From assembly GCF_006345805.1 (NCBI RefSeq), contig NW_021833418.1, positions 23,445 through 87,444 on the forward strand: a stretch of 64,000 nt of DNA. Direction: 5' to 3'. This document shows, piece by piece, positions 1 to 64,000 of the stretch (within the stretch, counting starts at the first letter, position 1; the number at the start of each line of letters is the position of its first letter). Source of the stretch: Octopus sinensis. Its lineage: Eukaryota. A program made the translations under genes and the position numbers. The notes below the pieces were generated by a model. It searched no databases, had not been told where the DNA came from, and was given only the letters and a program-made list of their open reading frames with translations.

Positions 1-49
1 TTAAATAATTTAAAAAAAAAATTTTATGCATTATTTTTTTAATTATAGC

Positions 50-270
50 GTGTGGTTTAGTGGTTATGCTAAAAAAACTTTCTTGTGAAAAGTTAAAACC
101 TTTGGTTATTGGAAAGCATAAATCACCCAGATGCCTTAAAATATAAGAACTGAGGATTGTGAAGTAATGGTTTTAAATTAATACAAATTATATACGATGC
201 GTCCAAAAATGCATGGATGAAAATAATATTTTCAACAATTGGTTTAAGATAAGACAGTTGATAAAATACA
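50..270 (+). mobile_element. Remnant of a pogo/Tigger (DDE_1) transposase
   Basis: Translates to KPLVIGKHKSPRCLK...SKNAWM, matching the KPVMIGKPKMPRCFK...SQKAWM segment of the pogo element at 52507-54323. Disrupted; boundaries approximate. Confidence 0.6.
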
Positions 271-1295
271 CAATTGATTTAAATGGTATTTTATTTAAAG
301 AAAAAGTTGAAAAAAATATAAATTATCATACCCTCTGTATTTGGCGGTGGATTTTTATTATGGCAGGAATTCAACTGTATTTGTGATAACCAAAAGCTTT
401 TATTTAAACGTCTACAATATCAAAAAATGTAACCGGTTCCCCATGCGTAATGCGCTGTCACATAATATACCACTAATTAATGTATTCGGCAAAAGTCGTT
501 TCAAGGTACTGAAATGCGTTTTTAGATTACTTTACTCAGTGTTTTTAACAAACATCTGAAAACCATTTTTTCAATGATTAGACTGACCGTAGTAAAGATT
601 TGGTTAAATTTATTGAAAATTGGGAATAAGAAAAAAAGTAATTAGCAGCACAAATCATTTTCGTCGCTGAGAGCATGATAGTTCTGGACTGATATTTGAA
701 TGGGAGAAATAAAGATCTGACTTAGAAAAAATCCAACCAAAACGGCCGAGCACAGATAATAGTTGAGAGACATGAATATTAACATTAAAATGTAATTTAT
801 TCCGAGTCGAATTGTGAGTATTGCGGATTTGCCCAAATGAGACAAGGATTTCAGTGTTTGCACATAGCGATAATTTATTTTACAGATTCTGCCGTATTTA
901 CATGTCACAATTTTTTCTAAAACATGCAGTAACTCTGATAACATTGTTAGAAACACCGTTGCGAAAATCGCGAGCCATAGGTCTTTAAATTAAATGCAGG
1001 AATAATACGTTTTTGTGATTGCAGAGTGAACCTTTGAAAAAATAAAGTAATTCCTTTCCAATTTGTATGGAATAACATGATTTTCAACAGAAAAATTAAT
1101 TGAATGTGACTCGATTAATTTTTTTAAGTAAAAAAATACTATTTAAATTATAAATAATTAAAATATTGTGAGATACAAATATGTCGCGTTCTATGCCTAT
1201 ATTGGCAAAATCCTTTGCCCTTATAATAAGTCAATAATGGGGAAACAGTTCAAAATGATGGGGTCCTTCAAGAATCTTAAAAATCCGACGTATTA

Positions 1296-1560
1296 AGAAT
1301 ATTCTCGATGATGAGGTCCTTAGAACTTTTCCGACAAAAAATTATTTTCGGCATTTTAGTTAAAATCAACAACAAAGATGTCCTCGATTCACAGATGAGA
1401 TGCTTAAAACCTTTTCCACAAAAAATTATTTTTTGCATTTTGGTTAAAATGAACAACGTGAATGTTCTCGACTCTGATGATGAGGTCAATTAAAACCTTT
1501 AAACAAAAAATTAAAGAATTATTTTCAATATGTTAATAAAAACGACAGCGAGAATATGAG
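1296..1560. repeat. Degenerate tandem repeat, ~93-bp unit, ~3 copies
   Basis: Recurring blocks ttctcga...gatgaggtc...aaaacctt...acaaaaaattatttt...ttaaaat.aacaac. Confidence 0.5.
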
Positions 1561-1689
1561 CAATGAGGTGCTCTTAATTATTCGTGATAAAAAAATCAAT
1601 TTTCCTAGGATTTTCACTTTACAATTAAATTTCACATATCTTTATTAACCATAAATCAAAATTAAAGATATTATTTGACCTTGACGGTG

Positions 1690-1970
1690 TTACCTGTGCG
1701 GACACATTTGCTCCAAAGTTATTCAGTCTGCGTCGTTTCCTGGCTTCGCGTCTCACCGGGCCGAGGAAACCAAACGAAGGAAATACGCACCCCTTCCTGA
1801 CGCGTACAACTTTGTCCCAATGGTGTGATTGGGCCGGCCAGGAAGAGGATTCTGTCTATAATTGGGAAACTGGTCGGAAAGAAAACCTTTGACCACCGGG
1901 AAACCAGCCGGCTGTACCAGAGAATATTCATAGCAATCTTAGCAGGTAATTCGCAATTTCAGCAGAGGAT
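1690..1970 (+). mobile_element. 3' fragment of a CRE-like RLE non-LTR retrotransposon
   Basis: VTCADTFAP...RAEETKRRKY...NFVPM...RETSRLYQRIFIAILAGN; same C-terminal endonuclease region as 8060-8892. Confidence 0.55.
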
Positions 1971-2235
1971 ATATAGGTAGGTGTGCTTGATTTCTTTGGT
2001 TTATTGTTTACATAATATGAGTTTATCTTTAGATGATTCTTGTGGCTGATTCCGGCGTAGAATTTCATTAGTTTACTCAATTCAGGTTGACTTTTCTCTT
2101 CTGAATTTGTGCAATGGTTGGCAGGTCTGAACTTTTTGAGAGGATTATTGGAATCATCTAATTAATTACTCTAATTAACTGTTGGTGATTCTTGGGTTAA
2201 ATAAAAAAGTAACAAGCCATAATAGTAAGGACAGA

Positions 2236-3010
2236 TTAGGGAGTGGCTGTGACCAACTGAGTGGTGGATATGCCCTCCTTGTCGATTATCTGCATGTAGA
2301 ATGACCCCAAATCGACAATGAATCGTTTTTGTATCTACAAATGTGGAGTACAACCAACACAGTCAACACACTTCTGGACGAGCTCGACTGCCTCCTCTCG
2401 ACTCATGTCTGGGCAATGACAGTAATCACTACCACCACGCAGGTTCTGGTCGAGCACTGGGAAGGTGAAGAAACTGCCATATCCATTCACAGCAAAGGGC
2501 ACTCTCACCATTGCCCCGTACATGTCAATACTGTAACACTCCCCACCATCTGTGAACCCCCCCACGATCATATTCACTTCGTAAGGTCTCTACAATTTAC
2601 AAATCAGAGTGGGCTGTCATGGAATATTCTAGAATGTTCTGGAATGTTCCAGAAAGTGCTATGTGAATACCCGTGTGCGTAGTGTCTCCGCGATCTCTCT
2701 TCTGATAAAGTTGGCAGTGGAGTGGACACTCATCTCAGTGCCTGGACAGTAATATTAGGGATGACCAGTGTGCATTTTCTTGAAAAGAATGTTCTTGGCG
2801 ATGTAGTCACAAAAGTAACGGACGTCCCCAGGCTGTCCATTTGCAGCCAAAACGACGTGGTCACTCAGTTTCATTATTTTTAGATTATCTGGAGTGGTTG
2901 TGAGGAGAGGACTTGCCATATTTAATAAACAGAACTCGGGCGTCCACTTTAGTATCAGCTGCAACCACAGTAAAGTTGTCCGTGCAAAACCCCAGAATAC
3001 AACCTGACAT
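2236..3010 (-). CDS. PSMB2: Proteasome subunit beta type-2 (beta4), 6 exons
   Basis: Spliced model MSGCILGFCTDNFTVVAADTKV...KIMKLSDHVVLAANGQPGDVRYFCDYIAKN...RPYEVNMIVGGF...PFAVNGYGSFFTFPVLD...MSREEAVELVQKC...IQKRFIVDLGSFYMQIIDKEG. Introns 28 nt (GC-AG, 2889-2916), 24, 81 (2590-2670), 24-27 and 24 nt. Confidence 0.95.
2621..2655. promoter_or_regulatory. Perfect 7-pentamer heat-shock element inside PSMB2 intron 3
   Basis: gGAAt-aTTCt-aGAAt-gTTCt-gGAAt-gTTCc-aGAAa: seven contiguous alternating nGAAn units, the HSF-binding consensus. Confidence 0.75.
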
Positions 3011-3119
3011 TGTCACGCAACTGCACTTATTTTATTTATTACTCTAATCAGCCATTTTTAATTTTATATAAATTAATTAATGGAATCTCTTGAAAATCAT
3101 TCGAAGTTAATTATTAACA

Positions 3120-4176
3120 CATCAACATTGCATTGTCCCAACAGACGAGCTCTCTCCATGCAAACCAACTCCACAATTAAAAACAACTTGCGACCCCGCC
3201 TCGTTCAGGCCGATATCTGTCCTATTAAAAATCTTTTAAAAAATTTGTCTTGAAATCAAAATACCCTTTCCTTACTCTATCAAATGCACAACAAGGTTTC
3301 CGACCACAGCACTTAATAACAACACACCTATCACAATAACAAGATTCATTGCAGACGTATTTAAGAACTAATTTCTTCCTCAACGAACAATCCTGGCATC
3401 AGTTGATATGCCAAAGCATTTGACCGGACTTTGATATGTTCTAAGCTCAAAAATCTACTCTGAAAATCTGGCTGTGTAGCTTCTTATCTGGTAGACTGGC
3501 TCGGGTCTAAAAACTCATGGTTTCTCTACTTACTTAATGGGGTACTTCAAGGCTCCTGTCTTTCTCCAGCCCTTTTCAACCTACACCTCAGTGATATGCC
3601 AACTAATCCAAAAACACTACTCCTCTCCTTTGCTGACGATATTGTGATTGCTTTCATACACAATATCATTAACAGAGCGATTAGTTCACTCCTAACTCAG
3701 CTAGACTTCTTTAGTTCATATGACTTCTTTGGCGTCCAAATCGTCTATCGCTGTTTTTACCTCTGACAAACGACAATTCAACCTAAACCCAGCCCTCTGT
3801 GTGGCCGGTGAAGAAATTCCTTCATTGGGAATCTTGCATCGTTCCGGTCGAAGACTATTTAGGGACGAGAGGACTACAATTCCTCCACGAATTACAAGAT
3901 CTCTATTTCAGAAAACAAAAGACATATTATCACTACTCTGGCCGATCAATATCTCTCAAAAATACTCTTAACGAACAAATAGAAAACTGGGAAAAAATAA
4001 TTAGTGATTACATCTCATCTCATGCTATTAAGATGCTCAAGAATAACAAACTTGTTGATTCTTCCCCGCCACTGGTCCATCCTCAGAGCAATCAATCGAC
4101 AGGTACCTCCGTATTTAACTTTGACAAATATTGCTCCTTCACCCCGGAGGATTGCTCAATTAAAGCACCAAAATAA
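3120..4176 (+). mobile_element. Decayed LINE (L2/CR1/jockey-type) reverse transcriptase
   Basis: Frameshifted RT motifs QQGFRP, VDMPKAFD, GVLQGSCLSPALFNL, SFADDIVI. Confidence 0.7.
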
Positions 4177-4376
4177 ATATGAACTCACAAAACTAGTATT
4201 GACCATATTTTCTTGACATAAACCCATCATAAAAATTCTGGTTTTGAATTAAAAATAATTTTTAAAGAATAAATTCTCTGCATTTTAAAAATAATTCTTT
4301 AAAAGAGCTGAAATTAAGAAAAAGTAAAAGAATTGCTCAATTAAAGCACCAAATTAAATATAAACTCACAAAACTA

Positions 4377-6085
4377 TACCTTTCCAAGTTCAAAGTGGGA
4401 TTTTCCAAATTCAATATGGGATTTCCAAGTTCAAGGATTTTCAAGTCGGTTATTGAATTCATTTATTAATTTAAAATCGCCTTACATTACAAAATGTACG
4501 TTAATAAAAAGAAAGAATTAGCTAAAAAAATAAAAAATTTGTTGACCGTTTACGAAAATGATGGGGATTGGAATCAAGTTGCATGTTCTCTCGGAATAAA
4601 AAGAACAACTGCATACAGGTGGATAAAAGAAGGCTTTAATGATGATTTAAGAGGTGGTTTTCGATATTCAAAAATTTCAAATACCGTACGAGATTATATG
4701 CAAGAAATGGTCGAGTCAAATCCGAAAATTACTTGCAAACAATTGGCTGCAGAGATCCAAGATAAGTACGGAATAAAAGTGTCAGGTGAGTGCGTTCGCC
4801 TGCATCTTGATTCGCTTATGTATACCATAAAAACATAAGATTCGAACCTGAAAAAAGCAACTCAATGGAGAACAAAGAGAAGCGCAAAAGATTTTGTGAA
4901 AAGCTGCTTGGTTATTAAGCAATGGAAATTCCGATTCTTTTTATGGACGAATCCAACTTTAATTTACACATATCAAGAAAACAAGAGAGGTCGAAAAAGG
5001 GGCAGCGATGTAATACACGTGCAGCTTCATCTAAAAAAGCTAACATTCATGTTATCGGTTGCATCGGTACAAAAGGGGTAATACACTTTGAAATACGAAG
5101 AGGATCCTTTAATAAACAAACTGCGTATGATTGGATTAAAGCATGCTTTAAAAAAGCATATGAAGTTTATCTAAGTCCAGTAGTTTTAATAATTGACAAT
5201 GCTCCATGTCATACAGACATTGAAAAAATACTTGAAGAAAATGAATTCACAGAAAACAAAATACTTCGACTTGCACCTTACAGTCCAATGTTAAATCCAA
5301 TCGAACAAATATGGTCTAAAATGAAAGCTTTTGTAAAAAGAAAAATGACTGAAAATCTTGGGAATATCTTAGATGGAAATGAACCTGACTTGTCAAAAAC
5401 AGAATTTCGGAAACAGAGATTGGAGGATTTAATTAAACAATCGACTATCTATCGACTTTCCCGTTTGAGTTCGGCAAGTCTCTGATATGGGATGTGACGT
5501 GTTCAGACACTTTCTCGGAGCTTAATCTTCCTTCTTCAGCTGTCGAGGCTGGCTCAGTCTCTCGCAAAACCGAGAAGATGAAGATCGGAAAGTACAAGGA
5601 GCTCTCTGAACGATATCTGTTCACTCCTATCGCCGTCGAGACTTCCGTCGTCATTCCTTTTTGAAAAAGCTTGGCCGCATGATTTCCCATAAACGGGGAG
5701 ACCCACGTAAGTCCAAGTGGCTTATCGAAAAGATTTTCTTGTCTATAGTACGTGGAAACTGTGTTTCCATTTACGAGGCCGGGAATTTAGTAAGTTAATA
5801 ACTATTTTATTCTCTTTTTTTTCTGGTATAAATGAAAATAGATATGATAATTAAACAATCTATGGACGAAGTTACTCCAAAGATTTGTGCTAAGTTAATA
5901 GCCAGAATCCAAGGACCATTGCCTTCTTTATTAAATTACAAAGACGTAACATTTTAATTTTTTTTTTTGATATAAATGAGTCATGATTTTTTTTCAAATA
6001 TTTCAAAATTAACTTGGAAATCCCATATTGAATTTGGAAATTCCCACTTTGAACTTGGAAATCCCATATTGAACTTGGAAAGGTA
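4377..6085 (+). mobile_element. IS630/Tc1-superfamily DNA transposon (DD35E) with TIRs and TA target duplication
   Basis: TIRs TACCTTTCCAAGTTCAA.../...TTGAACTTGGAAAGGTA built from ~20-bp internal repeats. Disrupted transposase at 4494-5440 with HTH, ILFMDESNF, LIIDNAPCH and LAPYSPMLNPIE (35 residues between D and E). A paralogous empty site at ~4150-4230 shows the TA duplication. Confidence 0.85.
5440..5790 (+). mobile_element. CRE-like RLE retroelement 3' fragment nested in the IS630-like element
   Basis: FPFEFGKSLIWDVTCSDTF...AVEAGS...KYKEL...FTPIAVETS...ISLSIVRGNCVSI; homologous to 8370-8730. Confidence 0.6.
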
Positions 6086-6619
6086 TAGTATTGTCCATAT
6101 TTTCTTAACATGAATCCGCCCCCTTGTCTGAAGACTAAGCTATGGATAATGGATCTGGACAGTCGTGAGTGTGATTCCGAAGGAGGCTAGTTTTCATCCG
6201 GGGGTCAATTCTCGTTATCGTTCCCCTGCCCGTGAGGCAACGAGTACTTCTGGCACGACACAGTTGAAAAATGGGGATCTCTTACCTTCCTTCCGGTCTT
6301 AGCGTGGCGTTATGGGGTCCACCATGTCAGTTGGAACTTCCAATCGGATATGGCAACGCTCAGGAGGCACTTAATGCCTACCGAAAAAGGACTTCTAGAT
6401 CTCAGACCCTGGGACATCGTCGTCTCAGGCCGTTCATGTGGGCAGGATCGAACCTTTCAGTAGTATCTCCCTCGCTTGAATCGGGAATCACGGGTATGTA
6501 TAAATTTTTATTAAAACTGATAAAATAATTAAATTTAAAGCAGCGTGATTTAATGCGTTAGGTGACACTTTCTATGGAAGAATTGGAAATTATCAGAGAA
6601 TTCAAGTCCAATGAAGAGG

Positions 6620-8060
6620 ACAAATTCAAGTCCAATGACGGGCCCCTTGGGTACAGGGACAAATAGAAAGGTGTTTTCTGCATTAATTAATTTTAGATTT
6701 AATAAGAGTGTAAAAGGTTGGATTTCCTCCACCAGTGAATCAAAAAATTGTTTTGGACGTTATGTCAATATTATCAAAGATATTGTCGAGGATTATAATT
6801 ACACTATTCACTCGACGACAAGGCAGATACCTTTCTTTCTGTTTATGGGAATCAAGAATTGCAATTCAGTCAGTGAAACACATCGAAAAGAGCTTATGGG
6901 GCATATAAGTCATATTATTTTTTATTGGTCATATTGATGTTATTTCTATAATTAATAAACTATTATTATATTTTTTAATAGTTTTATTAATTTTTTTAGG
7001 TCTTATAGGTCATATTTTATGCCGTTAGGTCATATTATTTTTTAGGTCATATTTTTTTTGTTAGGTCATATTTATATTTATTAAATCATATATTTTTATT
7101 AATCTTTGTTTAAATTTTGACAATAACACGTTTTCACACGTTTTGGTAGTTGGCCGCTTAAATATTATAGATTTTTACACGCCGAAACAAAAGCAATATA
7201 ACAATCAAAAGTTAAATAAAATAATTAAACGATACCCGTCTGAATTTCAGATTGATTCAGCTGGACGTTTATTTTGTTTGAAATGCTCAGTTTTTGTTAA
7301 TTTTACGAAAACGTTTAATGTGGTGCAGCACAGGGAAACTACCCGGCATAAAAAGGAACAGACAAAATTTCAAACGCAACTCTTCTGAAACTTGAAGCAA
7401 AGAAAAATTTAGGAATTTGCTTAGTCGAAATGATGACGAAGGGGAATATACCTCTTTATAAAATAAGAAATGAACACTTTATTAACTTTTTTAATAATCT
7501 CGGATTTACTGTTCCCAGCGAAAGTTGGTGCAGAAATATAGTTCCAGATTTGCAATATCAATTGATTGAAATGCTTAAAACAATTATTTCTGGAAAAGAT
7601 ATATTCATACTTGTTGATGAAACGGAAATCAATAAACAGAAATTTAATATTTTTAAGTTATATTTTAGAATTTTAAAGTCATATTTTTTACGGTCATATT
7701 TAACTTTTTTAAGGTCATATTTCTGGTTGCCCTAGTGATGATACAGAAAAAGAGGATTTGGAAATGACAGTGATGACGAACTTGAGAAAAAGAGAAAGGA
7801 AGCTTTCAAAAACATTGTCTCTTGCGGTATAAAAATGAATAAAAAAAGAAAATGGAAAAACGATGAAGATAGGCCATCAGAAGGCGATCTTGTACTTCTA
7901 CGTACAGATAATGACACCAATCGGCCAAGATATCCGTTATACGACGGAATTGATTCCAGCAAACACAAGATCATCAGTGTGAAAAACGATCAGTATTTTT
8001 TAAAGGGGGAAAATGGTGAGATTGTAGAAAATGTACACATCTCAAGACTTAAAACAATTA
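6620..8060 (+). mobile_element. Fragments of a Ginger-like integrase element, split by a hAT derivative
   Basis: RFNKSVKGWISST...YNYTIHSTT and KRKWKNDED..EGDLVLLR...RYPLYDGID...VHISRLK are homologous to the integrase in 61631-63568 (KRRRKWKFDED..GDNVLLR...KYPIYDQID...VHKSRIK). Confidence 0.6.
6896..7734 (+). mobile_element. Internally deleted hAT element with CGGBP1-like zinc finger
   Basis: Right end TGGTTGCCCTA, as in 8956-9692; subterminal ggtcatatt repeats; coding remnants GRLFCLKCSVFV...QHRETTRH and KGNIPLYKIRN...IFILVDET. Left end decayed. Confidence 0.65.
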
Positions 8061-8892
8061 AGAAATGCCTTTCCTCGTTTGGAGTACGCACTTCTCCCTG
8101 TATCCGATTCCCGGATGCAGTCGGAGAATTCGATTCGCTGCTCAGGAATACTCTCGTTCAAATCTCAAACGTACATTTTGACGAAATGGGCTGGAAACAG
8201 GCTATCCTGCCTATCAGGCACGGGGCCGCAAAGGTCTACACCCGCTCTCCTGCCGCAAATGCCCTGGGAGGTTCCCCAGGCACGGACAGCTTAATTCCAT
8301 AATAAAGCGTCTGCTCGAGGCAACCGGCATCCCGTGCCAGCTGGAGCCCTTTGGCCTTAACAGGGGCGATGGCATGAGGCCGGACGGCGTCTCGCTCTTC
8401 CCGTTCAAGTGCGGCAAAGCGATCGTCTGGGACGCGACATGCTCTGACACTTTTGCGTCAACATGCCTTCTCGCGTCCGCGATCGAAGCTGCCACAGCGG
8501 CGAGGAGGGCAGAGACCCGGAAGAAAGACAAGTACGCCTCGCTCGCCGACAGATTCCTCTTTGTGCCTGTTTCAGTCTAAACATCAGGCACATTCGGCCC
8601 AGCCACGCTACGTTTTCTCACCGAGAGAGGCCGTCACCTCGGGAGGATTAGATACGACCCCCGCGAGGTCAATCGGCTTTTTGAGCGCGTCTCAATAGCC
8701 GTACTCAGGGGAACAGTTTCTCTATTCTCTCTGCGGCTAGCAGCTGACTTCCTGTTCCATTTTCTTTTCTATTTCGAAAAAAAAATTAAAAACCAAAAAA
8801 AGAAAAATATAAAAAAATTAAAAAGAAAAAACAAAAAAATAAAGATAAAAAAAATAAAAAAACAAAAAAAGAAAAAAAAAGGAAATTAAAAA
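8060..8892 (+). mobile_element. CRE-like RLE non-LTR retrotransposon 3' portion with A-rich tail
   Basis: WKQAILPIRHG, RPDGVSLFPFKCGKAIVWDATCSDTF, AETRKKDKY, FVPVSV, followed by ~115 nt of A-rich tail (8778-8892). Confidence 0.7.
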
Positions 8893-8955
8893 GGTGCAGG
8901 AAATGTAGGTAGTGTAGGCTTATGTAATGTCAGGGAAAATAAGATTAGTCATCAG

Positions 8956-9692
8956 TAGGGCAACCAATTGCAATTTTTTGCAATTAAATATAATTTAATT
9001 AAAATTCGATAAATAATAAAGTAATGAATAGACATTAATTTTAATAATATTTTTATTCGATTTAAATTTGCAATTTTTTGCAATTTTTTGTAGTCATTTT
9101 ACAATTTTTTGCAATTTTTTTAAATTAAAAAAAAATTTTTTTATTAAAAAATAATATAATTATAAGTAAAAGATTATTAAAACGTGTTTTAGTTGTTTGT
9201 TGTAATGGGTAAAAGGACAGTGTCACAGAAAATTTCATTTTATGCAAAGAAATTCCCCGAGTTTGTTATTGACAGTGAAGGGAATTTATTTTGCTCCAAT
9301 TGCTCAACTGTTGTACGGTGTGACACAAAATTTTTTGTTGATGCGCACCGTTCTTCAAAAAAACATTTAAAAGCACACAGTATTTCTTTGAATTTAAATT
9401 TATAGAATGGACAAATTCATCTCAGAGTTCACAAACATTTCTTTCGGCGATAACGGATACTCGAAAGGATTGGGGGATCAAAGTAACACAAGCGTTTTTG
9501 GAGGCAAACATACCAATTTATAAAATCAGACATTTGATTATTTGATTTCCTATTACAATAAATAATTTCGTTAATTTTTTGCATAATGTAATGTTTACAA
9601 TTAAAAAAAATTATTTTTGCAATTTTTTACAATTTTTAAAATTCATTTTTGCAATTTTTTTTATTAAAAAGTGCAATTTTTTGGTTGCCCTA
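8956..9692 (+). mobile_element. Non-autonomous hAT element (TAGGG termini) with CGGBP1-like zinc-finger remnant
   Basis: TIRs TAGGGCAACCAA/TTGGTTGCCCTA, exact 8-bp TSD GTCATCAG (8948-8955 and 9693-9700), subterminal gcaattttt repeats, remnant GNLFCSNCSTVV...AHRSSKKH. Confidence 0.9.
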
Positions 9693-9782
9693 GTCATCAG
9701 TTGTCAGAAGATAATCAATCGACTCGTCTCGATGAAAACAAATTAAGTAAAGAGGTATTAATATTAGATTTATATTTAGTGT

Positions 9783-11882
9783 ATGGAAACGGATTACCTA
9801 TTGAGAAACAAAGAATATTTGGAAAATACACAGGTTTTAGATAATTTATGTAGCACGAAACGTAAAAATGTTAGTGTAGGAAATAATAATTTTAAACGAT
9901 ATAGTTTCGATGATATAAGTGTTAGTCTAGATCAGAGGTTTCCAAATGGGGAGGCGCGCCTCCCTAGGGAGGCGTTGACTCGTGTCAAGGGAGGCGCGAA
10001 AAGTATTTCAGAAACATTTTTTAGAAAATTATATCTATGTAAAAAACGTGACTATATTCCGATAATAAGAGTTATTAATTTAAAAATTATATTTTTTCAA
10101 AAATTTATTTAATTTATTAGACAATTAAATAATTTTAACACATGAATAAATTCTTGAGTGGTTGCAAAAGAAAATTCACGAATAATAAAGATTTTGACGA
10201 TGGTTCAAAAAATCAAAATGATTGGAATATAATCAATACCACTCCAAAGACAAGAAAATACTTTCCATCTTACTTATTGTTAGGATTCACACGTATCTTT
10301 GTTGATTCTATGGAAAAACCCCTCTGTTTGCTTTGCCTCAAAACACTTGCAGCAGATAGTATGAGGCCATGCAAATTAAGAAGACATTTTGAAACGATGC
10401 ATTCTGAACATGTCCATAAGTCTGAAGAATTTTTTAAAAGAAAATTAGAAGAGTTTGATAACCAAACGAAATCGTTAAAAAAACTTGTTTCTGTCTCTTC
10501 AAATGCTGTCTCTTCATAGCATCGTACAAAGTTTCTTACAGGATTGCAAAATGCAAGAAACCGCACAATATCGGAGAAACTCTAGTTTTGCCAGCAGCTA
10601 TCGATATGGTTGAAGCAATGTTTGGCGAATCCTATGCAAAACAATTACAGCAAATACCGCATGCTGATAACACAGTCGCAAGAAGAATTGATGACATATC
10701 TGAAGATCTTTGTGATCAGTTGGTTTCTCGACTACGTAACTGTAAATTTGCTATACAAGTTGATGAGGGAGCTGACATAAATAAAAATGCACATTTAATT
10801 GCATATGTCAGATATGCTGAAGAAAGTACAATAATAGAAGATCTATTATTCTGGATGATGACTTTATTGTCAAATTTGCCTATTTAGTTGACATTTTTGG
10901 GAAATTGAGTATATTGAATAATCAATGCAGGGACCACAACTACATTTATTCTCTCAAAAGGACAAAATAAAAGCATTTATGAAAAAATTGGTATTATGGA
11001 AATCAAATATACAAAAAAATATCTATGACATGTTTCCACTTTTAAACACCTTTTGCGCCATAGTGAACATTGAAGCAAACAAAGACATATTTGCTGAACA
11101 TTTGGATTGTTTGTTGAAGCATTTTGCTCACTATTTTAAAGATCTCGACTGTAAAATGTTCGAATGGATACAGAATCCATTTATTGATGAAGAAGATAAT
11201 CAATTTGCATTGACAACTTTTGAAAAAGAAAAATTGATAGAATTGTCATGCGATACATTATTGAAACAAAAATTTGAGAGAGAACCGCTAATTTCTTTTT
11301 GGTTGAATGTAAGAACTGAATATGAAATTTTGTCGAATAAAGCAATGAAGTTTTGTTGGCATTTGCTACTTCATATTTATGCGAAACTGGATTTTCTGCA
11401 CTAGCTGCAATTAAATCTAAATATCGAACTCGTTTAGTAGTGACTAATGAGCTAAGAGTAGCACTCTCTGCGATGACACCAAGATTTGAAAAACTTTGCG
11501 CCAAGATGGAAAAAAAATTATCTCATTAACTTTTTGTTTTAAAAAATTGTTTTTGATAAAATAATAATTGTATTATATTATGGAATATAAAAGGAGGCGC
11601 AAGATTGTACTTTTTCTCTAAGGGAGGCGCGTAAAAAAAAGCTTGGAAACCTCTGGTCTAGATAATAAATTTAAAATTAAAGTAAATAGTTCAAATGAGA
11701 CGTTTTCGATCTCAAATTTTAGACGAGAAAAGAATAGATTGCGAATGGCTATGAAAAGGGCATCCGAGTCACAAGATCAAAAGGAACATCGACAAGAATG
11801 CAACAGATTAAGAGCAACTATAAGAAGGAGGCAAGAGACCGATGATATGAGGAATTTCAGAAAAGAACAAGATAGGCGATAG
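9783..11882 (+). pseudogene. STPR-repeat-like ORF (Helitron-associated type) interrupted by a hAT element
   Basis: Removing 9933-11655 plus one TSD copy joins ...DDISVSLD|NKFK... in frame into ~122 aa ending RLRMAMKRASESQDQKEHRQECNRLRATIRRRQET. Confidence 0.45.
9933..11655 (+). mobile_element. hAT (Charlie/Buster, ZBED5-like) DNA transposon, decayed transposase
   Basis: TIRs CAGAGGTTTCCAA/TTGGAAACCTCTG, 8-bp TSD GTCTAGAT; BED finger (PLCLLC...LRRHFETMH), AIQVDEG, C-terminal YLCETGFS-like region broken by frameshifts. Confidence 0.95.
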
Positions 11883-11949
11883 AATAGGGTTACATTAAAC
11901 CAGGTAGTTTTATACATCTACATAAACTTATAGTTGTTTGATGAAACAG

Positions 11950-11991
11950 GCCCTCCGCAGGAGCTAGGTCGCGGTGAGCGAAGCGAGCTAG
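11950..11991 (+). mobile_element. Possible Helitron 3' terminus
   Basis: GC-rich short hairpin-like gtcgcggtgagcgaagcgag followed by CTAG|T, just downstream of the STPR-like ORF. Stem is weak. Confidence 0.35.
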
Positions 11992-11994
11992 TAT

Positions 11995-12195
11995 TTTATA
12001 ATTACTTAAAAGGTTCGCATTCAAAAGATTATGGGACGAATCCTTCCTTGAGATTAACAGGTTTGAACATCCATACGGGGATCCATTCACTATTGTTGCA
12101 AAATTGTCTAACAACTTTGTCAATGTGGAAAATAGTGATGGATCAGTAATGAAAGTACATGCCAAACGACTCAAGAAGTTAGATAACAGTCAAAA
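11995..12195 (+). mobile_element. Integrase C-terminal (GPY/F-like) fragment
   Basis: HPYGDPFTIVAKLSNNFVNVENSDGSVMKVHAKRLKK. Confidence 0.45.
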
Positions 12196-12334
12196 ATAAT
12201 AATTGTCCTTGATCTATCAATAAAATAAGTTATTTTGACATTGATTGAGTAAATTTGATTGGTCGCGTCTAGCGCTCGGTCGCTCGGCTCGCGACATAAT
12301 ATTTCGAATTGTTAGCAAAATTATATAAGATTCA

Positions 12335-12525
12335 AATATCACAAAAGTATAAATAAGTAAAAAAGGAGATTAAAAGAAAAAAAATCGAAAAATATCACAA
12401 AAAATATAAATAGAAATAATAAAAAAGGAGATTAAAGAAACAAGCTCGAAAAATATCACAAAAAGTATAAATAAGTAAAAAAAGGAGATTAAAGGAATAA
12501 AATCAAAAAATATTACAAAAATGAT
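12335..12525. repeat. AT-rich tandem repeat, ~55-60-bp unit, ~3.5 copies
   Basis: aaaatatcacaaaaagtataaataagtaaaaaaggagattaaa recurs. Confidence 0.55.
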
Positions 12526-13409
12526 GAACTTTCAGATAATTAAATCATTAAAAGAAAATACATCTTGAATTATTCCTTCTGAATCCAATTAAGATAAAAA
12601 AATAAAGTGTAGCAAATAATTAAGAGAGCACCACAAGTAAATCAACAGCGTGCTCACACGTGTCTTAATTTATTAGGTATTAGGTTTACCATTTTAAAAA
12701 TAAGATAATTAATAATAATTAATGAAAAAAACTTTATTTTTATTACAAAACAGTTTTGAATGTCAGTAATTCTCACCTTTAGAGAGAGCAAGGATCCAAT
12801 AATAACCAGATTATTGAAAAAGGTTATTTAAAATCAATTAATCTTGGCTATAGCAATTTGAAACTACTTCCGCCAATTGAATGCTAAATTGGCAGCAAAG
12901 AGTGTATGCCCCCACCTCAGCTCAGAATTTGCTCCTTACCAACTCGGGGTGGGGATCGCCAACGTTTGCGAGTCCGACATCGCCAATTTATTTTTTGTAT
13001 ATCAATCCTCCCTGGTGACATAACTACCGAATTAGCAGTTATTTTGTTTTTTGCGGTGCAAGTGATTTCAATCTTCATTGTTATTTCAAATTTGGTTGGA
13101 GCGATTTATGGTTTTATGCTTAAAAAGTTGAATATTTATATCATTTAATCTAAAAAAAGTATTGTTGTCACCACGCTTCGGAAAATAAGTGCAAAGTAAC
13201 ATATATTAGCAATAAAGTTTAACTCTGAAAAGAACACGTAATTATTAGTTATTCAATTTCCGTTTTTGTAATTTGTAGTATTTTTTACATCAAACTCACC
13301 CTCTTAGGGCCCACGTATAATGCACCGATGGCCAGATTCATGTCAACGCAGAGTCTAGATTCAGGAACAAATGCCTAAGTGTTCCTAAAGTGGACCCGAT
13401 CAAGTCCTC

Positions 13410-13560
13410 TTGAATGACCTACGAGCAAGGTGTGGAAGAATGGAAAACAATCATGACTTACGGAGCCATAATGAAATAGTCAGGTGTATCCATCTACACC
13501 TATGTAAAATCTATGGAATAGACAAGTCACAGGCTTTATTGATACAAGCGGAAGCTGAAA
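13410..13560 (+). mobile_element. Fragment of R4/Dong-like RLE retroelement
   Basis: LRARCGRM...DLRSHNEIVRCIHLHLCKIYGI, matching RRHNEVVKCIHLHLCRMYGI of the full-length copies. Confidence 0.6.
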
Positions 13561-13818
13561 AGTCACAAGGCGACTTGTCGGTACTACAGACATCACATGT
13601 ATTCTCCTAAGATTGAACCTTCTGTAGAGCCTATATCCAATCCGTCGTTCTGAGAAAGACTTTATTATGGCAGAATTTAAGCACTTTTTAATTTTGTCTT
13701 GATGGTAGAATTGCAATACAATCTTCTGAAGACAAAACAAATTAATGGTGTGTAAAGATTTTATAAATTGTGTGTTGTGTGTTTATTTAAATGGAATAAA
13801 TAATATAGTCCTGGTGAT

Positions 13819-14409
13819 ATGTCAATTGTGCGACTGAAAAGTTGTGACGGTGAGATATTCCACGTACCCTATGACGTAATATGCGTGTCGAACATGCTCA
13901 AGCGGATGTTGGATGGTAGTCCCCTGGCTGACCCCACTAGACCTGGGGATGATGAGTGAGGACGAGGCAGCCCTTCCTCTGCCAAATGTGACGGCAGGAA
14001 TTCTGCGTCGAGTAGGTGAAGGGGGATATAGCTAGATCATAAACTGGTGTACGTATCACAAGGACGACCCAGTGCAGTCGGAGGCCACGAGTCGGTCGAC
14101 GAGGACTGACGATATAATCCCCTACGACCTGGAATTCCTCAAAGTAGACCAATCCACGCTGTTTCGACTAATTTTGGTATTTTGTGTGGCTGACGACAGG
14201 CTGCCAATTACTTGGATATTCAGCCTCTCCTGACGACGTGCTACAAGTACACTGCCAATATGATCAAGGGCAAGACGGCCGAGGAAATAAGAAGACACTT
14301 TAATATTAAAAATGACTTTACTCCCGAGGAGGAAGAACAAGTCACCCCTCCCTTCCATTCCTAGATTCGACGAGAAAACAAATGGGCTGAATTTGATAAA
14401 AATTACTAA
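13819..14409 (+). CDS. SKP1: S-phase kinase-associated protein 1, 5 exons
   Basis: [14 protein letters not shown]...MLDDLG...[25 protein letters not shown]...TLFRLILAANYLDI...[38 protein letters not shown] introns of 25, 24, 23 and 24 nt. Confidence 0.97.
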
Positions 14410-15749
14410 TTTGTTGTCTTGTTTGTCCCCTTCATTCTCCGCTTGCCAAATAATCATAGTTTTAAGCCAATAAATTAGAAATCTGGGTAGGCCCGATCAT
14501 CAAATTTTTTTTTAAAAATCAGATGTTTATATCCCAAATAGCTGAAGAGAAAGAACCACATACCATTTTAAAATTTCACATAATAAAATTATTATTCGCG
14601 TGGATGTCACTACAGTTGTCTATATTCCACAGACAATATTTTGAACAATGATTATAGTTAACCCCGGGAAATTAACCATTTAATTAATTTGAGTAAATAT
14701 CGAATGGCGTCGTATTTTGAAGTTTGTTTAGTCATTGACATTTATTTTCCTTGTTTGCTTGGGAACGCTATTCTGTCTTTTTATGTGAAATTGTTTATTT
14801 TCTGATCTGTCATTTGCTGCGTTCTTTTCTGCAGTTTTATAACTAAAACTTTCAACAATGATTTTGTAGTTATGAAATCAAAGACAAAATTCAAAATTGC
14901 GACATAGTCAAAATTTCTTTTTAGAATAACCAATCAATATGATGCCAATAAAATATATTTAACGAACTCTGTCCTCTATCTATAGGCCAACATGACGGGA
15001 ATAGTAGATCGAGAGGATGTCGAAAGAACAAATTATGGATGTTGTCGTAGATTGAAAACTATCACTCATGATTTAGACATAAATGAGGAATTAATGAGTA
15101 TGGCTGCATTAAAAGGAAGACGTGGTGCAGCGCGACTATACTTAATTTTATAGCTATGTGAACAGTTCCTTTAGAAAACAAATAATTTTCATGTAAAATA
15201 ACAACCGCGTAGTCCATGGAATAAATATTGAGTTTAAACGAAACAAGAATTAAAAGTAACGTCGAAAAATTTAATGAGATTTAAAAAAATTTGTACTCAA
15301 ATAATCACCACATCATTAATTATAATTCTGAACAATTCAGAAAAATTCTTGTGAAACAACTTTACAAACTAGCACATTAAAACAATACGCCAGGAAACCA
15401 AAACTGCACGAATGAACTCGAAATTCCCAGTGAACAGTGTCTGGTTCTGAAAATACATGTATGGAAATAACAAAAGAAACAAGTTTGAAAAGAATCAAAA
15501 GACTTCCTGACCAGATATCCAACTTGTTTAACAAATTACCTCAATTCATTATAATCTATACGAAAAACAAAGAATCAACGATCAATATTATTGGTTTAAT
15601 ATTGTGGTTACATACTTGGTTCAGGTCGACAAAAGTTCTTTCTTTTTTTTTCTCATTGATAAACTTGTCAGAAGAAATGACTGCTAATTTAGTAAATTGA
15701 TGTTTTCCGAATTGTCACAGAAATAGGGCAGGAGTAACGAAAGGATGCT

Positions 15750-15786
15750 AATTATGGGCAGATGTCTATTACAGTGTATATAACAT
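15750..15786 (+). promoter_or_regulatory. Putative promoter of peptide gene A (E-box-containing motif plus TATA-like box)
   Basis: AATTATGG(g/a)CAGATGT and TATAACAT are conserved upstream of both peptide genes (second copy 16470-16518). The TATA-like box starts 27 and 28 nt before the ATG. Confidence 0.55.
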
Positions 15787-15805
15787 GATGAGAAACATGA
15801 CACTA

Positions 15806-16036
15806 ATGAAGTATTTCCTGTTTATTGCATATGTTGCACTCGCATGCTCCAACATGGCAGGATTCGTTATTTATTTTTAGATACAAAACAAGACTGACGA
15901 CACACCATCTCTCAAGGACAAACGAGCTTTAAGTTTTCTGGGGAAAATTTTTGGACCACTCATGAAAAAAATAACAGCACTTGGTAGAGGAAGTTCGGAA
16001 TCTTCCGAAAGTCATTGCCACGAGGAATATAACTGA
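15806..16036 (+). CDS. Secreted amphipathic (antimicrobial/cytolytic-type) peptide precursor A
   Basis: Exons 15806-15856 and 15881-16036, 24-nt GC-AG intron. MKYFLFIAYVALACSNM-IQNKTDDTPSLKDKR-ALSFLGKIFGPLMKKITAL-GR-GSSESSESHCHEEYN*: signal peptide, pro-region, KR site, cationic helix, Gly-Arg, acidic tail. Confidence 0.8.
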
Positions 16037-16538
16037 CCTAATTCGTCTAACAATCTTATTTGTTCCTATATTTTCTGTTGTTTATTATCTTTTTAACGAA
16101 CTTGATAAATTAATTACTTGTAGTAGGAAATCAAAGCGGATGGCGATATCTCTCACCACGTCAAGGTAATTTTCTGTTCCAATTTTTTCCTGAAATAAAC
16201 GCCCAGGTTTTACAAATAAAATGTCGACAGTTTTCTTACCCAAAAAAAGACGTGATGAAACAAAACAAACGGTAATAAAGATGCACCTGACTTGCAATCT
16301 TAGATGGTGGAATATGCAGGAAGACAACTCAAATATAACCGTTGTGAATAAACGTGCACGCTGTGGAGAATGCGCACATTGAATAGTGAATGATAATGAG
16401 GAGTCTCTATTATTGAGTGTAACAGGCTGAATTAGTCAGTGCCGAGTGTACAAGCTAATTAGAGTTGTAAATTATGGACAGATGTGTAACAAATGTGAAC
16501 ATTGTGCATTTATAACATCGTTAGAACATGCGAGGGAA

Positions 16539-16732
16539 ATGAAGTATCTCATTCTGATCGCATGCATTGCAATGGCCTGTTCGAACATGGCATGATTCCG
16601 TACTTATCATCTTAGATTCAAGATGAGATTGAGGATAAACCAACTGTCAAAGAAAAACGAATTTTTGGGATATTTTCAATGCTGTGGGAGAAAATCAAAA
16701 TGTTAAAAGATAAGATCTTTGGAAGACGATAG
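16539..16732 (+). CDS. Secreted amphipathic (antimicrobial/cytolytic-type) peptide precursor B
   Basis: Exons 16539-16589 and 16616-16732, 26-nt GC-AG intron at the same position as in gene A. MKYLILIACIAMACSNM-IQDEIEDKPTVKEKR-IFGIFSMLWEKIKMLKDKIF-GRR*. Confidence 0.85.
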
Positions 16733-16850
16733 TAGTCGACAAATTTAATATACTAACCACTTTTCCTGAGCTTTAACACACTCATTCCATTCTTACTGTA
16801 ATTAGAGTGGTTATCCACTTAAACTTTTAATGACAATAAAATATATAGCA

Positions 16851-18382
16851 ATGAGTGTGTTGTGGACACGTTGTGTGCATCGTGAATTGGTGAGGAAAGT
16901 GGGGACAGGGAACGTAGTACTGATAGACAGTGCACGGACTCCGTTCTGCAGGGCGGGGACAGACCTGAGAGACACAATGGCACACGAACTACAGAGCGCG
17001 GCGATAAGGAACGTGTTGAAGAAGACAGGAATAGGAAAAGGCAGGTGTGTGGGTAAAGTGTTAGAGGTGATCGAGTACGTGTGCGTGGGGACAGTAGTGC
17101 AAGAACCGAGAACGCACAACATAGCGCGAGAAGTGGTGTGAGGTGTGAGAGTAGTAGTGTGTGCTGGGGGGGGGACTGTCAGTGCCGGGGCACACAGTGT
17201 CAATGGCGTGCATATCGTCGAACCAGGCAGTGGCGAGCATGGGGGAACTGATAAGGAGTGGGGCGTATAAAGCAGTGGTGGCCGGGGGAGTGGATATTAT
17301 GTCGGACGTGCCCATTCGCTACAACCGGACTCTGAGGAAACACATGCTGGCCATGAACCAGGCCAAGAACAAATATATGAGGGCTGTGATGGCTGTGAGG
17401 CTACTGGACCCCACTCAAGTGCTCAGTCCAGAGGTGGGGACGAGTGTGATGTGGTAGCTGCCGGGGGTGGCCGAGTTCTCCACAGGGGAGACCATGGGAC
17501 ACTCGGCAGATCGACTGGCTGCAGCCTTTTCCATATCGAGGGAGGAGCAGGTGAGGACTGCTGTCGTGTTGTAGGACTGGTACGCCCACCGTTCCCACTC
17601 ACTCGCAGCTAAGGCACAGGCGGAGGGCAAACTGACGGACGTGCACGCGTATCAGAGTATGTCCATCTCCCCATGTCTTATAGCCAAGTCCACACTCACA
17701 ACCTGTGACAATGGAGTCAGAGTGACCCCACTCGAACAACTGGCCACTCTCCCCCCCTCCTTCGTCAGGCCACACGGCACTGTCACTCCTGCCAACTCCT
17801 CCTTTCTCACCGACGGGGCCTCCGCCTGTCTCCTCATGGCAGAGGACAGGGCATTGCAACTCGGACTCACCCCCAAAGCATATCTCCGCCAATATACTTT
17901 TTCTGCACAGGACCCCAAAGACGAGTTGTTGATGGGGTTCCTCCACTCACTCACTCTAGACCCGCCTACTCCATTCCACGCCTCCTCCACTCAACACGAC
18001 TCCAATTGGCCGACATTGACGTCTTTGAGATACACGAGGCCTTTGCTGTACACATTCACATCACCCTTGTAGGGACAAGTCCTCGCCAATCTTAAGGCAC
18101 TCTCTTCCGATTATTTCTGTCGGAGAGCCCACAACATGTCCAATGTAGTCTTTCTTCTCATGTAGGTTGGAAATATCCCCATTGATAAATTGAATTTGTG
18201 GGGGGGCTCCCTCTCCATTGGACACCCGTTCGGGGCCACCGGAGTCAGATTGCTTGCACATGCCGCCAACAGATTGATTGACGAGGACGGCACCTTCGCT
18301 TTGCTCTCTTCCTGTGCTGCGGGGGGACAAGTAAGCCACTTTCTCATTGTAGGGACATGCCATGTTGCTCGAGCGATATTAA
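16851..18382 (+). CDS. HADHB: Mitochondrial trifunctional protein beta subunit (3-ketoacyl-CoA thiolase), ~10 exons
   Basis: [122 protein letters not shown]. Introns 21-27 nt, first one GC-AG (17041-17064). Confidence 0.95.
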
Positions 18383-18499
18383 CCTACTCTCTAACATGTC
18401 TCACGTTTCCAATTAACAGATTGTATTACGAATAGGGCAATAGGGAGTTGTTAGGACTTGTCCAATATTAGTCAAGGTGAGAGTAAAGGTGGTGAGTAG

Positions 18500-18720
18500 A
18501 AACTAATCTGGTTGTGGACTCAACTGTTCCCGAAGGACCCACAAAAGCTTACATTCAGTCGGTGGTTATGTGGAGAACATTGAAGAATATGCGTGCAGAA
18601 CATAAGTTTGGAATAATCCAGCCGGAAGAATGCCTAATGGCTTGGTTTATAAATGGAAGAGGAAGGAAATCGACTGAGAGCAGGTGCATTAAACTTAATC
18701 ACTCTTATTATTTCTCCTCT
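18500..18720 (+). mobile_element. 3' fragment of R4/Dong-like RLE retroelement
   Basis: EGPTKAYIQSVVMWRTLKNM..EHKFG matches EGTRTYIQSVVLKRTLESM..EHRHG of the full-length copies. Confidence 0.55.
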
Positions 18721-18774
18721 TCTGTACTTTTCTTTGTCACCCAACAGGCCAAGGCAGATAACTCGGTGAGAACA

Positions 18775-19203
18775 TACTGGGTACAAATATACTGACAAAT
18801 CAATAAATGCAGCCGCAAACATCACTTCACAGCTGCATCAAATAAACTAAATAAACCATATCGTGATATCAAGTCGATTACGCAGTCACTCCTAAATTGC
18901 AGGTTATCCACCAAACCTGGAAGAAGATCAAAAAAATAAGATTGTAGTTCCGGACAGTAACGAAAGGGTAAATTAACTGCTCAATGATTAGAACGAATAA
19001 GGAACAGAATGAAATTTCCAAACCATGTCCAATTTATATTAAAGATTCAACATAAACTTCAATGGGGAAAGATAATGAACCCAGTTTTGACTTTCTCGAA
19101 TAAAGTCACAAACTCGCATGGAAATTGGGGAGGAAATGAGAGCTTAATAAGGCTAAGAAACGGAGATAAAGTGCAGACGACGACTCGAAGTATTTCTTAA
19201 ATA
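18775..19203. repeat. 429-bp direct repeat, copy 1
   Basis: Near-identical to 22742-23171 (one T indel seen). The two copies abut the two ends of the retroelement at 19204-22741. Confidence 0.95.
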
Positions 19204-22200
19204 CCAATGTTTAATAAAAATTAATTATGTAAATTCTATCTTAAATTATTTAAGAATCCAGATCGTCAGTGATTTCTCTTCTTCGCTTGGAAGAAGAGTT
19301 TGCAACAAAATTCTCATCATTTTCCATTTCTGCGTCAAAGTAATTGTTCAACTGAGTGTCCTCACGACATGCCAGCTCCGCAAGTTGATTGGCGGCAGAG
19401 GCGTACTCCTCGTTGTCTACCTTCATCCCATGTCTGTGTTCAATAAGCATACTCTCTAGAGTCCTCTTCAGCACAACCGACTGGATGTATGTCCTCGTTC
19501 CTTCTTCAATGGATAACTTGTCCATATGACTTTTAAAGAACTTTGAGACAACTCCATCCCATGTCAAGACAATTGGAATAATCTTCACTTTTGCTTCATA
19601 GAGAACCGACAGTTCGTTTGCAAGCAGGTCATATTTGTGAAATTTCTCCACTTCAACTTGCTTTAAACGGTCTTGCGAGGTAACTCCCACTTCGATTAAA
19701 TGAATTTCTCTTTTTCTCTTGTCATAAACGAAGATCAGGTTTATTGAATTGAACCTTTGTTTCAGTCATAATTGAAGTGTCAACTCTGATTTCGACATTT
19801 TGGGTCGACATTGTTGACACGACTGAATGTCCTTTCAATTTCCTGCTTCGTTTTATTCCATACATTCGACACAAGTGGAGATGAATACACTTTACCACTT
19901 CGTTGTGTCTTCGGAGATAATCACTGTTTAGCATCCTACCACACCGCGTGGCTAGATGGTCAACAGTCTGCCTGCTTTTTTTGCAGTGGACGCATAGTGA
20001 TCCCGTGTATGCAAAGAACAAATTCCTATCTTGCAAAAGACAGTACAATGCTTCGCTTCGTGGACCATTGTTCCCTTTCGATAGCCATTGCGAAGAAGTA
20101 GATATGTCGACATCTGATTCCTCCATACATTTGAACATCACCGAGTGTAGTGATTTACTGTTAATTCGGTTAAGCAAGAGTTTCCTTTGTGCGTCCTTCA
20201 GTAACTCAATGGTCAGATTTTCCCTGCCGACAGCTGCATATTTGGAGACAAGAAATTCTGCGATTGTGGCTAAGTGCCATTTTTTCCTTTTATTACTCGC
20301 AGAATACCCGACCTCCGCAGACAGGTAGTCGACTGTTTTTCCAAACTTTTAAGAAACTGGAAGAGCATTAATTCGCTTTTGAAAGAAATTGAGGCAAGTC
20401 CTCTTCCAAGGGTCTTGCGGTCCAAATACAACCTCTCCTTATTTGCAGGCTGGAGGTGTAACTTGAGAGTCGTAAGTAATCGGTCGTATTTGTTGGTCAA
20501 TCTCATCGAATCGTAAGGTTCGATATTGATTAGCCCATATAATAATTATATAGGGATAATGCATATTCATTGATTCCACGAAACAAATTTACAGCATTCA
20601 GGTTTGTTTTTGACAACATAGTTATCCTCTTCTTGACATTCTCCAATATGGAGTTCATAACTTTATTCTTGAGAACATTACTTCCGCCATCTTCAAGTAC
20701 ACCCAAGTAGCGATATCCGTTGATTCCATCGACAGTCTCACAGCATGATAAAGATTCCACATTAGATGCTGATTTTTCGGAATTCATCTCTAGGCCGACA
20801 CTTTCAAAAAATCCATTAACAGCCTCCATCATTTTGACTAACACATCTTCTTTGAGGGCAACTATTTTCAGATCGTCAATAAAGAAGAAATGATTGGTGG
20901 AGTATGTCAACATATTGGGATCTTCCCGATTAATTTCGAGTTTGGGAAACATGGAGTTAAGCATCCTGCTTAGGGGATCCATCGCCATAACGAATAGCAG
21001 CGGGGACAATGAATCTCCTTGGAGTATTCCCCGGCTTAACTTTACTTTCCCAATTCTTTTCCCATCGATATGTAAGTTTACTGTCCACTTCTTGACTATG
21101 TTCTTTACAAAGCTGACAATCCAATGTGGTATTCCAGAGCAATCCAATACGTGGAACAAGAACTCGTGATCAACTGAGTCAAATGCCTTCTTCACATCGA
21201 CCCAAGCAGAATAGAGGCCATTTCCATACTCCTTATTCAAGCATTGGTTAATGAGGGCTTGCTCTTTGGCGCCTTGACATTGCTTCCTCGTCCCAAGCTG
21301 ATTATCTGAGATTAAGCCAAATGCCTCGATGAAATCGGCCAGTTTGGCATTAACACATTTGGTGACAAGTTTATACAAAGTTGGCATACACGTTATAGGG
21401 CGTAAGTCATTCGGGGTCTCACACTCACTTTTTTTAGGGATCAAGTAAGTTACGCCAGTGTAAAACCAGCTATCAGGCGTGTACTCTCCATTAATTATTC
21501 GGACTATCTCTTTACACAGAAACCCATGCAAAGAATCCATCTTCTTTAAGAAAAAGTTATACGTTCCGTCGCATCCGCATGCCTTCCAGTCAGGTGCATA
21601 TTTGAGCATATCCATAATAAAATCACTTGTGATTGAGGTCGCATGGTTTCACCGCCAGTACACCTCACACCCACAAAATCATAAACTACGGGCCCCATAT
21701 TTTTCTTGCTCCAGACATCTTCCCAAAATGATAAGCACTCACCATCACCAAACCCATACAGGGTGGCTTCGTTGCTCGAAGATAAGTTTCGATAAAATCT
21801 TCTGCGGTTTAATTCAAAACACGCATTGTCTTTCCGGAAATTTTTCCTCGAGAATGGATAGATATCTGTCTTTTTGATTCTAATTAGATCATTCAATAGA
21901 GTCTCAATTCTGGTTAGCTCCCCCTTCTTAGACTTCTTATATCCGTAGCGGCAGAGAACATCCATTGCCTTTTGCTTTTCTGCCTGAGGCAAGGTTTGTT
22001 TGGAGAAGGAACGAACTGTGTCAATTTCATCTGCTAATTTAGAGATTTTTCTTTCCGTGTTTTCCAACCATGTGCTCTGTGGTCTGGCTCTCGTAGTTAA
22101 GGCCAAATAAGCACACTGTGCAGCATATAGAATATCGGTAATTTGATTAATATCTTGATAAATTGCAGAATTTAATCCAGCCAGGATATCAGTTTTTACC

Positions 22201-22741
22201 ATCCTTCGTTGCACCTTTGGAGTTGGCTTTCGAGAGTCTCTCTGAATAGACTGAACTTTCCCAATTTGGAATTTGAGTTCCTCTAGGCAATTTCTGAAAC
22301 TGGAAATTTCTACGTCCACATCATCTTGCACTCTGGAAGAGTCGCATCTCCCTTGCACATTGTTATTCCGTCTAGCCATGCTCTTTAGTTGGCATAAACT
22401 AGAGCACTTTGCCGAGTACTTCTCATTGAACTTCTCCAGGACAAGGTTCCAACCACCTCTTGGCATCCTTCCAAGTCTTTGCTTCGTGCAAGGGCAATCT
22501 GAGACACCCATTCGCCTTCAGAGACACCATTGACATTTCCGATGATCGCAGAAAGAGAATGCAAGTTAGTTTTGGCAGCATCACCAACAAGATCTTCTTT
22601 AACACCATTAGCTCTTGTGGCATTGTGAGGTCCCATAGGCGACGGTCCTGTCTTTTTTAAGTTCTTTTTATTTGCAGGAAGGCCCGTAGGTTTCGTTTTC
22701 CTTAACTGCTTGGAAACGTACATGCACACACCACAACAACT
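19204..22741 (-). mobile_element. Near full-length RLE-class (R4/Dong-like) non-LTR retrotransposon, frameshifted
   Basis: RT (LRPITCMPTLYK, WVDVKKAFDSV, GILQGDSLSPLLF, FFIDDLKI, YRYLG), CCHC knuckle (CVHCKK...DHLATRC), RHNEVVK and KPD...E RLE domain. 5' end GTTGTTGTGGTGTGTGCATG shared with the copy at 48385. Confidence 0.9.
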
Positions 22742-23171
22742 TACTGGGTACAAATATACTGACAAATCAATAAATGCAGCCGCAAACATCACTTCACAGC
22801 TGCATCAAATAAACTAAATAAACCATATCGTGATATCAAGTCGATTACGCAGTCACTCCTAAATTGCAGGTTATCCACCAAACCTGGAAGAAGATCAAAA
22901 AAATAAGATTGTAGTTCCGGACAGTAACGAAAGGGTAAATTAACTGCTCAATGATTAGAACGAATAAGGAACAGAATGAAATTTCCAAACCATGTCCAAT
23001 TTATATTAAAGATTCAACATAAACTTCAATGGGGAAAGATAATGAACCCAGTTTTTGACTTTCTCGAATAAAGTCACAAACTCGCATGGAAATTGGGGAG
23101 GAAATGAGAGCTTAATAAGGCTAAGAAACGGAGATAAAGTGCAGACGACGACTCGAAGTATTTCTTAAATA
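22742..23171. repeat. 430-bp direct repeat, copy 2
   Basis: See 18775-19203. Confidence 0.95.
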
Positions 23172-23459
23172 ATCCAGTTGTTAATTAAATAATATTTTAT
23201 ACACGTTGCACAATGTGTCTTGTTTGTACTCCTAATGATGATAATAAAATCTGATGTGTTGACCATGCAATAGTTTATATTTTATTATTAATTACTTTCT
23301 TAAATACTATATAATCATATATCCTGCATTGGTCGATTTGCTGATCTAGATTATGAGAGCTGAAGGAGTACTAATGTAATTCCTTTATTTTAAGAGTGGC
23401 TTTAAGCAATAGTTAAATCAGGAAAGTTAGTGATAGAGAAAATGATTAGTTGAGACCGT

Positions 23460-24480
23460 AGTATTCAACGTCGTCAAAGTCGGCCATCTCGTATCCCGAC
23501 AGTCCAAAGCCGGCGAATATTCCTTCTGTCACGTCAGTTGTACCCCCATAAATCAGATGACCCTCAATCCTGGCAGTAATTGTATTATTCTGGAACTCAT
23601 ATAATAATCAAACGTGTGCACTGAACGTCATCGTTATCCATTCGGGTACGGGCAGTGTGGTGGCGTTAGGAATCCGTGCAATCAAGGACAGGCGTGCTAA
23701 AGGCGAGTCACAATTTGCGTGTACCCAAATCGTTGTAGAAAAGTGCTTCGTTTGACGGAGTGTTGTAAAAAAAGTCCTTTGACATTGAAGGAATCGAGTC
23801 CTCCGTTGATCATTCGCAGCATTACGAACGGCATCACATTCAATTTGGGCAATATTTTCACTCTAACGGAAATCACCGAACTAAGTAAAAAAAGCATGCC
23901 AACTTGAAGGCAGACGGGAACAGAGTGAGTGGTGCGTTGCAAGGAACGGGTGTCCAATCCCGTTCCGTAGTAGGGGAGGCCCGGATTGTAGGATGAGGTG
24001 AGGCAGCACCGAGGAATCCCGTCAGAGAGTGTTGGATGTAGTTCCTGTTGAATTTCTTAGAATATGCATAAAAATGGAACACAGCCACGAATCCGCCGTA
24101 GAACTGGTCTTCGGAGGCGATCTGAGGTTTTCCTTGAGAGTTGTAGTTGTAGTGGTCATCAGGGTAATGGAGTCTGATTGGTAGATAGAAATCAACCCGA
24201 CGATATCCACCAAATCAGCAAGTGCGGCATCATTCTCCATATCCTGGTTGATGGTGGAGACTCCGTCTGCTGCGATTATTTTAGTGTCCGGGCAGCATCG
24301 GTCGAGATTACTCATTCCAAATCTGTTAGTCCAGGAATAACCCCGATGGAGTCAATCGTCAAGTTGTGGTGTTCCTTCGCCCCAGTAATCCATTTGGTGG
24401 TATAGTTCGCCAGTTTGTGCGGATGCAAGTACGGGTCTCTCAGCCAGGAGGGGAAGCACCAGGAGAGTCCGCTCAGATGA
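23460..24480 (-). other. Decayed coding-like segment of unknown origin (candidate endogenous viral or TE fragment)
   Basis: GC-elevated, intron-free, frameshifted stretches (QFYGGFVAVFHFYAYS; DLWGTTDVTEGIFAGFGLSGYEMADF) with no recognised motif. Confidence 0.3.
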
Positions 24481-24869
24481 AGTTTGTTATTTAACTATAA
24501 ATGAAGAATAAAGACGACATTTTTGGCTGTAGTCATGATTTTCCACTCGTATCCTTGAAAGTAGTTTTCGTCATGTTCGGTGTGCATGTGAGAGGCCTCA
24601 CTGCCGCCTAGAGATGTGGCACTACTGGCTCACTTGAGGATTCACAGTCGCCCCCAATTTCAACTTTGAGGATTTGCAGAAATGCTCCGTATTTGGGCTG
24701 GAATGATTTAATTAATGAATTATCCGGAAAAGTAATTCCATAATTTGGTCGAAATTGGAATAATTGGTCAAATATTTGGATGTCGCCTAAGAATAAGTTG
24801 AGGGGAAACTCCGCCGCCGCTGATTGCCCCGATCCCCATGTATTTCGAGGTCTTTTGGTCATCCAGGTC

Positions 24870-25400
24870 GATCACAGTGGCCGATTCCGAGATGCTGTCA
24901 TTGACACTGACCAAAGAGGTGCACTATCATCTAAAAAGAGCCAAATATCAAAACAACCATTTGGATGATGTAAAATACACCACATGTAGGCCATTGTGGG
25001 CTTTAGAGAACTGGAGAGACGGGACTGGTCTCCCCCATTCCCCTATTACTCGTGCGAGGGAGACTATCTTCAAGGCTCGATTTGAGCGAGGATGGGTACA
25101 TTAAGCCGCATGTGGACAGTCCGAGAGAATAGTTGAGCGTTTTAATCACAGAATTACAAAATCACTGTCCAAGTTGAAGTATCCTAATAAAAATAAATGT
25201 GTCTCGATTCTTCAGTCTACATACAACAATACACTCATTTTCAAATGAGACCCCATTCAAGCGTTATCGAGGAATTTTGAGTCTTTACCACCCAATTCGA
25301 ACAAATGTCGATCGAGCATGATGGAGGGTGTTTTAGCATCAACCATCTCATGTTCATAGACGACATTAAACTGTTCACTCTACTAATTCTTACTAAGGTG
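24870..25400 (+). mobile_element. Mixed retroelement fragments (integrase core; RT)
   Basis: SERIVERFNHRITKSLSKL (integrase VERFN motif) and SINHLMFIDDIKLF (RLE-family RT motif). Confidence 0.45.
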
Positions 25401-25769
25401 GAGTGGGTTAAGTGTATCCCAAAGGGGTCAAGTCACACTTATGAGATGTCCATGATGGCCTCACTCGTCAAACCCGAACGGAGCTTCCAGCACAGAATTC
25501 GAACCCTTGACTGATGGAATCGATCGACTCCAATCCATGCATTGCGATGAATTTTTCAACACTGAATCAAGTTGCTACTGATTCCGACTTGACTTTTGAG
25601 AAAAGAGCTAACATCTACTTTCCCTTTTTTGTCTTTTCTTTTTTTTGATTCAAAAAAATTCTTTTTTATTGTTATCTTTATTTGTTCGTTCGCTCTTTTG
25701 GGAGCCAAAGTTAGTCATTTTTTTCAGATTTTAACAGTACACATATTGAACTTCATTTACAGAAAAAAG

Positions 25770-26700
25770 GCAATCTGATGAAAAAAGGCAATCTATCAAT
25801 TATATCAACTCTGTTCCGTCGATATAGACATAGCTTTCGACTTAGTTTTGAGAAAGATTCTATTAAGGAAAATAATTTAAAACAAGTTTCTAGGAAAGCT
25901 CAAACTATGGATCACTAACTTTCTAAGTAGACGAAGGAGTGCCTCACAGGACTGAAATCTATGTTACGTCTTCTGCCTAGTAAGACACTGGTATTGACCA
26001 AAAATAGTAAAACATCATCCTGGCATCAATAAACATCAGTTGCGATTTAAAATTATGATTATAGATGTCTCATTTTTAGTTAATTAACCAAGAATCGGAT
26101 AATGAAAGCGAATTTTACGTGACAACTGGCTAATTTTATTCCTTACGATTCTAAGGTAACCATCTTCCCCCCAACACCAACTATTTTTATATTTAATTTC
26201 GATGCCTGTTTTTTATGAGCCCGTATTCTTTATCATTATCTACCCCATATTCAACACGTTCTATGTACGCGGTCACATCCAGGATTATCAAAAATTCCTA
26301 TAATTCTACACAATTATACCTCCTGAATACAAATAATTTGATATACAAATTGTAATCCCAATAGGACCAATTTCAGTAAAGTTCTTAATGCCAAGGAATG
26401 GCAAGTATAGACATAATTTGTGAATACTACTGGATTGTTTTTATATCTGCATTCTTATTTCTATTATAAAGTGCAGTTTCATAAACCATTCCTAGATAAG
26501 GGTACTGCTCAGTATTCCCCCATTTTGAATTGAGAACAACGACGAGAGGACTGTAAAGTTATGCTGTGTCATCCACTAGGGCACTGCCCCCACTTTAGAG
26601 GAGTTGAAGAGTGCCATGAGGACTGCCCTGTGGTTGACGAGGCCTTTGTTCAGACGGGCTATCAGGCCTACCTCGATATACTGACAAAGTCCAGCAATTG
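25770..26700 (+). mobile_element. Highly decayed CR1/L2-type LINE remnant
   Basis: Traces of D.AFD.V, W..NFLS.R and late RT motifs with many stops. Confidence 0.45.
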
Positions 26701-26718
26701 CTATGTTAAGACAAATAG

Positions 26719-26993
26719 TTAATAATTTACGCCCCTCACGGCCATGTGGAGTATTAGAGTGGGAATACTCGAACTAGTGAGTGATGCTCATGTCCTACGC
26801 GCTGGACGGTTTCCTCAGGACAATCACGTCATCGACTGGGCAGTGTTCGGTCACTCACTTGTCCCCATTCGATACTTCCACGAGCCACCCCATTCCTCCA
26901 CAACAATGTCCTCCCACTACAAACACTCTCATCTACATGCACTGGGTCTTTCATCGGGAGGCACTGGCGGGTGTTTTCTATTCGTGACGTCAT
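26719..26993 (-). CDS. Putative 68-aa protein of unknown function, 4 exons, head-to-head with HSPA4
   Basis: GT-AG introns of 20, 23 and 25 nt join MTSRIENTRQCLPMKDPVH-WEDIVVEEWGGSWKYRMGTI-DDVIVLRKPSSA-SSIPTLILHMAVRGVNY* in frame; host-gene-like composition. Confidence 0.5.
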
Positions 26994-27158
26994 CCCGTTT
27001 AGAGGACAGAATTGATAGAGGACAATATTGTTAATTGTTAATCAGACTACTTCACTATACTACCAGATACTGTACATATATATTTGTAATAATAGAAATG
27101 ATTTACTCGCATGTTTTTAGATTGGTTAACCTATATTGAACTACACGAATCTGGGGTT

Positions 27159-27203
27159 AGTCTAGAAATTTCTAGTGGTGACACGTAGTTTGGTGTTATA
27201 TAT
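27159..27203 (+). promoter_or_regulatory. Imperfect heat-shock element plus TATA-like box upstream of HSPA4
   Basis: aGTCt-aGAAa-tTTCt (27159-27173) followed by ttatatatag ~25 nt before the ATG. Confidence 0.45.
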
Positions 27204-27227
27204 AGTTTTGGACGTGTGTGAATAGTA

Positions 27228-29824
27228 ATGAGTTCAGTAATCGGGATTGACCTTGGAACGTTGACTTGTCACATTGGTGGAATCCGAGGAGGAGGAGTGG
27301 AGGTGATCCTGGACGAGTCGTCATCGAGGGCAATAAGGTGGTTGAGTGAGTGGAATGGTCAGTTCAGCGGTGTCGTTCAGGGGGAAAAGACGTTATGGGG
27401 GGGTGGAAGCGGAGCCGCAGATAATAACGAATAGTGTCAACACAATAACACATGCCAAGAGTTTGGTGTGTGGGGAGAGTGAGGACCCGAAAGTGAGGGG
27501 AGTGTTGGATGGAGTGTCATTCGGAGTGTGTGGAGAGGGATCAGTAGTAATGAAGGTGGAGTACGACGGGGGGGAGGTGTGTTTGTGCCCCACGCAGGTG
27601 GTGGGGATGATTCTGGGGAAACTGAAGAGGACGGCGGAGATGTGGTTGGGGACGAGCGTGACTGATGTGGTGATATCTGTATGGTAGTCGTGCAGATGGA
27701 TAGGTGCCCGTGTACTTCACGGAGGGGCAACGAAGGGCAGTGATGGACGCGGGGACGATAGTTGGGCTGAGTGTGCTCAAAGTGAGCAGTGACGTGACCT
27801 CAGGTTGTGTGTGGGTGATATGTCAGTGGGTGTGAGTTACGGTTACTACAAGAGGGACGTGCAACAGAACATTGCCATCCTCGACTTTGGCCACACCTCT
27901 CTCCAGGCGGGCATCTGTCAGTTCAAGGACAACTCAATGCAGGTGGTGGCCTCGGCATATGACGACGGAATTGGAGGGGAGCAGTTGGATATGGTCCTCG
28001 TCGAGTACTTTCTGGGCGTGTTCAAGACCAAGTACAACATGCATGTGGATCGCCGGTCACGTCCCTTCCTCAAACTGGTGCAAGCATGCAGGACATGTAA
28101 GAAGACAATGTCAATCAACGGGAATGAACTCAATTTGTCCTTGGAAGTGGGGGACGTGGATGTGTCGGCCACCATTTGTCGGTCGTGTCCTCCTCTCTCA
28201 CACTCAGGAGTCAGTTCAATCAAATGGCCGCCTGGGTGTATGCTCGCGTCCAACAAGTCCTCCTCTCCCTCATTGCCCGCTCTGGCCTCGACAAGAGTCA
28301 GATTAGTGCCGTCGAGGTGGTTGGGGGGTCCAGTCGTGTCCCCAAGTTTGTGGAGACGGTCGAAGAAGTGTTCGGAATGAGTGTCAGTCGAACTATGAAC
28401 GCAGATGAGGCGGCCTGTCGAGGGTGTGCCATTCAGGCTGCCATTCTCTCCCCCTCTCTCCGCTCTGCTCCCTACTCCATCCTCGACTACCTCCCCTACG
28501 AAATTGTCCTCCTTTCCACTCCCCCCACCACCGACGGGTATTCTTGTTTACACACTCTAGTACTACTCATTTGCTGTCCTTCCCCCTCGGCTGTCCTCTC
28601 CCCTCTGGACGACGCCTCACTCTCACTTATCACACTTCCTTCACACTCACGGCATCCTACGCTGATCACTCTCCTCTCTACTCCAAACACATTGGTCTCC
28701 CCACCACTCTATTCCAGCCCACTTTGACGTCACCCTCCAACAACCTGCCGAGGTCGAACTCAAACTTATTCTCGATAAAAGTGGCATTCTCAAACTCACC
28801 AATGCACTCCAAGTTGACAAGTACACCGACGAGGGAGACGACAAACCGAAGAAGAGGCTCACCAATTTGCCCGTCACCTCCCGAACTGCCAGTCTCCCCC
28901 AGGAAGTGTTGGATGCGTATGTGGAGATGGAGGTTGGTGTGCTGTGTCCAGTGTAGGCCAACATGCAAATGACCACCGACCTGCAAGTCCAGAGGGACAT
29001 TGCCAAGAATAAATTGGAGGAACTCGTCCTCACCTTCCGTAGTGGGGTGGAGTGTGAGTTGAGTGCGTTCGTCCCCCCTGCCGTACTGTGTGTGTTGAGT
29101 GGTAGGACAGGAGTGCCATCACCACTCTCCTCGACTCCACTGAGGAGTGGTTGTACGACCAAGGACAGGACGCTGAGAAAAGAGAGTACACTGCCAGGCT
29201 GACTGACATCGAGGTACACTACATTGCCATATCTCAGAAATACTCACTCCCCGTTCTCCATCGAGCATCACAATATGAGTCCCTTCCTCACGTCCTCGAC
29301 GAGTTGGGATGTCAGTTGACACGTGTTGAGGAGGGTGTCCAGTTGATGGAGGCGGTATACATTGTGCCTGTACAAGCAGGGGGAATATGATTATGTCAGT
29401 CAGGAGGAGATCACTCATGTCTGTGCTCTCGCCTGTCGAGTCCGGGAGTGGTATGACCAGGCCTGTCGGGCATTCCACAACATTTGCTACTACACTGACC
29501 CACCCATCTCCCTCACACAAGTCAGAGAACAACTACAAGTACTACCCCTCTCTTATCCAGGCCATCCACACTGAAATCATTCCCGTCCTCTCAAGGCCCA
29601 GACCACCTCCTCAGGAGACTATGGTTGTCGACCAACCAACCAATGGGGTAGCCAGCGACGAACCAACCAAAGTTCCGACTAATACGGAGACGGCCACCAA
29701 CGAGGAGGCACAAACTGGCACGGACGTTCCTACTAACACGGAGAAGACCACTAACACGGACGTTCCTACTAACACGGAAAAGACCACTAACACGGACGTT
29801 CCCAGTCAAATGGACATTGATTGA
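27228..29824 (+). CDS. HSPA4: Hsp110/HSPA4-family chaperone, multi-exon
   Basis: MSSVIGIDLG, VSFRGKRR, TDVVISVPVYFTEGQRRAVMDAG, AILDFGHTSLQ, VEVVGGSSRVP, SRTMNADEAACRGCAIQAAILSP, KNKLEE, EWLYDQGQD, C-terminal MDID. 23-26-nt introns. Confidence 0.93.
29719..29802 (+). repeat. 36-bp coding tandem repeat (TDVPTNTEKTTN) x2.3 in the Hsp110 tail
   Basis: cacggacgttcctactaacacgga(g/a)aagaccactaa repeated. Confidence 0.9.
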
Positions 29825-29849
29825 GACGTTCCTGACTAGTTTTGGGTTT

Positions 29850-31450
29850 TTTATTTCGTTTATTGTGTTTTGGTTGATTAAGACGTGTTGGATATGTTTT
29901 CTTAATCGATTTTGTTCATTTGGCGTCAGTGATAGAGGCCTACTCCTGCATTTGTTGTAGATTTCAGAATTCGAAATTCTGACAGAATAGTTCACACCAA
30001 ATAAGCTGTTTTCTGTAAAACGTGTCGAGATCTGTTGATTCGGCATTCGTACAGGCCAAGTGCTGGCACAGTATAACAGTATCGACTTCACAAATACATT
30101 GTACATACGTATCCGTAGATTGACACCGATTTCTTTCAGCCATCCCTTTTTGAGTTTTCTAATTGCTACTCTAGCTAGTGTTTTCATATTAATGATGTCT
30201 TGTATGTCGCGCAGTAAAGATCCAAGCTTGTTGACATGTCGCCAGCGTTCATTAAGGATATTGTCCATTCTTTTGATTTCGATGATTTCCTTTTTGGCCT
30301 TATTGACAAAAAGGAACCATTCCCCCAATTTATCTGGTGCATTCTCATCAAATCCGTGAGGGCTTCTATATCTTTGGATATAAAGTCCACGTCATTTGCA
30401 TAATCGATTTCGTGTATTTTTCCTTGATAGCATGTTCTTAGATCACGTAGTGGGGTTTCGGAATAAATCAGAAATAGCAAGGGAGAGAGGGAATCTTCCT
30501 GAGGGACGCCGATTGTGGTTTTGAAAGGTCTGGAGAGAGTTCTTCCAATCCTGGCTGAGAGTTATGTATTGGAGAGCAACAGTCGGATGATCCTTTGCAG
30601 AGATTCATTCACAAATAGTTTAAGAACCTCCATAAGCTTATGCCTGCTGATAGTATCAAATGCTCCAGACATATTAATCCCAAAAATGGTCGTTGCATTT
30701 TTAAATGTTTGGCGGTTGCACAGGACCACCTAAAACTCTACAGAATGTCTGCTGTCGACTTTCCTTCACTAAATCCACTTTAGCATGCTGACAGATATTT
30801 TTTTTGCCGAGTATTTTAACCGGTTCGAAAGGCTTTGCGTAATGTGTTTAACAAAATGACTCGACGTAAACTTTCTAGTGGTCCTTTTGGTTTGTTAGGC
30901 TTTTGTATAGATATCAATGTTCCATTTCTCAGGAATAGAACCGAGTTCGTCTTAAAACTCCGTTAAACAATCTTGCAATGATTTCAAAAAGGCACATTGG
31001 TCCACATTTCCGATCCTTCGTTCCTACGTTTCTTCAGCTTACTGCACGCATATTGGACTTTTCGAGTGTGATGACTGTTCCCAAAGTCCGTGGTTTTCCG
31101 ATAAAAGGATCGAGATCATGACTGTTCGTATCGAGTAGATTTTTCCAAGTGGGAAGCGATCAATTCGACTTGTTCTTTGGTCAAAATAAGCTTCCCGTTC
31201 TCATCCGTGACATGTATTGTTGCTTTTTCTTTCCTTGCAGTAAACGGACTCCACCAAACATTTGTGCATTGTCCTTAAATGGCTCTAGCTTGAGAAAGAA
31301 GTCATTCTATGAGTGTTCATTGTTAAGTTTGTGGATTCTTTTCCTGATTTTATTCCGTTCAGATCGAAGTTTGTTTAAAATGACCATTTTATGGTCACTC
31401 AGTAGAAGGGGCATCATTCAATAAAAGTTTGTCCTTAGACCGGCTAATGT
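29850..31450 (-). mobile_element. Decayed RTE-like non-LTR retrotransposon
   Basis: GINMSGAFDTISRHKL, GVPQEDSLSPLLFLIY, IDYANDVDF, LRIRMYNVFVKSILLY, RISNSEIY. Confidence 0.8.
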
Positions 31451-32319
31451 GGTATGTGGTGAACTGGGTGCATAAGGGCGGTGTTTCCAATGAAAAAATC
31501 ATTCACTTAACAAAAATTATAGTATTTCTACCCTCCCCAGTAGTGTAGAATATTTCTACAGCCCCGTCGATGTATGACTCCTCTCTTCCACTGTGTGGAG
31601 CATACACGTTGATGATTGCCATTTAGCTTTTGGAAGGCACAAATCATACATCCTGATATGCAGGACACACATCCGATCGTTGAATTTATAGAATTTATAT
31701 ATTCGAGGAACAAGGAGGTCATGACTGGAAAACCTTGTCGGGAATGTTTCGAATCACCGGGAAAGAAAATAAGTTTATAGGCTCCGTAGTGTTCACAGCC
31801 TCCATCCGCAACCTTCGTTTATTGGAGGCATCCAATAGAGATATGTTATTTCTTTAAATAATCGCAAAGTGTTTTCCTCGTCCATCCCATTGAATCCTTT
31901 TTTAGACTCCATTGTAAAGAGACACGTCACCTCGAAGACTAATCTAAATTAAACTTTCTTCTTTCGATACTGAAGCATTTATCTTCTCCGAAACCGAAAC
32001 TATTTTTTAATGGGTTTACCTATTTAGGTTTAACCCGAAACATGAATTGTACATTCTGAACTCGTTCCAAAACTTATCACAATTCGGAATAATTGAAAAT
32101 ATACTTTCGGCCCTGTTCACGGAAACTTGGCTAATTGCACCAAACTATCCGTTTTCTAAACCTCCCAGCAAGTTTATTTGAGCTTTTTAGAGTATTCACG
32201 GCAATTAATCTAAAGTTTCCAGATGTCCGTTGTCTCACTCCAAGATAAATGTTTGCAAAAAGACAAATAATGTTTTTTTTATATATATTGGAGAAAAGTG
32301 TAAATATAGAATAAATAGT

Positions 32320-33972
32320 ATGTCCTGTGAATCGTTGGGAAGCTGTGGTGGATCAGTGAGTAGTGTGGAATATGAATCGACACTATTAAAATGGACGAAT
32401 TACATATACGGGTGGCAGGAGAGATACTTTATTTTGGAGAAGGGGAGTCTGAGTTACTACAAATCGTGGGAGGACGTGTGTTATGGGACTCGTGGGTGTG
32501 TGTGTGTGAAGGAGGTGCAAGTGATAGTATGGTTGGTGTGTAATGCCAGTTGGACGACTACGACGAGAGGAGGTTGGACATATGGACGAAGGACACCGTG
32601 TGGTACATTCGAGCCCCGTCGGTGGAGGAGAGGAATCGGTGGGTTGGCCTGCTGAACAGTTCGGTGGAGTCGGCCTATGGAAGTGAGGGGTCTCTCCACT
32701 CGGATGTGTTGTCCCGCGAAGGGAGGTGTCCCCTCTGCCCACACTGGAGGGACAAGTACTACAGGGAACGAGATAAGAACAGGCAACTGAGGAAACAACT
32801 GGCTGATCTATTCCACGACGCAGTGGACTACTCAGAGGACTGTCCTTACAGGGGGGACATTACTGCCCAAGTGGACTACTCAGAGGACTGTCCTTACAGG
32901 GGGGACATTACTGCCCAAGTGGACTACTCAGAGGACTGTCCTTACAGGGGGGACATTACTGCCCAAGTGGACTACTCAGAGGACTGTCCTTACAGGGGGG
33001 ACATTACTCCCCAAGTGGACTACTCAGAGGACTGTCCTTACAGGGGGGACATTACTCCCAAGTGGACTACTCAGAGGACTGTCCTTACAGGGGGACATTA
33101 CTCCCAAGTGGACTACTCAGAGGACTGTCCTTACAGGGGGGACATTACTGCCCAAGTGGACTACTCAGAGGACTGTCCTTACAGGGGGGACATTACTGCC
33201 CAAGTGGACTACTCAGAGGACTGTCCTTACAGGGGGGACATTACTGCCCAAGTGGACTACTCAGAGGACTGTCCTTACAGGGGGGACATTACTGCCCAAG
33301 TGGAGTCGTGGGAGGGGAGGTGGGCACAGGCAGGCCGAGTGCGTGTGGAGTTGTCATCCCCGCGAGAGGACATGCAGTTGTTCAGAGTGGAGAGGGACTC
33401 GTTCATGCTCACAATGACTGTCCAAGTACTCTCTCTCCCTCCTTCCTAGCACTTTACTGCCCGGGAAATTGCCATGTCCTTCTTCGACATAAAAGAACGG
33501 TGTGAGTGGCAGGACTCGGTGGAGCGGACTGAGACATTGGAGAGGTTCGGGGAGGACACGGAGGTGTTTTACGAACTGCTGCATCGAGTATTCCCCCTCT
33601 CCCAGCGGGAAATGGTGTGTTGGTCTCACATCACTCATCTCCCCTCCCACGACTCCTGGACTGTCATCAACCGTTCCTGTCACCACCCGGCCTCCCCCGT
33701 TCTTCTCTTTGTCCATTCCTAGACCATTGCCACACGCATTACTGTACACATTGACTTGTTGGCCAAGACCATCAAGACGGGGGCGAGGGAGGACATTGTC
33801 ACTGAACTGTCCTTCATCACCAGTGGTACTTTCTCCTTTTATTCCAGTCGATTTGCGTGGGTGGATTCCTCCTAATGTCGTCCACGCTGTTGCACAAAGA
33901 ATGTGGCCCAGGGGAATTGCTCGATTTGTTGCTCATTTGAGTACTCACTACAATGATCCTATTCTATATTAA
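32320..33972 (+). CDS. CERT1: Ceramide transfer protein (PH-FFAT-START) with internal repeat expansion
   Basis: PH domain LLKWTNYIYGWQERYFIL...SYYKS...GTRG...RLDI...VWYIRA, then ESAYGSEGSL (human ESGYGSESSL), FFAT-like LFHDAVD, and START domain (EWQDSVE, HRVFPLSQRE, GWIPPNVVHAVAQR, ending DPILY*). Confidence 0.9.
32823..33299 (+). repeat. 48-bp tandem repeat x10 encoding VDYSEDCPYRGDITAQ
   Basis: Eight 48-bp units plus one 47-bp and one 46-bp unit; the net -3 keeps the frame. Confidence 0.98.
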
Positions 33973-34377
33973 TAAATATAAGCTCTAAAGATAACCATAT
34001 TGCCTGATGTTTACTTTAATACTAATGTACATTTGCGTCAATGAATAGTTCTGGAGGACTCGTAAAGAAGTGTCCGTAATTGGTTAAAGTGAATATATAA
34101 AGAACTTTCTAGACTTGTATACGACTAATTCTATTTCCAGGCTTAAACAACTCGTAAGACATACTTCTATTTGATAGTCTTGTACTCTTTAATTAATCTA
34201 TAATATCGTATTTGGAAATTCAATCCGGATTAACATTATTCTACTATGTCTAAGGAACATTCGAATGTAAAATGGTCTTTCCGTTTCTGGTAAAGCTGTT
34301 TGAGTACATCAGTGAAATAGTCACCACACTATCATCAATATCTAGGAACGGCTGTGTCTGGAAAGGTTCGTGTAGAC

Positions 34378-36076
34378 CAGTGTTTCCCAAACTTTTTAGC
34401 AATATCGCCCACCATGAAAATGTACATGGAAACAAAAAGAAAAAATAAATTTATTTATAAGAACAATCAATGAGAACAATGACGTTGTATGAAACAAGTT
34501 CTTCTGCATTTGGCTTTATGTTCGTAAGACGAAGCCGTAGATTTCATCTCTCAGCAACGTCTATCGGTTTCGACTTTTGGTCACGAGTTAAGCTAAAGCT
34601 TTTCTCAACCAAGTAAGAAGTAAGAAAAGCGATAAAAATAATTTAGCTTTCTCCCATAACACACAATATTTTTTAGGAATATCCACCTGTAGCCAAAAAT
34701 CTTGATAGGACTTTCGTTTGAATGTTGGTTTCAATTCCCAATCATTTTTGAATACAATTAGTTCCAGTCGACAACAAGATTTGACGTCGTCGATACCTTG
34801 AAAAGGATCTATGATCCAGTCCGGAACTTCTAGTTCGCACAAATCTTTGAAACGCTGCTTTATATCATTTTCAATAGTGATTAAATGTTCAGCATAATTT
34901 TCGAGATCGTCTTCAGAAAGTAGGTTATTAAGATTGTCGAGACGTGGAAATTTGCTTAACTTCTTTCTACCAATATTTCTACAAAACAAGGATAGCATTG
35001 AAATAAAAGCAGCAATGAGTTCAACCACAGTGTCGAAGAGAGAGAATATACGTCCCAAACAGTCACCCTTTGATAGCCACCTTACTTCTGTATGCATTAA
35101 AAGTCGTACAAAATCTTCATCATTATCAACACAAAGCTGGTAAAAAAGACGTGAATCCAGCGAGTTTGATTTAATTTTGTTAATAGAAGAAATAACTGTA
35201 TTAAGAGAAGAATATAATCGAACAGTTGTGTTTTTAGCAACTAAATGCTGCCGATGGATATTTTTTTAGGAATATCCACCTGTAGCCAAAAATCTTGATA
35301 GGACTTTTGTTTGAATCTCACAAATCTTTCGGTTTCTAGCATTCGTGCAAAAAGTAATTTCTGCATAATCCGACAATCTTTGACAAAACGTACATATGCA
35401 AGTAATAAAGAGTCATTTCCAGAAAGTATTGACTCATCTGACTGTAGACTAAAGTGTATATTTTTCAATATTGAACACAAATTGTTTTCTACATCGAATG
35501 CCATGTCATCGATACGTCTCTGTACCGTGTTGTTACTCATTGGAATCGACTTAATGATATTCTGATGAGGTTGGTTCATAACCGTTGTCAGTATTTCGCG
35601 AATTGATGGAACTATAAGTTGTCCGCCAATTGTGTGGGGTTTACCAGATTTAGCGACAAGTACAGCAGTATTATATGATGTAATAAGACCATCATCATTC
35701 CTTTTATGATCAGCAGTAAATATATTTGCCCATTTCTGTTGATTTTTGTGTTTTGTGAGTAGTCCTTTAAAAAACGCAAGCGGCTGGTTGGATTTATTTG
35801 GATGAACCTATATTTCCATAAAATATAAATATGAACCTTTCTTAAATGCTGACTTAATCTAGTAGGCTTCATAGCCTCGTAAGAAAACGACTTTTCGCAT
35901 ATCAAACAAAAAGGTCGTTTTTCATCATTAGGAGTTGTAGTGAAACCGTATTTTATATACATAATATTATACTGACGAGTTTTTCTACAAACAGACGAAT
36001 TTGTATCCATTAAAACACCAAAATTGATTTACTCTGTTTTAATTTATTTTTTGTTTATTCGGCCTGAATATGTATT
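34378..36076 (-). mobile_element. hAT (Charlie/Buster, ZBED5/SCAND3-like) element, one intact end
   Basis: Terminus CAGTGTTTCCCAAAC at 34378; BED finger (RPFCLIC...PTRLSQHL), PMSNNTVQRRI, FSLQSDES, HTEVRWLSKG. Flanked by a diverged 81/93-bp duplication (34297-34377, 36077-36169). Confidence 0.85.
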
Positions 36077-36539
36077 TGTTTGAGTACATCAGTGAAATAG
36101 TTACCACAAGAGACTATCATCGATGGACTGTTTCTAGGAACGGCTCTGTCAGGAAAGGTTCGTGTAGACAATAATTAGAGATTTTCATTAACAAAAATCA
36201 GTGTACTTGCACATGTCAAGTCTAACCTGGCCAAAATAATTTTATTTAAAAAATAGTTTGTTAGCGTCCAGAGAATTAACACGCCGGAGAATGGACACTG
36301 CTTAGAACACAAAATCGGCAAATGAAATATCGCTTTTAGGGTTTACGGTTGAACATATTTCTCATAAAGTCGACGGAGGACAGCTGAGTGAATGAAGGAA
36401 CATACCACATTAAATATCGCATAACTGCGGGAGGACGTGAGCTCGAGAGCAGTCGAGCACACTCGCCGTTGTTTGTCGCCTGCCAGTGGAGAGGACTGCC
36501 ACGTCTATCGTCTAAAACAGAAGTCGGCAGAATCTCCGA

Positions 36540-37780
36540 CTTCACGGGCCGGATTATAAAAAATTATTGTTCTGCGGGCCTGATAATTTTTTTACTTATT
36601 TAGGGCTAATATTAATTGAATAAAACTTTATTTAACAAAACAACGAGTAAATTTTAATTGAATTTGCTGTTTAATATTTCATATAATGTCGTTTATTGTT
36701 AGAGAGATCATCGATATTAGGTGCATAGGTCGTGGAAGCTAAAATTAAAACATCATTAAGATGATTATCCGTAATTTTTGTTCTATGATTATTTTCCGTG
36801 TTTTTCATTTTTGAAAATAACTGTTCGCAAACAAAATTACTTCCAAATAAAGATATCATGTTTTGGAATGGTTTACTAACAACGGATATTTTTTACACGG
36901 TTGAACATATTTCTCATAAAATTCCACAATGTTACAATGATTTGAATAAAAAATCGTCTTAAGAATATGATTATACTGCAAATCTATAAGTTCCAATTGA
37001 TAGATTTCATTTGCTGAATTGAATTGGTTTCTACAAAGGTATAGAAACATCTTAAATTCGTCCGAATAAGCCTTAAAGTACAAAAATCGAGATGAAAAGT
37101 GGGATTTCAATTCGATAAGGACATCTAAAAAATGGATATATCATTTGATTTTGTTTTTTTTAATTTTGGAAATTAATGAAGTTTCGTTTTTCAATTGACA
37201 AATCCACAAATTAATCTTATTTTCAAATGCAATAATGTGAGAATATAATTCAGGTATCAGCAGACTTTTTCCTTGTAAATTCAAATTCAGATCATCAAGA
37301 TAAAAAGTAATGTCAACCAGAAATACAAATTTTGCAAGCCATTCAGGATCACGAAGATATAAAGCATCAACATTTTTACTTTCAAGTAATAATCGTACTT
37401 CATTATGCAATAAAAACAATCGTTTCAACATTGATCCCCTGCTTAGCCATCTGACATTTGAAAAATATGTTAGATCTCCGTATTAAAAGTCTATACCCAG
37501 CAAAAACTCCTGAAACTAATGATGATACATGGCTCGTGATAATATTACGTTAACAGTTTTTACAACAATATTCATAACGTCTTGTAGTAACGCTATTTTC
37601 GTAGATAAGGCCTCGTGGTGGATAATACAGTGAATCTTTTATTTTCTCCTCAATTAATATCACCAACCCCTTTTTATTTCTTATCATCGCGGGAGCTCCA
37701 TCTGTTGTAATTCCCACAAGTTTAGATATTTTCATTTCTGTCAGCATTTGTACAACAGCATGTCTTTTAGACTCTAAAAG
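36540..37780 (-). mobile_element. hAT (GTF2IRD2/SPIN-like) transposase remnant
   Basis: GITTDGAPAM, RWLSRG..LKRLF, FLVDIT..L..LNL.LQGK, SLFGSNFVCEQLFSKMK. Confidence 0.75.
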
Positions 37781-37816
37781 TAGTCGGCCACTCCACAACG
37801 TTTAACACCGTCGGGA

Positions 37817-38105
37817 CTAGTCCTCCCAGATGTTTTTGGAGTTCCTGTGTCTGCGCACACACTCCTTGTTCAGCAAGTCGTAGATGTTGTAAGATTAGAC
37901 ACACACACCAGACTTGTGGCAGTTGAAGATGTACTTGACAGCACACCACTCTGTTCAATCATTGTGTGTGTCTTCTATGATAGCATCACCACACTGTCCC
38001 CTCCCGAAAACAGCTTCTTCATTAGAGTCAACACCTTTCAAACAGTTCTTCCTGACTGCACCCTCAGTCAAAGTGGTACAACGTCCTGAATTCCCTCTCC
38101 TCCAT
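37817..38105 (-). CDS. Possible small spliced gene of unknown function, head-to-head with PLC
   Basis: Host-gene composition, ATG in MEEREFR, internal EWCAVKYIFNCHKS, end CVRRHRNSKNIWED*. No fully convincing splice path found. Confidence 0.3.
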
Positions 38106-38241
38106 GCCGCCCTATCGACAGACCTCTGAGTCGACAGTAGTTTGTTTGGTGAGAATAGTAAAGAGGATAACCTCAATGATGACGTGAGTGACTAATCAGG
38201 CAACAAATAGTGATATTAAGGAGTAGACATAGCGTGAGAGA

Positions 38242-40477
38242 ATGGAGACGTACTGCCTCCAATTCTCGAAAGTATAATTGGGGAGTAAAGAAAGGTGAAT
38301 CCGAGTGGGGAAGTGGTGAAGGTGGGGATCGAGGAGGAGGGGTTCTATGTGTACTGCATAGGAAAAGTGAGTGAGTGAGTGAGAAGTAGAAAATATACTT
38401 CATCGACACGGGGATAATTCTGGACGTGCGGAGGGGAGCGCGGACGTCCTTCGCCAAAGTAAGGAGTGTGGTGAATGGCAGGAAATGGGCGAGTACCGCC
38501 TGATGAGGAAGGAAGTGGAGACGCTCACTCCGAAGAGGACCCTCACGATAATATTCGGGAATAGTTTAGTGGAGACAGAGCGAGCGACATTTGTGTTTTA
38601 CAAGTCGAGTGAGGCAGAGGTGGGGAGGGTGTATATTTGCAGAGATTCGGCGACTTTCTGCTGAGTGTGATGAAGGGCGGAGGGGTGACTTGCCCTCTGA
38701 CTCAACTGCGGAAAATATATTCGAGATATCGACTGGTAATACGCCATTATGGGAAAATGCGACTGTCGAGGTTGTGGGAGTGAGTGATAGGCAGTCTGAC
38801 TAAGAATTACCAGCAATTGGGGAACAGGAAGGTGAACAAGGCTTTGTTGTACGCAAACATGGACAAAGTAGGCCTGTTTGGTCACTCTGAGAGTAACTTT
38901 CTGACTGCCGACAATTTTACATTCGATCACTTTTTCCTGTTTTACACAAGCCTGTCGAATTGTCTCAACTTGAGAAAAATATTGAAGTGGACTATGGACG
39001 ATCTGGGGGACTTGTTGAAGGAAAATAAAGTGTCGATGGAGGTGATTGGCACGTTCGAGACAGACGAAGGACTGAGACAGAAAGGTAGGGAGGAGTGGCA
39101 TTGCAGGGGTGGTGTCGATGGAGGGAGTACTGAAATATCTGTTGAGTGACCACAACCTGTACAGGAGTGAGAGGACGGACGACATGGACCGTCCACTGCA
39201 CGAGTACTTCATCAACTCATCACACAACACTTATTTAGTGGGTCAGTCACCACCAAGCACTTCATAGGCAATCAAGTGGGCAGTAGGGCAGTGGTCGACA
39301 ATTACCATCTCGTCCTCATGCAGGGTTGTCGGTGTGTCGAACTGGACTGCTGGGATGGGCACAACTGTGAGCCCATCGTGACACACGGCTACTCCATCTG
39401 CACTCTTGTGTCCTTCAAGGTACAGTCGTGTGTCCACTCAAGGATGTTGTCCACGCCATTGCTGAGAGTGCATTCAAGACCTCCCAATTCCCCGTCATTC
39501 TGTCCATCGAAAACCACTGCTCGTACAACTCCCTGTTAATCAGTAGCAAAAAGGTTGAGGAAAAAATGGTAAAGTATATCAAACAAGTTTTCGGGGACAT
39601 GCTCCTCCCGCCTGTATCCTGTCCTAATTTCTACACTCTCACTCAGCTCAAAAAGAGAATTCTCATCAAGTCCAAAAGTTGTGTCTTCTCTAATCAGCCA
39701 CATGACTGCCTCGCCTCGGTGGTGTACCTCAAGTCCGTCCCCTTCAAGGAGGACGCCCAATCAATCATGACGTCTCTGTCGGAAACGGTGGCCACCACGC
39801 AGATCGAGACGAGATTCTCCCAATTCTGCAAGTTTGTGTTGTTTTGCTATTCTGGTTCAACACGCAAAACATTACGAGGATTTACCCCAAGGGCACGAGA
39901 ATAACGTCCTCCAACTACAACCCTGCGGTAGTCCACACAACTCATTCCTAGTACTTCTGGACTGCCGGCTCTCAAATGGTTGCCATGAACTTCCAGACTT
40001 TGGGTGAGCATTAGTCCACCATAGTAGACGAAAATATGCAGACCAATCTGTCCTTCTTTGAGTCCAACCAACACTCCGGATATGTCCTCAAACCCCCACC
40101 CCCAATCCAAACCCAGCACATGCACATCCACGTTGTCCCCTCTCATATTCCAGTTGATTTCACTCCATCTCAACCCTCCATCCAACTCCCTCTCACACTG
40201 CAGAATTACAATACTCGGCCACCACACTATTAAAATCACTTTCCATTCTGCCAAAAACAAACTCACACACAAAATAAACAAACAACTTACTCTCCCCAAC
40301 GTCCCCCGTTCCCCCATCACTCTCCTCCGCCTCGCCCTCGAGGACAAAAACGACAACCTCATCGCACAGAACATGCTTCCCGTCACACATCTCAATCACG
40401 GCTACTTGTTCATTCCCCTCAAAAACGCACTCAACCAACTTCACGACTTTTCTGTCCTCTTCTTGCATCACCACTAA
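38242..40477 (+). CDS. Phosphoinositide phospholipase C, PLC-beta-like, compact, multi-exon (start approximate)
   Basis: PLC-beta-type PH (VKVGIEEEGFYVY...ILDVRRG...RTLTIIFG); X box DMDRPLHEYFINSSHNTYL, GCRCVELDCWDG, THG, PVILSIENHC; Y box RIYPKGTRITSSNYNP, GSQMVAMNFQT, GYVLKP; C2 ending GYLFIPLKN. Stop at 40477. Confidence 0.88.
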
Positions 40478-41426
40478 TTTTTTATTTTCATTCACTCATT
40501 CTTTATATTCAAGCGACTTCCCCAGACATCACTCTTTGCTCTCCCGTCATATATGCGATAACATCCTGCTCGTTATTCTACAATTCCTGCAGTGACCTCC
40601 CATCATTTTGAAAATCGGGAGGAATCCGGTTTTTGAAAAAATATCTATTCAACCACAGACAACGGACTGGAACTTTTACCGAACGCTCATTGATTATTCA
40701 TAACATTTCTGTGGATGATTAGACTTATCTCGACAGGATAATCACTTACGTCAACTGTTCTATTATGGAGGCTCGTGCTATGTCTGTTTCTAAACATCAC
40801 AACAACTTCGCGAGGGGAGTTGAAAAGGCACGCTTAGAAAAAGAAAAGGTCCAAATCAAAAAGTCAGTCCATACAACGATAGAAATTAATCTCCGCTCTA
40901 GACCGCACTGTTTAACCTCTTGACGCTGATCTGCCTCTACTGGATAATGAAAACGACATTCTGATTTCCTAAGACGACATCGTCTTTGCTTCCTGGTTGC
41001 TTTATAATGCTACGACAAAATTTGAATATATTAAATAACTGAACCACTGCCTACCTCCGATCAACTTGTCCATAAAAGTCGGCGACCTGTGCCTTGTTAC
41101 TCGTAAACATGTACGGTAAATCAATTTCCAAGACTAACAAAATGAAGAAGCGAGCCTGAAAAGAGCCTTTACACTCACGCAGCGCTGGACTAAAAAAGTC
41201 CTCAGCTCCTACATATATGGAAGCCCTCTTGCACTCATATGGATAAAGATATAATGCAATCGTGGAGACCAAGCCTATACATCCAAGACACACTTGCACC
41301 GGCTCACGTGAGAAAAATAAGGCGAAGATGAGGACCCTCTTGAAGTGTGTCATGTGACTTAATTTTATTTGTTTCTCGTGTTCGGTTAGGGAAATAAATA
41401 AATAAGAATTAATACTTAGTATTCTG

Positions 41427-41955
41427 ATGGTTGGTTAGTACTATTAGCAGTATTTAGACTGTTCTGGACAAGAAAGGTAATAAAGCAGGATTAGAATAGA
41501 ATTCAAAGAGGCATTTAGTCTGTTGGACAAGAAGAACAGAAAAACACTGTCAATCGAGGAGGTGGGTGACCTGAGTAGAATGATCGGATTCACTCCCTCA
41601 CAAGCAGAACTAAACACTCTGTTTGCTGAGTTCGGGACAGGTTGTGGCTCCCCCACAATGCAGACACTCAACTCTCGATGAATGAAATGGCCTCCCTCAT
41701 CGACGACAAAATGTCCAAGCCCGAGACTGAAGAGTCCGTCAGAAACGCCTTCCAAGCCTTGGACTCGATGAACACGGGCTTCATTCCAATCCAGGAGTTG
41801 AGGCACGTTCTCACCTGTGTCGGGGAAAAGCTCACGGACGACGAGTTCGACGCATTCCTTAAGCAAATAAACGTCCCCGAGGGACAGGAGTCTCTCAACT
41901 ATGCTGGTGGCTGTCCTCTCTCATTATAGACGCGGCCGCCGCCATGATGAAGTAG
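41427..41955 (+). CDS. Calmodulin-like / myosin light chain-like EF-hand protein, 5 exons
   Basis: ATG-only first exon, then TVLDKKEFKEAFSLLDK...GFTPSQAEL...EESVRNAFQALDSMNTGFIPIQELRHVLTCVGEKLTDDEFD...LNYADAAAAMMK*. Introns 28, 23, 23, 23 nt in calmodulin-family positions. Confidence 0.88.
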
Positions 41956-42124
41956 ACATACTAATACTTCCTTACTTACTCATTCATTGTATAGCCAGTC
42001 AGATTGATAGTCCACCTGATTAGCATATGTAGAACGCGTGAATGAATTGACCATTACAGTGGTGCATAATTAGGTTATTAAATGGGAGAATATTGAATAA
42101 AATATTTGAATAAAAGTGTAGTGG

Positions 42125-44071
42125 ATGAGCAAGCCAAGTGGGAAGATTGGACGGGTGTTCAGTGAAAAGAACAGAATGAGGAGCAGGAAAGAAAGGAAGG
42201 AGGGGGATGATGACCCGGGGATAATAGGAGTGTGCTGCAGTGTGGTGTATGAGTGGTTGAAGGAGAGGAAATGTGTATTAATCGACATTCGGAGTGGAGA
42301 GGACTACAGACAGTGCCACATCAGTTCTCCGCATGCCTTGAATGTGCCCCACACACTTGTGAATGAGAGCACTCTGAGTGACCACTCGGTGATGGCACTC
42401 CTCTCCACCCAACGGGACAGAGATGTGTTGGCACTGCGCTTCCAAGTGGAGCACGTCGTGTTGGTGGGGTATTCGGGGAGAGTGGAGAGAGACAGTCTGC
42501 TGACACTCGCCAATGCATTCGGCAGGGTTGGTCACCCCCTCTACCTCAGTACTCCTCTCGCGACACTCCACACTCCATTTCCTATTTGATTGGCGGATTC
42601 CTCGATTTTGCCCATCAGTACCCCCGACTACTCAACTCCCCTCCTATATTACCCACTGGAGTGATGTCATCCTCCGAGAACAACCTGGGGAGTATAGGTG
42701 TATTGAATGAGGACAACCCGGGGGACAGCAGTATAGGAGTGCCGAATGAGGCAGGCAAGACCATAGGAGTGAAGGCAGTGTCGAATGATGCAGGCAAGAG
42801 CATAGAAGTGGAGAATGAAGCAGGCAAGAATATACTATCGCAGAACGAGGCAGTGCACAGCAAGAGCATGGGAGTGAAGAATGTGGACAAACCAGTGCAC
42901 GGCAGCATAGGAATGAAGCCTGTGTCGAATGAGGCAGGCAAGAGCATAGAAGTGGAGAACAAGGCAGTACACAGCAGCATAGTATCGAAGAACGAGGCAG
43001 TACACAACAAGAATATAGTAGCGAAGAATGATGCAGGGAAGAGCATAGAGGTGGAGAATGAGCCGGGGCACAGCAAGAGCACAGGAGTGAAGGACAAACC
43101 GCGGGGACTGCGGAATATCGGGAATACATGTTTCATAAACTCAGTGGTGCAATGTCTGTTGAGTGTGAGGAGACTGACGTACTACTTTGGAAAGTGTAAG
43201 AAGGGAGTGTTGTGCGAACTATTCCACAGTCTGGTGGTGGAGGAGAGTGAGATGAGTGGAGTGCGGGTATGACCATCACTCAGTGCCAGGACTTTTTAGC
43301 CGAGAACTGTGTGTCCTACTCCAAGGGACAACAACACGACGCACACGAGTTCCTCAACTTTATATTGGACAGACTCCACGAGGAATTGAAGAGTAAGGGA
43401 CGGTCCCTCATCTCGGACTGCTTCCAGGTGCCCCCACTCGAGGACGACAGGGACTCCTCAAGTCCACCCTCCGTTGTCTGACGTGCTCGGGGGAGTCGGT
43501 CACCTTGGACGTGTTCATGTTCCTCGCACTCCCCATCCCCAAGTCAGACTGCACTCTCCGAGACTGTCTCGATCAGTTTTACCAGGTGGAGGAACTGAGT
43601 GGGATATACTGCGACAAGTGTGGTGGGCACGGGGATGCCACCAAGGCAGTGGCCATCTCCAGATTCCCCCCACATCTCATCATTTTCTTCTCCAGGTCCC
43701 CATCCCCCACCACTCCAGATTCCTCTACTCCAATGGACACTGTCGCAGAAACGACGTCCTCGTGTCCTACCCACCCCACTTGGATGTCTCCCCCTTCGTC
43801 CTCCACCCTCCTGTCCCCCACTACTCACTCCACGCTGTCGTCGTACTCCTCCTCTCTCATTTAGAACCACCAAGGCACTCTCGACAATGGACACTGTACC
43901 CCCCTCTCCTCACCCATAGACTCCGCACACGTCCTCTCACACTCTCACTGGTATCACTGTGACGACTCCATTGTCCGCCCTCTCACTCCTCCCCCCACCG
44001 TTCTCCTCTCCCCTCACTCCTAGTCCAACGAGGCCTACATCCTCTTTTACCAGTGCACACACAAACAATGA
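42125..44071 (+). CDS. USP8/Doa4-like deubiquitinase (rhodanese + USP domain)
   Basis: Rhodanese (VLIDIRSGEDYRQCHI...LIGGF..FAHQYP), Cys box GLRNIGNTCFINSVVQCL, QQHDAHEFL, CDKC zinc ribbon, His box NHQGTLDNGH, EAYILFYQ. No N-terminal MIT domain seen. Confidence 0.88.
42700..43090 (+). repeat. Imperfect 10-12-aa coding repeats in the USP8-like linker
   Basis: NEAGKSIEVE / NDAGKSIEVE / NEAVHSKSMGVK recur about 10 times. Confidence 0.7.
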
Positions 44072-44518
44072 CTTTTGGCTACTAAATGTGCTTATCTGTA
44101 ATTATAAGAACAATCAGTCTATGTAGGACTAAAGGAACTTTAATAGGATTAGCAATAATTGAAGCAACTTTACGTGGAAAATAACAAATACGGTATCCTT
44201 AAGAGACTGTGATTGACAAAAATGACTCAACAGGCTCAAGTCAACGATTTAGCATTAAAAAACGAGGTGCGAATTGAAAATTCTGTCGAATTCTGATAGA
44301 TATTCAAACAGTAAAGATTTATTGTGAGGAGACTCGAAGCTTGGTGAATAAAATCTCGAAAGTGCAGCACAAAGGGGATCCTAGCTAATTTAAATTCTTT
44401 GGTTGTGTGACATACATTTGGGGCAGACTGGGTGAGTAATGTGGAGGACATGACCCAATAACCAGGAAGTGGCTTAACAGTAGGAATAGCAATAAATATC
44501 CTTATTAAGAGAGGAAGG

Positions 44519-45190
<672 letters not shown>

Positions 45191-45299
45191 TTATTATTTA
45201 CATTACTTTTAATAACCGACCTTATTATTATTAATTATTATAGCCAACTGTTCTACCATATCTCTTTGATTCCAGGAAGTGGCACTTCCCTATGGGCCC

Positions 45300-46290
45300 T
45301 CACTTTTGAAACAGATTGTGATAATAAATTTTAAAGTTATTTGCACTGACTGCATAAGGATCCCATGGATGTGAAAAACAAATCCCTATCCTGCAAGGGA
45401 CAGTACAATGCTTCACGCCGTGGGCCATTATTTCCTTTAGATAACCACTCTGAGGCTAGATCAACATTTTGTTCACATATTTTCTTTGAGCATCTTTGAT
45501 AAACTCAACACCCAAATTCTTCATGTCAAGAATTGCATACTTGGAGGCGAGAAATCCTGCAATTGTGGCCATATGCCATTTGTTTGTATCACACGCAGGA
45601 TTCCCAATCTCCGTAACCATACTGCCGACTGTCTTTCTAACCTTCTCAGGAACTGGAAGAGTATCAATTCACTTCTGAAGGAAACTGAAGCAAGTCCTCT
45701 CCCAAGAGATTTCCGATTTAAATATAGCCTCTCTTTATTTGCAGGTTTGAGATGGAGTCTGAGAGTCGTAAGTTGTCGTATTTGATCAATACAATCAAAT
45801 TCATGAGGTTCAATAAGTCCGATGTAATAATTATACAGAGAAATGGCATATTCATTTATAGCGTGGAATAAGTTGACCGCATTTAATTTCGTCTTTGAAA
45901 GCATGGTTATCCTTTTCTTAACATTTCCAAGGATAGAATCCACTACTCTTAAGGACATTACTTCCTCCATCTTCAAGTACACCTAAATAGTGATATCCTA
46001 AGACTGCTTCCAAAGTCTCGCAACAAGATAACATTTGATGCTGACTTTTCTGAATTCATCTCCAGGCCAACAAATTTAAAGATTAAGACCGAATATCTTT
46101 AGGTCATCAGTGAAGAACAAATGATTAGTAGAGTAGGTATTTGGGTCCTGCTGATTAATTTAAACATTCGGAAACATGCCATTAAGAATCCTGCTTAGTG
46201 GGTCTATCACCATCACAAACAATTGTGAGGATAGCCAGTCTCCTTGTAAAATCCAATTCCCCTTCCGTCAATATGGAGCTTTACAGTTAA
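45300..46290 (-). mobile_element. Internal fragment of the R4/Dong-like RLE retroelement family
   Basis: KKRITMLSKTKLNAVNLFHAINEYA, LHLKPANKERLYL, GNNGPR.EAL; nearly colinear with 19204-22741. Confidence 0.8.
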
Positions 46291-46354
46291 TTTGTTAATA
46301 CAATAAAGAGATTATAATAAATTATTATTAACGTGCATATAGTTGTGGTGGGAC

Positions 46355-46732
46355 ATGGTTCAGAGAGTGCAATTGACGCGTAAGAAGCCTTACAACACGA
46401 GGTCGAACAAAAAGAAAATGTGAGTGAGAGTAGGAGATTGTGTTTATAGTATCCGGACACCGGGAGGCAGACTCACCGTGAAATATCTCACAAAGCGCAA
46501 GTCGATTGTGAAGTGTGCTGTCTGCAAGGACAAACTACGTGGAATCACTCCTGCCAGGCCTGCCACCAAGGCTCGACTGCCCAAGAAGGCCAAGACAGTG
46601 TCGAGGATATTCGGGGGGAATCGGTGTCACAAATGTGTCAAAAATACCATCAAACGTGCCTTCTACATCGAAGAACACAAAATTGTCAAAAAACTGGGCT
46701 CCACTCTCAAGAAACCCGCCGTGGTTGCTTAG
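46355..46732 (+). CDS. RPL34: 60S ribosomal protein L34, 2 exons
   Basis: MVQRVQLTRKKPYNTRSNK...IRTPGGRL...KCAVCKDKLRGI...KTVSRIFGGNRCHKCVK..IKRAFYIEEHKIVKK; 30-nt intron. Confidence 0.97.
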
Positions 46733-46991
46733 ACTGACCTTGTTTTAATTCCTTCTTTTCATTGGTGCCACTGTACTGTTGCTGATTCCCCTCGAAAGTA
46801 CTTTTCAATCACGGACTTGCATTCTTCGGTGGTTATGTTCTTACCCTTATAATCAAATCTTTATAAGGTTGCTTAGACCGATCGGAGAACTCAAAATAGG
46901 TAAACTTCACCTGTCTCAAAACCATATGCTTTTTCTTAGACTTACATAACCTGATTAATATAAAAAGGAGATTTGTTTCCTGTTCGTTAAA

Positions 46992-47213
46992 ATGCTCGGT
47001 TATCTAGCGATTGTAAGCTCCCTGGTTTTTAGTGTGACTTCACTGGTGGAAATTTATCCACTATTTATACATAGAATGCAACAAAACAAAAATAATAATA
47101 AACTAGATTATAAGAATGACACTTCCACACTCCAGAAAAAAGAAACTGTAATGGAGTTAAACACCTCTGTAAAAAGTCAAATAATGAATCAAAGCCTTTT
47201 GCAAAAACTTTAG
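46992..47213 (+). CDS. Possible small secreted protein (73 aa), unverified
   Basis: Hydrophobic N-terminus MLGYLAIVSSLVFSVTS followed by an N/K/Q-rich tail; no paralog or other support. Confidence 0.25.
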   Translation: MLGYLAIVSSLVFSVTSLVEIYPLFIHRMQQNKNNNKLDYKNDTSTLQKKETVMELNTSVKSQIMNQSLLQKL

Positions 47214-47299
47214 GATGGAATGAAAGTTTTCGAAACGACTGATTCTAATAGAAAGACCAAGCCAACAAAAGCTATTTGACGTCGCTTACAGATATTTTA

Positions 47300-48330
47300 G
47301 TTCTCTATTGAATGAATAAATGAATTTATTTATTTAAAAGGAAAAGCCGAAAAAGAGAGAGAAAGTTAATGAGACAAAGTATGCCTCTTCTGCGTTATTT
47401 CCCTCATTTTTATATTTAATTTCAGATTCGAAAAGGCTCTCTCAAGAACACTTCCAATCGTTTCCGTCGCGTCTTCCAACTCTTGAGGGATAGGTTGGTT
47501 CAGCTGGAGTCCATTTGTCAATTTGATGGCATATTGTCTCGTCTTTTCGAGCTTAGCGATAATGCCATTCCTCTCAGCAGTAGGGTACCATCCCTCGAAC
47601 CCGTATGTAAGCAATAGTTCGACGCACGTTTTATAAACATATAAAAACTTTTCCGGACAAAGGTGGAAGTGAATTATGCTCCTGAGAATTTGAGCGCATT
47701 TCCTTCTCGAATCGATGTATCTTAAGTAAGAACCCTTGGATCCAACTTCAACCCCAAGGTATTTCAGGTTTTCCGTTACTGTAAACCCATAGAGGTTTCT
47801 TGGCGGTTTTCGTTTAGCTCCCTGTTTTGCAATCCAAGTGGCGGTGCACTTTTCTTTTGCCAGTGTTAGTCCTTTTGATATGCATCACTCTTCCACTCTT
47901 GTCACGTATCCTTTTAATTTCCTCCACGAGATGTTTTTTCTCCACGAAGCATCGGTTATTAGTGCATGAAGGGGCGTGTTAGCATCACAAGTACTTCAGA
48001 TGTAAATATCAGAGAAGGAGATTTGGTTGTTTCCCATGCAAGGTTGTGGGCACGATAATTCTTGTTTTTCCCAACCCTCTTTTTTCCATCTGATAACGAT
48101 TTTCGCGTGAAATATAGTTTTAAAATAGCATTTTTGAAAAGAGATCGAGATTTTGATGAAAGTGGTTTTAATTGACTCCCCTGTGAGAAATGAAGTGGGT
48201 GGATAATCAAGTCCGTTTTTGTCCAGTTCAAGTGAATAAACAAGCTTTTTATTTCCTTAAAACAATTTCCTTCCACACTTCCGCATGACTCACAAGGCCA
48301 CCCCAAAAATGCTTTTAAAATAACTAATAA
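47300..48330 (-). mobile_element. L2-like LINE 3' portion
   Basis: ENLKYLGV, YGFEGWY...IAKLEKTRQYAIKL; ends in aataaa/ttcatt-type tail. Same family as 62900-63372. Confidence 0.7.
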
Positions 48331-48384
48331 ATAAGGAAACACAAACAATATTCATTATTAATCATTATAATATACACTACTAAT

Positions 48385-51300
48385 AATAGTTTGTTGTTGT
48401 GGTGTTGTGCATGTCCGTTCCTAATGATATGAGGAAATCGAATCCTAGGGGCCTTCCTGCGAAAAAGGATAAAAATAACATAACAGTGCAGGAGTGTCGT
48501 CTCTGGGGCTGGATAACAGCACAAGGACTAGTATTCATGACAATCCATTGCTGGGAATCCTACTATACCCAACTAACTTGCATTCCCTTTCGGCCATTAT
48601 CGATGATGCTATTTGTGTTTCTGAAGCTGAGTGGGTGCCTCAGATTGTTTATGCCACGAAGCAAAGAATTGGGAGGATACAAGAGGTGGATGGAACCTTA
48701 TCCGTGAGAAGTTTAATTCAAAATTCTCGAAGAGTGCAAGTCTCAGTCAACTCAAAGGAATGGTTAAACCAATGAGAGTGGATAATAATTATGGAAGCAA
48801 TTGCCATCAGAAGCAATTTCTTGAGAGCTCAGAAATTTCCACTTTTAGAAAGTGTCTAGAAGAGTTGAATATACAAATTAAGAATATTGAATCGATTCCA
48901 AGGGATTCACGTAAACCAACTCCAAAAATTCAAAATAAATATTTGAAAACTGATATATTGACAGGATTGAATTCGGCGATATATTATATTACGAAAGATA
49001 ATCATCCTAATGATATCAATAGCATTTCTGATATTCTATATGCTGCTCAATGTGCGTATTTATCTCTAACCATGAGAGACAAAGCACAGAGCACATGGGT
49101 AGAAAATATTGAAAAGAAAATTTCAAAATTATCTGCAGAATTGGAAATTGTTAAGTCCCATTCCAATCAAACACTACCTCCATCTGAAAAGCAAAAGCAA
49201 AAGTAATGGATGTCTCTGTCGCTATGGGTATAAGAAAACTAAGAAAGGTGAGCTGTCGAGGATTCAGATATTATTGCAAGACCTGATTAGGATTAACAAT
49301 AAGAAAATAGAAGTTCATAATTCAAGGAAGCAATTTCGTAAGGATAATCAGTGCTTTGAATTAAATCGAAAAAGATTCTATCGAGATTTAACAAAGAAAG
49401 AGGAAGTGACGCTGTATGGATTTGATGATGAAGAATGTGTCTCTTTTTGGCAAAAAAGTCTGGAGCGAGAGAAATGGAGGCCTCAATCTTATGACGTTGT
49501 TGGAAAACGAACTACTTGTGCTGAACATATGCTTCCAGAGTTTACGGAAGAGTTTTTTGGAAATGTTATTAAGTATCTTCCTGACTGGAAGGCATGTGGA
49601 TGTGATGGGATATATAACTTTTTCATTAAGAAGATGGAGTCATTACATGGATTTCTGTGTCACGAGATAACCCGAATAATTAATGGAGAGTACATGCCTG
49701 AAAGTTGGTTTTACACTGGAATAACATATTTGATTCCTAAAAAAGATGATTGTGAGACCCCGAAGGACTTACGTCCTATAACGTGTATGCCGACATTGTA
49801 TAAACTTGTCACCAAATGTGTTAATGTAAAACTGGCTGATTTTGTCGAGGCATTTGGCCTAATTTCAGACAACCAACTTGGAACGAGGAAGTATTGTCAA
49901 GGCGCCAAGGAGCAAGCTCTCATTAACCAATGTTTGAACAAGGAGTACGGGAATGGCCTTTATTCTGCTTGGGTCGATGTGAAGAAAGCATATGACTCAG
50001 TTGATCATGATTTTTTGTTTCACGTTTTGGATTGTTCTGGAATCCCGCTTTGGATCGTAAACTTTGTGAAGAGCGTAGTTAAGAAGTGGGCAGTAAGCTG
50101 CATATGGAAGGTAGAAGAATTGGATCAGTGAAGTTAAACCGAGGAATTTTACAGGGAGACTCATTGTCTCCTTTACTATTTGTTATGGTATTAGATCCTC
50201 TAAGCAGGATCCTTAATTCCGTGTTTCCAAAACTTGAAATTAACCAGGAAGATCCCAATATGTTAACATATTCTACTAATCATTTCCTATTTATTGACGA
50301 TCTAAAAATATTTGCTCTCAAACAAGACACTTTACTCAAAATGATGGAAGCTGTTAACGGATTTTTTAAAATTGATTGGTTTGAAACCGTATTTTATATA
50401 CATAATGACAGTTTATAAGGTAAAGAAATCTAATTAAGAGGCGGAACCGCAGCCGAGAGGAGGATCGAGGAACAGTTCCCCCTTAGAACTGCGAGAAGAG
50501 ATGCGCTCAAAAAGCCACATCAGTTCACGGGGGTCGTTCCTCGCCCTTCCCAATGACCTTCCGATCTTCGAGAGGAAACGGGAGAGTAGACGGGCAAAGA
50601 CACCGGAAGTTTCACTGACACCGGTCGAAGATGAAACGGTCCATCAGGGAGGGTACTTAGATGCCTTCTTCGTCTCCGCCCTCTTGGCTGCTGAGCCAGC
50701 CTCGACCGCCGACAAGGAAAGACTTGAAGATGGTGGAAGCAATGTTCTTAGAATAGAGTTATGGACTCTATCTTTGAGAATGTTAGAAGAGGATAACTAT
50801 GCTATCGAAAACAAAACTCAACTCTGTGAATCTGTTTCGTGCTATAAATGAATATGCATTGTCACAATATAATTATTATATTGGGCTAATCAATATTGAA
50901 CCTTCTGAATTTGATGATATTGACAGACAAATACGGCAATTGCTTACGTCGCTCAGATTACATCTCAAACCTGCAAATAAAGAGAGACTGTATTTTAAAC
51001 CGGAAGGCTCTTGGAAGAGGGCTTTCATCAGTTGCTTTCAAAAGTGAACTAATGCTCTTTCAGTTCCTTACGAGTCTGGAAAATATGTCAACTATATGCT
51101 TACGGAGGGCGGGGATTCTGCGTGTAATTAAAATGAATAAATGGCATTTGGCTATGATCGCAGGATTTCTATCCTCCAAATATGCAATTATTGATAAGAA
51201 GAGTATTACTATGGAGTCTCTAAAGTCCAGTCAGATACAATATTTACAAAAGAAAATTAGTTCTAAAGCACTACATTCTGTGCTTTTCAAATGTGTGATG

Positions 51301-52255
51301 ATGAACCTAATGTTGATTTACCTGCATCCTCAGAATGGCTATCTAATGGAAATAATGGGCCACGAAGTGAAGCATTGTATTGTCTTCTGCAAGATCGAAA
51401 CTTGTTCTTTTACATCCGCTGACTCATTATGCAATCATTGTAAGAAAAGCAAGAAAACTGTTGACCACATGGCTACTCAGTGTGGTAAAATGCTCAACAG
51501 TGATTATCTCCGGAGACACAACGAAGTTGTGAAGTGTATTCACCTTAACTTGTGCCGAATGTATGGACTCAAAAAAGCAAGACGATTGAAGGGACATTCT
51601 GCAGTCAACACTGTCGACGGGAAAAGTTGAAATCAGGGTTGATTGTACAATTCTCACCGAAACAAAAGTAGAATATAACAAGCCAGATATCTTTGTCCAC
51701 GACAAAGTCAGAAACGAAATAAATCTAATTGAAGTGGGTATTACTTCACAGGATCGCCTCAAGCAAGTGGAGGTTGAAAAGTGTCACAAGTATGACCTAT
51801 TGGCAAGTGAGCTTTCGCTTCTGTATAGCTGTCAAGTAAAAATAATTCCTGTGGTTATGACATGGGATGGAGTTGTCTCGAAATGCTTCAAAATTATATG
51901 AAGAAAAACTATCTATTGAAGCAGGAACGAGGACATACATCCAATCCGTTGTACTGAAAAGAACGCTCGAGAGTATGATGATCGAACACAAGCACGGAAT
52001 GAAGGTATCTGGTGAAGAATACGCTTCTGCTTCCAACCGGTATGTGGAGATGGCATGCAAAAATGAAGACGACCCAATGAATGCTAAAGAAGATGCAATG
52101 GTGAATCAGATGTGGTAGTGGGGAGTAAGAGGCAGCTGGAAGTAGACTCTTCTTCCAAGAGAAGGAGAGTGGATATCAGCGAGCTGGAGTGAGATCTGCT
52201 TAGTTTCTGATTAACTATTAATTATTATTGGTTTAAAAACGGATATAGTTTTTTT
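48385..52255 (+). mobile_element. Full-length RLE-class (R4/Dong-like) non-LTR retrotransposon, disrupted
   Basis: Same motifs as 19204-22741 (LRPITCMPTLYK, GILQGDSLSP, FIDDLK, CNHCKK..DHMATQC, RHNEVVK, KPD). 12-bp flanking duplication TACACTACTAAT at 48373-48384 and 52256-52267. Confidence 0.9.
50440..50755 (-). mobile_element. CRE-like 3' fragment inserted into the RLE element
   Basis: AVEAGSAAKRAETKKASKY...ETSGVF...AVLRGNCSSIL on the opposite strand, splitting the RT region. Confidence 0.65.
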
Positions 52256-52350
52256 TACACTACTAATCGATTAAACTTTTCAAAACAGTCATCTCCAAAA
52301 ACGATGGCCAGACATTTTGTATGACCACGCACCTGTCCATCAAGTACATA

Positions 52351-55300
52351 CAGTATGGTCCAAAAATAGACACCTTGTTTTTTTGTCGAAAAAGTCTTAT
52401 ATCTGCTAAAATAATACATTTATTAATATTTTTGGTGAAATATCTGTTTTAGAGTTTAATGAATTCATTTATAGAAAATCGAAATGAATTTAATTATACC
52501 AATATACAGTGAATCCTCGCAAATTGGCCACCTCGCAAATTGCCAATTTTTAAATTGGCCAATTTTTTCACAATTTACTAAGAAAAAAATTAATTTTCTT
52601 AGTAAATTGGCCAATTCTCAAATTGGCCACAATTTTTGAATTATTATTTTTTTTAATTAGAAAATAAACTATTTTTTAATCACATGTCTTATAAAATTTC
52701 TCGTGGACGTTATACTCGGCTCACTTTTCTTGAAAAAACACAAATTATAAACTACAAGGAAGAAAATGACAGTGTTTCGTGTCAGCTTCTGGCTGACAGA
52801 TTCTCACATTTATTCCACAAGACGATCTCGAGAAAGACGATCAATAATCTACTGCTTAATAAAGACTCTATTTTACGGGATTCGAAAATCTATCAAAATT
52901 CGTATAAAGCTGCTCACAAACCAAAATTTCCTACGCTTGAAGAAAAATTGATCGAATGGATGGATACAATAGAGTCTAAAGGTATTAATTGAAAACCAAT
53001 TTTTAGGTGGTTTTTTGAATGATTCCTTAATATCGTAAGGCTGCGCATTTTGCCGAAGAGCTACAACTTAGTAACTTTAAAAATTCTAATGGATTTCTGG
53101 CAAAATCAAAAAGAGACACGGTTTTAGAATGCTAAAATTACATGGAGAGATGCGAACAGATAAAGTAGTTGACATTAATTCTTTTCGTGAAGAATTTAAA
53201 GAAATTTCTAAATCGTATAAGCCTGATCTAATTTATAATTTGGATGAAACTGCATTATACTACAAGCTTATTCCATCGAAAAGCGTATGCAGAAACAGAT
53301 TCCAAGGATACAAAAATTTAAAGACCGTGTGTCTATTATGCTTTGTTCAACATGACCGGAAGTCATAAATTGAAACCTGTGATGATTGGAAAACCAAAAA
53401 TGCCTAGATGTTTTAAAAATTTTGACTATGGATGTCTTGTCTCATATTATAGCTCACAGAAAGCTTGGATGACTGGATCTATTTTTATTGATTGGATTAT
53501 TAGCTTTGATCTCCAGCTTAAAATTAAAAAGAAGAAAATTTTATTGCTAATAGACCACTGTCCTGCACATTCTATTCCTCAAAACTTGGATTGTATTAAG
53601 ATTTTATTTTTTCCTAAAAATTCTACTGGATTACTACAACCAATGGATATTGGAATTATAAAAACCTTCAAGACTCATTTCATGAGAAGAAAGCTACAGT
53701 ACTTAACTGATTTGCTGGAGACTGAAAATATTTCTGTATACAATTCATACAAAAAATTGACATTAAAAGATGCAATTTTGTTTGTTAATATGGCTTGGGA
53801 TGACGTATCTACTGAAACTATTCAAAATTGTTTTAAGATTTTAAATGAATCTAATCACGAAAATACATTAATTGAACATTATGAGACTGAAATTGAAAGA
53901 ACTGACATTTTCGATCCTCTAATGAGCGAAGATTTTCTAAATATCGAAAACACAGAAGATCAAGATATAAACGAAAATTGTTTACAAGAGGATCAAGAGT
54001 CTGAAATTAGCGACGAAGAGACAAAAATCATATATCCACTCGATAGAAAAGATATTGCAAAGACATTAACTAGAATAGAAAGGCAACTTTACTGTAATGC
54101 AGAAAATGAGAATGATGTTTCGCTGATTACTGCAATAAGAAAATACAAAGAAAATGTAAAAAGAGCAAAATAAAAAGGAATTAGGGATTGAATTTTATTT
54201 TAATAAAATTTAAACGTGTTTATTTTATTTTTAAATATTGATTTTTTTCAAATTGGCCATTTTCTCAAATTGGCCATAAAATCTCTATGTACCCAAAAAT
54301 GGCCAATTTGCGAGGATTCACTGTATTTTAAAAAATTAATGAATTTTTAATGGTCCATAAATAGTACACCCTTCAAAATTCAACATCTGTTGTGCTTAAA
54401 ATTACCTAATAAAGTTTTATTTATATACAAAAATATTTTTATTTTAGTTTATTGTTTTTTTATTTTTTTAAAGTAATTATTTAACTAAATAATTATCTTA
54501 TTGTCAAAATAATTAACATGAACTTTCGTAATGTTGATCTCTCTTCAGATATTTAAAATCGTATTATTTCCATACACGAGGACAACTATGGATACAAAAA
54601 AATTGCCAAAAAACTTGAGATTAGCAAGAACACCGTTGCTAGATTGTACAAAAAATACCGAAAAAACGGAATAAACGGCATTTTAAATCGAGAAAGAGGG
54701 AGACCGAAGAAGTTATCTATCAGATCTATCCGTCTAATCAGACGTTCTGCTGAAAAAATCCAAGAATCTCTTCATCTGCAATTGCAAAACAATTGGAATC
54801 TTATTCTGTTATTAAAATATAAAAAACTACAATAAAAAGGAGACTACATGAATGCAATTTATATGGCTGATACTTCGAAGGAAACCGTTATTGTCAAAAA
54901 GGTACAAAAGAAACCGTTACAATTTGCAAAAAAATATGTAGGCAAAAATATGGATTTTTGGAATAGAATTCTGTGGTCAAATGAGACCAAAATCAATTTG
55001 TTCAGATCAAATGGAATTAAGCATATGTGGCGCAAAAATGGCGGTGCACTAAATCCAAAATGCATAGTATCTACAATGAAACATGGCGGCGGAAATATAA
55101 AGATATGTGGATTTATGAGCTTCCAAGGACCTGGTGAACTTTATACCATAAATGGAATCATGAATGCAGACATGTACATTAATATACTTGAGAAAAAAAT
55201 GATGCCCTTTATCAACGATCATTCAGAAAATCCGAATTTCCAACAAGATACGATCCGAAGCATACTGCAAAGAAGACTAAAAGTTTTTTGACAGAAAAAA

Positions 55301-55735
55301 AAAATTTGCCAGATTTAAATCCAATTGAAAACATGTGGAGCTATTTAAAAAGAAAAATCGAAACATTTGACGTCATAAATAAAAAAAATGATAATAAGAT
55401 AATTATTTAATTAAATAATTACTTTAAAAAAATAAAAGAACATAAACTAAAAATAAAAATATTTTTGTATATTAAATAAAACTTTATTAGGTAATTTTAA
55501 AGCACAACAGATGTTGAATTTGTTAAGGGTGTACTATTTATGAGCCGGCAGTTTTTTACGTTTTGTTAATAAATGTTAAATAAATTGAATTTTGGTCTTA
55601 AAAAATTAAAAATTAACAACTCAGACTTAAAAAAAACTAAATGCAAAAAAAAAAGTTCAGATAATTAATTATTAGTACGGAAAATGGATTTTTTCGTCAG
55701 AAAAACAAGGGGTGTACTATTTTTGGACCATACTG
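52351..55735 (+). mobile_element. Tc1-family transposon with IR/DR-type ends, hosting a nested pogo
   Basis: TA-flanked ends CAGTATGGTCCAAAAATAG.../...CTATTTTTGGACCATACTG; inner ~190-bp inverted repeats with cataaatagtacaccc (about 54350-54510 and 55390-55545). Transposase remnant with GRPKK, WSNETKINL, KHGGG, FQQD, PDLNPIENMW. Confidence 0.9.
52507..54323 (+). mobile_element. pogo/Tigger-like transposon (CENP-B HTH + DDE_1), frameshifted
   Basis: 24-bp TIRs CAGTGAATCCTCGCAAATTGGCCA, TA flanks, subterminal aaattggcca repeats. ORF pieces with LEEKLIEW, IYNLDETALYY, KAWMTG, LLIDHCPAH, LQPMDIGIIKTFK; 25-nt intron at 52982-53006. Confidence 0.95.
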
Positions 55736-56019
55736 TATGTACTTGCAGATTTTTTCCGCAACATCCTGTGGCAATACTCACACCGATCACGTTCAAATTC
55801 AAGTTCCAGAAAAAATAATCTTTACGAATGCTGTATTCAAATCTTTCTCATCAAATTTCCACATTATCACAACAGAAACTAGTAAATATTTTATTTACAC
55901 TTTTAAATTTTTAATAGAATATAATAAAATTTAATATAATAAATTCTAATACAATTCTAATTTTGTTAATTTCAATCAAAATGTTAATTTCCTCTGTCAT
56001 TCAATTGTTGGAAATAAGA

Positions 56020-56290
56020 AGTAATAGATGGGCTTATTCGGTCAAGAATGGACAGGAAAACTCCTGCAAATCTCGCAATGGAACACCACTACGCCCCCAT
56101 CCGGGAACAAACTTCCGAGGAAGACCACGAATCACTCTACCAACCCTCCAGGACCTAACTTTGATTGGAAAAGGGCTGAAATCAGCAGACGATCTTGAGC
56201 ACCTGAGGGAACTATCGAGGAACAGAGGAAAGCGATTAACAAAACGCATCCAGGAGAGGGTGGCACAAGCGAGATAACTTTGTTATTTTG
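56020..56290 (+). mobile_element. RTE-like 3' end fragment
   Basis: FRGRPRITLPT..DL...DLEHLRELSRNR, typical of the RTE C-terminus. Confidence 0.55.
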
Positions 56291-57039
56291 CGGTGTGCTT
56301 ATTAATAATACAATTGCTGGATTTCTATAGATCTGGCCGCTCTACTACGAAAAATCTGTCTCTTAATTTATGGGTATAGAATGAACATCCTTCTTTTGAT
56401 ATACCAAAGGCCTTTGATTGTTTTTCAAAAAAGAAGCCTTGACAGTGGTTTTTGCTTATTTGTTGTCTGTGTTCCCGTCCCAGATCACTTAATTTAGTTC
56501 AAATAGAAGATCTAAAGAGAGAGTCCTACTTCATGTTAGAATTTTATCAAAAAATAAATTCGTTGGGACCATTAAATTTGTCTTGGAATGTGCTGGTTTA
56601 CATTTATTTATCACTAGTCTTTAACTGGCATTTCGATAAATCAATTCCACAATAATTTTTTTCTCTTGTTAATAAAGTTATTTAGTGTTCAACATTAATT
56701 CTCACTCGAGAGAGGCCGCCACCTCGGAAGAATTAAAAACGATCCCCACGTGCTTAATCGACTTTTTAGAGAGAACAGTCTCTCAATTCTCTCTGCGGCT
56801 ACTAGTCGATTGTTTTTTGTTACTTAATAAAATAATATCCCTTCAAAAAAATTAGCGTGTGGTTCACCAATTCAATTGTAATTCAGGCTGACTTAACGCT
56901 TAATGGCACTTTATGCTCACAGGAAAAGAATCATTAAAACAGGAAAAGAACTTTCTGGCGACATTCTCGTCATGGGACGACGGACTTTACTGAACCCCCC
57001 CGGAGGACATCCGCAGCCCGCAAAAGGAGAAATCACTTT

Positions 57040-57620
57040 ACGTCTCTCTAACTAAACATTATTGGGATTAAAGGAAAATCAGAGAAATGCGCTCACGACT
57101 GAAAACTAACGTGACTTGATACAAGAGATTATCTCCTAACGATCCTACGCACTTATACCCCGAGGCTATCAGGGTGGACCGTAAAGCGAAAGAAGACAGT
57201 GGCCTGCCAACGCTAATTAGAAAGAACTTGAAATCTACACACGTTTCCTCAGAAGTGAAAAATCTTATCGAAGCTGATGAGGCTTCTGAGATAATCGGAA
57301 TCTGACTTGGTAGAACGAAGGGGCGATTATTGCTGGTTAATATGTACATTCAACCCCCTGGCTCTAGTCCAAGGATTTATAGCCTCCCAAATTTGTCTAA
57401 ACTGCCATGCGTCGATGGATCATCTTATGGGAACTTTAATGCGAAACACCCCCTTATCGATGTCATCTCAGTTTCTCATACGAGAGGAAAACTTTTACTT
57501 TCTCATTTGGATATCTTAACAATTCTGAACAATCAATTGAATAACACAACGACTCCCCTCAGAGTGACAGATAAGTCTACGTCACCTGATGTAACTCTCT
57601 ACTCTTCATCTCCCTCATCG
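57040..57620 (+). mobile_element. Decayed LINE AP-endonuclease domain
   Basis: LVNMYIQPP, GNFNAKHP, ILNN...T...STSPDVT motifs. Confidence 0.6.
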
Positions 57621-59189
57621 TCTATGGCTGCGTTTCTCAACCTTTTTTTAACGGGGACCCCCAAAGTGCTTTAAAAAAATTTCAGGGACCCCCTAGTGTC
57701 GATTAAATCAAATCTTACTAATAAAAATTCATAATGTAATTAAACTGCCTAATGGGACTTTTGTTCTGGCATTTTAGAAATTAAAATATAAAAGTTCGGC
57801 TTTGTCTCAGATAGGGCAATACGCAAATATCTTCTACTTTAAGACTATATCGATACTTTGACTTAAAATATGCAAGATGTGCATTGCCGTTTCACACAGA
57901 TATGTTGTGTGAAATGAAATTATTTTCTCTAGTGCTATTGAACTGAGTAATGGATATACAGCACTTAGTTCACACCAGAATTCTATTAATGTACTGTGTC
58001 ACCGTCCAGAGAATGGACACTTTCAAAAATGTCATTTATTTAAAATTTTTCCACCTAAAACATACCCTAATTTATTCCAAGTCCCATTTTGAGTGATTTT
58101 GAATGGTTTTTGTGCCTTTTGTGAAAATCAGATAGACGACAAAACGGAGCTCACTGCTGGCCCTGTGAGTACTCTCTACTGTTTGTGCTCTACTTTGTGG
58201 CCGCCTTGCAAAAGCTGAGAAGCTCATATGTGCCGCGTGCTTTCGGAGCGGCAATCCATATGAAACACATAAAGTAATAGGATAAAAGTGAATTTAATTT
58301 TATTATAAACTTTATAAAAGTTTGCGACTTTTGCTTGTTCGGATTCTGGAAAGAATTTAAAATGGTCACGTGCATACACAAATCCTATGCAACGAATATG
58401 CCCATAGTGATTCCTTCCAAGCATAAAAGTATTTGCCGAAGCTTTTCGGACAAGTCGACCACAAAACAGCATCTTCTGGGGTGTCCATCAGCGAATGTAT
58501 GCATTGTGACTCTCTTGTTGAGGAGGTTGTTCGCCTTTAAATACTCTTTGTGGCCAGGTGAAAACATATGTTGAATTTCCGGACTTGAAAAAGTGAATTT
58601 ATCGCGATGACAGCAACTTTTTATAAATTTTCATTAATTCTTCATCAGTATAACCTAGCAATGTAATTAATAAAAATAACCTGTATTGTTTATATTAAAA
58701 TCCATTTAACAAGAACGCCACAACAACAAAGGAAACAAAATTTATTTAAATGTATATTTTAATTAAAAAATAATAAATTAAAAAATAATTTTAACAAATT
58801 AAAAAAATATATAGTTTTTTTATTGAATTTTTATATAATTTGAAAATCGTAAAAAAATTAAAGACAATTTATAGTTCAAAAAACGTTTTTTAGCACGCGG
58901 TTGCGCACGTTGGTTTCTATTAGTGTGTTGCGTTGGCCACCAGAATCACCTAATCTAAGGATTTCCTTCAGATGTATGCATATGTCTGTTGTAACGGAGT
59001 CGGTTCTACTCCCCTTTCCGAACATAACGGCGACGGCTCAGACTTGTGCACATTCCCTGTTGGATCTTCAATGGAAAGGGTTTTCTGGAGACAATGATCT
59101 TCTTAATTAGTTCGGATACTTGTTCTCTCATTTTCTTTTTTTCTCTAAACAATAAATCAAATAAAAAAAATTTATAGTTTATGGAAAAG

Positions 59190-59404
59190 TGTTAGATTAA
59201 TCGATGCGAGGGCCAGCGGCCTGGCGGATCGCCAAACTGTTTCATTAAAATTCAAAAATTTATAGTTTTAATTGATAAAATTTTTTTTTCATTTAATGTG
59301 TTTAAAAAGTGTTAAAAGATTAAACGATGGGAGGGCCAGCGGCCTGACGCATCGCCAAACTGTTTCCCCTGATAACGGCGACCGAGAACCGCTGGAAAAG
59401 CTAG
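59190..59404 (+). mobile_element. Possible Helitron-like 3' end with duplicated subterminal motif
   Basis: Two copies of gatg.gagggccagcggcctg.cg.atcgccaaactgtttc, then a GC-rich hairpin-like cggcgaccgagaaccgctgg and CTAG|T. Confidence 0.4.
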
Positions 59405-59845
59405 TCCACCTCCCGATAAAATTACTTATAAAGTTAAAATAATTAGTTGCAGTATTTTGTTACGTCAACCTAGGCGTCTTAGGGCCACCGTTTAGTGCAC
59501 GGAGGGCAGGTCAGTCTACAACAGGCATCGGGATGTTTCTGTCAACTCGGATTTCCACAAATTCGTTGGTGGTAACAGATTGGACTAATATTAAAAGCCG
59601 ATATTTCAACCAATTCACTGTCTTTTTAATAAAAAATATTTACAACTAAAATAAATAAAATATATTCGAGGCAAAAAGAAAATCTCTTGTTTCTTGAAAG
59701 AGAATTATCTCCAATTTTTCTTTGATCTTGTTTCTCAAAACCATACTGAAATTTCAGACTTTGGCGTCTTTGAAGTTGTAGTCATAACATTACATAGTGA
59801 TTAAAGTGATATTTATGAATATTTTAGCGTGCTAAGTTAATAACA

Positions 59846-60060
59846 ATGTTTTGAGTGGTGGCTTAAAATTTTATAATTTTGTTTTAGAATCCAAAAAGTT
59901 TCACAACAGTGGTAGCCATACCTTTATGTGGGAGGGGTTGTTCTCGGTTCAGATACTAGAGTGACCTATCTTCCAAATACTCCCGACGAATACTGTAATG
60001 AATTGTTGTATTGACAAATCAGATGATGACAATTTGATCAAAATCTCCCAGATAACTAAT
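59846..60060 (+). pseudogene. Pseudogene of the divergent proteasome beta-type gene (5' part)
   Basis: MF*V|NPKSF-TTVVAIP(+1 frameshift)YVGGVVLGSDTRVTYLPNTPDEY|YDDNLIKISQIT with the same two introns as 61323-64000; truncated by a Tc1 insertion at TA 60060-60061. Confidence 0.7.
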
Positions 60061-60061
60061 A

Positions 60062-61010
60062 CACCCCTCGACATTAAAATCCGAACACTTAATTTTTAGC
60101 AAATTTTTAATCATTTTTAATAAAAGAATTTATTTGAGCTTCTTTATTTGTATTATTTTAACTATTTATATATTTAAATATATATTCGAACATATAATTT
60201 TCAAAATTAAAGCAGAAACGTGTTTTCTAGTGACAAAAAATTCCGAACGGTATTTTGTTCAACTCGCAGAATACAATTTTTATTAGACAGAAATGAATAA
60301 TTTCAAAAAAGGACAAATTATATCTTTATATAATCAAAATTTCTCCTATAAAATGATTTCGGACATCGTAAATATACCGAAGACAACTGTTTGGGAGTTT
60401 GTTAAAAAATATCTAAAAACCGGGATTACGTGCAGAAAGGCTGGATCTGGAAGGCCACCCAAGTTCAGTCAAGATGAAATTAGGATTCTTTTATCATTAT
60501 CAACTGATAATTTTTGAACCGCAGCTACCTTGTCTTCAGAAATGGAAAAAATTACACAAAAAAAAGTCTGAGCACGCACAATAACAAGAATTCTAAACTC
60601 AAAAGGTTTGTATGGACGAGTTGTAAAGAAACGACCATTTCTAAGTTCAAAAAATATTGCTCTCAGATATGGAATATCTAAAAAATTTCTTGCAATTTCC
60701 GACAGCGGATGGAGGAAAGTTATTTTCTCCGACGAATGTAGTTTTGAACTTTTTTCCCATTCAAGACGAATGTATCAATACAGAAAAAAAGGGAATAAGT
60801 TGAGATATGCGAAGATAATACCTAGTTTTAAGTTTGGTGGAGGGAAAGTTCTTGTTTGGGGCTGTTTTTCGTATTTCGGAATGGGGAAATTAGTTTTTAT
60901 TGATGGAAAAATGAACTCTGGGGAATATATTAATATTCTGGCAAATAATCTTGAAGATTCATCGAATAAAATGGGATTGAGCGACTATATATTCCAACAA
61001 GATAATTATT
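60062..61010 (+). mobile_element. Tc1 transposon, 3'-truncated
   Basis: TA|CACCCCTCGACATTAAAATCCGAACAC end; HTH (IPKTTVW, GSGRPPK), WRKVIFSDEC, KFGGGKVLVWGCFS, IFQQDN. Confidence 0.8.
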
Positions 61011-61322
61011 AAGATGATGGAACTGAAAAATTTATAAAATCGGATTAAAAAGTTGTTTTAATCCAATAGTACAAAACTGAATTATTGTATTTTGAACTAT
61101 AGTGATCTAAAACAGATGTTTAGCCTAAATTCCAGTCTTTTTGACGAATTTAATTTAAAAAATCCACCTAACTTCATTTTGCGAGAATAAATTTTTCTTT
61201 GATCTTATTTCTTAAAACCATACTACAATTTCATACTCTACCGTCTTTGATGTTGTAGTTATAATTCTACGTCGCGATTAAAGTGATATTTATGAATATA
61301 CCAACGTGTTAGATAGATAAAA

Positions 61323-64000
61323 ATGTTTCGAATGGTAGCTTTGAATTTTCTAATTTCGTCTTAGAATCATATAAGTATGACAACTGTGGTGACCATACCC
61401 TATCTTGGAAGGGTTGTTCTTGCTGCAGATAGCAGAGTAACCCAAGATGCGAATACTCCCAACAAAAGCTGTAATAAATTGTCGGACTAACAAATTAGAT
61501 AATGACAGGTCAAACAAAATATTTCAAATTACGAACAACTCAACTATTGGGTTCACGGGGAACATGCACGTTTATGAGAAATTGTTGGGTGCATGTCGTC
61601 TTAATTATTTGTATTTTTCTGATTAATTTGTGTCACAGGCTGGATAATGCCCTGGGTTGGATAATACCCCCTTAAAATTTTTTTTAAAATCAAACGAAAA
61701 TAACCTGATAATTAATTAAAAATAACTTGATAATGGAATTAAGTCGATTTATTCAATTTTTTATCAATTTTTTGATTGAAAGAATTTTTCAAAGAGTCGG
61801 CATCACCAATTTTTCCGAATTATTTATTTATTTATTAACTCCAAGATCACCGAGAAAGATAGGTCAGAACTAACTAATTAGGTGATCCCTGCCTCCAACC
61901 ACAGCCGTACTTTCCTTACATGATCTTCTGATGACCCGACCGTAATCCGGAAAAGCCTTTTTCCGAATCAATAACGTATTTTATTATAATTATACAATTT
62001 TTTGGGTCTACCATTTAAAAACAAATATTAAAAATTCATGAATTTTTATTATATAAAAATTTTTTATAAGAGTCATATTTTTTTATACGACTTTTGTGTA
62101 CATATTTGGATGATTCGTCATTAAGATCTTTAAGTACGCACTTCTCTTTATCAACCTCCGATATTTCATATATAGTGGAATCAATCTGATCGTATATGGG
62201 GTATTTTCGGTTATTTGAATTCGCATCAATATCATGTCTCAGTAGGACATTATCTCCTACGGCTACATCTTCATCAAATTTCCATTTCCGCCTCCTTTTC
62301 ATTTTTTCTCCAGAATTTCTTGATAGAAGTCTTTATAGCTTCCAAAAGACCCATTTGAGGCACTAGTTGAGCTAATCCACCTTTTGATCGATTGATTGAA
62401 TCTAAAGATAAATTTACAAATAACTTGTCTTTCTACTACCCTGAATCCATGGTGCTTTAGGGCGTCCACTTATGTGTATGATTTTCAGATCATTACACAT
62501 TGTTTCCATACATTTGTTCTTAAATTCTTTCCCATTATCCGTCTGTAGAATAAATAAGGGACCATTTCCTTTCTCAATATCGAAACCAACTTATCTCTTC
62601 CAAAATGTGTCCTCATATGTTCAATCTATAATAATTATGTAACGATCACCTCGATAGTTTTTAGTTTAAGTTCCTTTTCTTCTTTGGGAAAAAAGCGTAA
62701 CCTCTGGTTTTTGTATTTTATGTATACTATCCCTTCCTCCTCGAAAGTTAACTGTTCTGCTAATTTTCTGTGTCTTTTCTTTTCCGATTTCTGAAATCGG
62801 TCAATATAAAAAACATCTATTTGAATATTTTTGATTACTTCAAGTTCATCTTTGGTAAAGTTGAGTAAAACCATTTCTGGAATATAGATTTGATCAAATA
62901 TACTTATTATTTTTTCACCGGGTCATACAAACCCCATGTGCATGCAAAGCGGAAACAAGGAGCGAAAATCCTAAAAGGACTGAGGCGTTTTTGTCTAAGC
63001 GCAGAAACGTTTCTACACATCTACCAGACTTGTGTTCAGCCACTAATAATCTATGGCTCGGAGGGCTGGTACCAAATGATGAAAGGGACCTTCTAATCGC
63101 CAAACTCGAAAAAACCAGACGATTTGCCATCAAACTGGCATTCGGCCTGGAGCTCAGCAGTCCGCTGGAAGACCTGCATGAGCGGAGTTTGACACGATTG
63201 ACGCGATCCTGGCAAAAACTCGAACTCGCTGAGGGAGATAAGACAGTCTCCTGGGGCAAAACCGAAGTTGAGACTTTCGTGGCTCTCGTTATCAGCCCCC
63301 TAAGCTCTAATTCCTCGGCCACTTTTCTTTTGGACCTATTGTAATAAATAAACCATATTCATTCATTCATTATTTTTTCAAATTTGAAAACTTGGATAAC
63401 CAAAACAAATTTTCACGCTAGATTAATTTGAAAAAAAACTTTAATAAATTACTAAAATAATTAAGAAAATCAAAAAATCTAATCATAATTAATTTGAAAA
63501 ATATTTATTTTTTTAAAATAACGTTGAGGGGGCATTATCCAACCCAGGGCATTATCCAGCCGGTGACAATTTGTTATTTAGATTCGACCATAATGTGGAT
63601 CCAGGAAATTTGGTAATGTTCATTCATGGAATTTTGGCAAATTATACACTTCCAATTCTATTGTCGGTATATTTTATTTTTTTATATTTTTAGGCCGTGA
63701 TTCTTGTATGTGTTTTCACAGGTGGAATCTATACAATTAAAATTGATTCCTTTATTCCTTTTATGGGATCTGGACAAAACTCGGCATTTCAGTGGGTATT
63801 CGCACAGTATTTTTGTATAATTATTGGCAGTCACCTCGGAGTATTGATAACGCAAAGTGAGGCGATTAAAATAGCCCACGATGCTATAAAACATGCAGCG
63901 CAAAAGGACCGATTCACAGAAGGATTTTCCCAAAGTATATTTTAATGAATAATATCTTAGTTCACACAATATCTTTATTTGGAATTAGTTTAGTGGGGAC
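61323..64000 (+). CDS. Divergent proteasome beta-type (Ntn-hydrolase) subunit, runs off the window end
   Basis: Exons 61323-61334, 61365-61470, 61499-61610, 63582-63666, 63694 onward (probable further 24- and 26-nt introns): MFRMNHISM-TTVVTIPYLGRVVLAADSRVT...YNDRSNKIFQITNNSTIGFTG...PFMGSGQNSA...TQSEAIKIAHDAIKHAAQKDRFTEG. No stops or frameshifts in the model. Confidence 0.8.
61631..63568 (-). mobile_element. Ginger/TDD-like integrase DNA transposon inside a micro-intron
   Basis: TGT...ACA termini, ~45-bp TIRs (TGTCAC.GGCTGGATAATGCCCTGGGTTGGATAAT.CCCCCT), 5-bp TSD ATTTG; decayed integrase with ILQTDNGKEFKN. Confidence 0.9.
62900..63372 (+). mobile_element. L2-like LINE 3' end nested in the Ginger element
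   Basis: HIYQTCVQPLIIYGSEGWY...IAKLEKTRRFAIKL, ending aataaataaaccatattcattcattcatt. Confidence 0.7.

What the first reader, a model, noticed from the sequence alone, without database searches (positions are those of the whole stretch)
15806..16732. Hidden tandem pair of amidated amphipathic peptide precursors (antimicrobial/venom-like)
Seen: two ~0.7-kb-spaced paralogs, invisible to the ORF track because each needs a GC-AG micro-intron (24 and 26 nt) at the same site (AAC ATG|gc). In gene B the intron is not a multiple of 3 and has an in-frame TGA; in gene A it ends in an in-frame TAG; so splicing is obligatory. Both give a 17-aa first exon (signal-peptide-like) and a 15-aa pro-region ending in KR. 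Mature parts have diverged completely: A = ALSFLGKIFGPLMKKITAL + G-R + acidic tail; B = IFGIFSMLWEKIKMLKDKIF + GRR-stop. Both are Lys-rich with i/i+3/i+4 hydrophobic periodicity; A has a Gly-Pro hinge. Established: conserved prepro + KR + hypervariable helix + Gly-basic amidation signal is the architecture of frog-skin AMPs and scorpion non-disulfide-bridged peptides. Inference: a lineage-specific secreted membrane-active peptide family in a reduced animal, for defence, microbiome control or host-cell lysis.
Basis: partly seen in the sequence, partly recalled or inferred. Interest (0 to 1): 0.92.

Follow-up and report, generated by a model that had tools for sequence, protein, structure and literature searches.

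The report
Two hidden secreted-peptide genes, tandem
Two neighbouring small genes, readable only after removing a 24- or 26-base intron with an unusual GC start, probably encode secreted precursors of short helical, positively charged peptides in a parasite-type animal genome; the genes look real, but what the peptides do is untested.

Summary
Two paralogues lie 733 bp apart, with ATGs at 15806 and 16539. Each has a 51-nt first exon encoding a signal-like peptide, then a 24- or 26-nt GC..TAG micro-intron. A 15-codon pro-region ending in KR follows, then an unrelated 19- or 20-residue hydrophobic, Lys-rich peptide ending in Gly-Arg or Gly-Arg-Arg-stop.

This is more than chance:
- DNA similarity of 73% runs only from the ATG to the KR codons, plus a promoter 16-mer.
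- Differences fall 9:3:14 by codon position, and dN/dS is about 0.21.
- The coding blocks have no indels.
- A generic scan of both strands finds only these two genes.

Micro-introns of 21-27 nt are normal in this window. The adjacent HADHB gene has one homology-supported 24-nt GC-AG intron.

AlphaFold2 places a helix on each mature peptide. Peptide A is clearly amphipathic; peptide B is only weakly so.

No homologue was found anywhere, but the source organism's proteome appears to be absent from the databases. Splicing, secretion, cleavage, amidation and membrane activity are all inferred. Gene A also has an alternative GT-AG solution. The verdict is a probable new, lineage-restricted prepropeptide family. 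An antimicrobial or cytolytic role is plausible, and a signalling role is not excluded.

The parts
15750..15765 (+). Conserved upstream 16-mer of gene A, AATTATGGGCAGATGT (an AATTA core plus a CAGATG E-box), 56 nt before the ATG
   Evidence: This 16-mer has its only exact matches in the window at 15750 and 16470. The -60..-1 block is 64% identical between A and B, above all 300 shuffles. A regulatory role is inferred.
15777..15784 (+). TATA-like TATATAAC of gene A; its TATAA core starts 27 nt upstream of the ATG
   Evidence: Read directly from the sequence and conserved in B. Function is not tested. If it is a true TATA box, the 5' UTR is almost nil.
15806..15856 (+). Gene A exon 1, 17 codons: MKYFLFIAYVALACSNM (signal-peptide-like)
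   Evidence: The h-region has mean Kyte-Doolittle hydropathy 2.25, with A-L-A at residues 11-13. It is 73% identical to B with no indel, and differences fall 5:1:8 by codon position.
15857..15880 (+). Gene A micro-intron, 24 nt: GCAGGATTCGTTATTTATTTTTAG (GC donor, TAG acceptor)
   Evidence: It contains an in-frame TAG. Its length lies within the 21-27 nt range of 12 homology-supported introns in the window. It sits at the same position as B's intron. An alternative GT-AG intron, 15866-15892, exists. Splicing has not been observed.
15881..15925 (+). Gene A pro-region, 15 codons: IQNKTDDTPSLKDKR, ending in a dibasic KR
   Evidence: DNA homology with B ends at 15925, the last base of the Arg codon.
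15926..15982 (+). Gene A predicted mature peptide: ALSFLGKIFGPLMKKITAL (19 aa)
   Evidence: muH(100 deg) is 0.45, P=0.004 against shuffles. The peptide carries 3 Lys and no acidic residue (net +4 counting the free N-terminus) and is 58% hydrophobic. AF2 places a helix on fragment residues 14-35; block-mean pLDDT is 85 for residues 11-20 and 93 for 21-30, falling to 76 for 31-40.
15983..15988 (+). Gene A Gly-Arg: a candidate amidation donor plus a monobasic cleavage site
   Evidence: Read from the sequence. This signal is weaker than B's GRR. A Lys at P8 fits the monobasic-site rule, which is stated from general knowledge and was not tested here.
15989..16036 (+). Gene A acidic C-terminal tail GSSESSESHCHEEYN plus the TGA stop
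   Evidence: AF2 leaves the tail without regular secondary structure and with lower confidence (block-mean pLDDT 70 and 56). The first AATAAA lies downstream at 16194.
16470..16485 (+). Conserved upstream 16-mer of gene B: AATTATGGACAGATGT
16509..16516 (+). TATA-like TTTATAAC of gene B; its TATAA core starts 28 nt upstream of the ATG
16539..16589 (+). Gene B exon 1, 17 codons: MKYLILIACIAMACSNM (signal-peptide-like)
   Evidence: The h-region has mean KD 2.69, with A-M-A at residues 11-13.
16590..16615 (+). Gene B micro-intron, 26 nt: GCATGATTCCGTACTTATCATCTTAG (GC donor, TAG acceptor)
   Evidence: Its length is not a multiple of 3, and an in-frame TGA lies at 16593-16595. No GT-AG solution joins exon 1 to the peptide frame (and manual check). 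It is 73% identical to A's intron with a 2-nt indel.
16616..16660 (+). Gene B pro-region: IQDEIEDKPTVKEKR, ending in KR
16661..16720 (+). Gene B predicted mature peptide: IFGIFSMLWEKIKMLKDKIF (20 aa)
   Evidence: muH is 0.39 (P=0.10). The peptide has 4 Lys and 2 acidic residues and is 60% hydrophobic, with a hydrophobic N-terminal half and a charged C-terminal half. AF2 places a helix on residues 11-34 of the exon-2 product, with block-mean pLDDT 87 and 92 for residues 11-30.
16721..16732 (+). Gene B Gly-Arg-Arg plus the TAG stop: the classical C-terminal amidation motif
   Evidence: AATAAA lies at 16835, 10 nt before the HADHB start codon.
17041..17064 (+). Comparator rather than part of the genes: a 24-nt GC-AG micro-intron in the adjacent HADHB-like gene (GCAGGTGTGTGGGTAAAGTGTTAG)
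   Evidence: All excisions of 12-49 nt in this region were scored against 10 HADHB homologues. This one scored best (156.9 vs 138.9 unspliced). In-frame GT-AG options scored at most 142.9 and were 12-27 nt long. It shares the G|GCAKG donor context with genes A and B.

Best explanation
Two tandem, lineage-restricted paralogous genes each encode a small secreted prepropeptide. The proposed sequence of events is:
1. Each transcript loses one U2-type GC-AG micro-intron (24 nt in A, 26 nt in B) between the signal-peptide exon and the rest.
2. The 13-15-residue signal is cut after the conserved A-x-A or A-C-S site.
3. A kexin/furin-type convertase cuts after the conserved Lys-Arg.
4. The C-terminal basic residues are trimmed. 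In gene A the acidic tail is also removed.
5. The exposed Gly is converted to an amide.

The products would be a 19-residue peptide (A; 3 Lys, no acidic residue) and a 20-residue peptide (B; 4 Lys, 2 acidic residues). Both are about 60% hydrophobic, helix-forming and probably C-terminally amidated. Such peptides most likely act on membranes, against microbes or competitors or on host cells.

Shown: the sequence anatomy, the paralogy, the signs of coding constraint, and the local precedent for the intron type and size.
Inferred: splicing, secretion, cleavage, amidation and membrane activity.
For: Gene reality:
- Homology is confined to the promoter 16-mer plus the ATG-to-KR span.
- Codon-position bias is 9:3:14 (P=0.03), dN/dS is about 0.21 and dS about 1.07. 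There are 7 synonymous and 14 mostly conservative replacement codons.
- Exon 1 (51 nt) and the pro-region (45 nt) have no indels, whereas the intron and promoter do.
- The architecture scan finds only these two loci in 128 kb of both strands.

Intron model:
- Twelve homology-supported introns in HADHB and Arf are 21-27 nt long, and 11 of 12 end in TAG.
- One of them is a 24-nt GC-AG intron with the same G|GCAKG context.
- Gene B has no GT-AG solution.

Product:
- Hydrophobic h-regions and a conserved A-x-A motif.
- KR in both genes, GRR-stop in B and G-R in A.
- muH 0.45 (P=0.004) for A.
- AF2 helices covering the mature peptides, with block-mean pLDDT 85-93 over the central residues; the flanks lack regular structure.

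Not a TE or a known family: no Pfam, PDB or protein-database hit.
Against: - No transcript, junction, peptide or activity data exist for this organism in the tools.
- The GC donor is non-canonical. A GT lies 9-10 nt downstream in both genes, and gene A has a canonical 27-nt GT-AG alternative, 15866-15892.
- The TATA-like box lies only 27-28 nt before each ATG. A conventional start site would therefore fall at or past the ATG and could exclude the signal exon.
- The signal is short (13-15 aa), and SignalP was not available.
- Gene A's amidation site is monobasic.
- Peptide B is not significantly amphipathic (P=0.10) and carries two acidic residues.
- The intron is as conserved as the exons (73%), so part of the conservation is not coding.
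- PAM, convertase and carboxypeptidase genes could not be checked.
- The divergence of the mature parts equals that of the non-coding 3' flank, so positive selection is not shown.
Confidence: 0.45

Rival explanations
1. The genes and processing are as proposed, but the peptides are intercellular signals. They would be hormone- or neuropeptide-like amidated ligands for GPCRs, not membrane-active effectors.
For: - Signal + KR + C-terminal Gly-basic is the defining architecture of peptide-hormone precursors (general knowledge).
- Many class-B GPCR ligands are amidated amphipathic helices of similar length.
- If the host is a dicyemid, secretin-family and rhodopsin-type peptide-receptor-like GPCRs have been reported (PMC6543705). 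Vasopressin/oxytocin-like immunoreactivity has been reported in larvae (PMC6854800).
- The conserved upstream AATTA + CAGATG E-box resembles neuroendocrine promoter elements. This is inference only.
Against: - The two mature peptides share no recognisable sequence, which is unusual for ligands of related receptors.
- They are about 60% hydrophobic, with net positive charge and a helix. This is closer to lytic or host-defence peptides than to typical neuropeptides.
- Each precursor carries a single copy.
Confidence: 0.2
2. These are not functional peptide genes. The conserved ~180-bp block would be a duplicated regulatory or non-coding element, or the 5' end of decaying gene copies. The downstream open frames and KR/GRR motifs would then be fortuitous.
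For: - The intron (73%) and promoter (64%) are as conserved as the 'exons'.
- The downstream ORFs are short. The chance of staying open is 0.02-0.05 each at the local stop frequency.
- No homologue exists anywhere.
- There is no expression evidence.
Against: - Codon-position bias and dN/dS of 0.21 hold in the predicted frame of both exons.
- The coding blocks alone are free of indels.
- Homology starts at the ATG and ends at the KR codons.
- Both downstream ORFs independently give a 19-20-residue predicted helix followed by Gly-basic.
- The pattern occurs nowhere else in the window.
Confidence: 0.15
3. Only gene A is functional, and it uses a canonical GT-AG 27-nt intron (15866-15892). That gives MKYFLFIAYVALACSNMAGF|TDDTPSLKDKR..., with the same signal, KR site and mature peptide. 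Gene B is a pseudogene that terminates at the TGA at 16593.
For: - A GT donor and an AG acceptor with an in-frame product exist in A.
- GT-AG accounts for 11 of the 12 verified local introns.
- In B the reading frame hits TGA two codons after the proposed exon end.
Against: - The acceptor would be AAG, whereas 11 of 12 local acceptors are TAG, and a conserved TAG lies at 15878-15880.
- B retains an open 38-codon exon 2 in the frame restored by the GC-AG intron, with KR and GRR-stop.
- The GC donor is conserved in both copies although dS is about 1.
- A GC-AG micro-intron is supported in HADHB.
Confidence: 0.1
4. These are real secreted mini-proteins that are not further processed. The 40-55-residue products would act whole, and KR and GRR would be incidental charged residues.
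For: - Processing enzymes are unverified.
- Gene A's G-R site is weak.
- The pro-regions are near neutral, not the acidic spacers typical of cationic-peptide precursors.
Against: - KR lies at exactly the same position in both copies, at the boundary where all similarity ends.
- B ends in G-R-R-stop.
- AF2 helices coincide with the segments between KR and Gly-basic.
Confidence: 0.1

Closest known systems
Frog-skin active peptide (preprodermaseptin/FSAP) precursors
   Same: - Conserved signal peptide plus a spacer ending in Lys-Arg, followed by a mature-peptide segment that does not align between paralogues.
- Frequent C-terminal Gly(-basic) amidation signal.
- Linear amphipathic helical cationic products.
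- Paralogues arranged as gene families.
   Different: - No sequence homology: Pfam, including the FSAP signal/propiece family, gives nothing at E<=10.
- The signal is 13-15 aa, not about 22.
- The spacer is short (15 aa) and near neutral, not long and acidic.
- The 3' flank is not conserved here, so targeted hypervariability is not demonstrated.
- The host is an invertebrate with about 24-nt introns.
Scorpion non-disulfide-bridged peptides and similar arthropod venom linear peptides
   Same: - Gene A: mature helix, then Gly-basic, then an acidic C-terminal propeptide.
- Amidated amphipathic products of similar length.
   Different: - Those precursors usually place the mature peptide directly after the signal, whereas here a KR-terminated N-terminal propiece precedes it.
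- Gene B has no C-terminal propiece.
- No homology was detected.
Taxon-restricted cnidarian and helminth host-defence peptides (for example Hydra arminins, nematode cecropins)
   Same: - Orphan, lineage-specific secreted precursors cut to cationic, often amidated, peptides.
- Charged propieces.
- Tandem paralogues.
   Different: - No sequence relation.
- Arminins carry the cationic part at the C-terminus of a longer anionic precursor.
- Nematode cecropins are longer.
- Activity is proven there and untested here.
Bilaterian neuropeptide/prohormone precursors
   Same: - Signal peptide, dibasic cleavage and a C-terminal Gly-basic amidation motif.
- Small two-exon genes with the intron just after the signal-peptide exon.
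   Different: - The products are much more hydrophobic than typical neuropeptides.
- Each precursor has a single copy.
- The paralogues' mature sequences are unrelated.
- No match to any known neuropeptide family.
U2-type GC-AG introns
   Same: - GC donor and AG acceptor.
- The position is conserved between the paralogues.
- A second homology-supported case lies in the adjacent HADHB gene.
   Different: - In other animals, GC donors usually sit in a strong extended consensus within long introns.
- Here they sit in 24-26-nt introns with a minimal G|GCAKG context.
- The frequency in this genome is unknown: 1 of 12 verified local introns.

Membership tests
Secretory prepropeptides processed by convertase, carboxypeptidase and PAM (amidated peptides) | N-terminal cleavable signal peptide | tested here: met
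   Tested by heuristics only. The n-region is MK. The 11-residue h-regions have mean KD 2.25 and 2.69. A-x-A lies at residues 11-13, and A-C-S|N satisfies the (-3,-1) rule in both copies. SignalP was not available, and the signal is short.
Secretory prepropeptides processed by convertase, carboxypeptidase and PAM (amidated peptides) | Dibasic cleavage site directly upstream of the mature peptide | tested here: met
   KR lies at residues 31-32 in both copies. All DNA similarity ends at the Arg codon.
Secretory prepropeptides processed by convertase, carboxypeptidase and PAM (amidated peptides) | C-terminal Gly followed by basic residue(s) or a stop | tested here: met
   B has G-R-R-stop, the canonical form. 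A has G-R followed by an acidic tail, a weaker monobasic form.
Secretory prepropeptides processed by convertase, carboxypeptidase and PAM (amidated peptides) | Genome encodes a kexin-type convertase, carboxypeptidase E/D and PAM (PHM+PAL) | not testable with these tools
   Only this 64-kb window is available. Pfam scans of 30 of its longer ORFs found none of these, which says nothing about the rest of the genome.
Secretory prepropeptides processed by convertase, carboxypeptidase and PAM (amidated peptides) | Spliced, translated mRNA | not testable with these tools
   No reads or transcripts are available.
Frog-skin active peptide precursor superfamily (Pfam FSAP_sig_propep) | Homologous signal and acidic-propiece sequence | tested here: not met
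   hmmscan of both precursors against Pfam-A returned no family at E<=10. The architecture is analogous, not homologous.
Linear cationic alpha-helical membrane-active peptides (functional class) | 12-50 residues, net positive charge, high hydrophobic fraction | tested here: met
   A is 19 aa with 3 Lys and no acidic residue, 58% hydrophobic. B is 20 aa with 4 Lys and 2 acidic residues, 60% hydrophobic.
Linear cationic alpha-helical membrane-active peptides (functional class) | Amphipathic helix | tested here: inconclusive
   AF2 predicts helices over both mature peptides. The hydrophobic moment is significant for A (0.45, P=0.004) but not for B (0.39, P=0.10).
Linear cationic alpha-helical membrane-active peptides (functional class) | Membrane permeabilisation or antimicrobial activity | not testable with these tools
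   This needs synthetic peptides and assays.
U2-type GC-AG introns | GC donor and AG acceptor whose removal restores a conserved reading frame | tested here: met
   Removal gives co-linear 32-residue prepro regions in both copies, with codon-level constraint. B has no GT-AG alternative; A has one.
U2-type GC-AG introns | The same genome demonstrably splices GC-AG micro-introns | tested here: inconclusive
   There is one homology-supported case, HADHB 17041-17064, among 12 local introns. No RNA evidence is available. A de novo enrichment test was uninformative.

The most novel reading that the evidence does not exclude
These two genes would be founding members of an unannotated, taxon-restricted family of amidated membrane-active peptides in an ultra-reduced parasitic animal, most likely a dicyemid. 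Such an animal has about 30 cells and no immune, nervous or digestive tissue.

The genes would be invisible to standard annotation because they are tiny and depend on GC-AG micro-introns. That would mean a whole layer of small secreted effector genes is missing from the gene sets of animals with introns shorter than 30 nt. Those effectors could act on host-surface interaction, on competitors or on microbes.
Probability: 0.3. Interest if true: 0.7.

Novelty: new member of a known kind. Interest (0 to 1): 0.5.

Why it matters
If the genes are real, they give the first candidate secreted effector or host-defence peptides for an animal lineage with introns shorter than 30 nt. Published gene sets for these lineages are very small; 5,012 genes were predicted for Dicyema japonicum (PMC6736024).

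They would also show that functional GC-AG micro-introns exist in such a genome. Gene finders that insist on GT donors would then miss small secreted-peptide genes.

The prediction is directly testable through specific junctions, specific peptide masses and simple biophysical assays.

If it is wrong, the case becomes a caution against reading peptide-precursor grammar into short open frames.

Tried and rejected
1. **Greedy ORF-extension gene modelling of HADHB.** It produced wrong exons. I replaced it with homology-guided junction analysis.
2. **De novo test for donor-dinucleotide enrichment.** It looked for GT or GC against other dinucleotides among 19-30-nt ...TAG excisions joining long ORFs. 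GT itself was not enriched, so the test has no power and was dropped.
3. **Third paralogue.** tblastn of the whole precursors, the 17-residue first-exon peptides and the exon-2 products against the window found only A and B. The weak hit at 1843-1878 (KRILSIIGKLVG) has no signal or intron context and lies in unrelated sequence.
4. **Protein databases.** A profile of A+B found no candidates in the word-indexed search of 5.8 billion proteins. Full HMMER over 1.84 billion representatives gave 0 hits at E<=1e-3. Pfam and PDB gave nothing at E<=10. This negative is weak, because the window's own HADHB and HSP110 have no near-identical entries either.
5. **Metagenome DNA-pattern scan around the exon-intron junction.** It returned 120 loci. 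All are chance matches of about 20 nt, apart from one 40-nt match at 85%.
6. **Exact look-ups in the contig collection.** The RT ORF is not on record.
7. **Literature.** The peptide strings appear in no paper. No report was found of dicyemid or myxozoan antimicrobial peptides or of GC-AG usage.
8. **Organism identification.** It could not be made definite. A ciliate origin is rejected: the four genes end in ordinary stops (TAA for HADHB and Arf, TAG for gene B, TGA for gene A), their exons contain no in-frame stop codon, and HADHB and Arf are animal-type.
Full report
**What is in the sequence.**
On the + strand two small loci lie 733 bp apart.
- Gene A starts with ATG at 15806. After 17 codons (MKYFLFIAYVALACSNM) the frame runs into TAG at 15878-15880. 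Removing 15857-15880 (24 nt, GCAGGATTCGTTATTTATTTTTAG) joins it to IQNKTDDTPSLKDKR-ALSFLGKIFGPLMKKITAL-GR-GSSESSESHCHEEYN-TGA. The product is 68 aa, with the stop at 16034-16036.
- Gene B starts with ATG at 16539. After 17 codons (MKYLILIACIAMACSNM) there is a TGA two codons on. Removing 16590-16615 (26 nt, GCATGATTCCGTACTTATCATCTTAG) joins it to IQDEIEDKPTVKEKR-IFGIFSMLWEKIKMLKDKIF-GRR-TAG. The product is 55 aa, with the stop at 16730-16732.

**Is it more than chance?**
- BLASTN of the region against the whole window finds one meaningful internal match: 15805-15925 vs 16538-16660, 73% over 123 nt, E 2.5e-14. That is precisely the stretch from the start codon to the Arg of KR.
- A 16-mer, AATTATGGRCAGATGT, lies 56 nt upstream of both ATGs and nowhere else in the window exactly. 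A TATAA lies 27-28 nt upstream of each ATG.
- Segment by segment, identity is 0.64 for the promoter, 0.73 for exon 1, 0.73 for the intron and 0.73 for the pro-region. Each exceeds all 300 shuffles. The mature-peptide part (0.55) and the 3' flank (0.53) are at shuffle level.
- In the 32 aligned prepro codons, differences fall 9:3:14 by codon position (chi-square P=0.03). The pattern is the same in each exon separately (5:1:8 and 4:2:6).
- Seven codon differences are synonymous and 14 are replacements. Most replacements are conservative (F/L, L/I, V/I, D/E, S/T). Nei-Gojobori dN/dS is about 0.21 with dS about 1.07.
- The two coding blocks have identical lengths (51 and 45 nt), while the intron and promoter carry indels.
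- I scanned both strands of the window for a signal-like start, an optional 19-30-nt GT/GC-AG intron, [KR]R, 10-35 residues with muH>=0.35 and positive charge, then G[KR]. It returned only these two genes.
- I conclude that the pair is a genuine duplicated coding unit. It is old enough that unconstrained sequence has randomised.

**The intron problem.**
- The adjacent gene (16851-18382, +) is a clear orthologue of the mitochondrial trifunctional enzyme beta subunit (HADHB). It is 52-55% identical to animal proteins.
- Homology-guided junctions give nine HADHB introns of 21-27 nt. An Arf-family gene on the - strand (45124-44519) gives three more, of 25, 25 and 22 nt.
- Across these twelve introns the mean length is 23.8 nt, and 11 of 12 end in TAG. 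Introns of 24 and 26 nt ending in TAG are therefore exactly what this genome uses.
- Eleven of the twelve are GT-AG. The first HADHB intron is different. I scored every possible 12-49-nt excision against ten homologues. The best is 17041-17064, a 24-nt GC..AG segment (GCAGGTGTGTGGGTAAAGTGTTAG). It yields ...KKTGIGK-E-VIEYV..., which aligns without gaps to other HADHBs, with a score of 156.9 against 138.9 unspliced. No in-frame GT-AG excision scores above 142.9, and the two that reach it are only 12 nt long.
- The donor context G|GCAGG is the same as in gene A (G|GCAGG) and close to that in gene B (G|GCATG). This is an independent, though RNA-unverified, precedent for GC-AG micro-introns 1.2 kb away.
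- There are caveats. Both peptide genes have a GT 9-10 nt downstream of the GC. With the TAG acceptor, that GT gives introns of 15-16 nt, below the observed minimum of 21 nt, and in B it lies beyond the in-frame TGA. Gene A also has a canonical 27-nt GT-AG option, 15866-15892 with an AAG acceptor. That option keeps the signal, the KR site and the mature peptide but changes the junction to ...SNMAGF|TDDTPS.... Gene B has no GT-AG solution at all.
- My attempt to measure GC-donor usage de novo had no power.

**Which genome?**
- The window is eukaryotic, with no tRNA or Rfam hits. It averages roughly 39% GC, with GC-rich exons.
- It is littered with transposon remnants: RVT_1, DDE_1, DDE_3 and zf-BED.
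- It carries animal-type housekeeping genes: HADHB, Arf, a rhodanese+UCH deubiquitinase, an HSP110-like gene and a PI-PLC.
- The four genes end in ordinary stops (TAA for HADHB and Arf, TAG for gene B, TGA for gene A), and their exons contain no in-frame stop codon. That excludes ciliates such as Paramecium.
- According to the literature, animals with introns shorter than 30 nt are the dicyemids and the myxobolid myxozoans (PMC13644364, PMC2222250). Dicyema japonicum has 36.7% GC and 49% repeats (PMC6736024), which fits.
- Neither HADHB (best 55%) nor the HSP110-like gene (best 31%) has a close relative in the 5.8-billion-protein collection. That leans against a myxobolid with an annotated relative and towards a dicyemid. 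This remains inference.
- The same fact weakens the negative homology searches, because the organism's own proteome is apparently not in the databases.

**The products.**
- Both first exons have the shape of a short signal peptide: an MK n-region, then an 11-residue h-region with mean Kyte-Doolittle hydropathy 2.25 and 2.69. They also carry a conserved A-x-A (ALA/AMA) at residues 11-13 and an A-C-S|N site satisfying the (-3,-1) rule. This rests on heuristics only.
- KR sits at the same position in both genes. B ends in G-R-R-stop, the textbook amidation motif. A has G-R followed by a 15-residue acidic tail rich in S-x-E.
- The putative mature peptides are 19 and 20 residues long and 58-60% hydrophobic. 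A has 3 Lys and no acidic residue; B has 4 Lys and 2 acidic residues.
- Peptide A has a helical hydrophobic moment of 0.45, exceeded by 0.4% of shuffles. Peptide B has 0.39 (P=0.10) and is better described as a hydrophobic N-half plus a charged C-half.
- Single-sequence AlphaFold2 on the exon-2 products places one helix on residues 14-35 of A (mature peptide = 16-34) and on residues 11-34 of B (mature peptide = 16-35). Ten-residue block-mean pLDDT is 85-93 over the central residues and falls to 76-78 towards the C-terminal end. The pro-regions and A's tail lack regular structure.

**Homology.**
- There is none. A profile of A+B finds nothing in the word-indexed collection. Full HMMER over 1.84 billion representatives also finds nothing.
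- Pfam, including the frog-skin peptide propiece family, gives no hit at E<=10. PDB sequences give none either.
- The peptide strings appear in no paper.
- A DNA-pattern scan of metagenome contigs gave only chance matches.
- There is no similarity to any transposon protein, so that refutation condition is not met.

**Most likely mechanism, and rivals.**
- Best reading (0.45): two lineage-restricted genes make secreted prepropeptides. The GC-AG micro-intron is spliced out, the signal is removed, a convertase cuts after KR, basic residues are trimmed and Gly is amidated. This releases helix-forming, net-cationic, very hydrophobic peptides that act on membranes, in defence, in competition or on host cells. 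Only the anatomy, the paralogy and the constraint are shown. Every biochemical step is inferred.
- Signalling ligands (0.2): the same precursors could yield hormone-like signals. The architecture is identical, and dicyemids are reported to have peptide-type GPCRs and vasopressin/oxytocin-like immunoreactivity. The unrelated mature sequences and the high hydrophobicity speak against this.
- Non-functional remnants or a conserved non-coding block (0.15). The intron being as conserved as the exons favours this. The codon-level signal, the indel pattern and the sharp homology boundaries oppose it.
- Gene A spliced GT-AG, with B a pseudogene (0.1).
- Unprocessed secreted mini-proteins (0.1).
- An unresolved oddity is the TATA-like element. 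It lies only 27-28 nt before each ATG, which implies an almost absent 5' UTR, or a start site that would skip the signal exon.

**Comparison with what is known.**
- Functionally the closest analogues are frog-skin peptide precursors: a conserved signal and a KR-terminated spacer, non-alignable mature helices, and Gly amidation.
- For gene A's Gly-basic plus acidic C-terminal tail, the closest are scorpion non-disulfide-bridged peptide precursors.
- Conceptually the genes resemble the taxon-restricted host-defence peptides of Hydra and helminths.
- They are not members of any of these families, because homology was tested and not found.
- They fit the generic class of convertase/PAM-processed secretory peptides at the motif level. 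The enzymes and the RNA could not be tested.
- The claim of hypervariability driven by selection is not supported. The mature parts are no more diverged than the non-coding 3' flank.

**Verdict.**
- The prepropeptide reading is reasonable, and the antimicrobial or venom-like function is a plausible but untested guess.
- This is a new, orphan member of a well-known kind of gene. Its interest lies mainly in its host lineage and in the GC-AG micro-intron that hides it from annotation.
- I rate the interest as moderate (0.5), not the 0.92 first proposed.

Noticed in passing
16851-18382 (+): An HADHB-like thiolase gene (mitochondrial trifunctional enzyme beta subunit, 52-55% identical to animal orthologues) starts 10 nt after gene B's AATAAA. 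It has nine micro-introns of 21-27 nt, all ending in TAG. The first, 17041-17064, is best modelled as GC-AG.
   Followed up: yes
44519-45124 (-): An Arf-family small GTPase gene; its first exon is 74% identical to human ARF1. It has three GT-AG introns of 25, 25 and 22 nt. One acceptor is AAG rather than TAG.
   Followed up: yes
42125-44000 (+): A rhodanese domain followed by a UCH catalytic domain, giving a USP2/USP8-like deubiquitinase gene. The exon structure was not resolved.
   Followed up: partly
27346-29824 (+): An HSP110-like member of the Hsp70 family, spread over several exons in GC-rich sequence. It is only about 30% identical to the best hit in the 5.8-billion-protein collection, which shows how divergent or unsampled the source lineage is. 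Its 3' end holds a 36-bp x 2.3 repeat at 29719-29802.
   Followed up: partly
39428-39904 (+): An ORF with a PI-PLC X-domain match (E 1.6e-16), part of a phospholipase C gene in a GC-rich block.
   Followed up: no
4922-5485 (+); 20530-22511 (-); 35612-36010 (-); 49109-50131 (+); 53343-54173 (+): Transposon remnants: a DDE_3 (Tc1/mariner-type) ORF, two RVT_1 reverse-transcriptase ORFs (LINE-like), a zf-BED ORF and a DDE_1 (pogo-type) ORF. None is related to the peptide genes.
   Followed up: partly
32822-33304: A near-perfect tandem array of 48 bp x 10.1 copies (98% matches), lying inside a long ORF (32550-33449, +). It would encode 16-residue repeats. The spurious Pfam hits there are repeat artefacts.
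   Followed up: no
15750-15784 and 16470-16516: The conserved upstream 16-mer combines an AATTA homeodomain-type core with a CAGATG E-box. A TATAA lies only 27-28 nt before each ATG. That implies an almost absent 5' UTR, or a start site that would skip the signal exon.
   Followed up: partly
15984-16011 (+): A candidate 28-nt GT-AG intron (acceptor AAAG) lies inside gene A's Gly-Arg/acidic-tail region. If spliced, it would replace the tail with a hydrophobic, transmembrane-like ORF ending at 16169. Gene B has no counterpart and there is no supporting evidence.
   Followed up: no
1308-1513 and 12334-12521: Two AT-rich tandem repeats in gene-poor sequence upstream of the peptide genes: 84 bp x 2.4 and 57 bp x 3.2.
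   Followed up: no

What the first reader, a model, noticed from the sequence alone, without database searches (positions are those of the whole stretch)
61323..64000. Divergent, apparently catalytic proteasome beta paralog lacking the canonical Gly(-1)
Seen: hand-splicing five or more AT-rich exons gives an uninterrupted Ntn-hydrolase with Thr1 (TTVV), Asp17-Ser-Arg19 at exact canonical spacing, a Lys33 equivalent (4-aa insertion), GFTG, a GSG motif and KD.FT.G (Asp166/Ser169 equivalents). Residue 45 aligns to Phe. Thr1 is preceded by a 9-aa leader ending in Met (Phe in the pseudogene copy), not Gly. Established: beta1/2/5 use Thr1/Asp17/Lys33 and autoprocess after Gly; residue 45 shapes S1 specificity; extra beta paralogs build specialised proteasomes (vertebrate immuno/thymoproteasome, Drosophila testis subunits); HslV starts directly at Met-Thr. 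Inference: an independently evolved specialised proteasome subunit with hydrophobic S1 preference, possibly made by initiation at the Met before Thr1. It is far more divergent and AT-rich than the ordinary PSMB2 in the same window.
Basis: partly seen in the sequence, partly recalled or inferred. Interest (0 to 1): 0.8.

Follow-up and report, generated by a model that had tools for sequence, protein, structure and literature searches.

The report
Divergent proteasome beta gene, transposon-interrupted
At the end of the window sits a real but extremely divergent extra copy of a catalytic-type proteasome beta-subunit gene, most likely from a dicyemid parasite of octopus; it keeps the active-site residues but lacks the usual glycine before Thr1, and a 1.9 kb transposon in one of its 28-base introns probably disables this copy.

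Summary
Splicing seven exons (61323-64000+, introns of 24-30 nt, all GTA..AG) gives an open proteasome-family protein: Pfam PF00227 at 33.9 bits, and full-length coverage of the archaeal beta model. By alignment it has Thr1, Asp17-Ser-Arg19, a Lys33 equivalent after a 4-aa insertion, Phe45, Gly47, GSG and Asp166. Ser169 is Thr. Met, not Gly, precedes Thr1.

It is far more divergent than the PSMB2 in the same window (19.6 against 135.7 bits versus PDB chains) and more AT-rich (GC3 0.35 against 0.58).

- Intron 2 was 28 nt and now holds a 1,938-bp element with terminal inverted repeats and a 5-bp target-site duplication. The element's end supplies a CAG acceptor exactly 28 nt from the donor, which predicts an 88-aa truncated product.
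- The residue aligned to Gly170, a beta-ring contact, is Glu.
- The upstream "pseudogene" is a partial 5' tandem duplicate, cut off at a Tc1-like element.

The host is probably a dicyemid, judged from 22-30-nt introns and LINE copies 98% identical to contigs in an Octopus sinensis assembly.

Verdict: a lineage-specific, fast-evolving catalytic-type beta paralog, kept open by selection until recently, whose current function is doubtful. The "specialised active proteasome" reading is untested. No orthologue, expression data or structure could be obtained.

The parts
61190..61322 (+). Upstream region shared with the partial duplicate (80% identical). It includes a 23-nt block (61277-61299) that is identical in both copies and may be a core promoter (inference).
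61323..61334 (+). Leader exon (ATG TTT CGA ATG = MFRM), followed by a 30-nt intron at 61335-61364.
   Evidence: The same ATG and a 30-nt GT..AG intron are kept in copy A, where the third codon is TGA.
61365..61470 (+). Exon 2: NHISM then TTVVTIPYLGRVVLAADSRVTQDANTPNKS. Met(-1) is at 61377-61379, Thr1 at 61380-61382 and Asp17 at 61428-61430.
61471..61498 (+). Intron 1, 28 nt (GTAATA...TTAG).
   Evidence: An intron of the same length is present in copy A.
61499..61610 (+). Exon 3: (Y)NDRSNKIFQITNNSTIGFTGNMHVYEKLLGACRLNY. The Lys33 equivalent is at 61516-61518, Phe45 at 61552-61554 and Gly47 at 61558-61560.
61611..63581 (+). Intron 2, now 1,971 nt. Removing the insert and one target-site copy leaves GTATTTTTCTGATTAATTTGTTATTTAG, which is 28 nt.
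61631..63568 (.). Inserted element of 1,938 bp. It has 59-nt terminal inverted repeats (88% complementary) and an ATTTG target-site duplication (61626-61630 and 63569-63573). Its interior holds a degenerate integrase-like fragment on the minus strand and a non-LTR reverse-transcriptase tail fragment. Its left end (..GTCACAG, ending at 61638) creates an AG acceptor 28 nt from the intron-2 donor.
63582..63666 (+). Exon 4: (L)FDHNVDPGNLVMFIHGILANYTLPILLS, followed by a 27-nt intron at 63667-63693.
63694..63806 (+). Exon 5: AVILVCVFTGGIYTIKIDSFIPFMGSGQNSAFQWVFA. GSG is at 63766-63774 and the Ser129 equivalent at 63769-63771. A 24-nt intron follows at 63807-63830; the frame stays open whether or not it is removed.
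   Evidence: Searches compared with 19, and 32.
63831..63934 (+). Exon 6: HHLGVLITQSEAIKIAHDAIKHAAQKDRFTEGFSQ. Asp166 is at 63907-63909, Thr at the Ser169 position at 63916-63918, and Glu at the Gly170 position at 63919-63921. A 26-nt intron follows at 63935-63960.
63961..64000 (+). Start of exon 7 (IHTISLFGISLVG...). The gene continues beyond the window, with roughly the last 20-40 residues missing.
59713..60100 (+). Partial 5' tandem duplicate (copy A), a pseudogene. It covers the upstream region, leader, exon 2, intron 1 and the start of exon 3. It has TGA in the leader (59852-59854), Phe at -1, a 1-bp insertion after TTVVAIPL, and exon 3 degenerates after ..KISQITN.
60100..61055 (+). Truncated Tc1/mariner-like element lying between the two copies.
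   Evidence: HTH_Tnp_Tc3_2, E 2.6e-9; inverted repeat I5.

Best explanation
This is a lineage-specific, fast-evolving duplicate of a catalytic-type 20S proteasome beta-subunit gene. The genome has ultra-short introns and is most likely that of a dicyemid parasite of octopus.

The gene sits in a transposon-rich, AT-rich stretch next to a dead partial duplicate of its own 5' end. It was kept as an open, correctly spliceable gene with an intact Thr1/Asp17/Lys33/Gly47/Ser129/Asp166 set for most of its history, which implies that it once made a working threonine protease.

In this assembly, a 1.94-kb TIR element has landed in its 28-nt second intron. The element provides a CAG acceptor at exactly the native 28-nt distance. 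The most likely transcript therefore splices into the element and stops after 88 residues, so this copy is probably disabled or poorly expressed.

If a full-length product is made, it would have to expose Thr1 without the canonical Gly(-1). That could happen by initiation at Met(-1) followed by methionine aminopeptidase, or by atypical autolysis of a 6-9-aa leader.

Shown: gene model, family membership, residue alignment, insertion anatomy, relative divergence.

Inferred: past function, splicing outcome, host organism, maturation route.
For: - Family and residues.
- Open frame across seven exons, with P of about 3e-6 by chance.
- Its introns match the host's class (22-30 nt, GTA..AG): with PMC6543705 and PMC13644364.
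- Extreme divergence relative to a housekeeping subunit of the same genome: 19.6 against 135.7 bits, no BLASTP similarity to that PSMB2 and no tblastn hit from human beta5. A sequence this divergent with no stop or frameshift argues for long evolution under selection, not as a pseudogene.
- Insertion: TIRs, target-site duplication, a 28-nt empty site, and a decoy acceptor giving an 88-aa product.
- Every other intron resolved in the window is 22-30 nt, apart from one of 81 nt. The D. japonicum mean is 38 bp (PMC6736024).
- Signs of relaxation and turnover: a partial dead duplicate, GC3 of 0.35 against 0.58-0.71 in conserved genes, and Glu at the Gly170 position (PMC5899138).
- Host inference: LINE copies 98-99% identical to contigs of the Octopus sinensis assembly GCA_006345805.1. 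O. sinensis is the host from which D. japonicum was collected (PMC6736024).
Against: - There are no expression data. Longer introns do exist in these genomes, so the 1,971-nt intron might still be spliced correctly.
- The insertion could be an allele or an assembly-specific state.
- The A-versus-B comparison is too short to show selection: 47 codons, dN/dS 0.41, exons 72% identical against flanks 80%.
- Paralog status is inferred only from divergence. I could not survey the genome for canonical beta1/2/5 genes.
- No orthologue was found. This is weak evidence, because the ordinary PSMB2 also found nothing in the word-indexed search.
- The 3' end of the gene lies outside the window.
Confidence: 0.5

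Rival explanations
1. This is a currently functional, specialised catalytic beta subunit that enters a variant 20S particle. The transposon-bearing intron is removed correctly, and Thr1 is exposed by Met removal or unusual autolysis.
For: The open frame, splice sites and catalytic residues are all intact. The exons flanking the insertion are undamaged. Extra beta paralogs are known in other animals (established knowledge). T01-family expansion is reported in another reduced parasite, with 22 homologues against 14 in Sphaerospora (PMC7296530).
Against: The decoy acceptor lies at the native 28-nt distance. Gly(-1) is absent, and a free Thr1 risks N-acetylation (PMC4792962). Glu stands at the Gly170 interface position (PMC5899138). 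GC3 resembles that of transposons. No expression or orthologue evidence exists.
Confidence: 0.25
2. It is the sole, very fast-evolving orthologue of a standard catalytic subunit in a reduced, fast-evolving parasite genome. It would most likely be beta1, given the best PDB matches.
For: The best PDB hits are kinetoplastid beta1 chains at 19.6, 19.0 and 15.2 bits. Dicyemids have only about 5,000 genes and high evolutionary rates (PMC6736024, PMC6543705).
Against: The normally less conserved PSMB2 (beta4) of the same genome scores 135.7 bits. An essential catalytic subunit should not be seven-fold weaker, AT-rich, transposon-interrupted and without Gly(-1). The margins between subtypes are only a few bits.
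Confidence: 0.1
3. It is a free-standing Ntn-hydrolase that does not assemble into a 20S particle. It would work in an HslV-, Anbu- or connectase-like way, starting directly at Met-Thr.
For: It has a Met-Thr start. The propeptide glycine and Gly170, an inter-ring contact, are both lost. No subtype can be assigned.
Against: HslV models match only residues 1-53, at 15-16 bits against cut-offs of 137-158. The archaeal 20S beta model matches end to end.
Confidence: 0.08
4. It is a chance or hand-splicing artefact and not a gene.
For: The exons are short and AT-rich, and the model was built by hand.
Against: The Pfam E-value is 3e-8 with full-length coverage. Six introns are all GTA..AG and 24-30 nt, like the host's genes. 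Intron lengths are conserved in the duplicate.
Confidence: 0.02

Closest known systems
Catalytic 20S proteasome beta subunits (beta1/PSMB6, beta2/PSMB7, beta5/PSMB5; MEROPS T1, Pfam PF00227)
   Same: It matches the family profile over its full length. It has Thr1, Asp17, Arg19, the Lys33 equivalent, Gly47, the Ser129 GSG motif and Asp166. Its length is typical of a mature beta subunit.
   Different: It has no Gly(-1); the residue is Met here and Phe in the duplicate. The leader is at most 9 aa. There is a 4-aa insertion before Lys33. Residue 45 is Phe, the Ala49-Ala50-Asp51 positions read Met-His-Val, Ser169 is Thr and Gly170 is Glu. It scores only about 20 bits against any solved beta chain, so the subtype cannot be assigned.
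Lineage-specific extra beta paralogs (vertebrate immuno- and thymoproteasome subunits, Drosophila testis-specific subunits)
   Same: It appears to be an additional catalytic-type copy alongside ordinary subunits, in a tandem-duplicating locus.
   Different: The known paralogs keep Gly(-1) and propeptides and remain clearly assignable to beta1, beta2 or beta5. This one does none of these, and its expression is unknown.
HslV (ClpQ)
   Same: The open frame can begin Met-Thr-Thr, so Thr1 could be exposed simply by removing Met.
   Different: HslV profiles match only the N-terminal ~50 residues, far below their cut-offs. The gene has spliceosomal introns and 20S-type motifs (AADSR).
PSMB2 (beta4) of the same window, 2269-2916 minus strand
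   Same: It belongs to the same Pfam family and genome and has the same ultra-short intron style.
   Different: PSMB2 is non-catalytic, well conserved (135.7 bits to vertebrate PSMB2) and GC-richer. The two proteins show no significant pairwise similarity.

Membership tests
Proteasome subunit family (Pfam PF00227 / MEROPS T1) | Profile match above the curated threshold over the whole domain | tested here: met
   PF00227 at 33.9 bits against a cut-off of 22.4, positions 5-186 of 189. TIGR03634 aligns over positions 1-180 of 185, although its 34.9 bits fall far below that equivalog's own cut-off of 224.
Catalytically active 20S beta subunit | N-terminal nucleophile Thr1 together with Asp17 and Lys33 | tested here: met
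   In the alignment to Leishmania beta1 (6td5_H), Thr1, Asp17 and Arg19 sit at identical positions. Lys33 aligns after a 4-aa insertion.
Catalytically active 20S beta subunit | Gly47, Ser129, Asp166 and Ser169, which position Thr1 | tested here: inconclusive
   Gly47 and Asp166 align. The GSG motif is present, but HMMER places it 2 residues off. Position 169 is Thr, not Ser.
Catalytically active 20S beta subunit | Gly(-1) preceding Thr1, needed for autocatalytic propeptide removal | tested here: not met
   The residue is Met in this copy and Phe in the duplicate. The role of Gly(-1) is described in PMC4792962.
Catalytically active 20S beta subunit | Gly170 at the beta-ring/beta-ring interface | tested here: not met
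   Glu aligns to Gly170. G170A and G170W are lethal in yeast beta2 (PMC5899138).
Catalytically active 20S beta subunit | Ntn-hydrolase alpha-beta-beta-alpha fold | not tested
The fold is inferred only from full-length profile coverage.
Catalytically active 20S beta subunit | Incorporation into a 20S particle and peptidase activity | not testable with these tools
   This needs proteomics and biochemistry.
Specific subtype beta1, beta2 or beta5 | A clearly best match to one subtype | tested here: inconclusive
   Kinetoplastid beta1 scores 19.6, 19.0 and 15.2 bits; yeast beta2 about 14.4; microsporidian beta5 14.1.
HslV | Match to HslV equivalog models | tested here: not met
   Scores of 15.7 and 14.9 bits against cut-offs of 137 and 157.75, covering residues 1-53 only.
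Expressed, intact gene (not a pseudogene) | Uninterrupted gene structure and evidence of a transcript or orthologue | tested here: inconclusive
   The frame and splice sites are intact, but intron 2 carries a 1,938-bp insert with a decoy acceptor. No related protein was found. The 3' end lies outside the window.

The most novel reading that the evidence does not exclude
A metazoan (dicyemid) has evolved an extra catalytic 20S-type beta subunit that matures without the otherwise invariant Gly(-1) autolysis step. It would do so by translating from the Met directly before Thr1, HslV-style, or by cleaving a Met-Thr bond. The resulting specialised proteasome would have an altered, Phe45-lined S1 pocket, and the transposon-bearing intron would still be spliced out.
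Probability: 0.12. Interest if true: 0.7.

Novelty: new member of a known kind. Interest (0 to 1): 0.35.

Why it matters
If this gene makes a working subunit, it would be a natural exception to the rule that eukaryotic active beta subunits need a propeptide ending in Gly(-1). It would also be an example of proteasome diversification in one of the most reduced animal genomes.

As things stand, the locus is more useful as an illustration of two other things:
- Gene birth and decay in a transposon-rich dicyemid locus.
- How a transposon can sabotage a 28-nt intron by donating an acceptor at the native distance.

The host inference also matters in practice. It flags probable parasite-derived contigs, and "Octopus sinensis" protein records, in a public cephalopod assembly.

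Tried and rejected
- Word-indexed homologue search with the spliced protein gave no hit. The same search with the window's ordinary PSMB2 also gave none. The negative result is therefore uninformative about orthologues.
Run on the longest contiguous exon (63694-63933), it returned a single hit. That hit, P0001, is a 962-aa protein built of 56-aa tandem repeats whose score sums 13 weak matches. I rejected it as an artefact.
- Exact look-ups of window ORFs in public assemblies found nothing. I could not reach the missing 3' end of the gene.
- Rfam and tRNA scans of the window found nothing.
- I considered HslV and rejected it.
- I considered a recent duplicate of the neighbouring PSMB2 and rejected it.
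- A myxozoan origin fits the intron lengths (PMC13644364). I set it aside in favour of a dicyemid origin because the window's transposons are 98-99% identical to contigs in an octopus assembly.
- The dN/dS between the two copies (0.41 over 47 codons) is too small a sample to use.
- The bacterial promoter scan is irrelevant to a eukaryote.
- I searched the dicyemid and myxozoan literature for proteasome paralogs. Nothing specific turned up.
Full report
**What is there**

The region 61323-64000 (+) can be spliced into a single open reading frame from seven exons. The exons are 61323-61334, 61365-61470, 61499-61610, 63582-63666, 63694-63806, 63831-63934 and 63961-64000. The last exon runs off the window.

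The introns are 30, 28, 1,971, 27, 24 and 26 nt. All begin GTA and end AG. The 24-nt intron is optional for the frame, but removing it improves the best PDB match from E 0.096 to 0.0065.

For this base composition, 182 stop-free codons would arise by chance with P of about 3e-6.

**Family**

- Pfam assigns the product to PF00227 Proteasome: E 3.1e-8, 33.9 bits against a cut-off of 22.4, profile positions 5-186 of 189.
- NCBIfam's archaeal beta model aligns end to end, over 1-180 of 185 positions at 34.9 bits.
- HslV models match only residues 1-53, at about 15 bits.
- The best solved relatives are kinetoplastid beta1 chains (19.6, 19.0 and 15.2 bits). Yeast beta2 (about 14.4) and a microsporidian beta5 (14.1) follow.
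- The gene is therefore of catalytic type, but its subtype cannot be assigned.

**Residues**

Positions come from the alignment to Leishmania beta1.

| Canonical residue | In this gene | Window coordinates |
|---|---|---|
| Thr1 | Thr | 61380-61382 |
| Asp17 (with Ser18, Arg19 at exact spacing) | Asp | 61428-61430 |
| Lys33 | Lys, after a 4-aa insertion | 61516-61518 |
| Residue 45 | Phe | 61552-61554 |
| Gly47 | Gly | 61558-61560 |
| Ser129 (GSG motif) | Ser; HMMER places the motif 2 residues off | 63769-63771 |
| Asp166 | Asp | 63907-63909 |
| Ser169 | Thr | 63916-63918 |
| Gly170 | Glu | 63919-63921 |

Thr1 is preceded by Met. With the upstream ATG and the 30-nt intron, the leader is MFRMNHISM.

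**How unusual it is within its own genome**

- The window's PSMB2 (beta4) gene at 2269-2916 (-) scores 135.7 bits against vertebrate PSMB2. The candidate scores 19.6.
- The two proteins show no significant pairwise similarity.
- Human beta5 finds nothing in the window by tblastn.
- GC3 is 0.35 for the candidate, 0.58 for PSMB2 and 0.71 for an ARF gene. Surrounding non-coding and transposon DNA has 0.26-0.34 overall GC.
- The candidate's introns belong to the host's own class. ARF has introns of 25, 25 and 22 nt. PSMB2 has 24, 81, 27 and 24 nt.
- It is therefore a resident spliceosomal gene, not a contaminant or a recent transfer.

Intron 2 contains a 1,938-bp element at 61631-63568.

- It has 59-nt terminal inverted repeats, 88% complementary. 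The 28-nt core occurs only at these two places in the window.
- It is flanked by an ATTTG target-site duplication.
- Removing the element and one duplication copy restores GTATTTTTCTGATTAATTTGTTATTTAG, a 28-nt intron like its neighbours.
- The interior carries a degenerate integrase-like fragment (Pfam rve, E 0.0047, below threshold). By eye it also carries a frameshifted non-LTR reverse-transcriptase tail.
- No other copy exists in the sequence available to me.

The element's left end reads ..GTCACAG. That places an AG exactly 28 nt from the intron-2 donor. Use of this acceptor gives MFRMNHISM-TTVV...CRLNYLLDNALGWIIPP-stop, 88 residues without the C-terminal half of the fold.

Dicyemid-type introns are tightly clustered below 30 nt, with a median of 27 bp and two thirds under 30 bp (PMC6543705). 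The mean is 38 bp (PMC6736024). I therefore infer that the decoy acceptor or intron retention is more likely than accurate removal of 1,971 nt. This is inference, not observation.

**The duplicate**

The segment 59713-~60100 is a partial tandem copy of the upstream region, leader, exon 2, intron 1 and the start of exon 3. It is 73-80% identical at the nucleotide level. It is dead for four reasons:

- It has TGA in the leader.
- It has a 1-bp insertion after TTVVAIPL.
- Its exon 3 is degenerate.
- It ends at a truncated Tc1/mariner-like element, 60100-61055 (HTH_Tnp_Tc3_2, E 2.6e-9).

It keeps both intron lengths (30 and 28 nt) and has Phe at -1. The ancestor therefore probably used the upstream start and also lacked Gly(-1).

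Exons are no better conserved between the copies (72%) than the flanks are (80%). dN/dS is 0.41 over only 47 codons. This is inconclusive.

**Host**

Introns of 22-30 nt with a bare GTA..AG signal occur among animals only in myxobolid myxozoans and Dicyema (PMC13644364).

A LINE reverse-transcriptase ORF from the window matches proteins labelled "uncharacterized protein [Octopus sinensis]" at 86-98% identity. The window shares 3.5-kb and 2-kb LINE segments at 98-99% nucleotide identity with three contigs of GCA_006345805.1.

D. japonicum was collected from O. sinensis. Its genome has 36.7% GC, 49% repeats and abundant LINE ORF2 (PMC6736024), and the window fits that description. I conclude that the window is dicyemid DNA. 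It may come from dicyemid-derived contigs inside the octopus assembly.

**Mechanism**

A sequence this far diverged with no stop, no frameshift, six intact splice-site pairs and the whole catalytic set has almost certainly evolved under selection as a working threonine protease. It has not evolved as a long-dead pseudogene.

How it would mature is the open point.

- Gly(-1) positioning is described as decisive for autolysis, and acetylated Thr1 cannot be rescued (PMC4792962). A Met-Thr junction is therefore a poor autolysis substrate.
- A propeptide-free Met-Thr start would be exposed to N-acetylation.
- Gly170 lies at the ring-ring interface, and any change there is lethal in yeast beta2 (PMC5899138). 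Here it is Glu.

These features, the transposon-like codon composition and the insertion lower the odds that this copy is an active 20S subunit today.

**Limits**

- Tools that would predict structure or search exhaustively accept only contiguous window sequence. No fold model exists, and only an 80-residue exon could be searched.
- That search returned one repeat-protein artefact.
- No orthologue, transcript or genome-wide PSMB census was obtainable.
- The 3' end of the gene is outside the window.

**Verdict**

This is a real gene and a new, very divergent member of the proteasome beta family, with an unusual N-terminus. It is probably a decaying or recently disabled lineage-specific paralog (confidence 0.5). 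The specialised-active-subunit reading remains possible (0.25) and is cheaply testable with existing dicyemid RNA-seq and assemblies.

Noticed in passing
window 19200-22741 and 48383-52231; L001, L002, L003 (GCA_006345805.1 contigs VCDQ01010661.1, VCDQ01010235.1, VCDQ01005537.1): LINE copies in this ultra-short-intron window are 98-99% identical to contigs of the Octopus sinensis assembly. The encoded proteins are catalogued as 'uncharacterized protein LOC... [Octopus sinensis]'. The octopus assembly and its protein set probably contain dicyemid parasite sequence; horizontal transposon transfer is a less likely alternative.
   Followed up: partly
window 2269-2990 (-): This is an ordinary PSMB2 (beta4) orthologue with introns of 24, 81, 27 and 24 nt. 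The junction between its first exon (MSGCILGFCTDNFTVVAADTKV) and the next (ASPLLTTTP...) cannot be made in frame with any GT..AG intron. The cause may be an assembly indel or a non-canonical splice.
   Followed up: partly
window 44522-45124 (-): An ARF1-like GTPase gene, 177 aa when spliced, with three introns of 25, 25 and 22 nt that are GC-rich like their exons. It is a clean example of the host's intron class.
   Followed up: yes
window 27364-28451 (+): An HSP70-superfamily gene, by eye HSP110-like, in GC-rich exons. A LINE fragment lies just downstream at 29591-30328 (-).
   Followed up: partly
window 32550-33449 (+): An open frame containing about ten tandem copies of a 16-aa unit (VDYSEDCPYRGDITAQ) inside what looks like a conserved gene.
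   Followed up: no
window 42125-43272 (+): This looks like the 5' part of a ubiquitin-specific protease gene. A possible rhodanese-like first exon is followed by a long repetitive NEAGKSIEVEN-type stretch and then a GLRNIGNTCFINSVVQCL Cys-box. This was recognised by eye only.
   Followed up: no
window 61631-63568: An unclassified 1,938-bp element with 59-nt TIRs beginning TGTCAC(A/C)GGCTGGATAATGCCCTGGGTTGGATAAT and a 5-bp ATTTG target-site duplication. Its interior is made of retroelement fragments. No second copy exists in the window or the fetched loci.
   Followed up: partly
window 53343-54173 (+), 10925-11404 (+), 34588-35097 (-), 4922-5485 (+), 7835-8302 (+): Further transposon ORFs, recognised by eye: pogo/Tigger-like DDE, hAT-like C-terminal domains, a mariner-like DDE, and an integrase-tail ORF related to the one inside the intron-2 insert. 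A large share of the window appears to be mobile-element sequence.
   Followed up: no
P0001 (public protein, 962 aa): This protein consists entirely of about 17 tandem 56-aa repeats (MNSIFIGC..GIYVL..). It was the only hit of the exhaustive search, and its score is the sum of 13 weak matches. It is not a homologue.
   Followed up: yes
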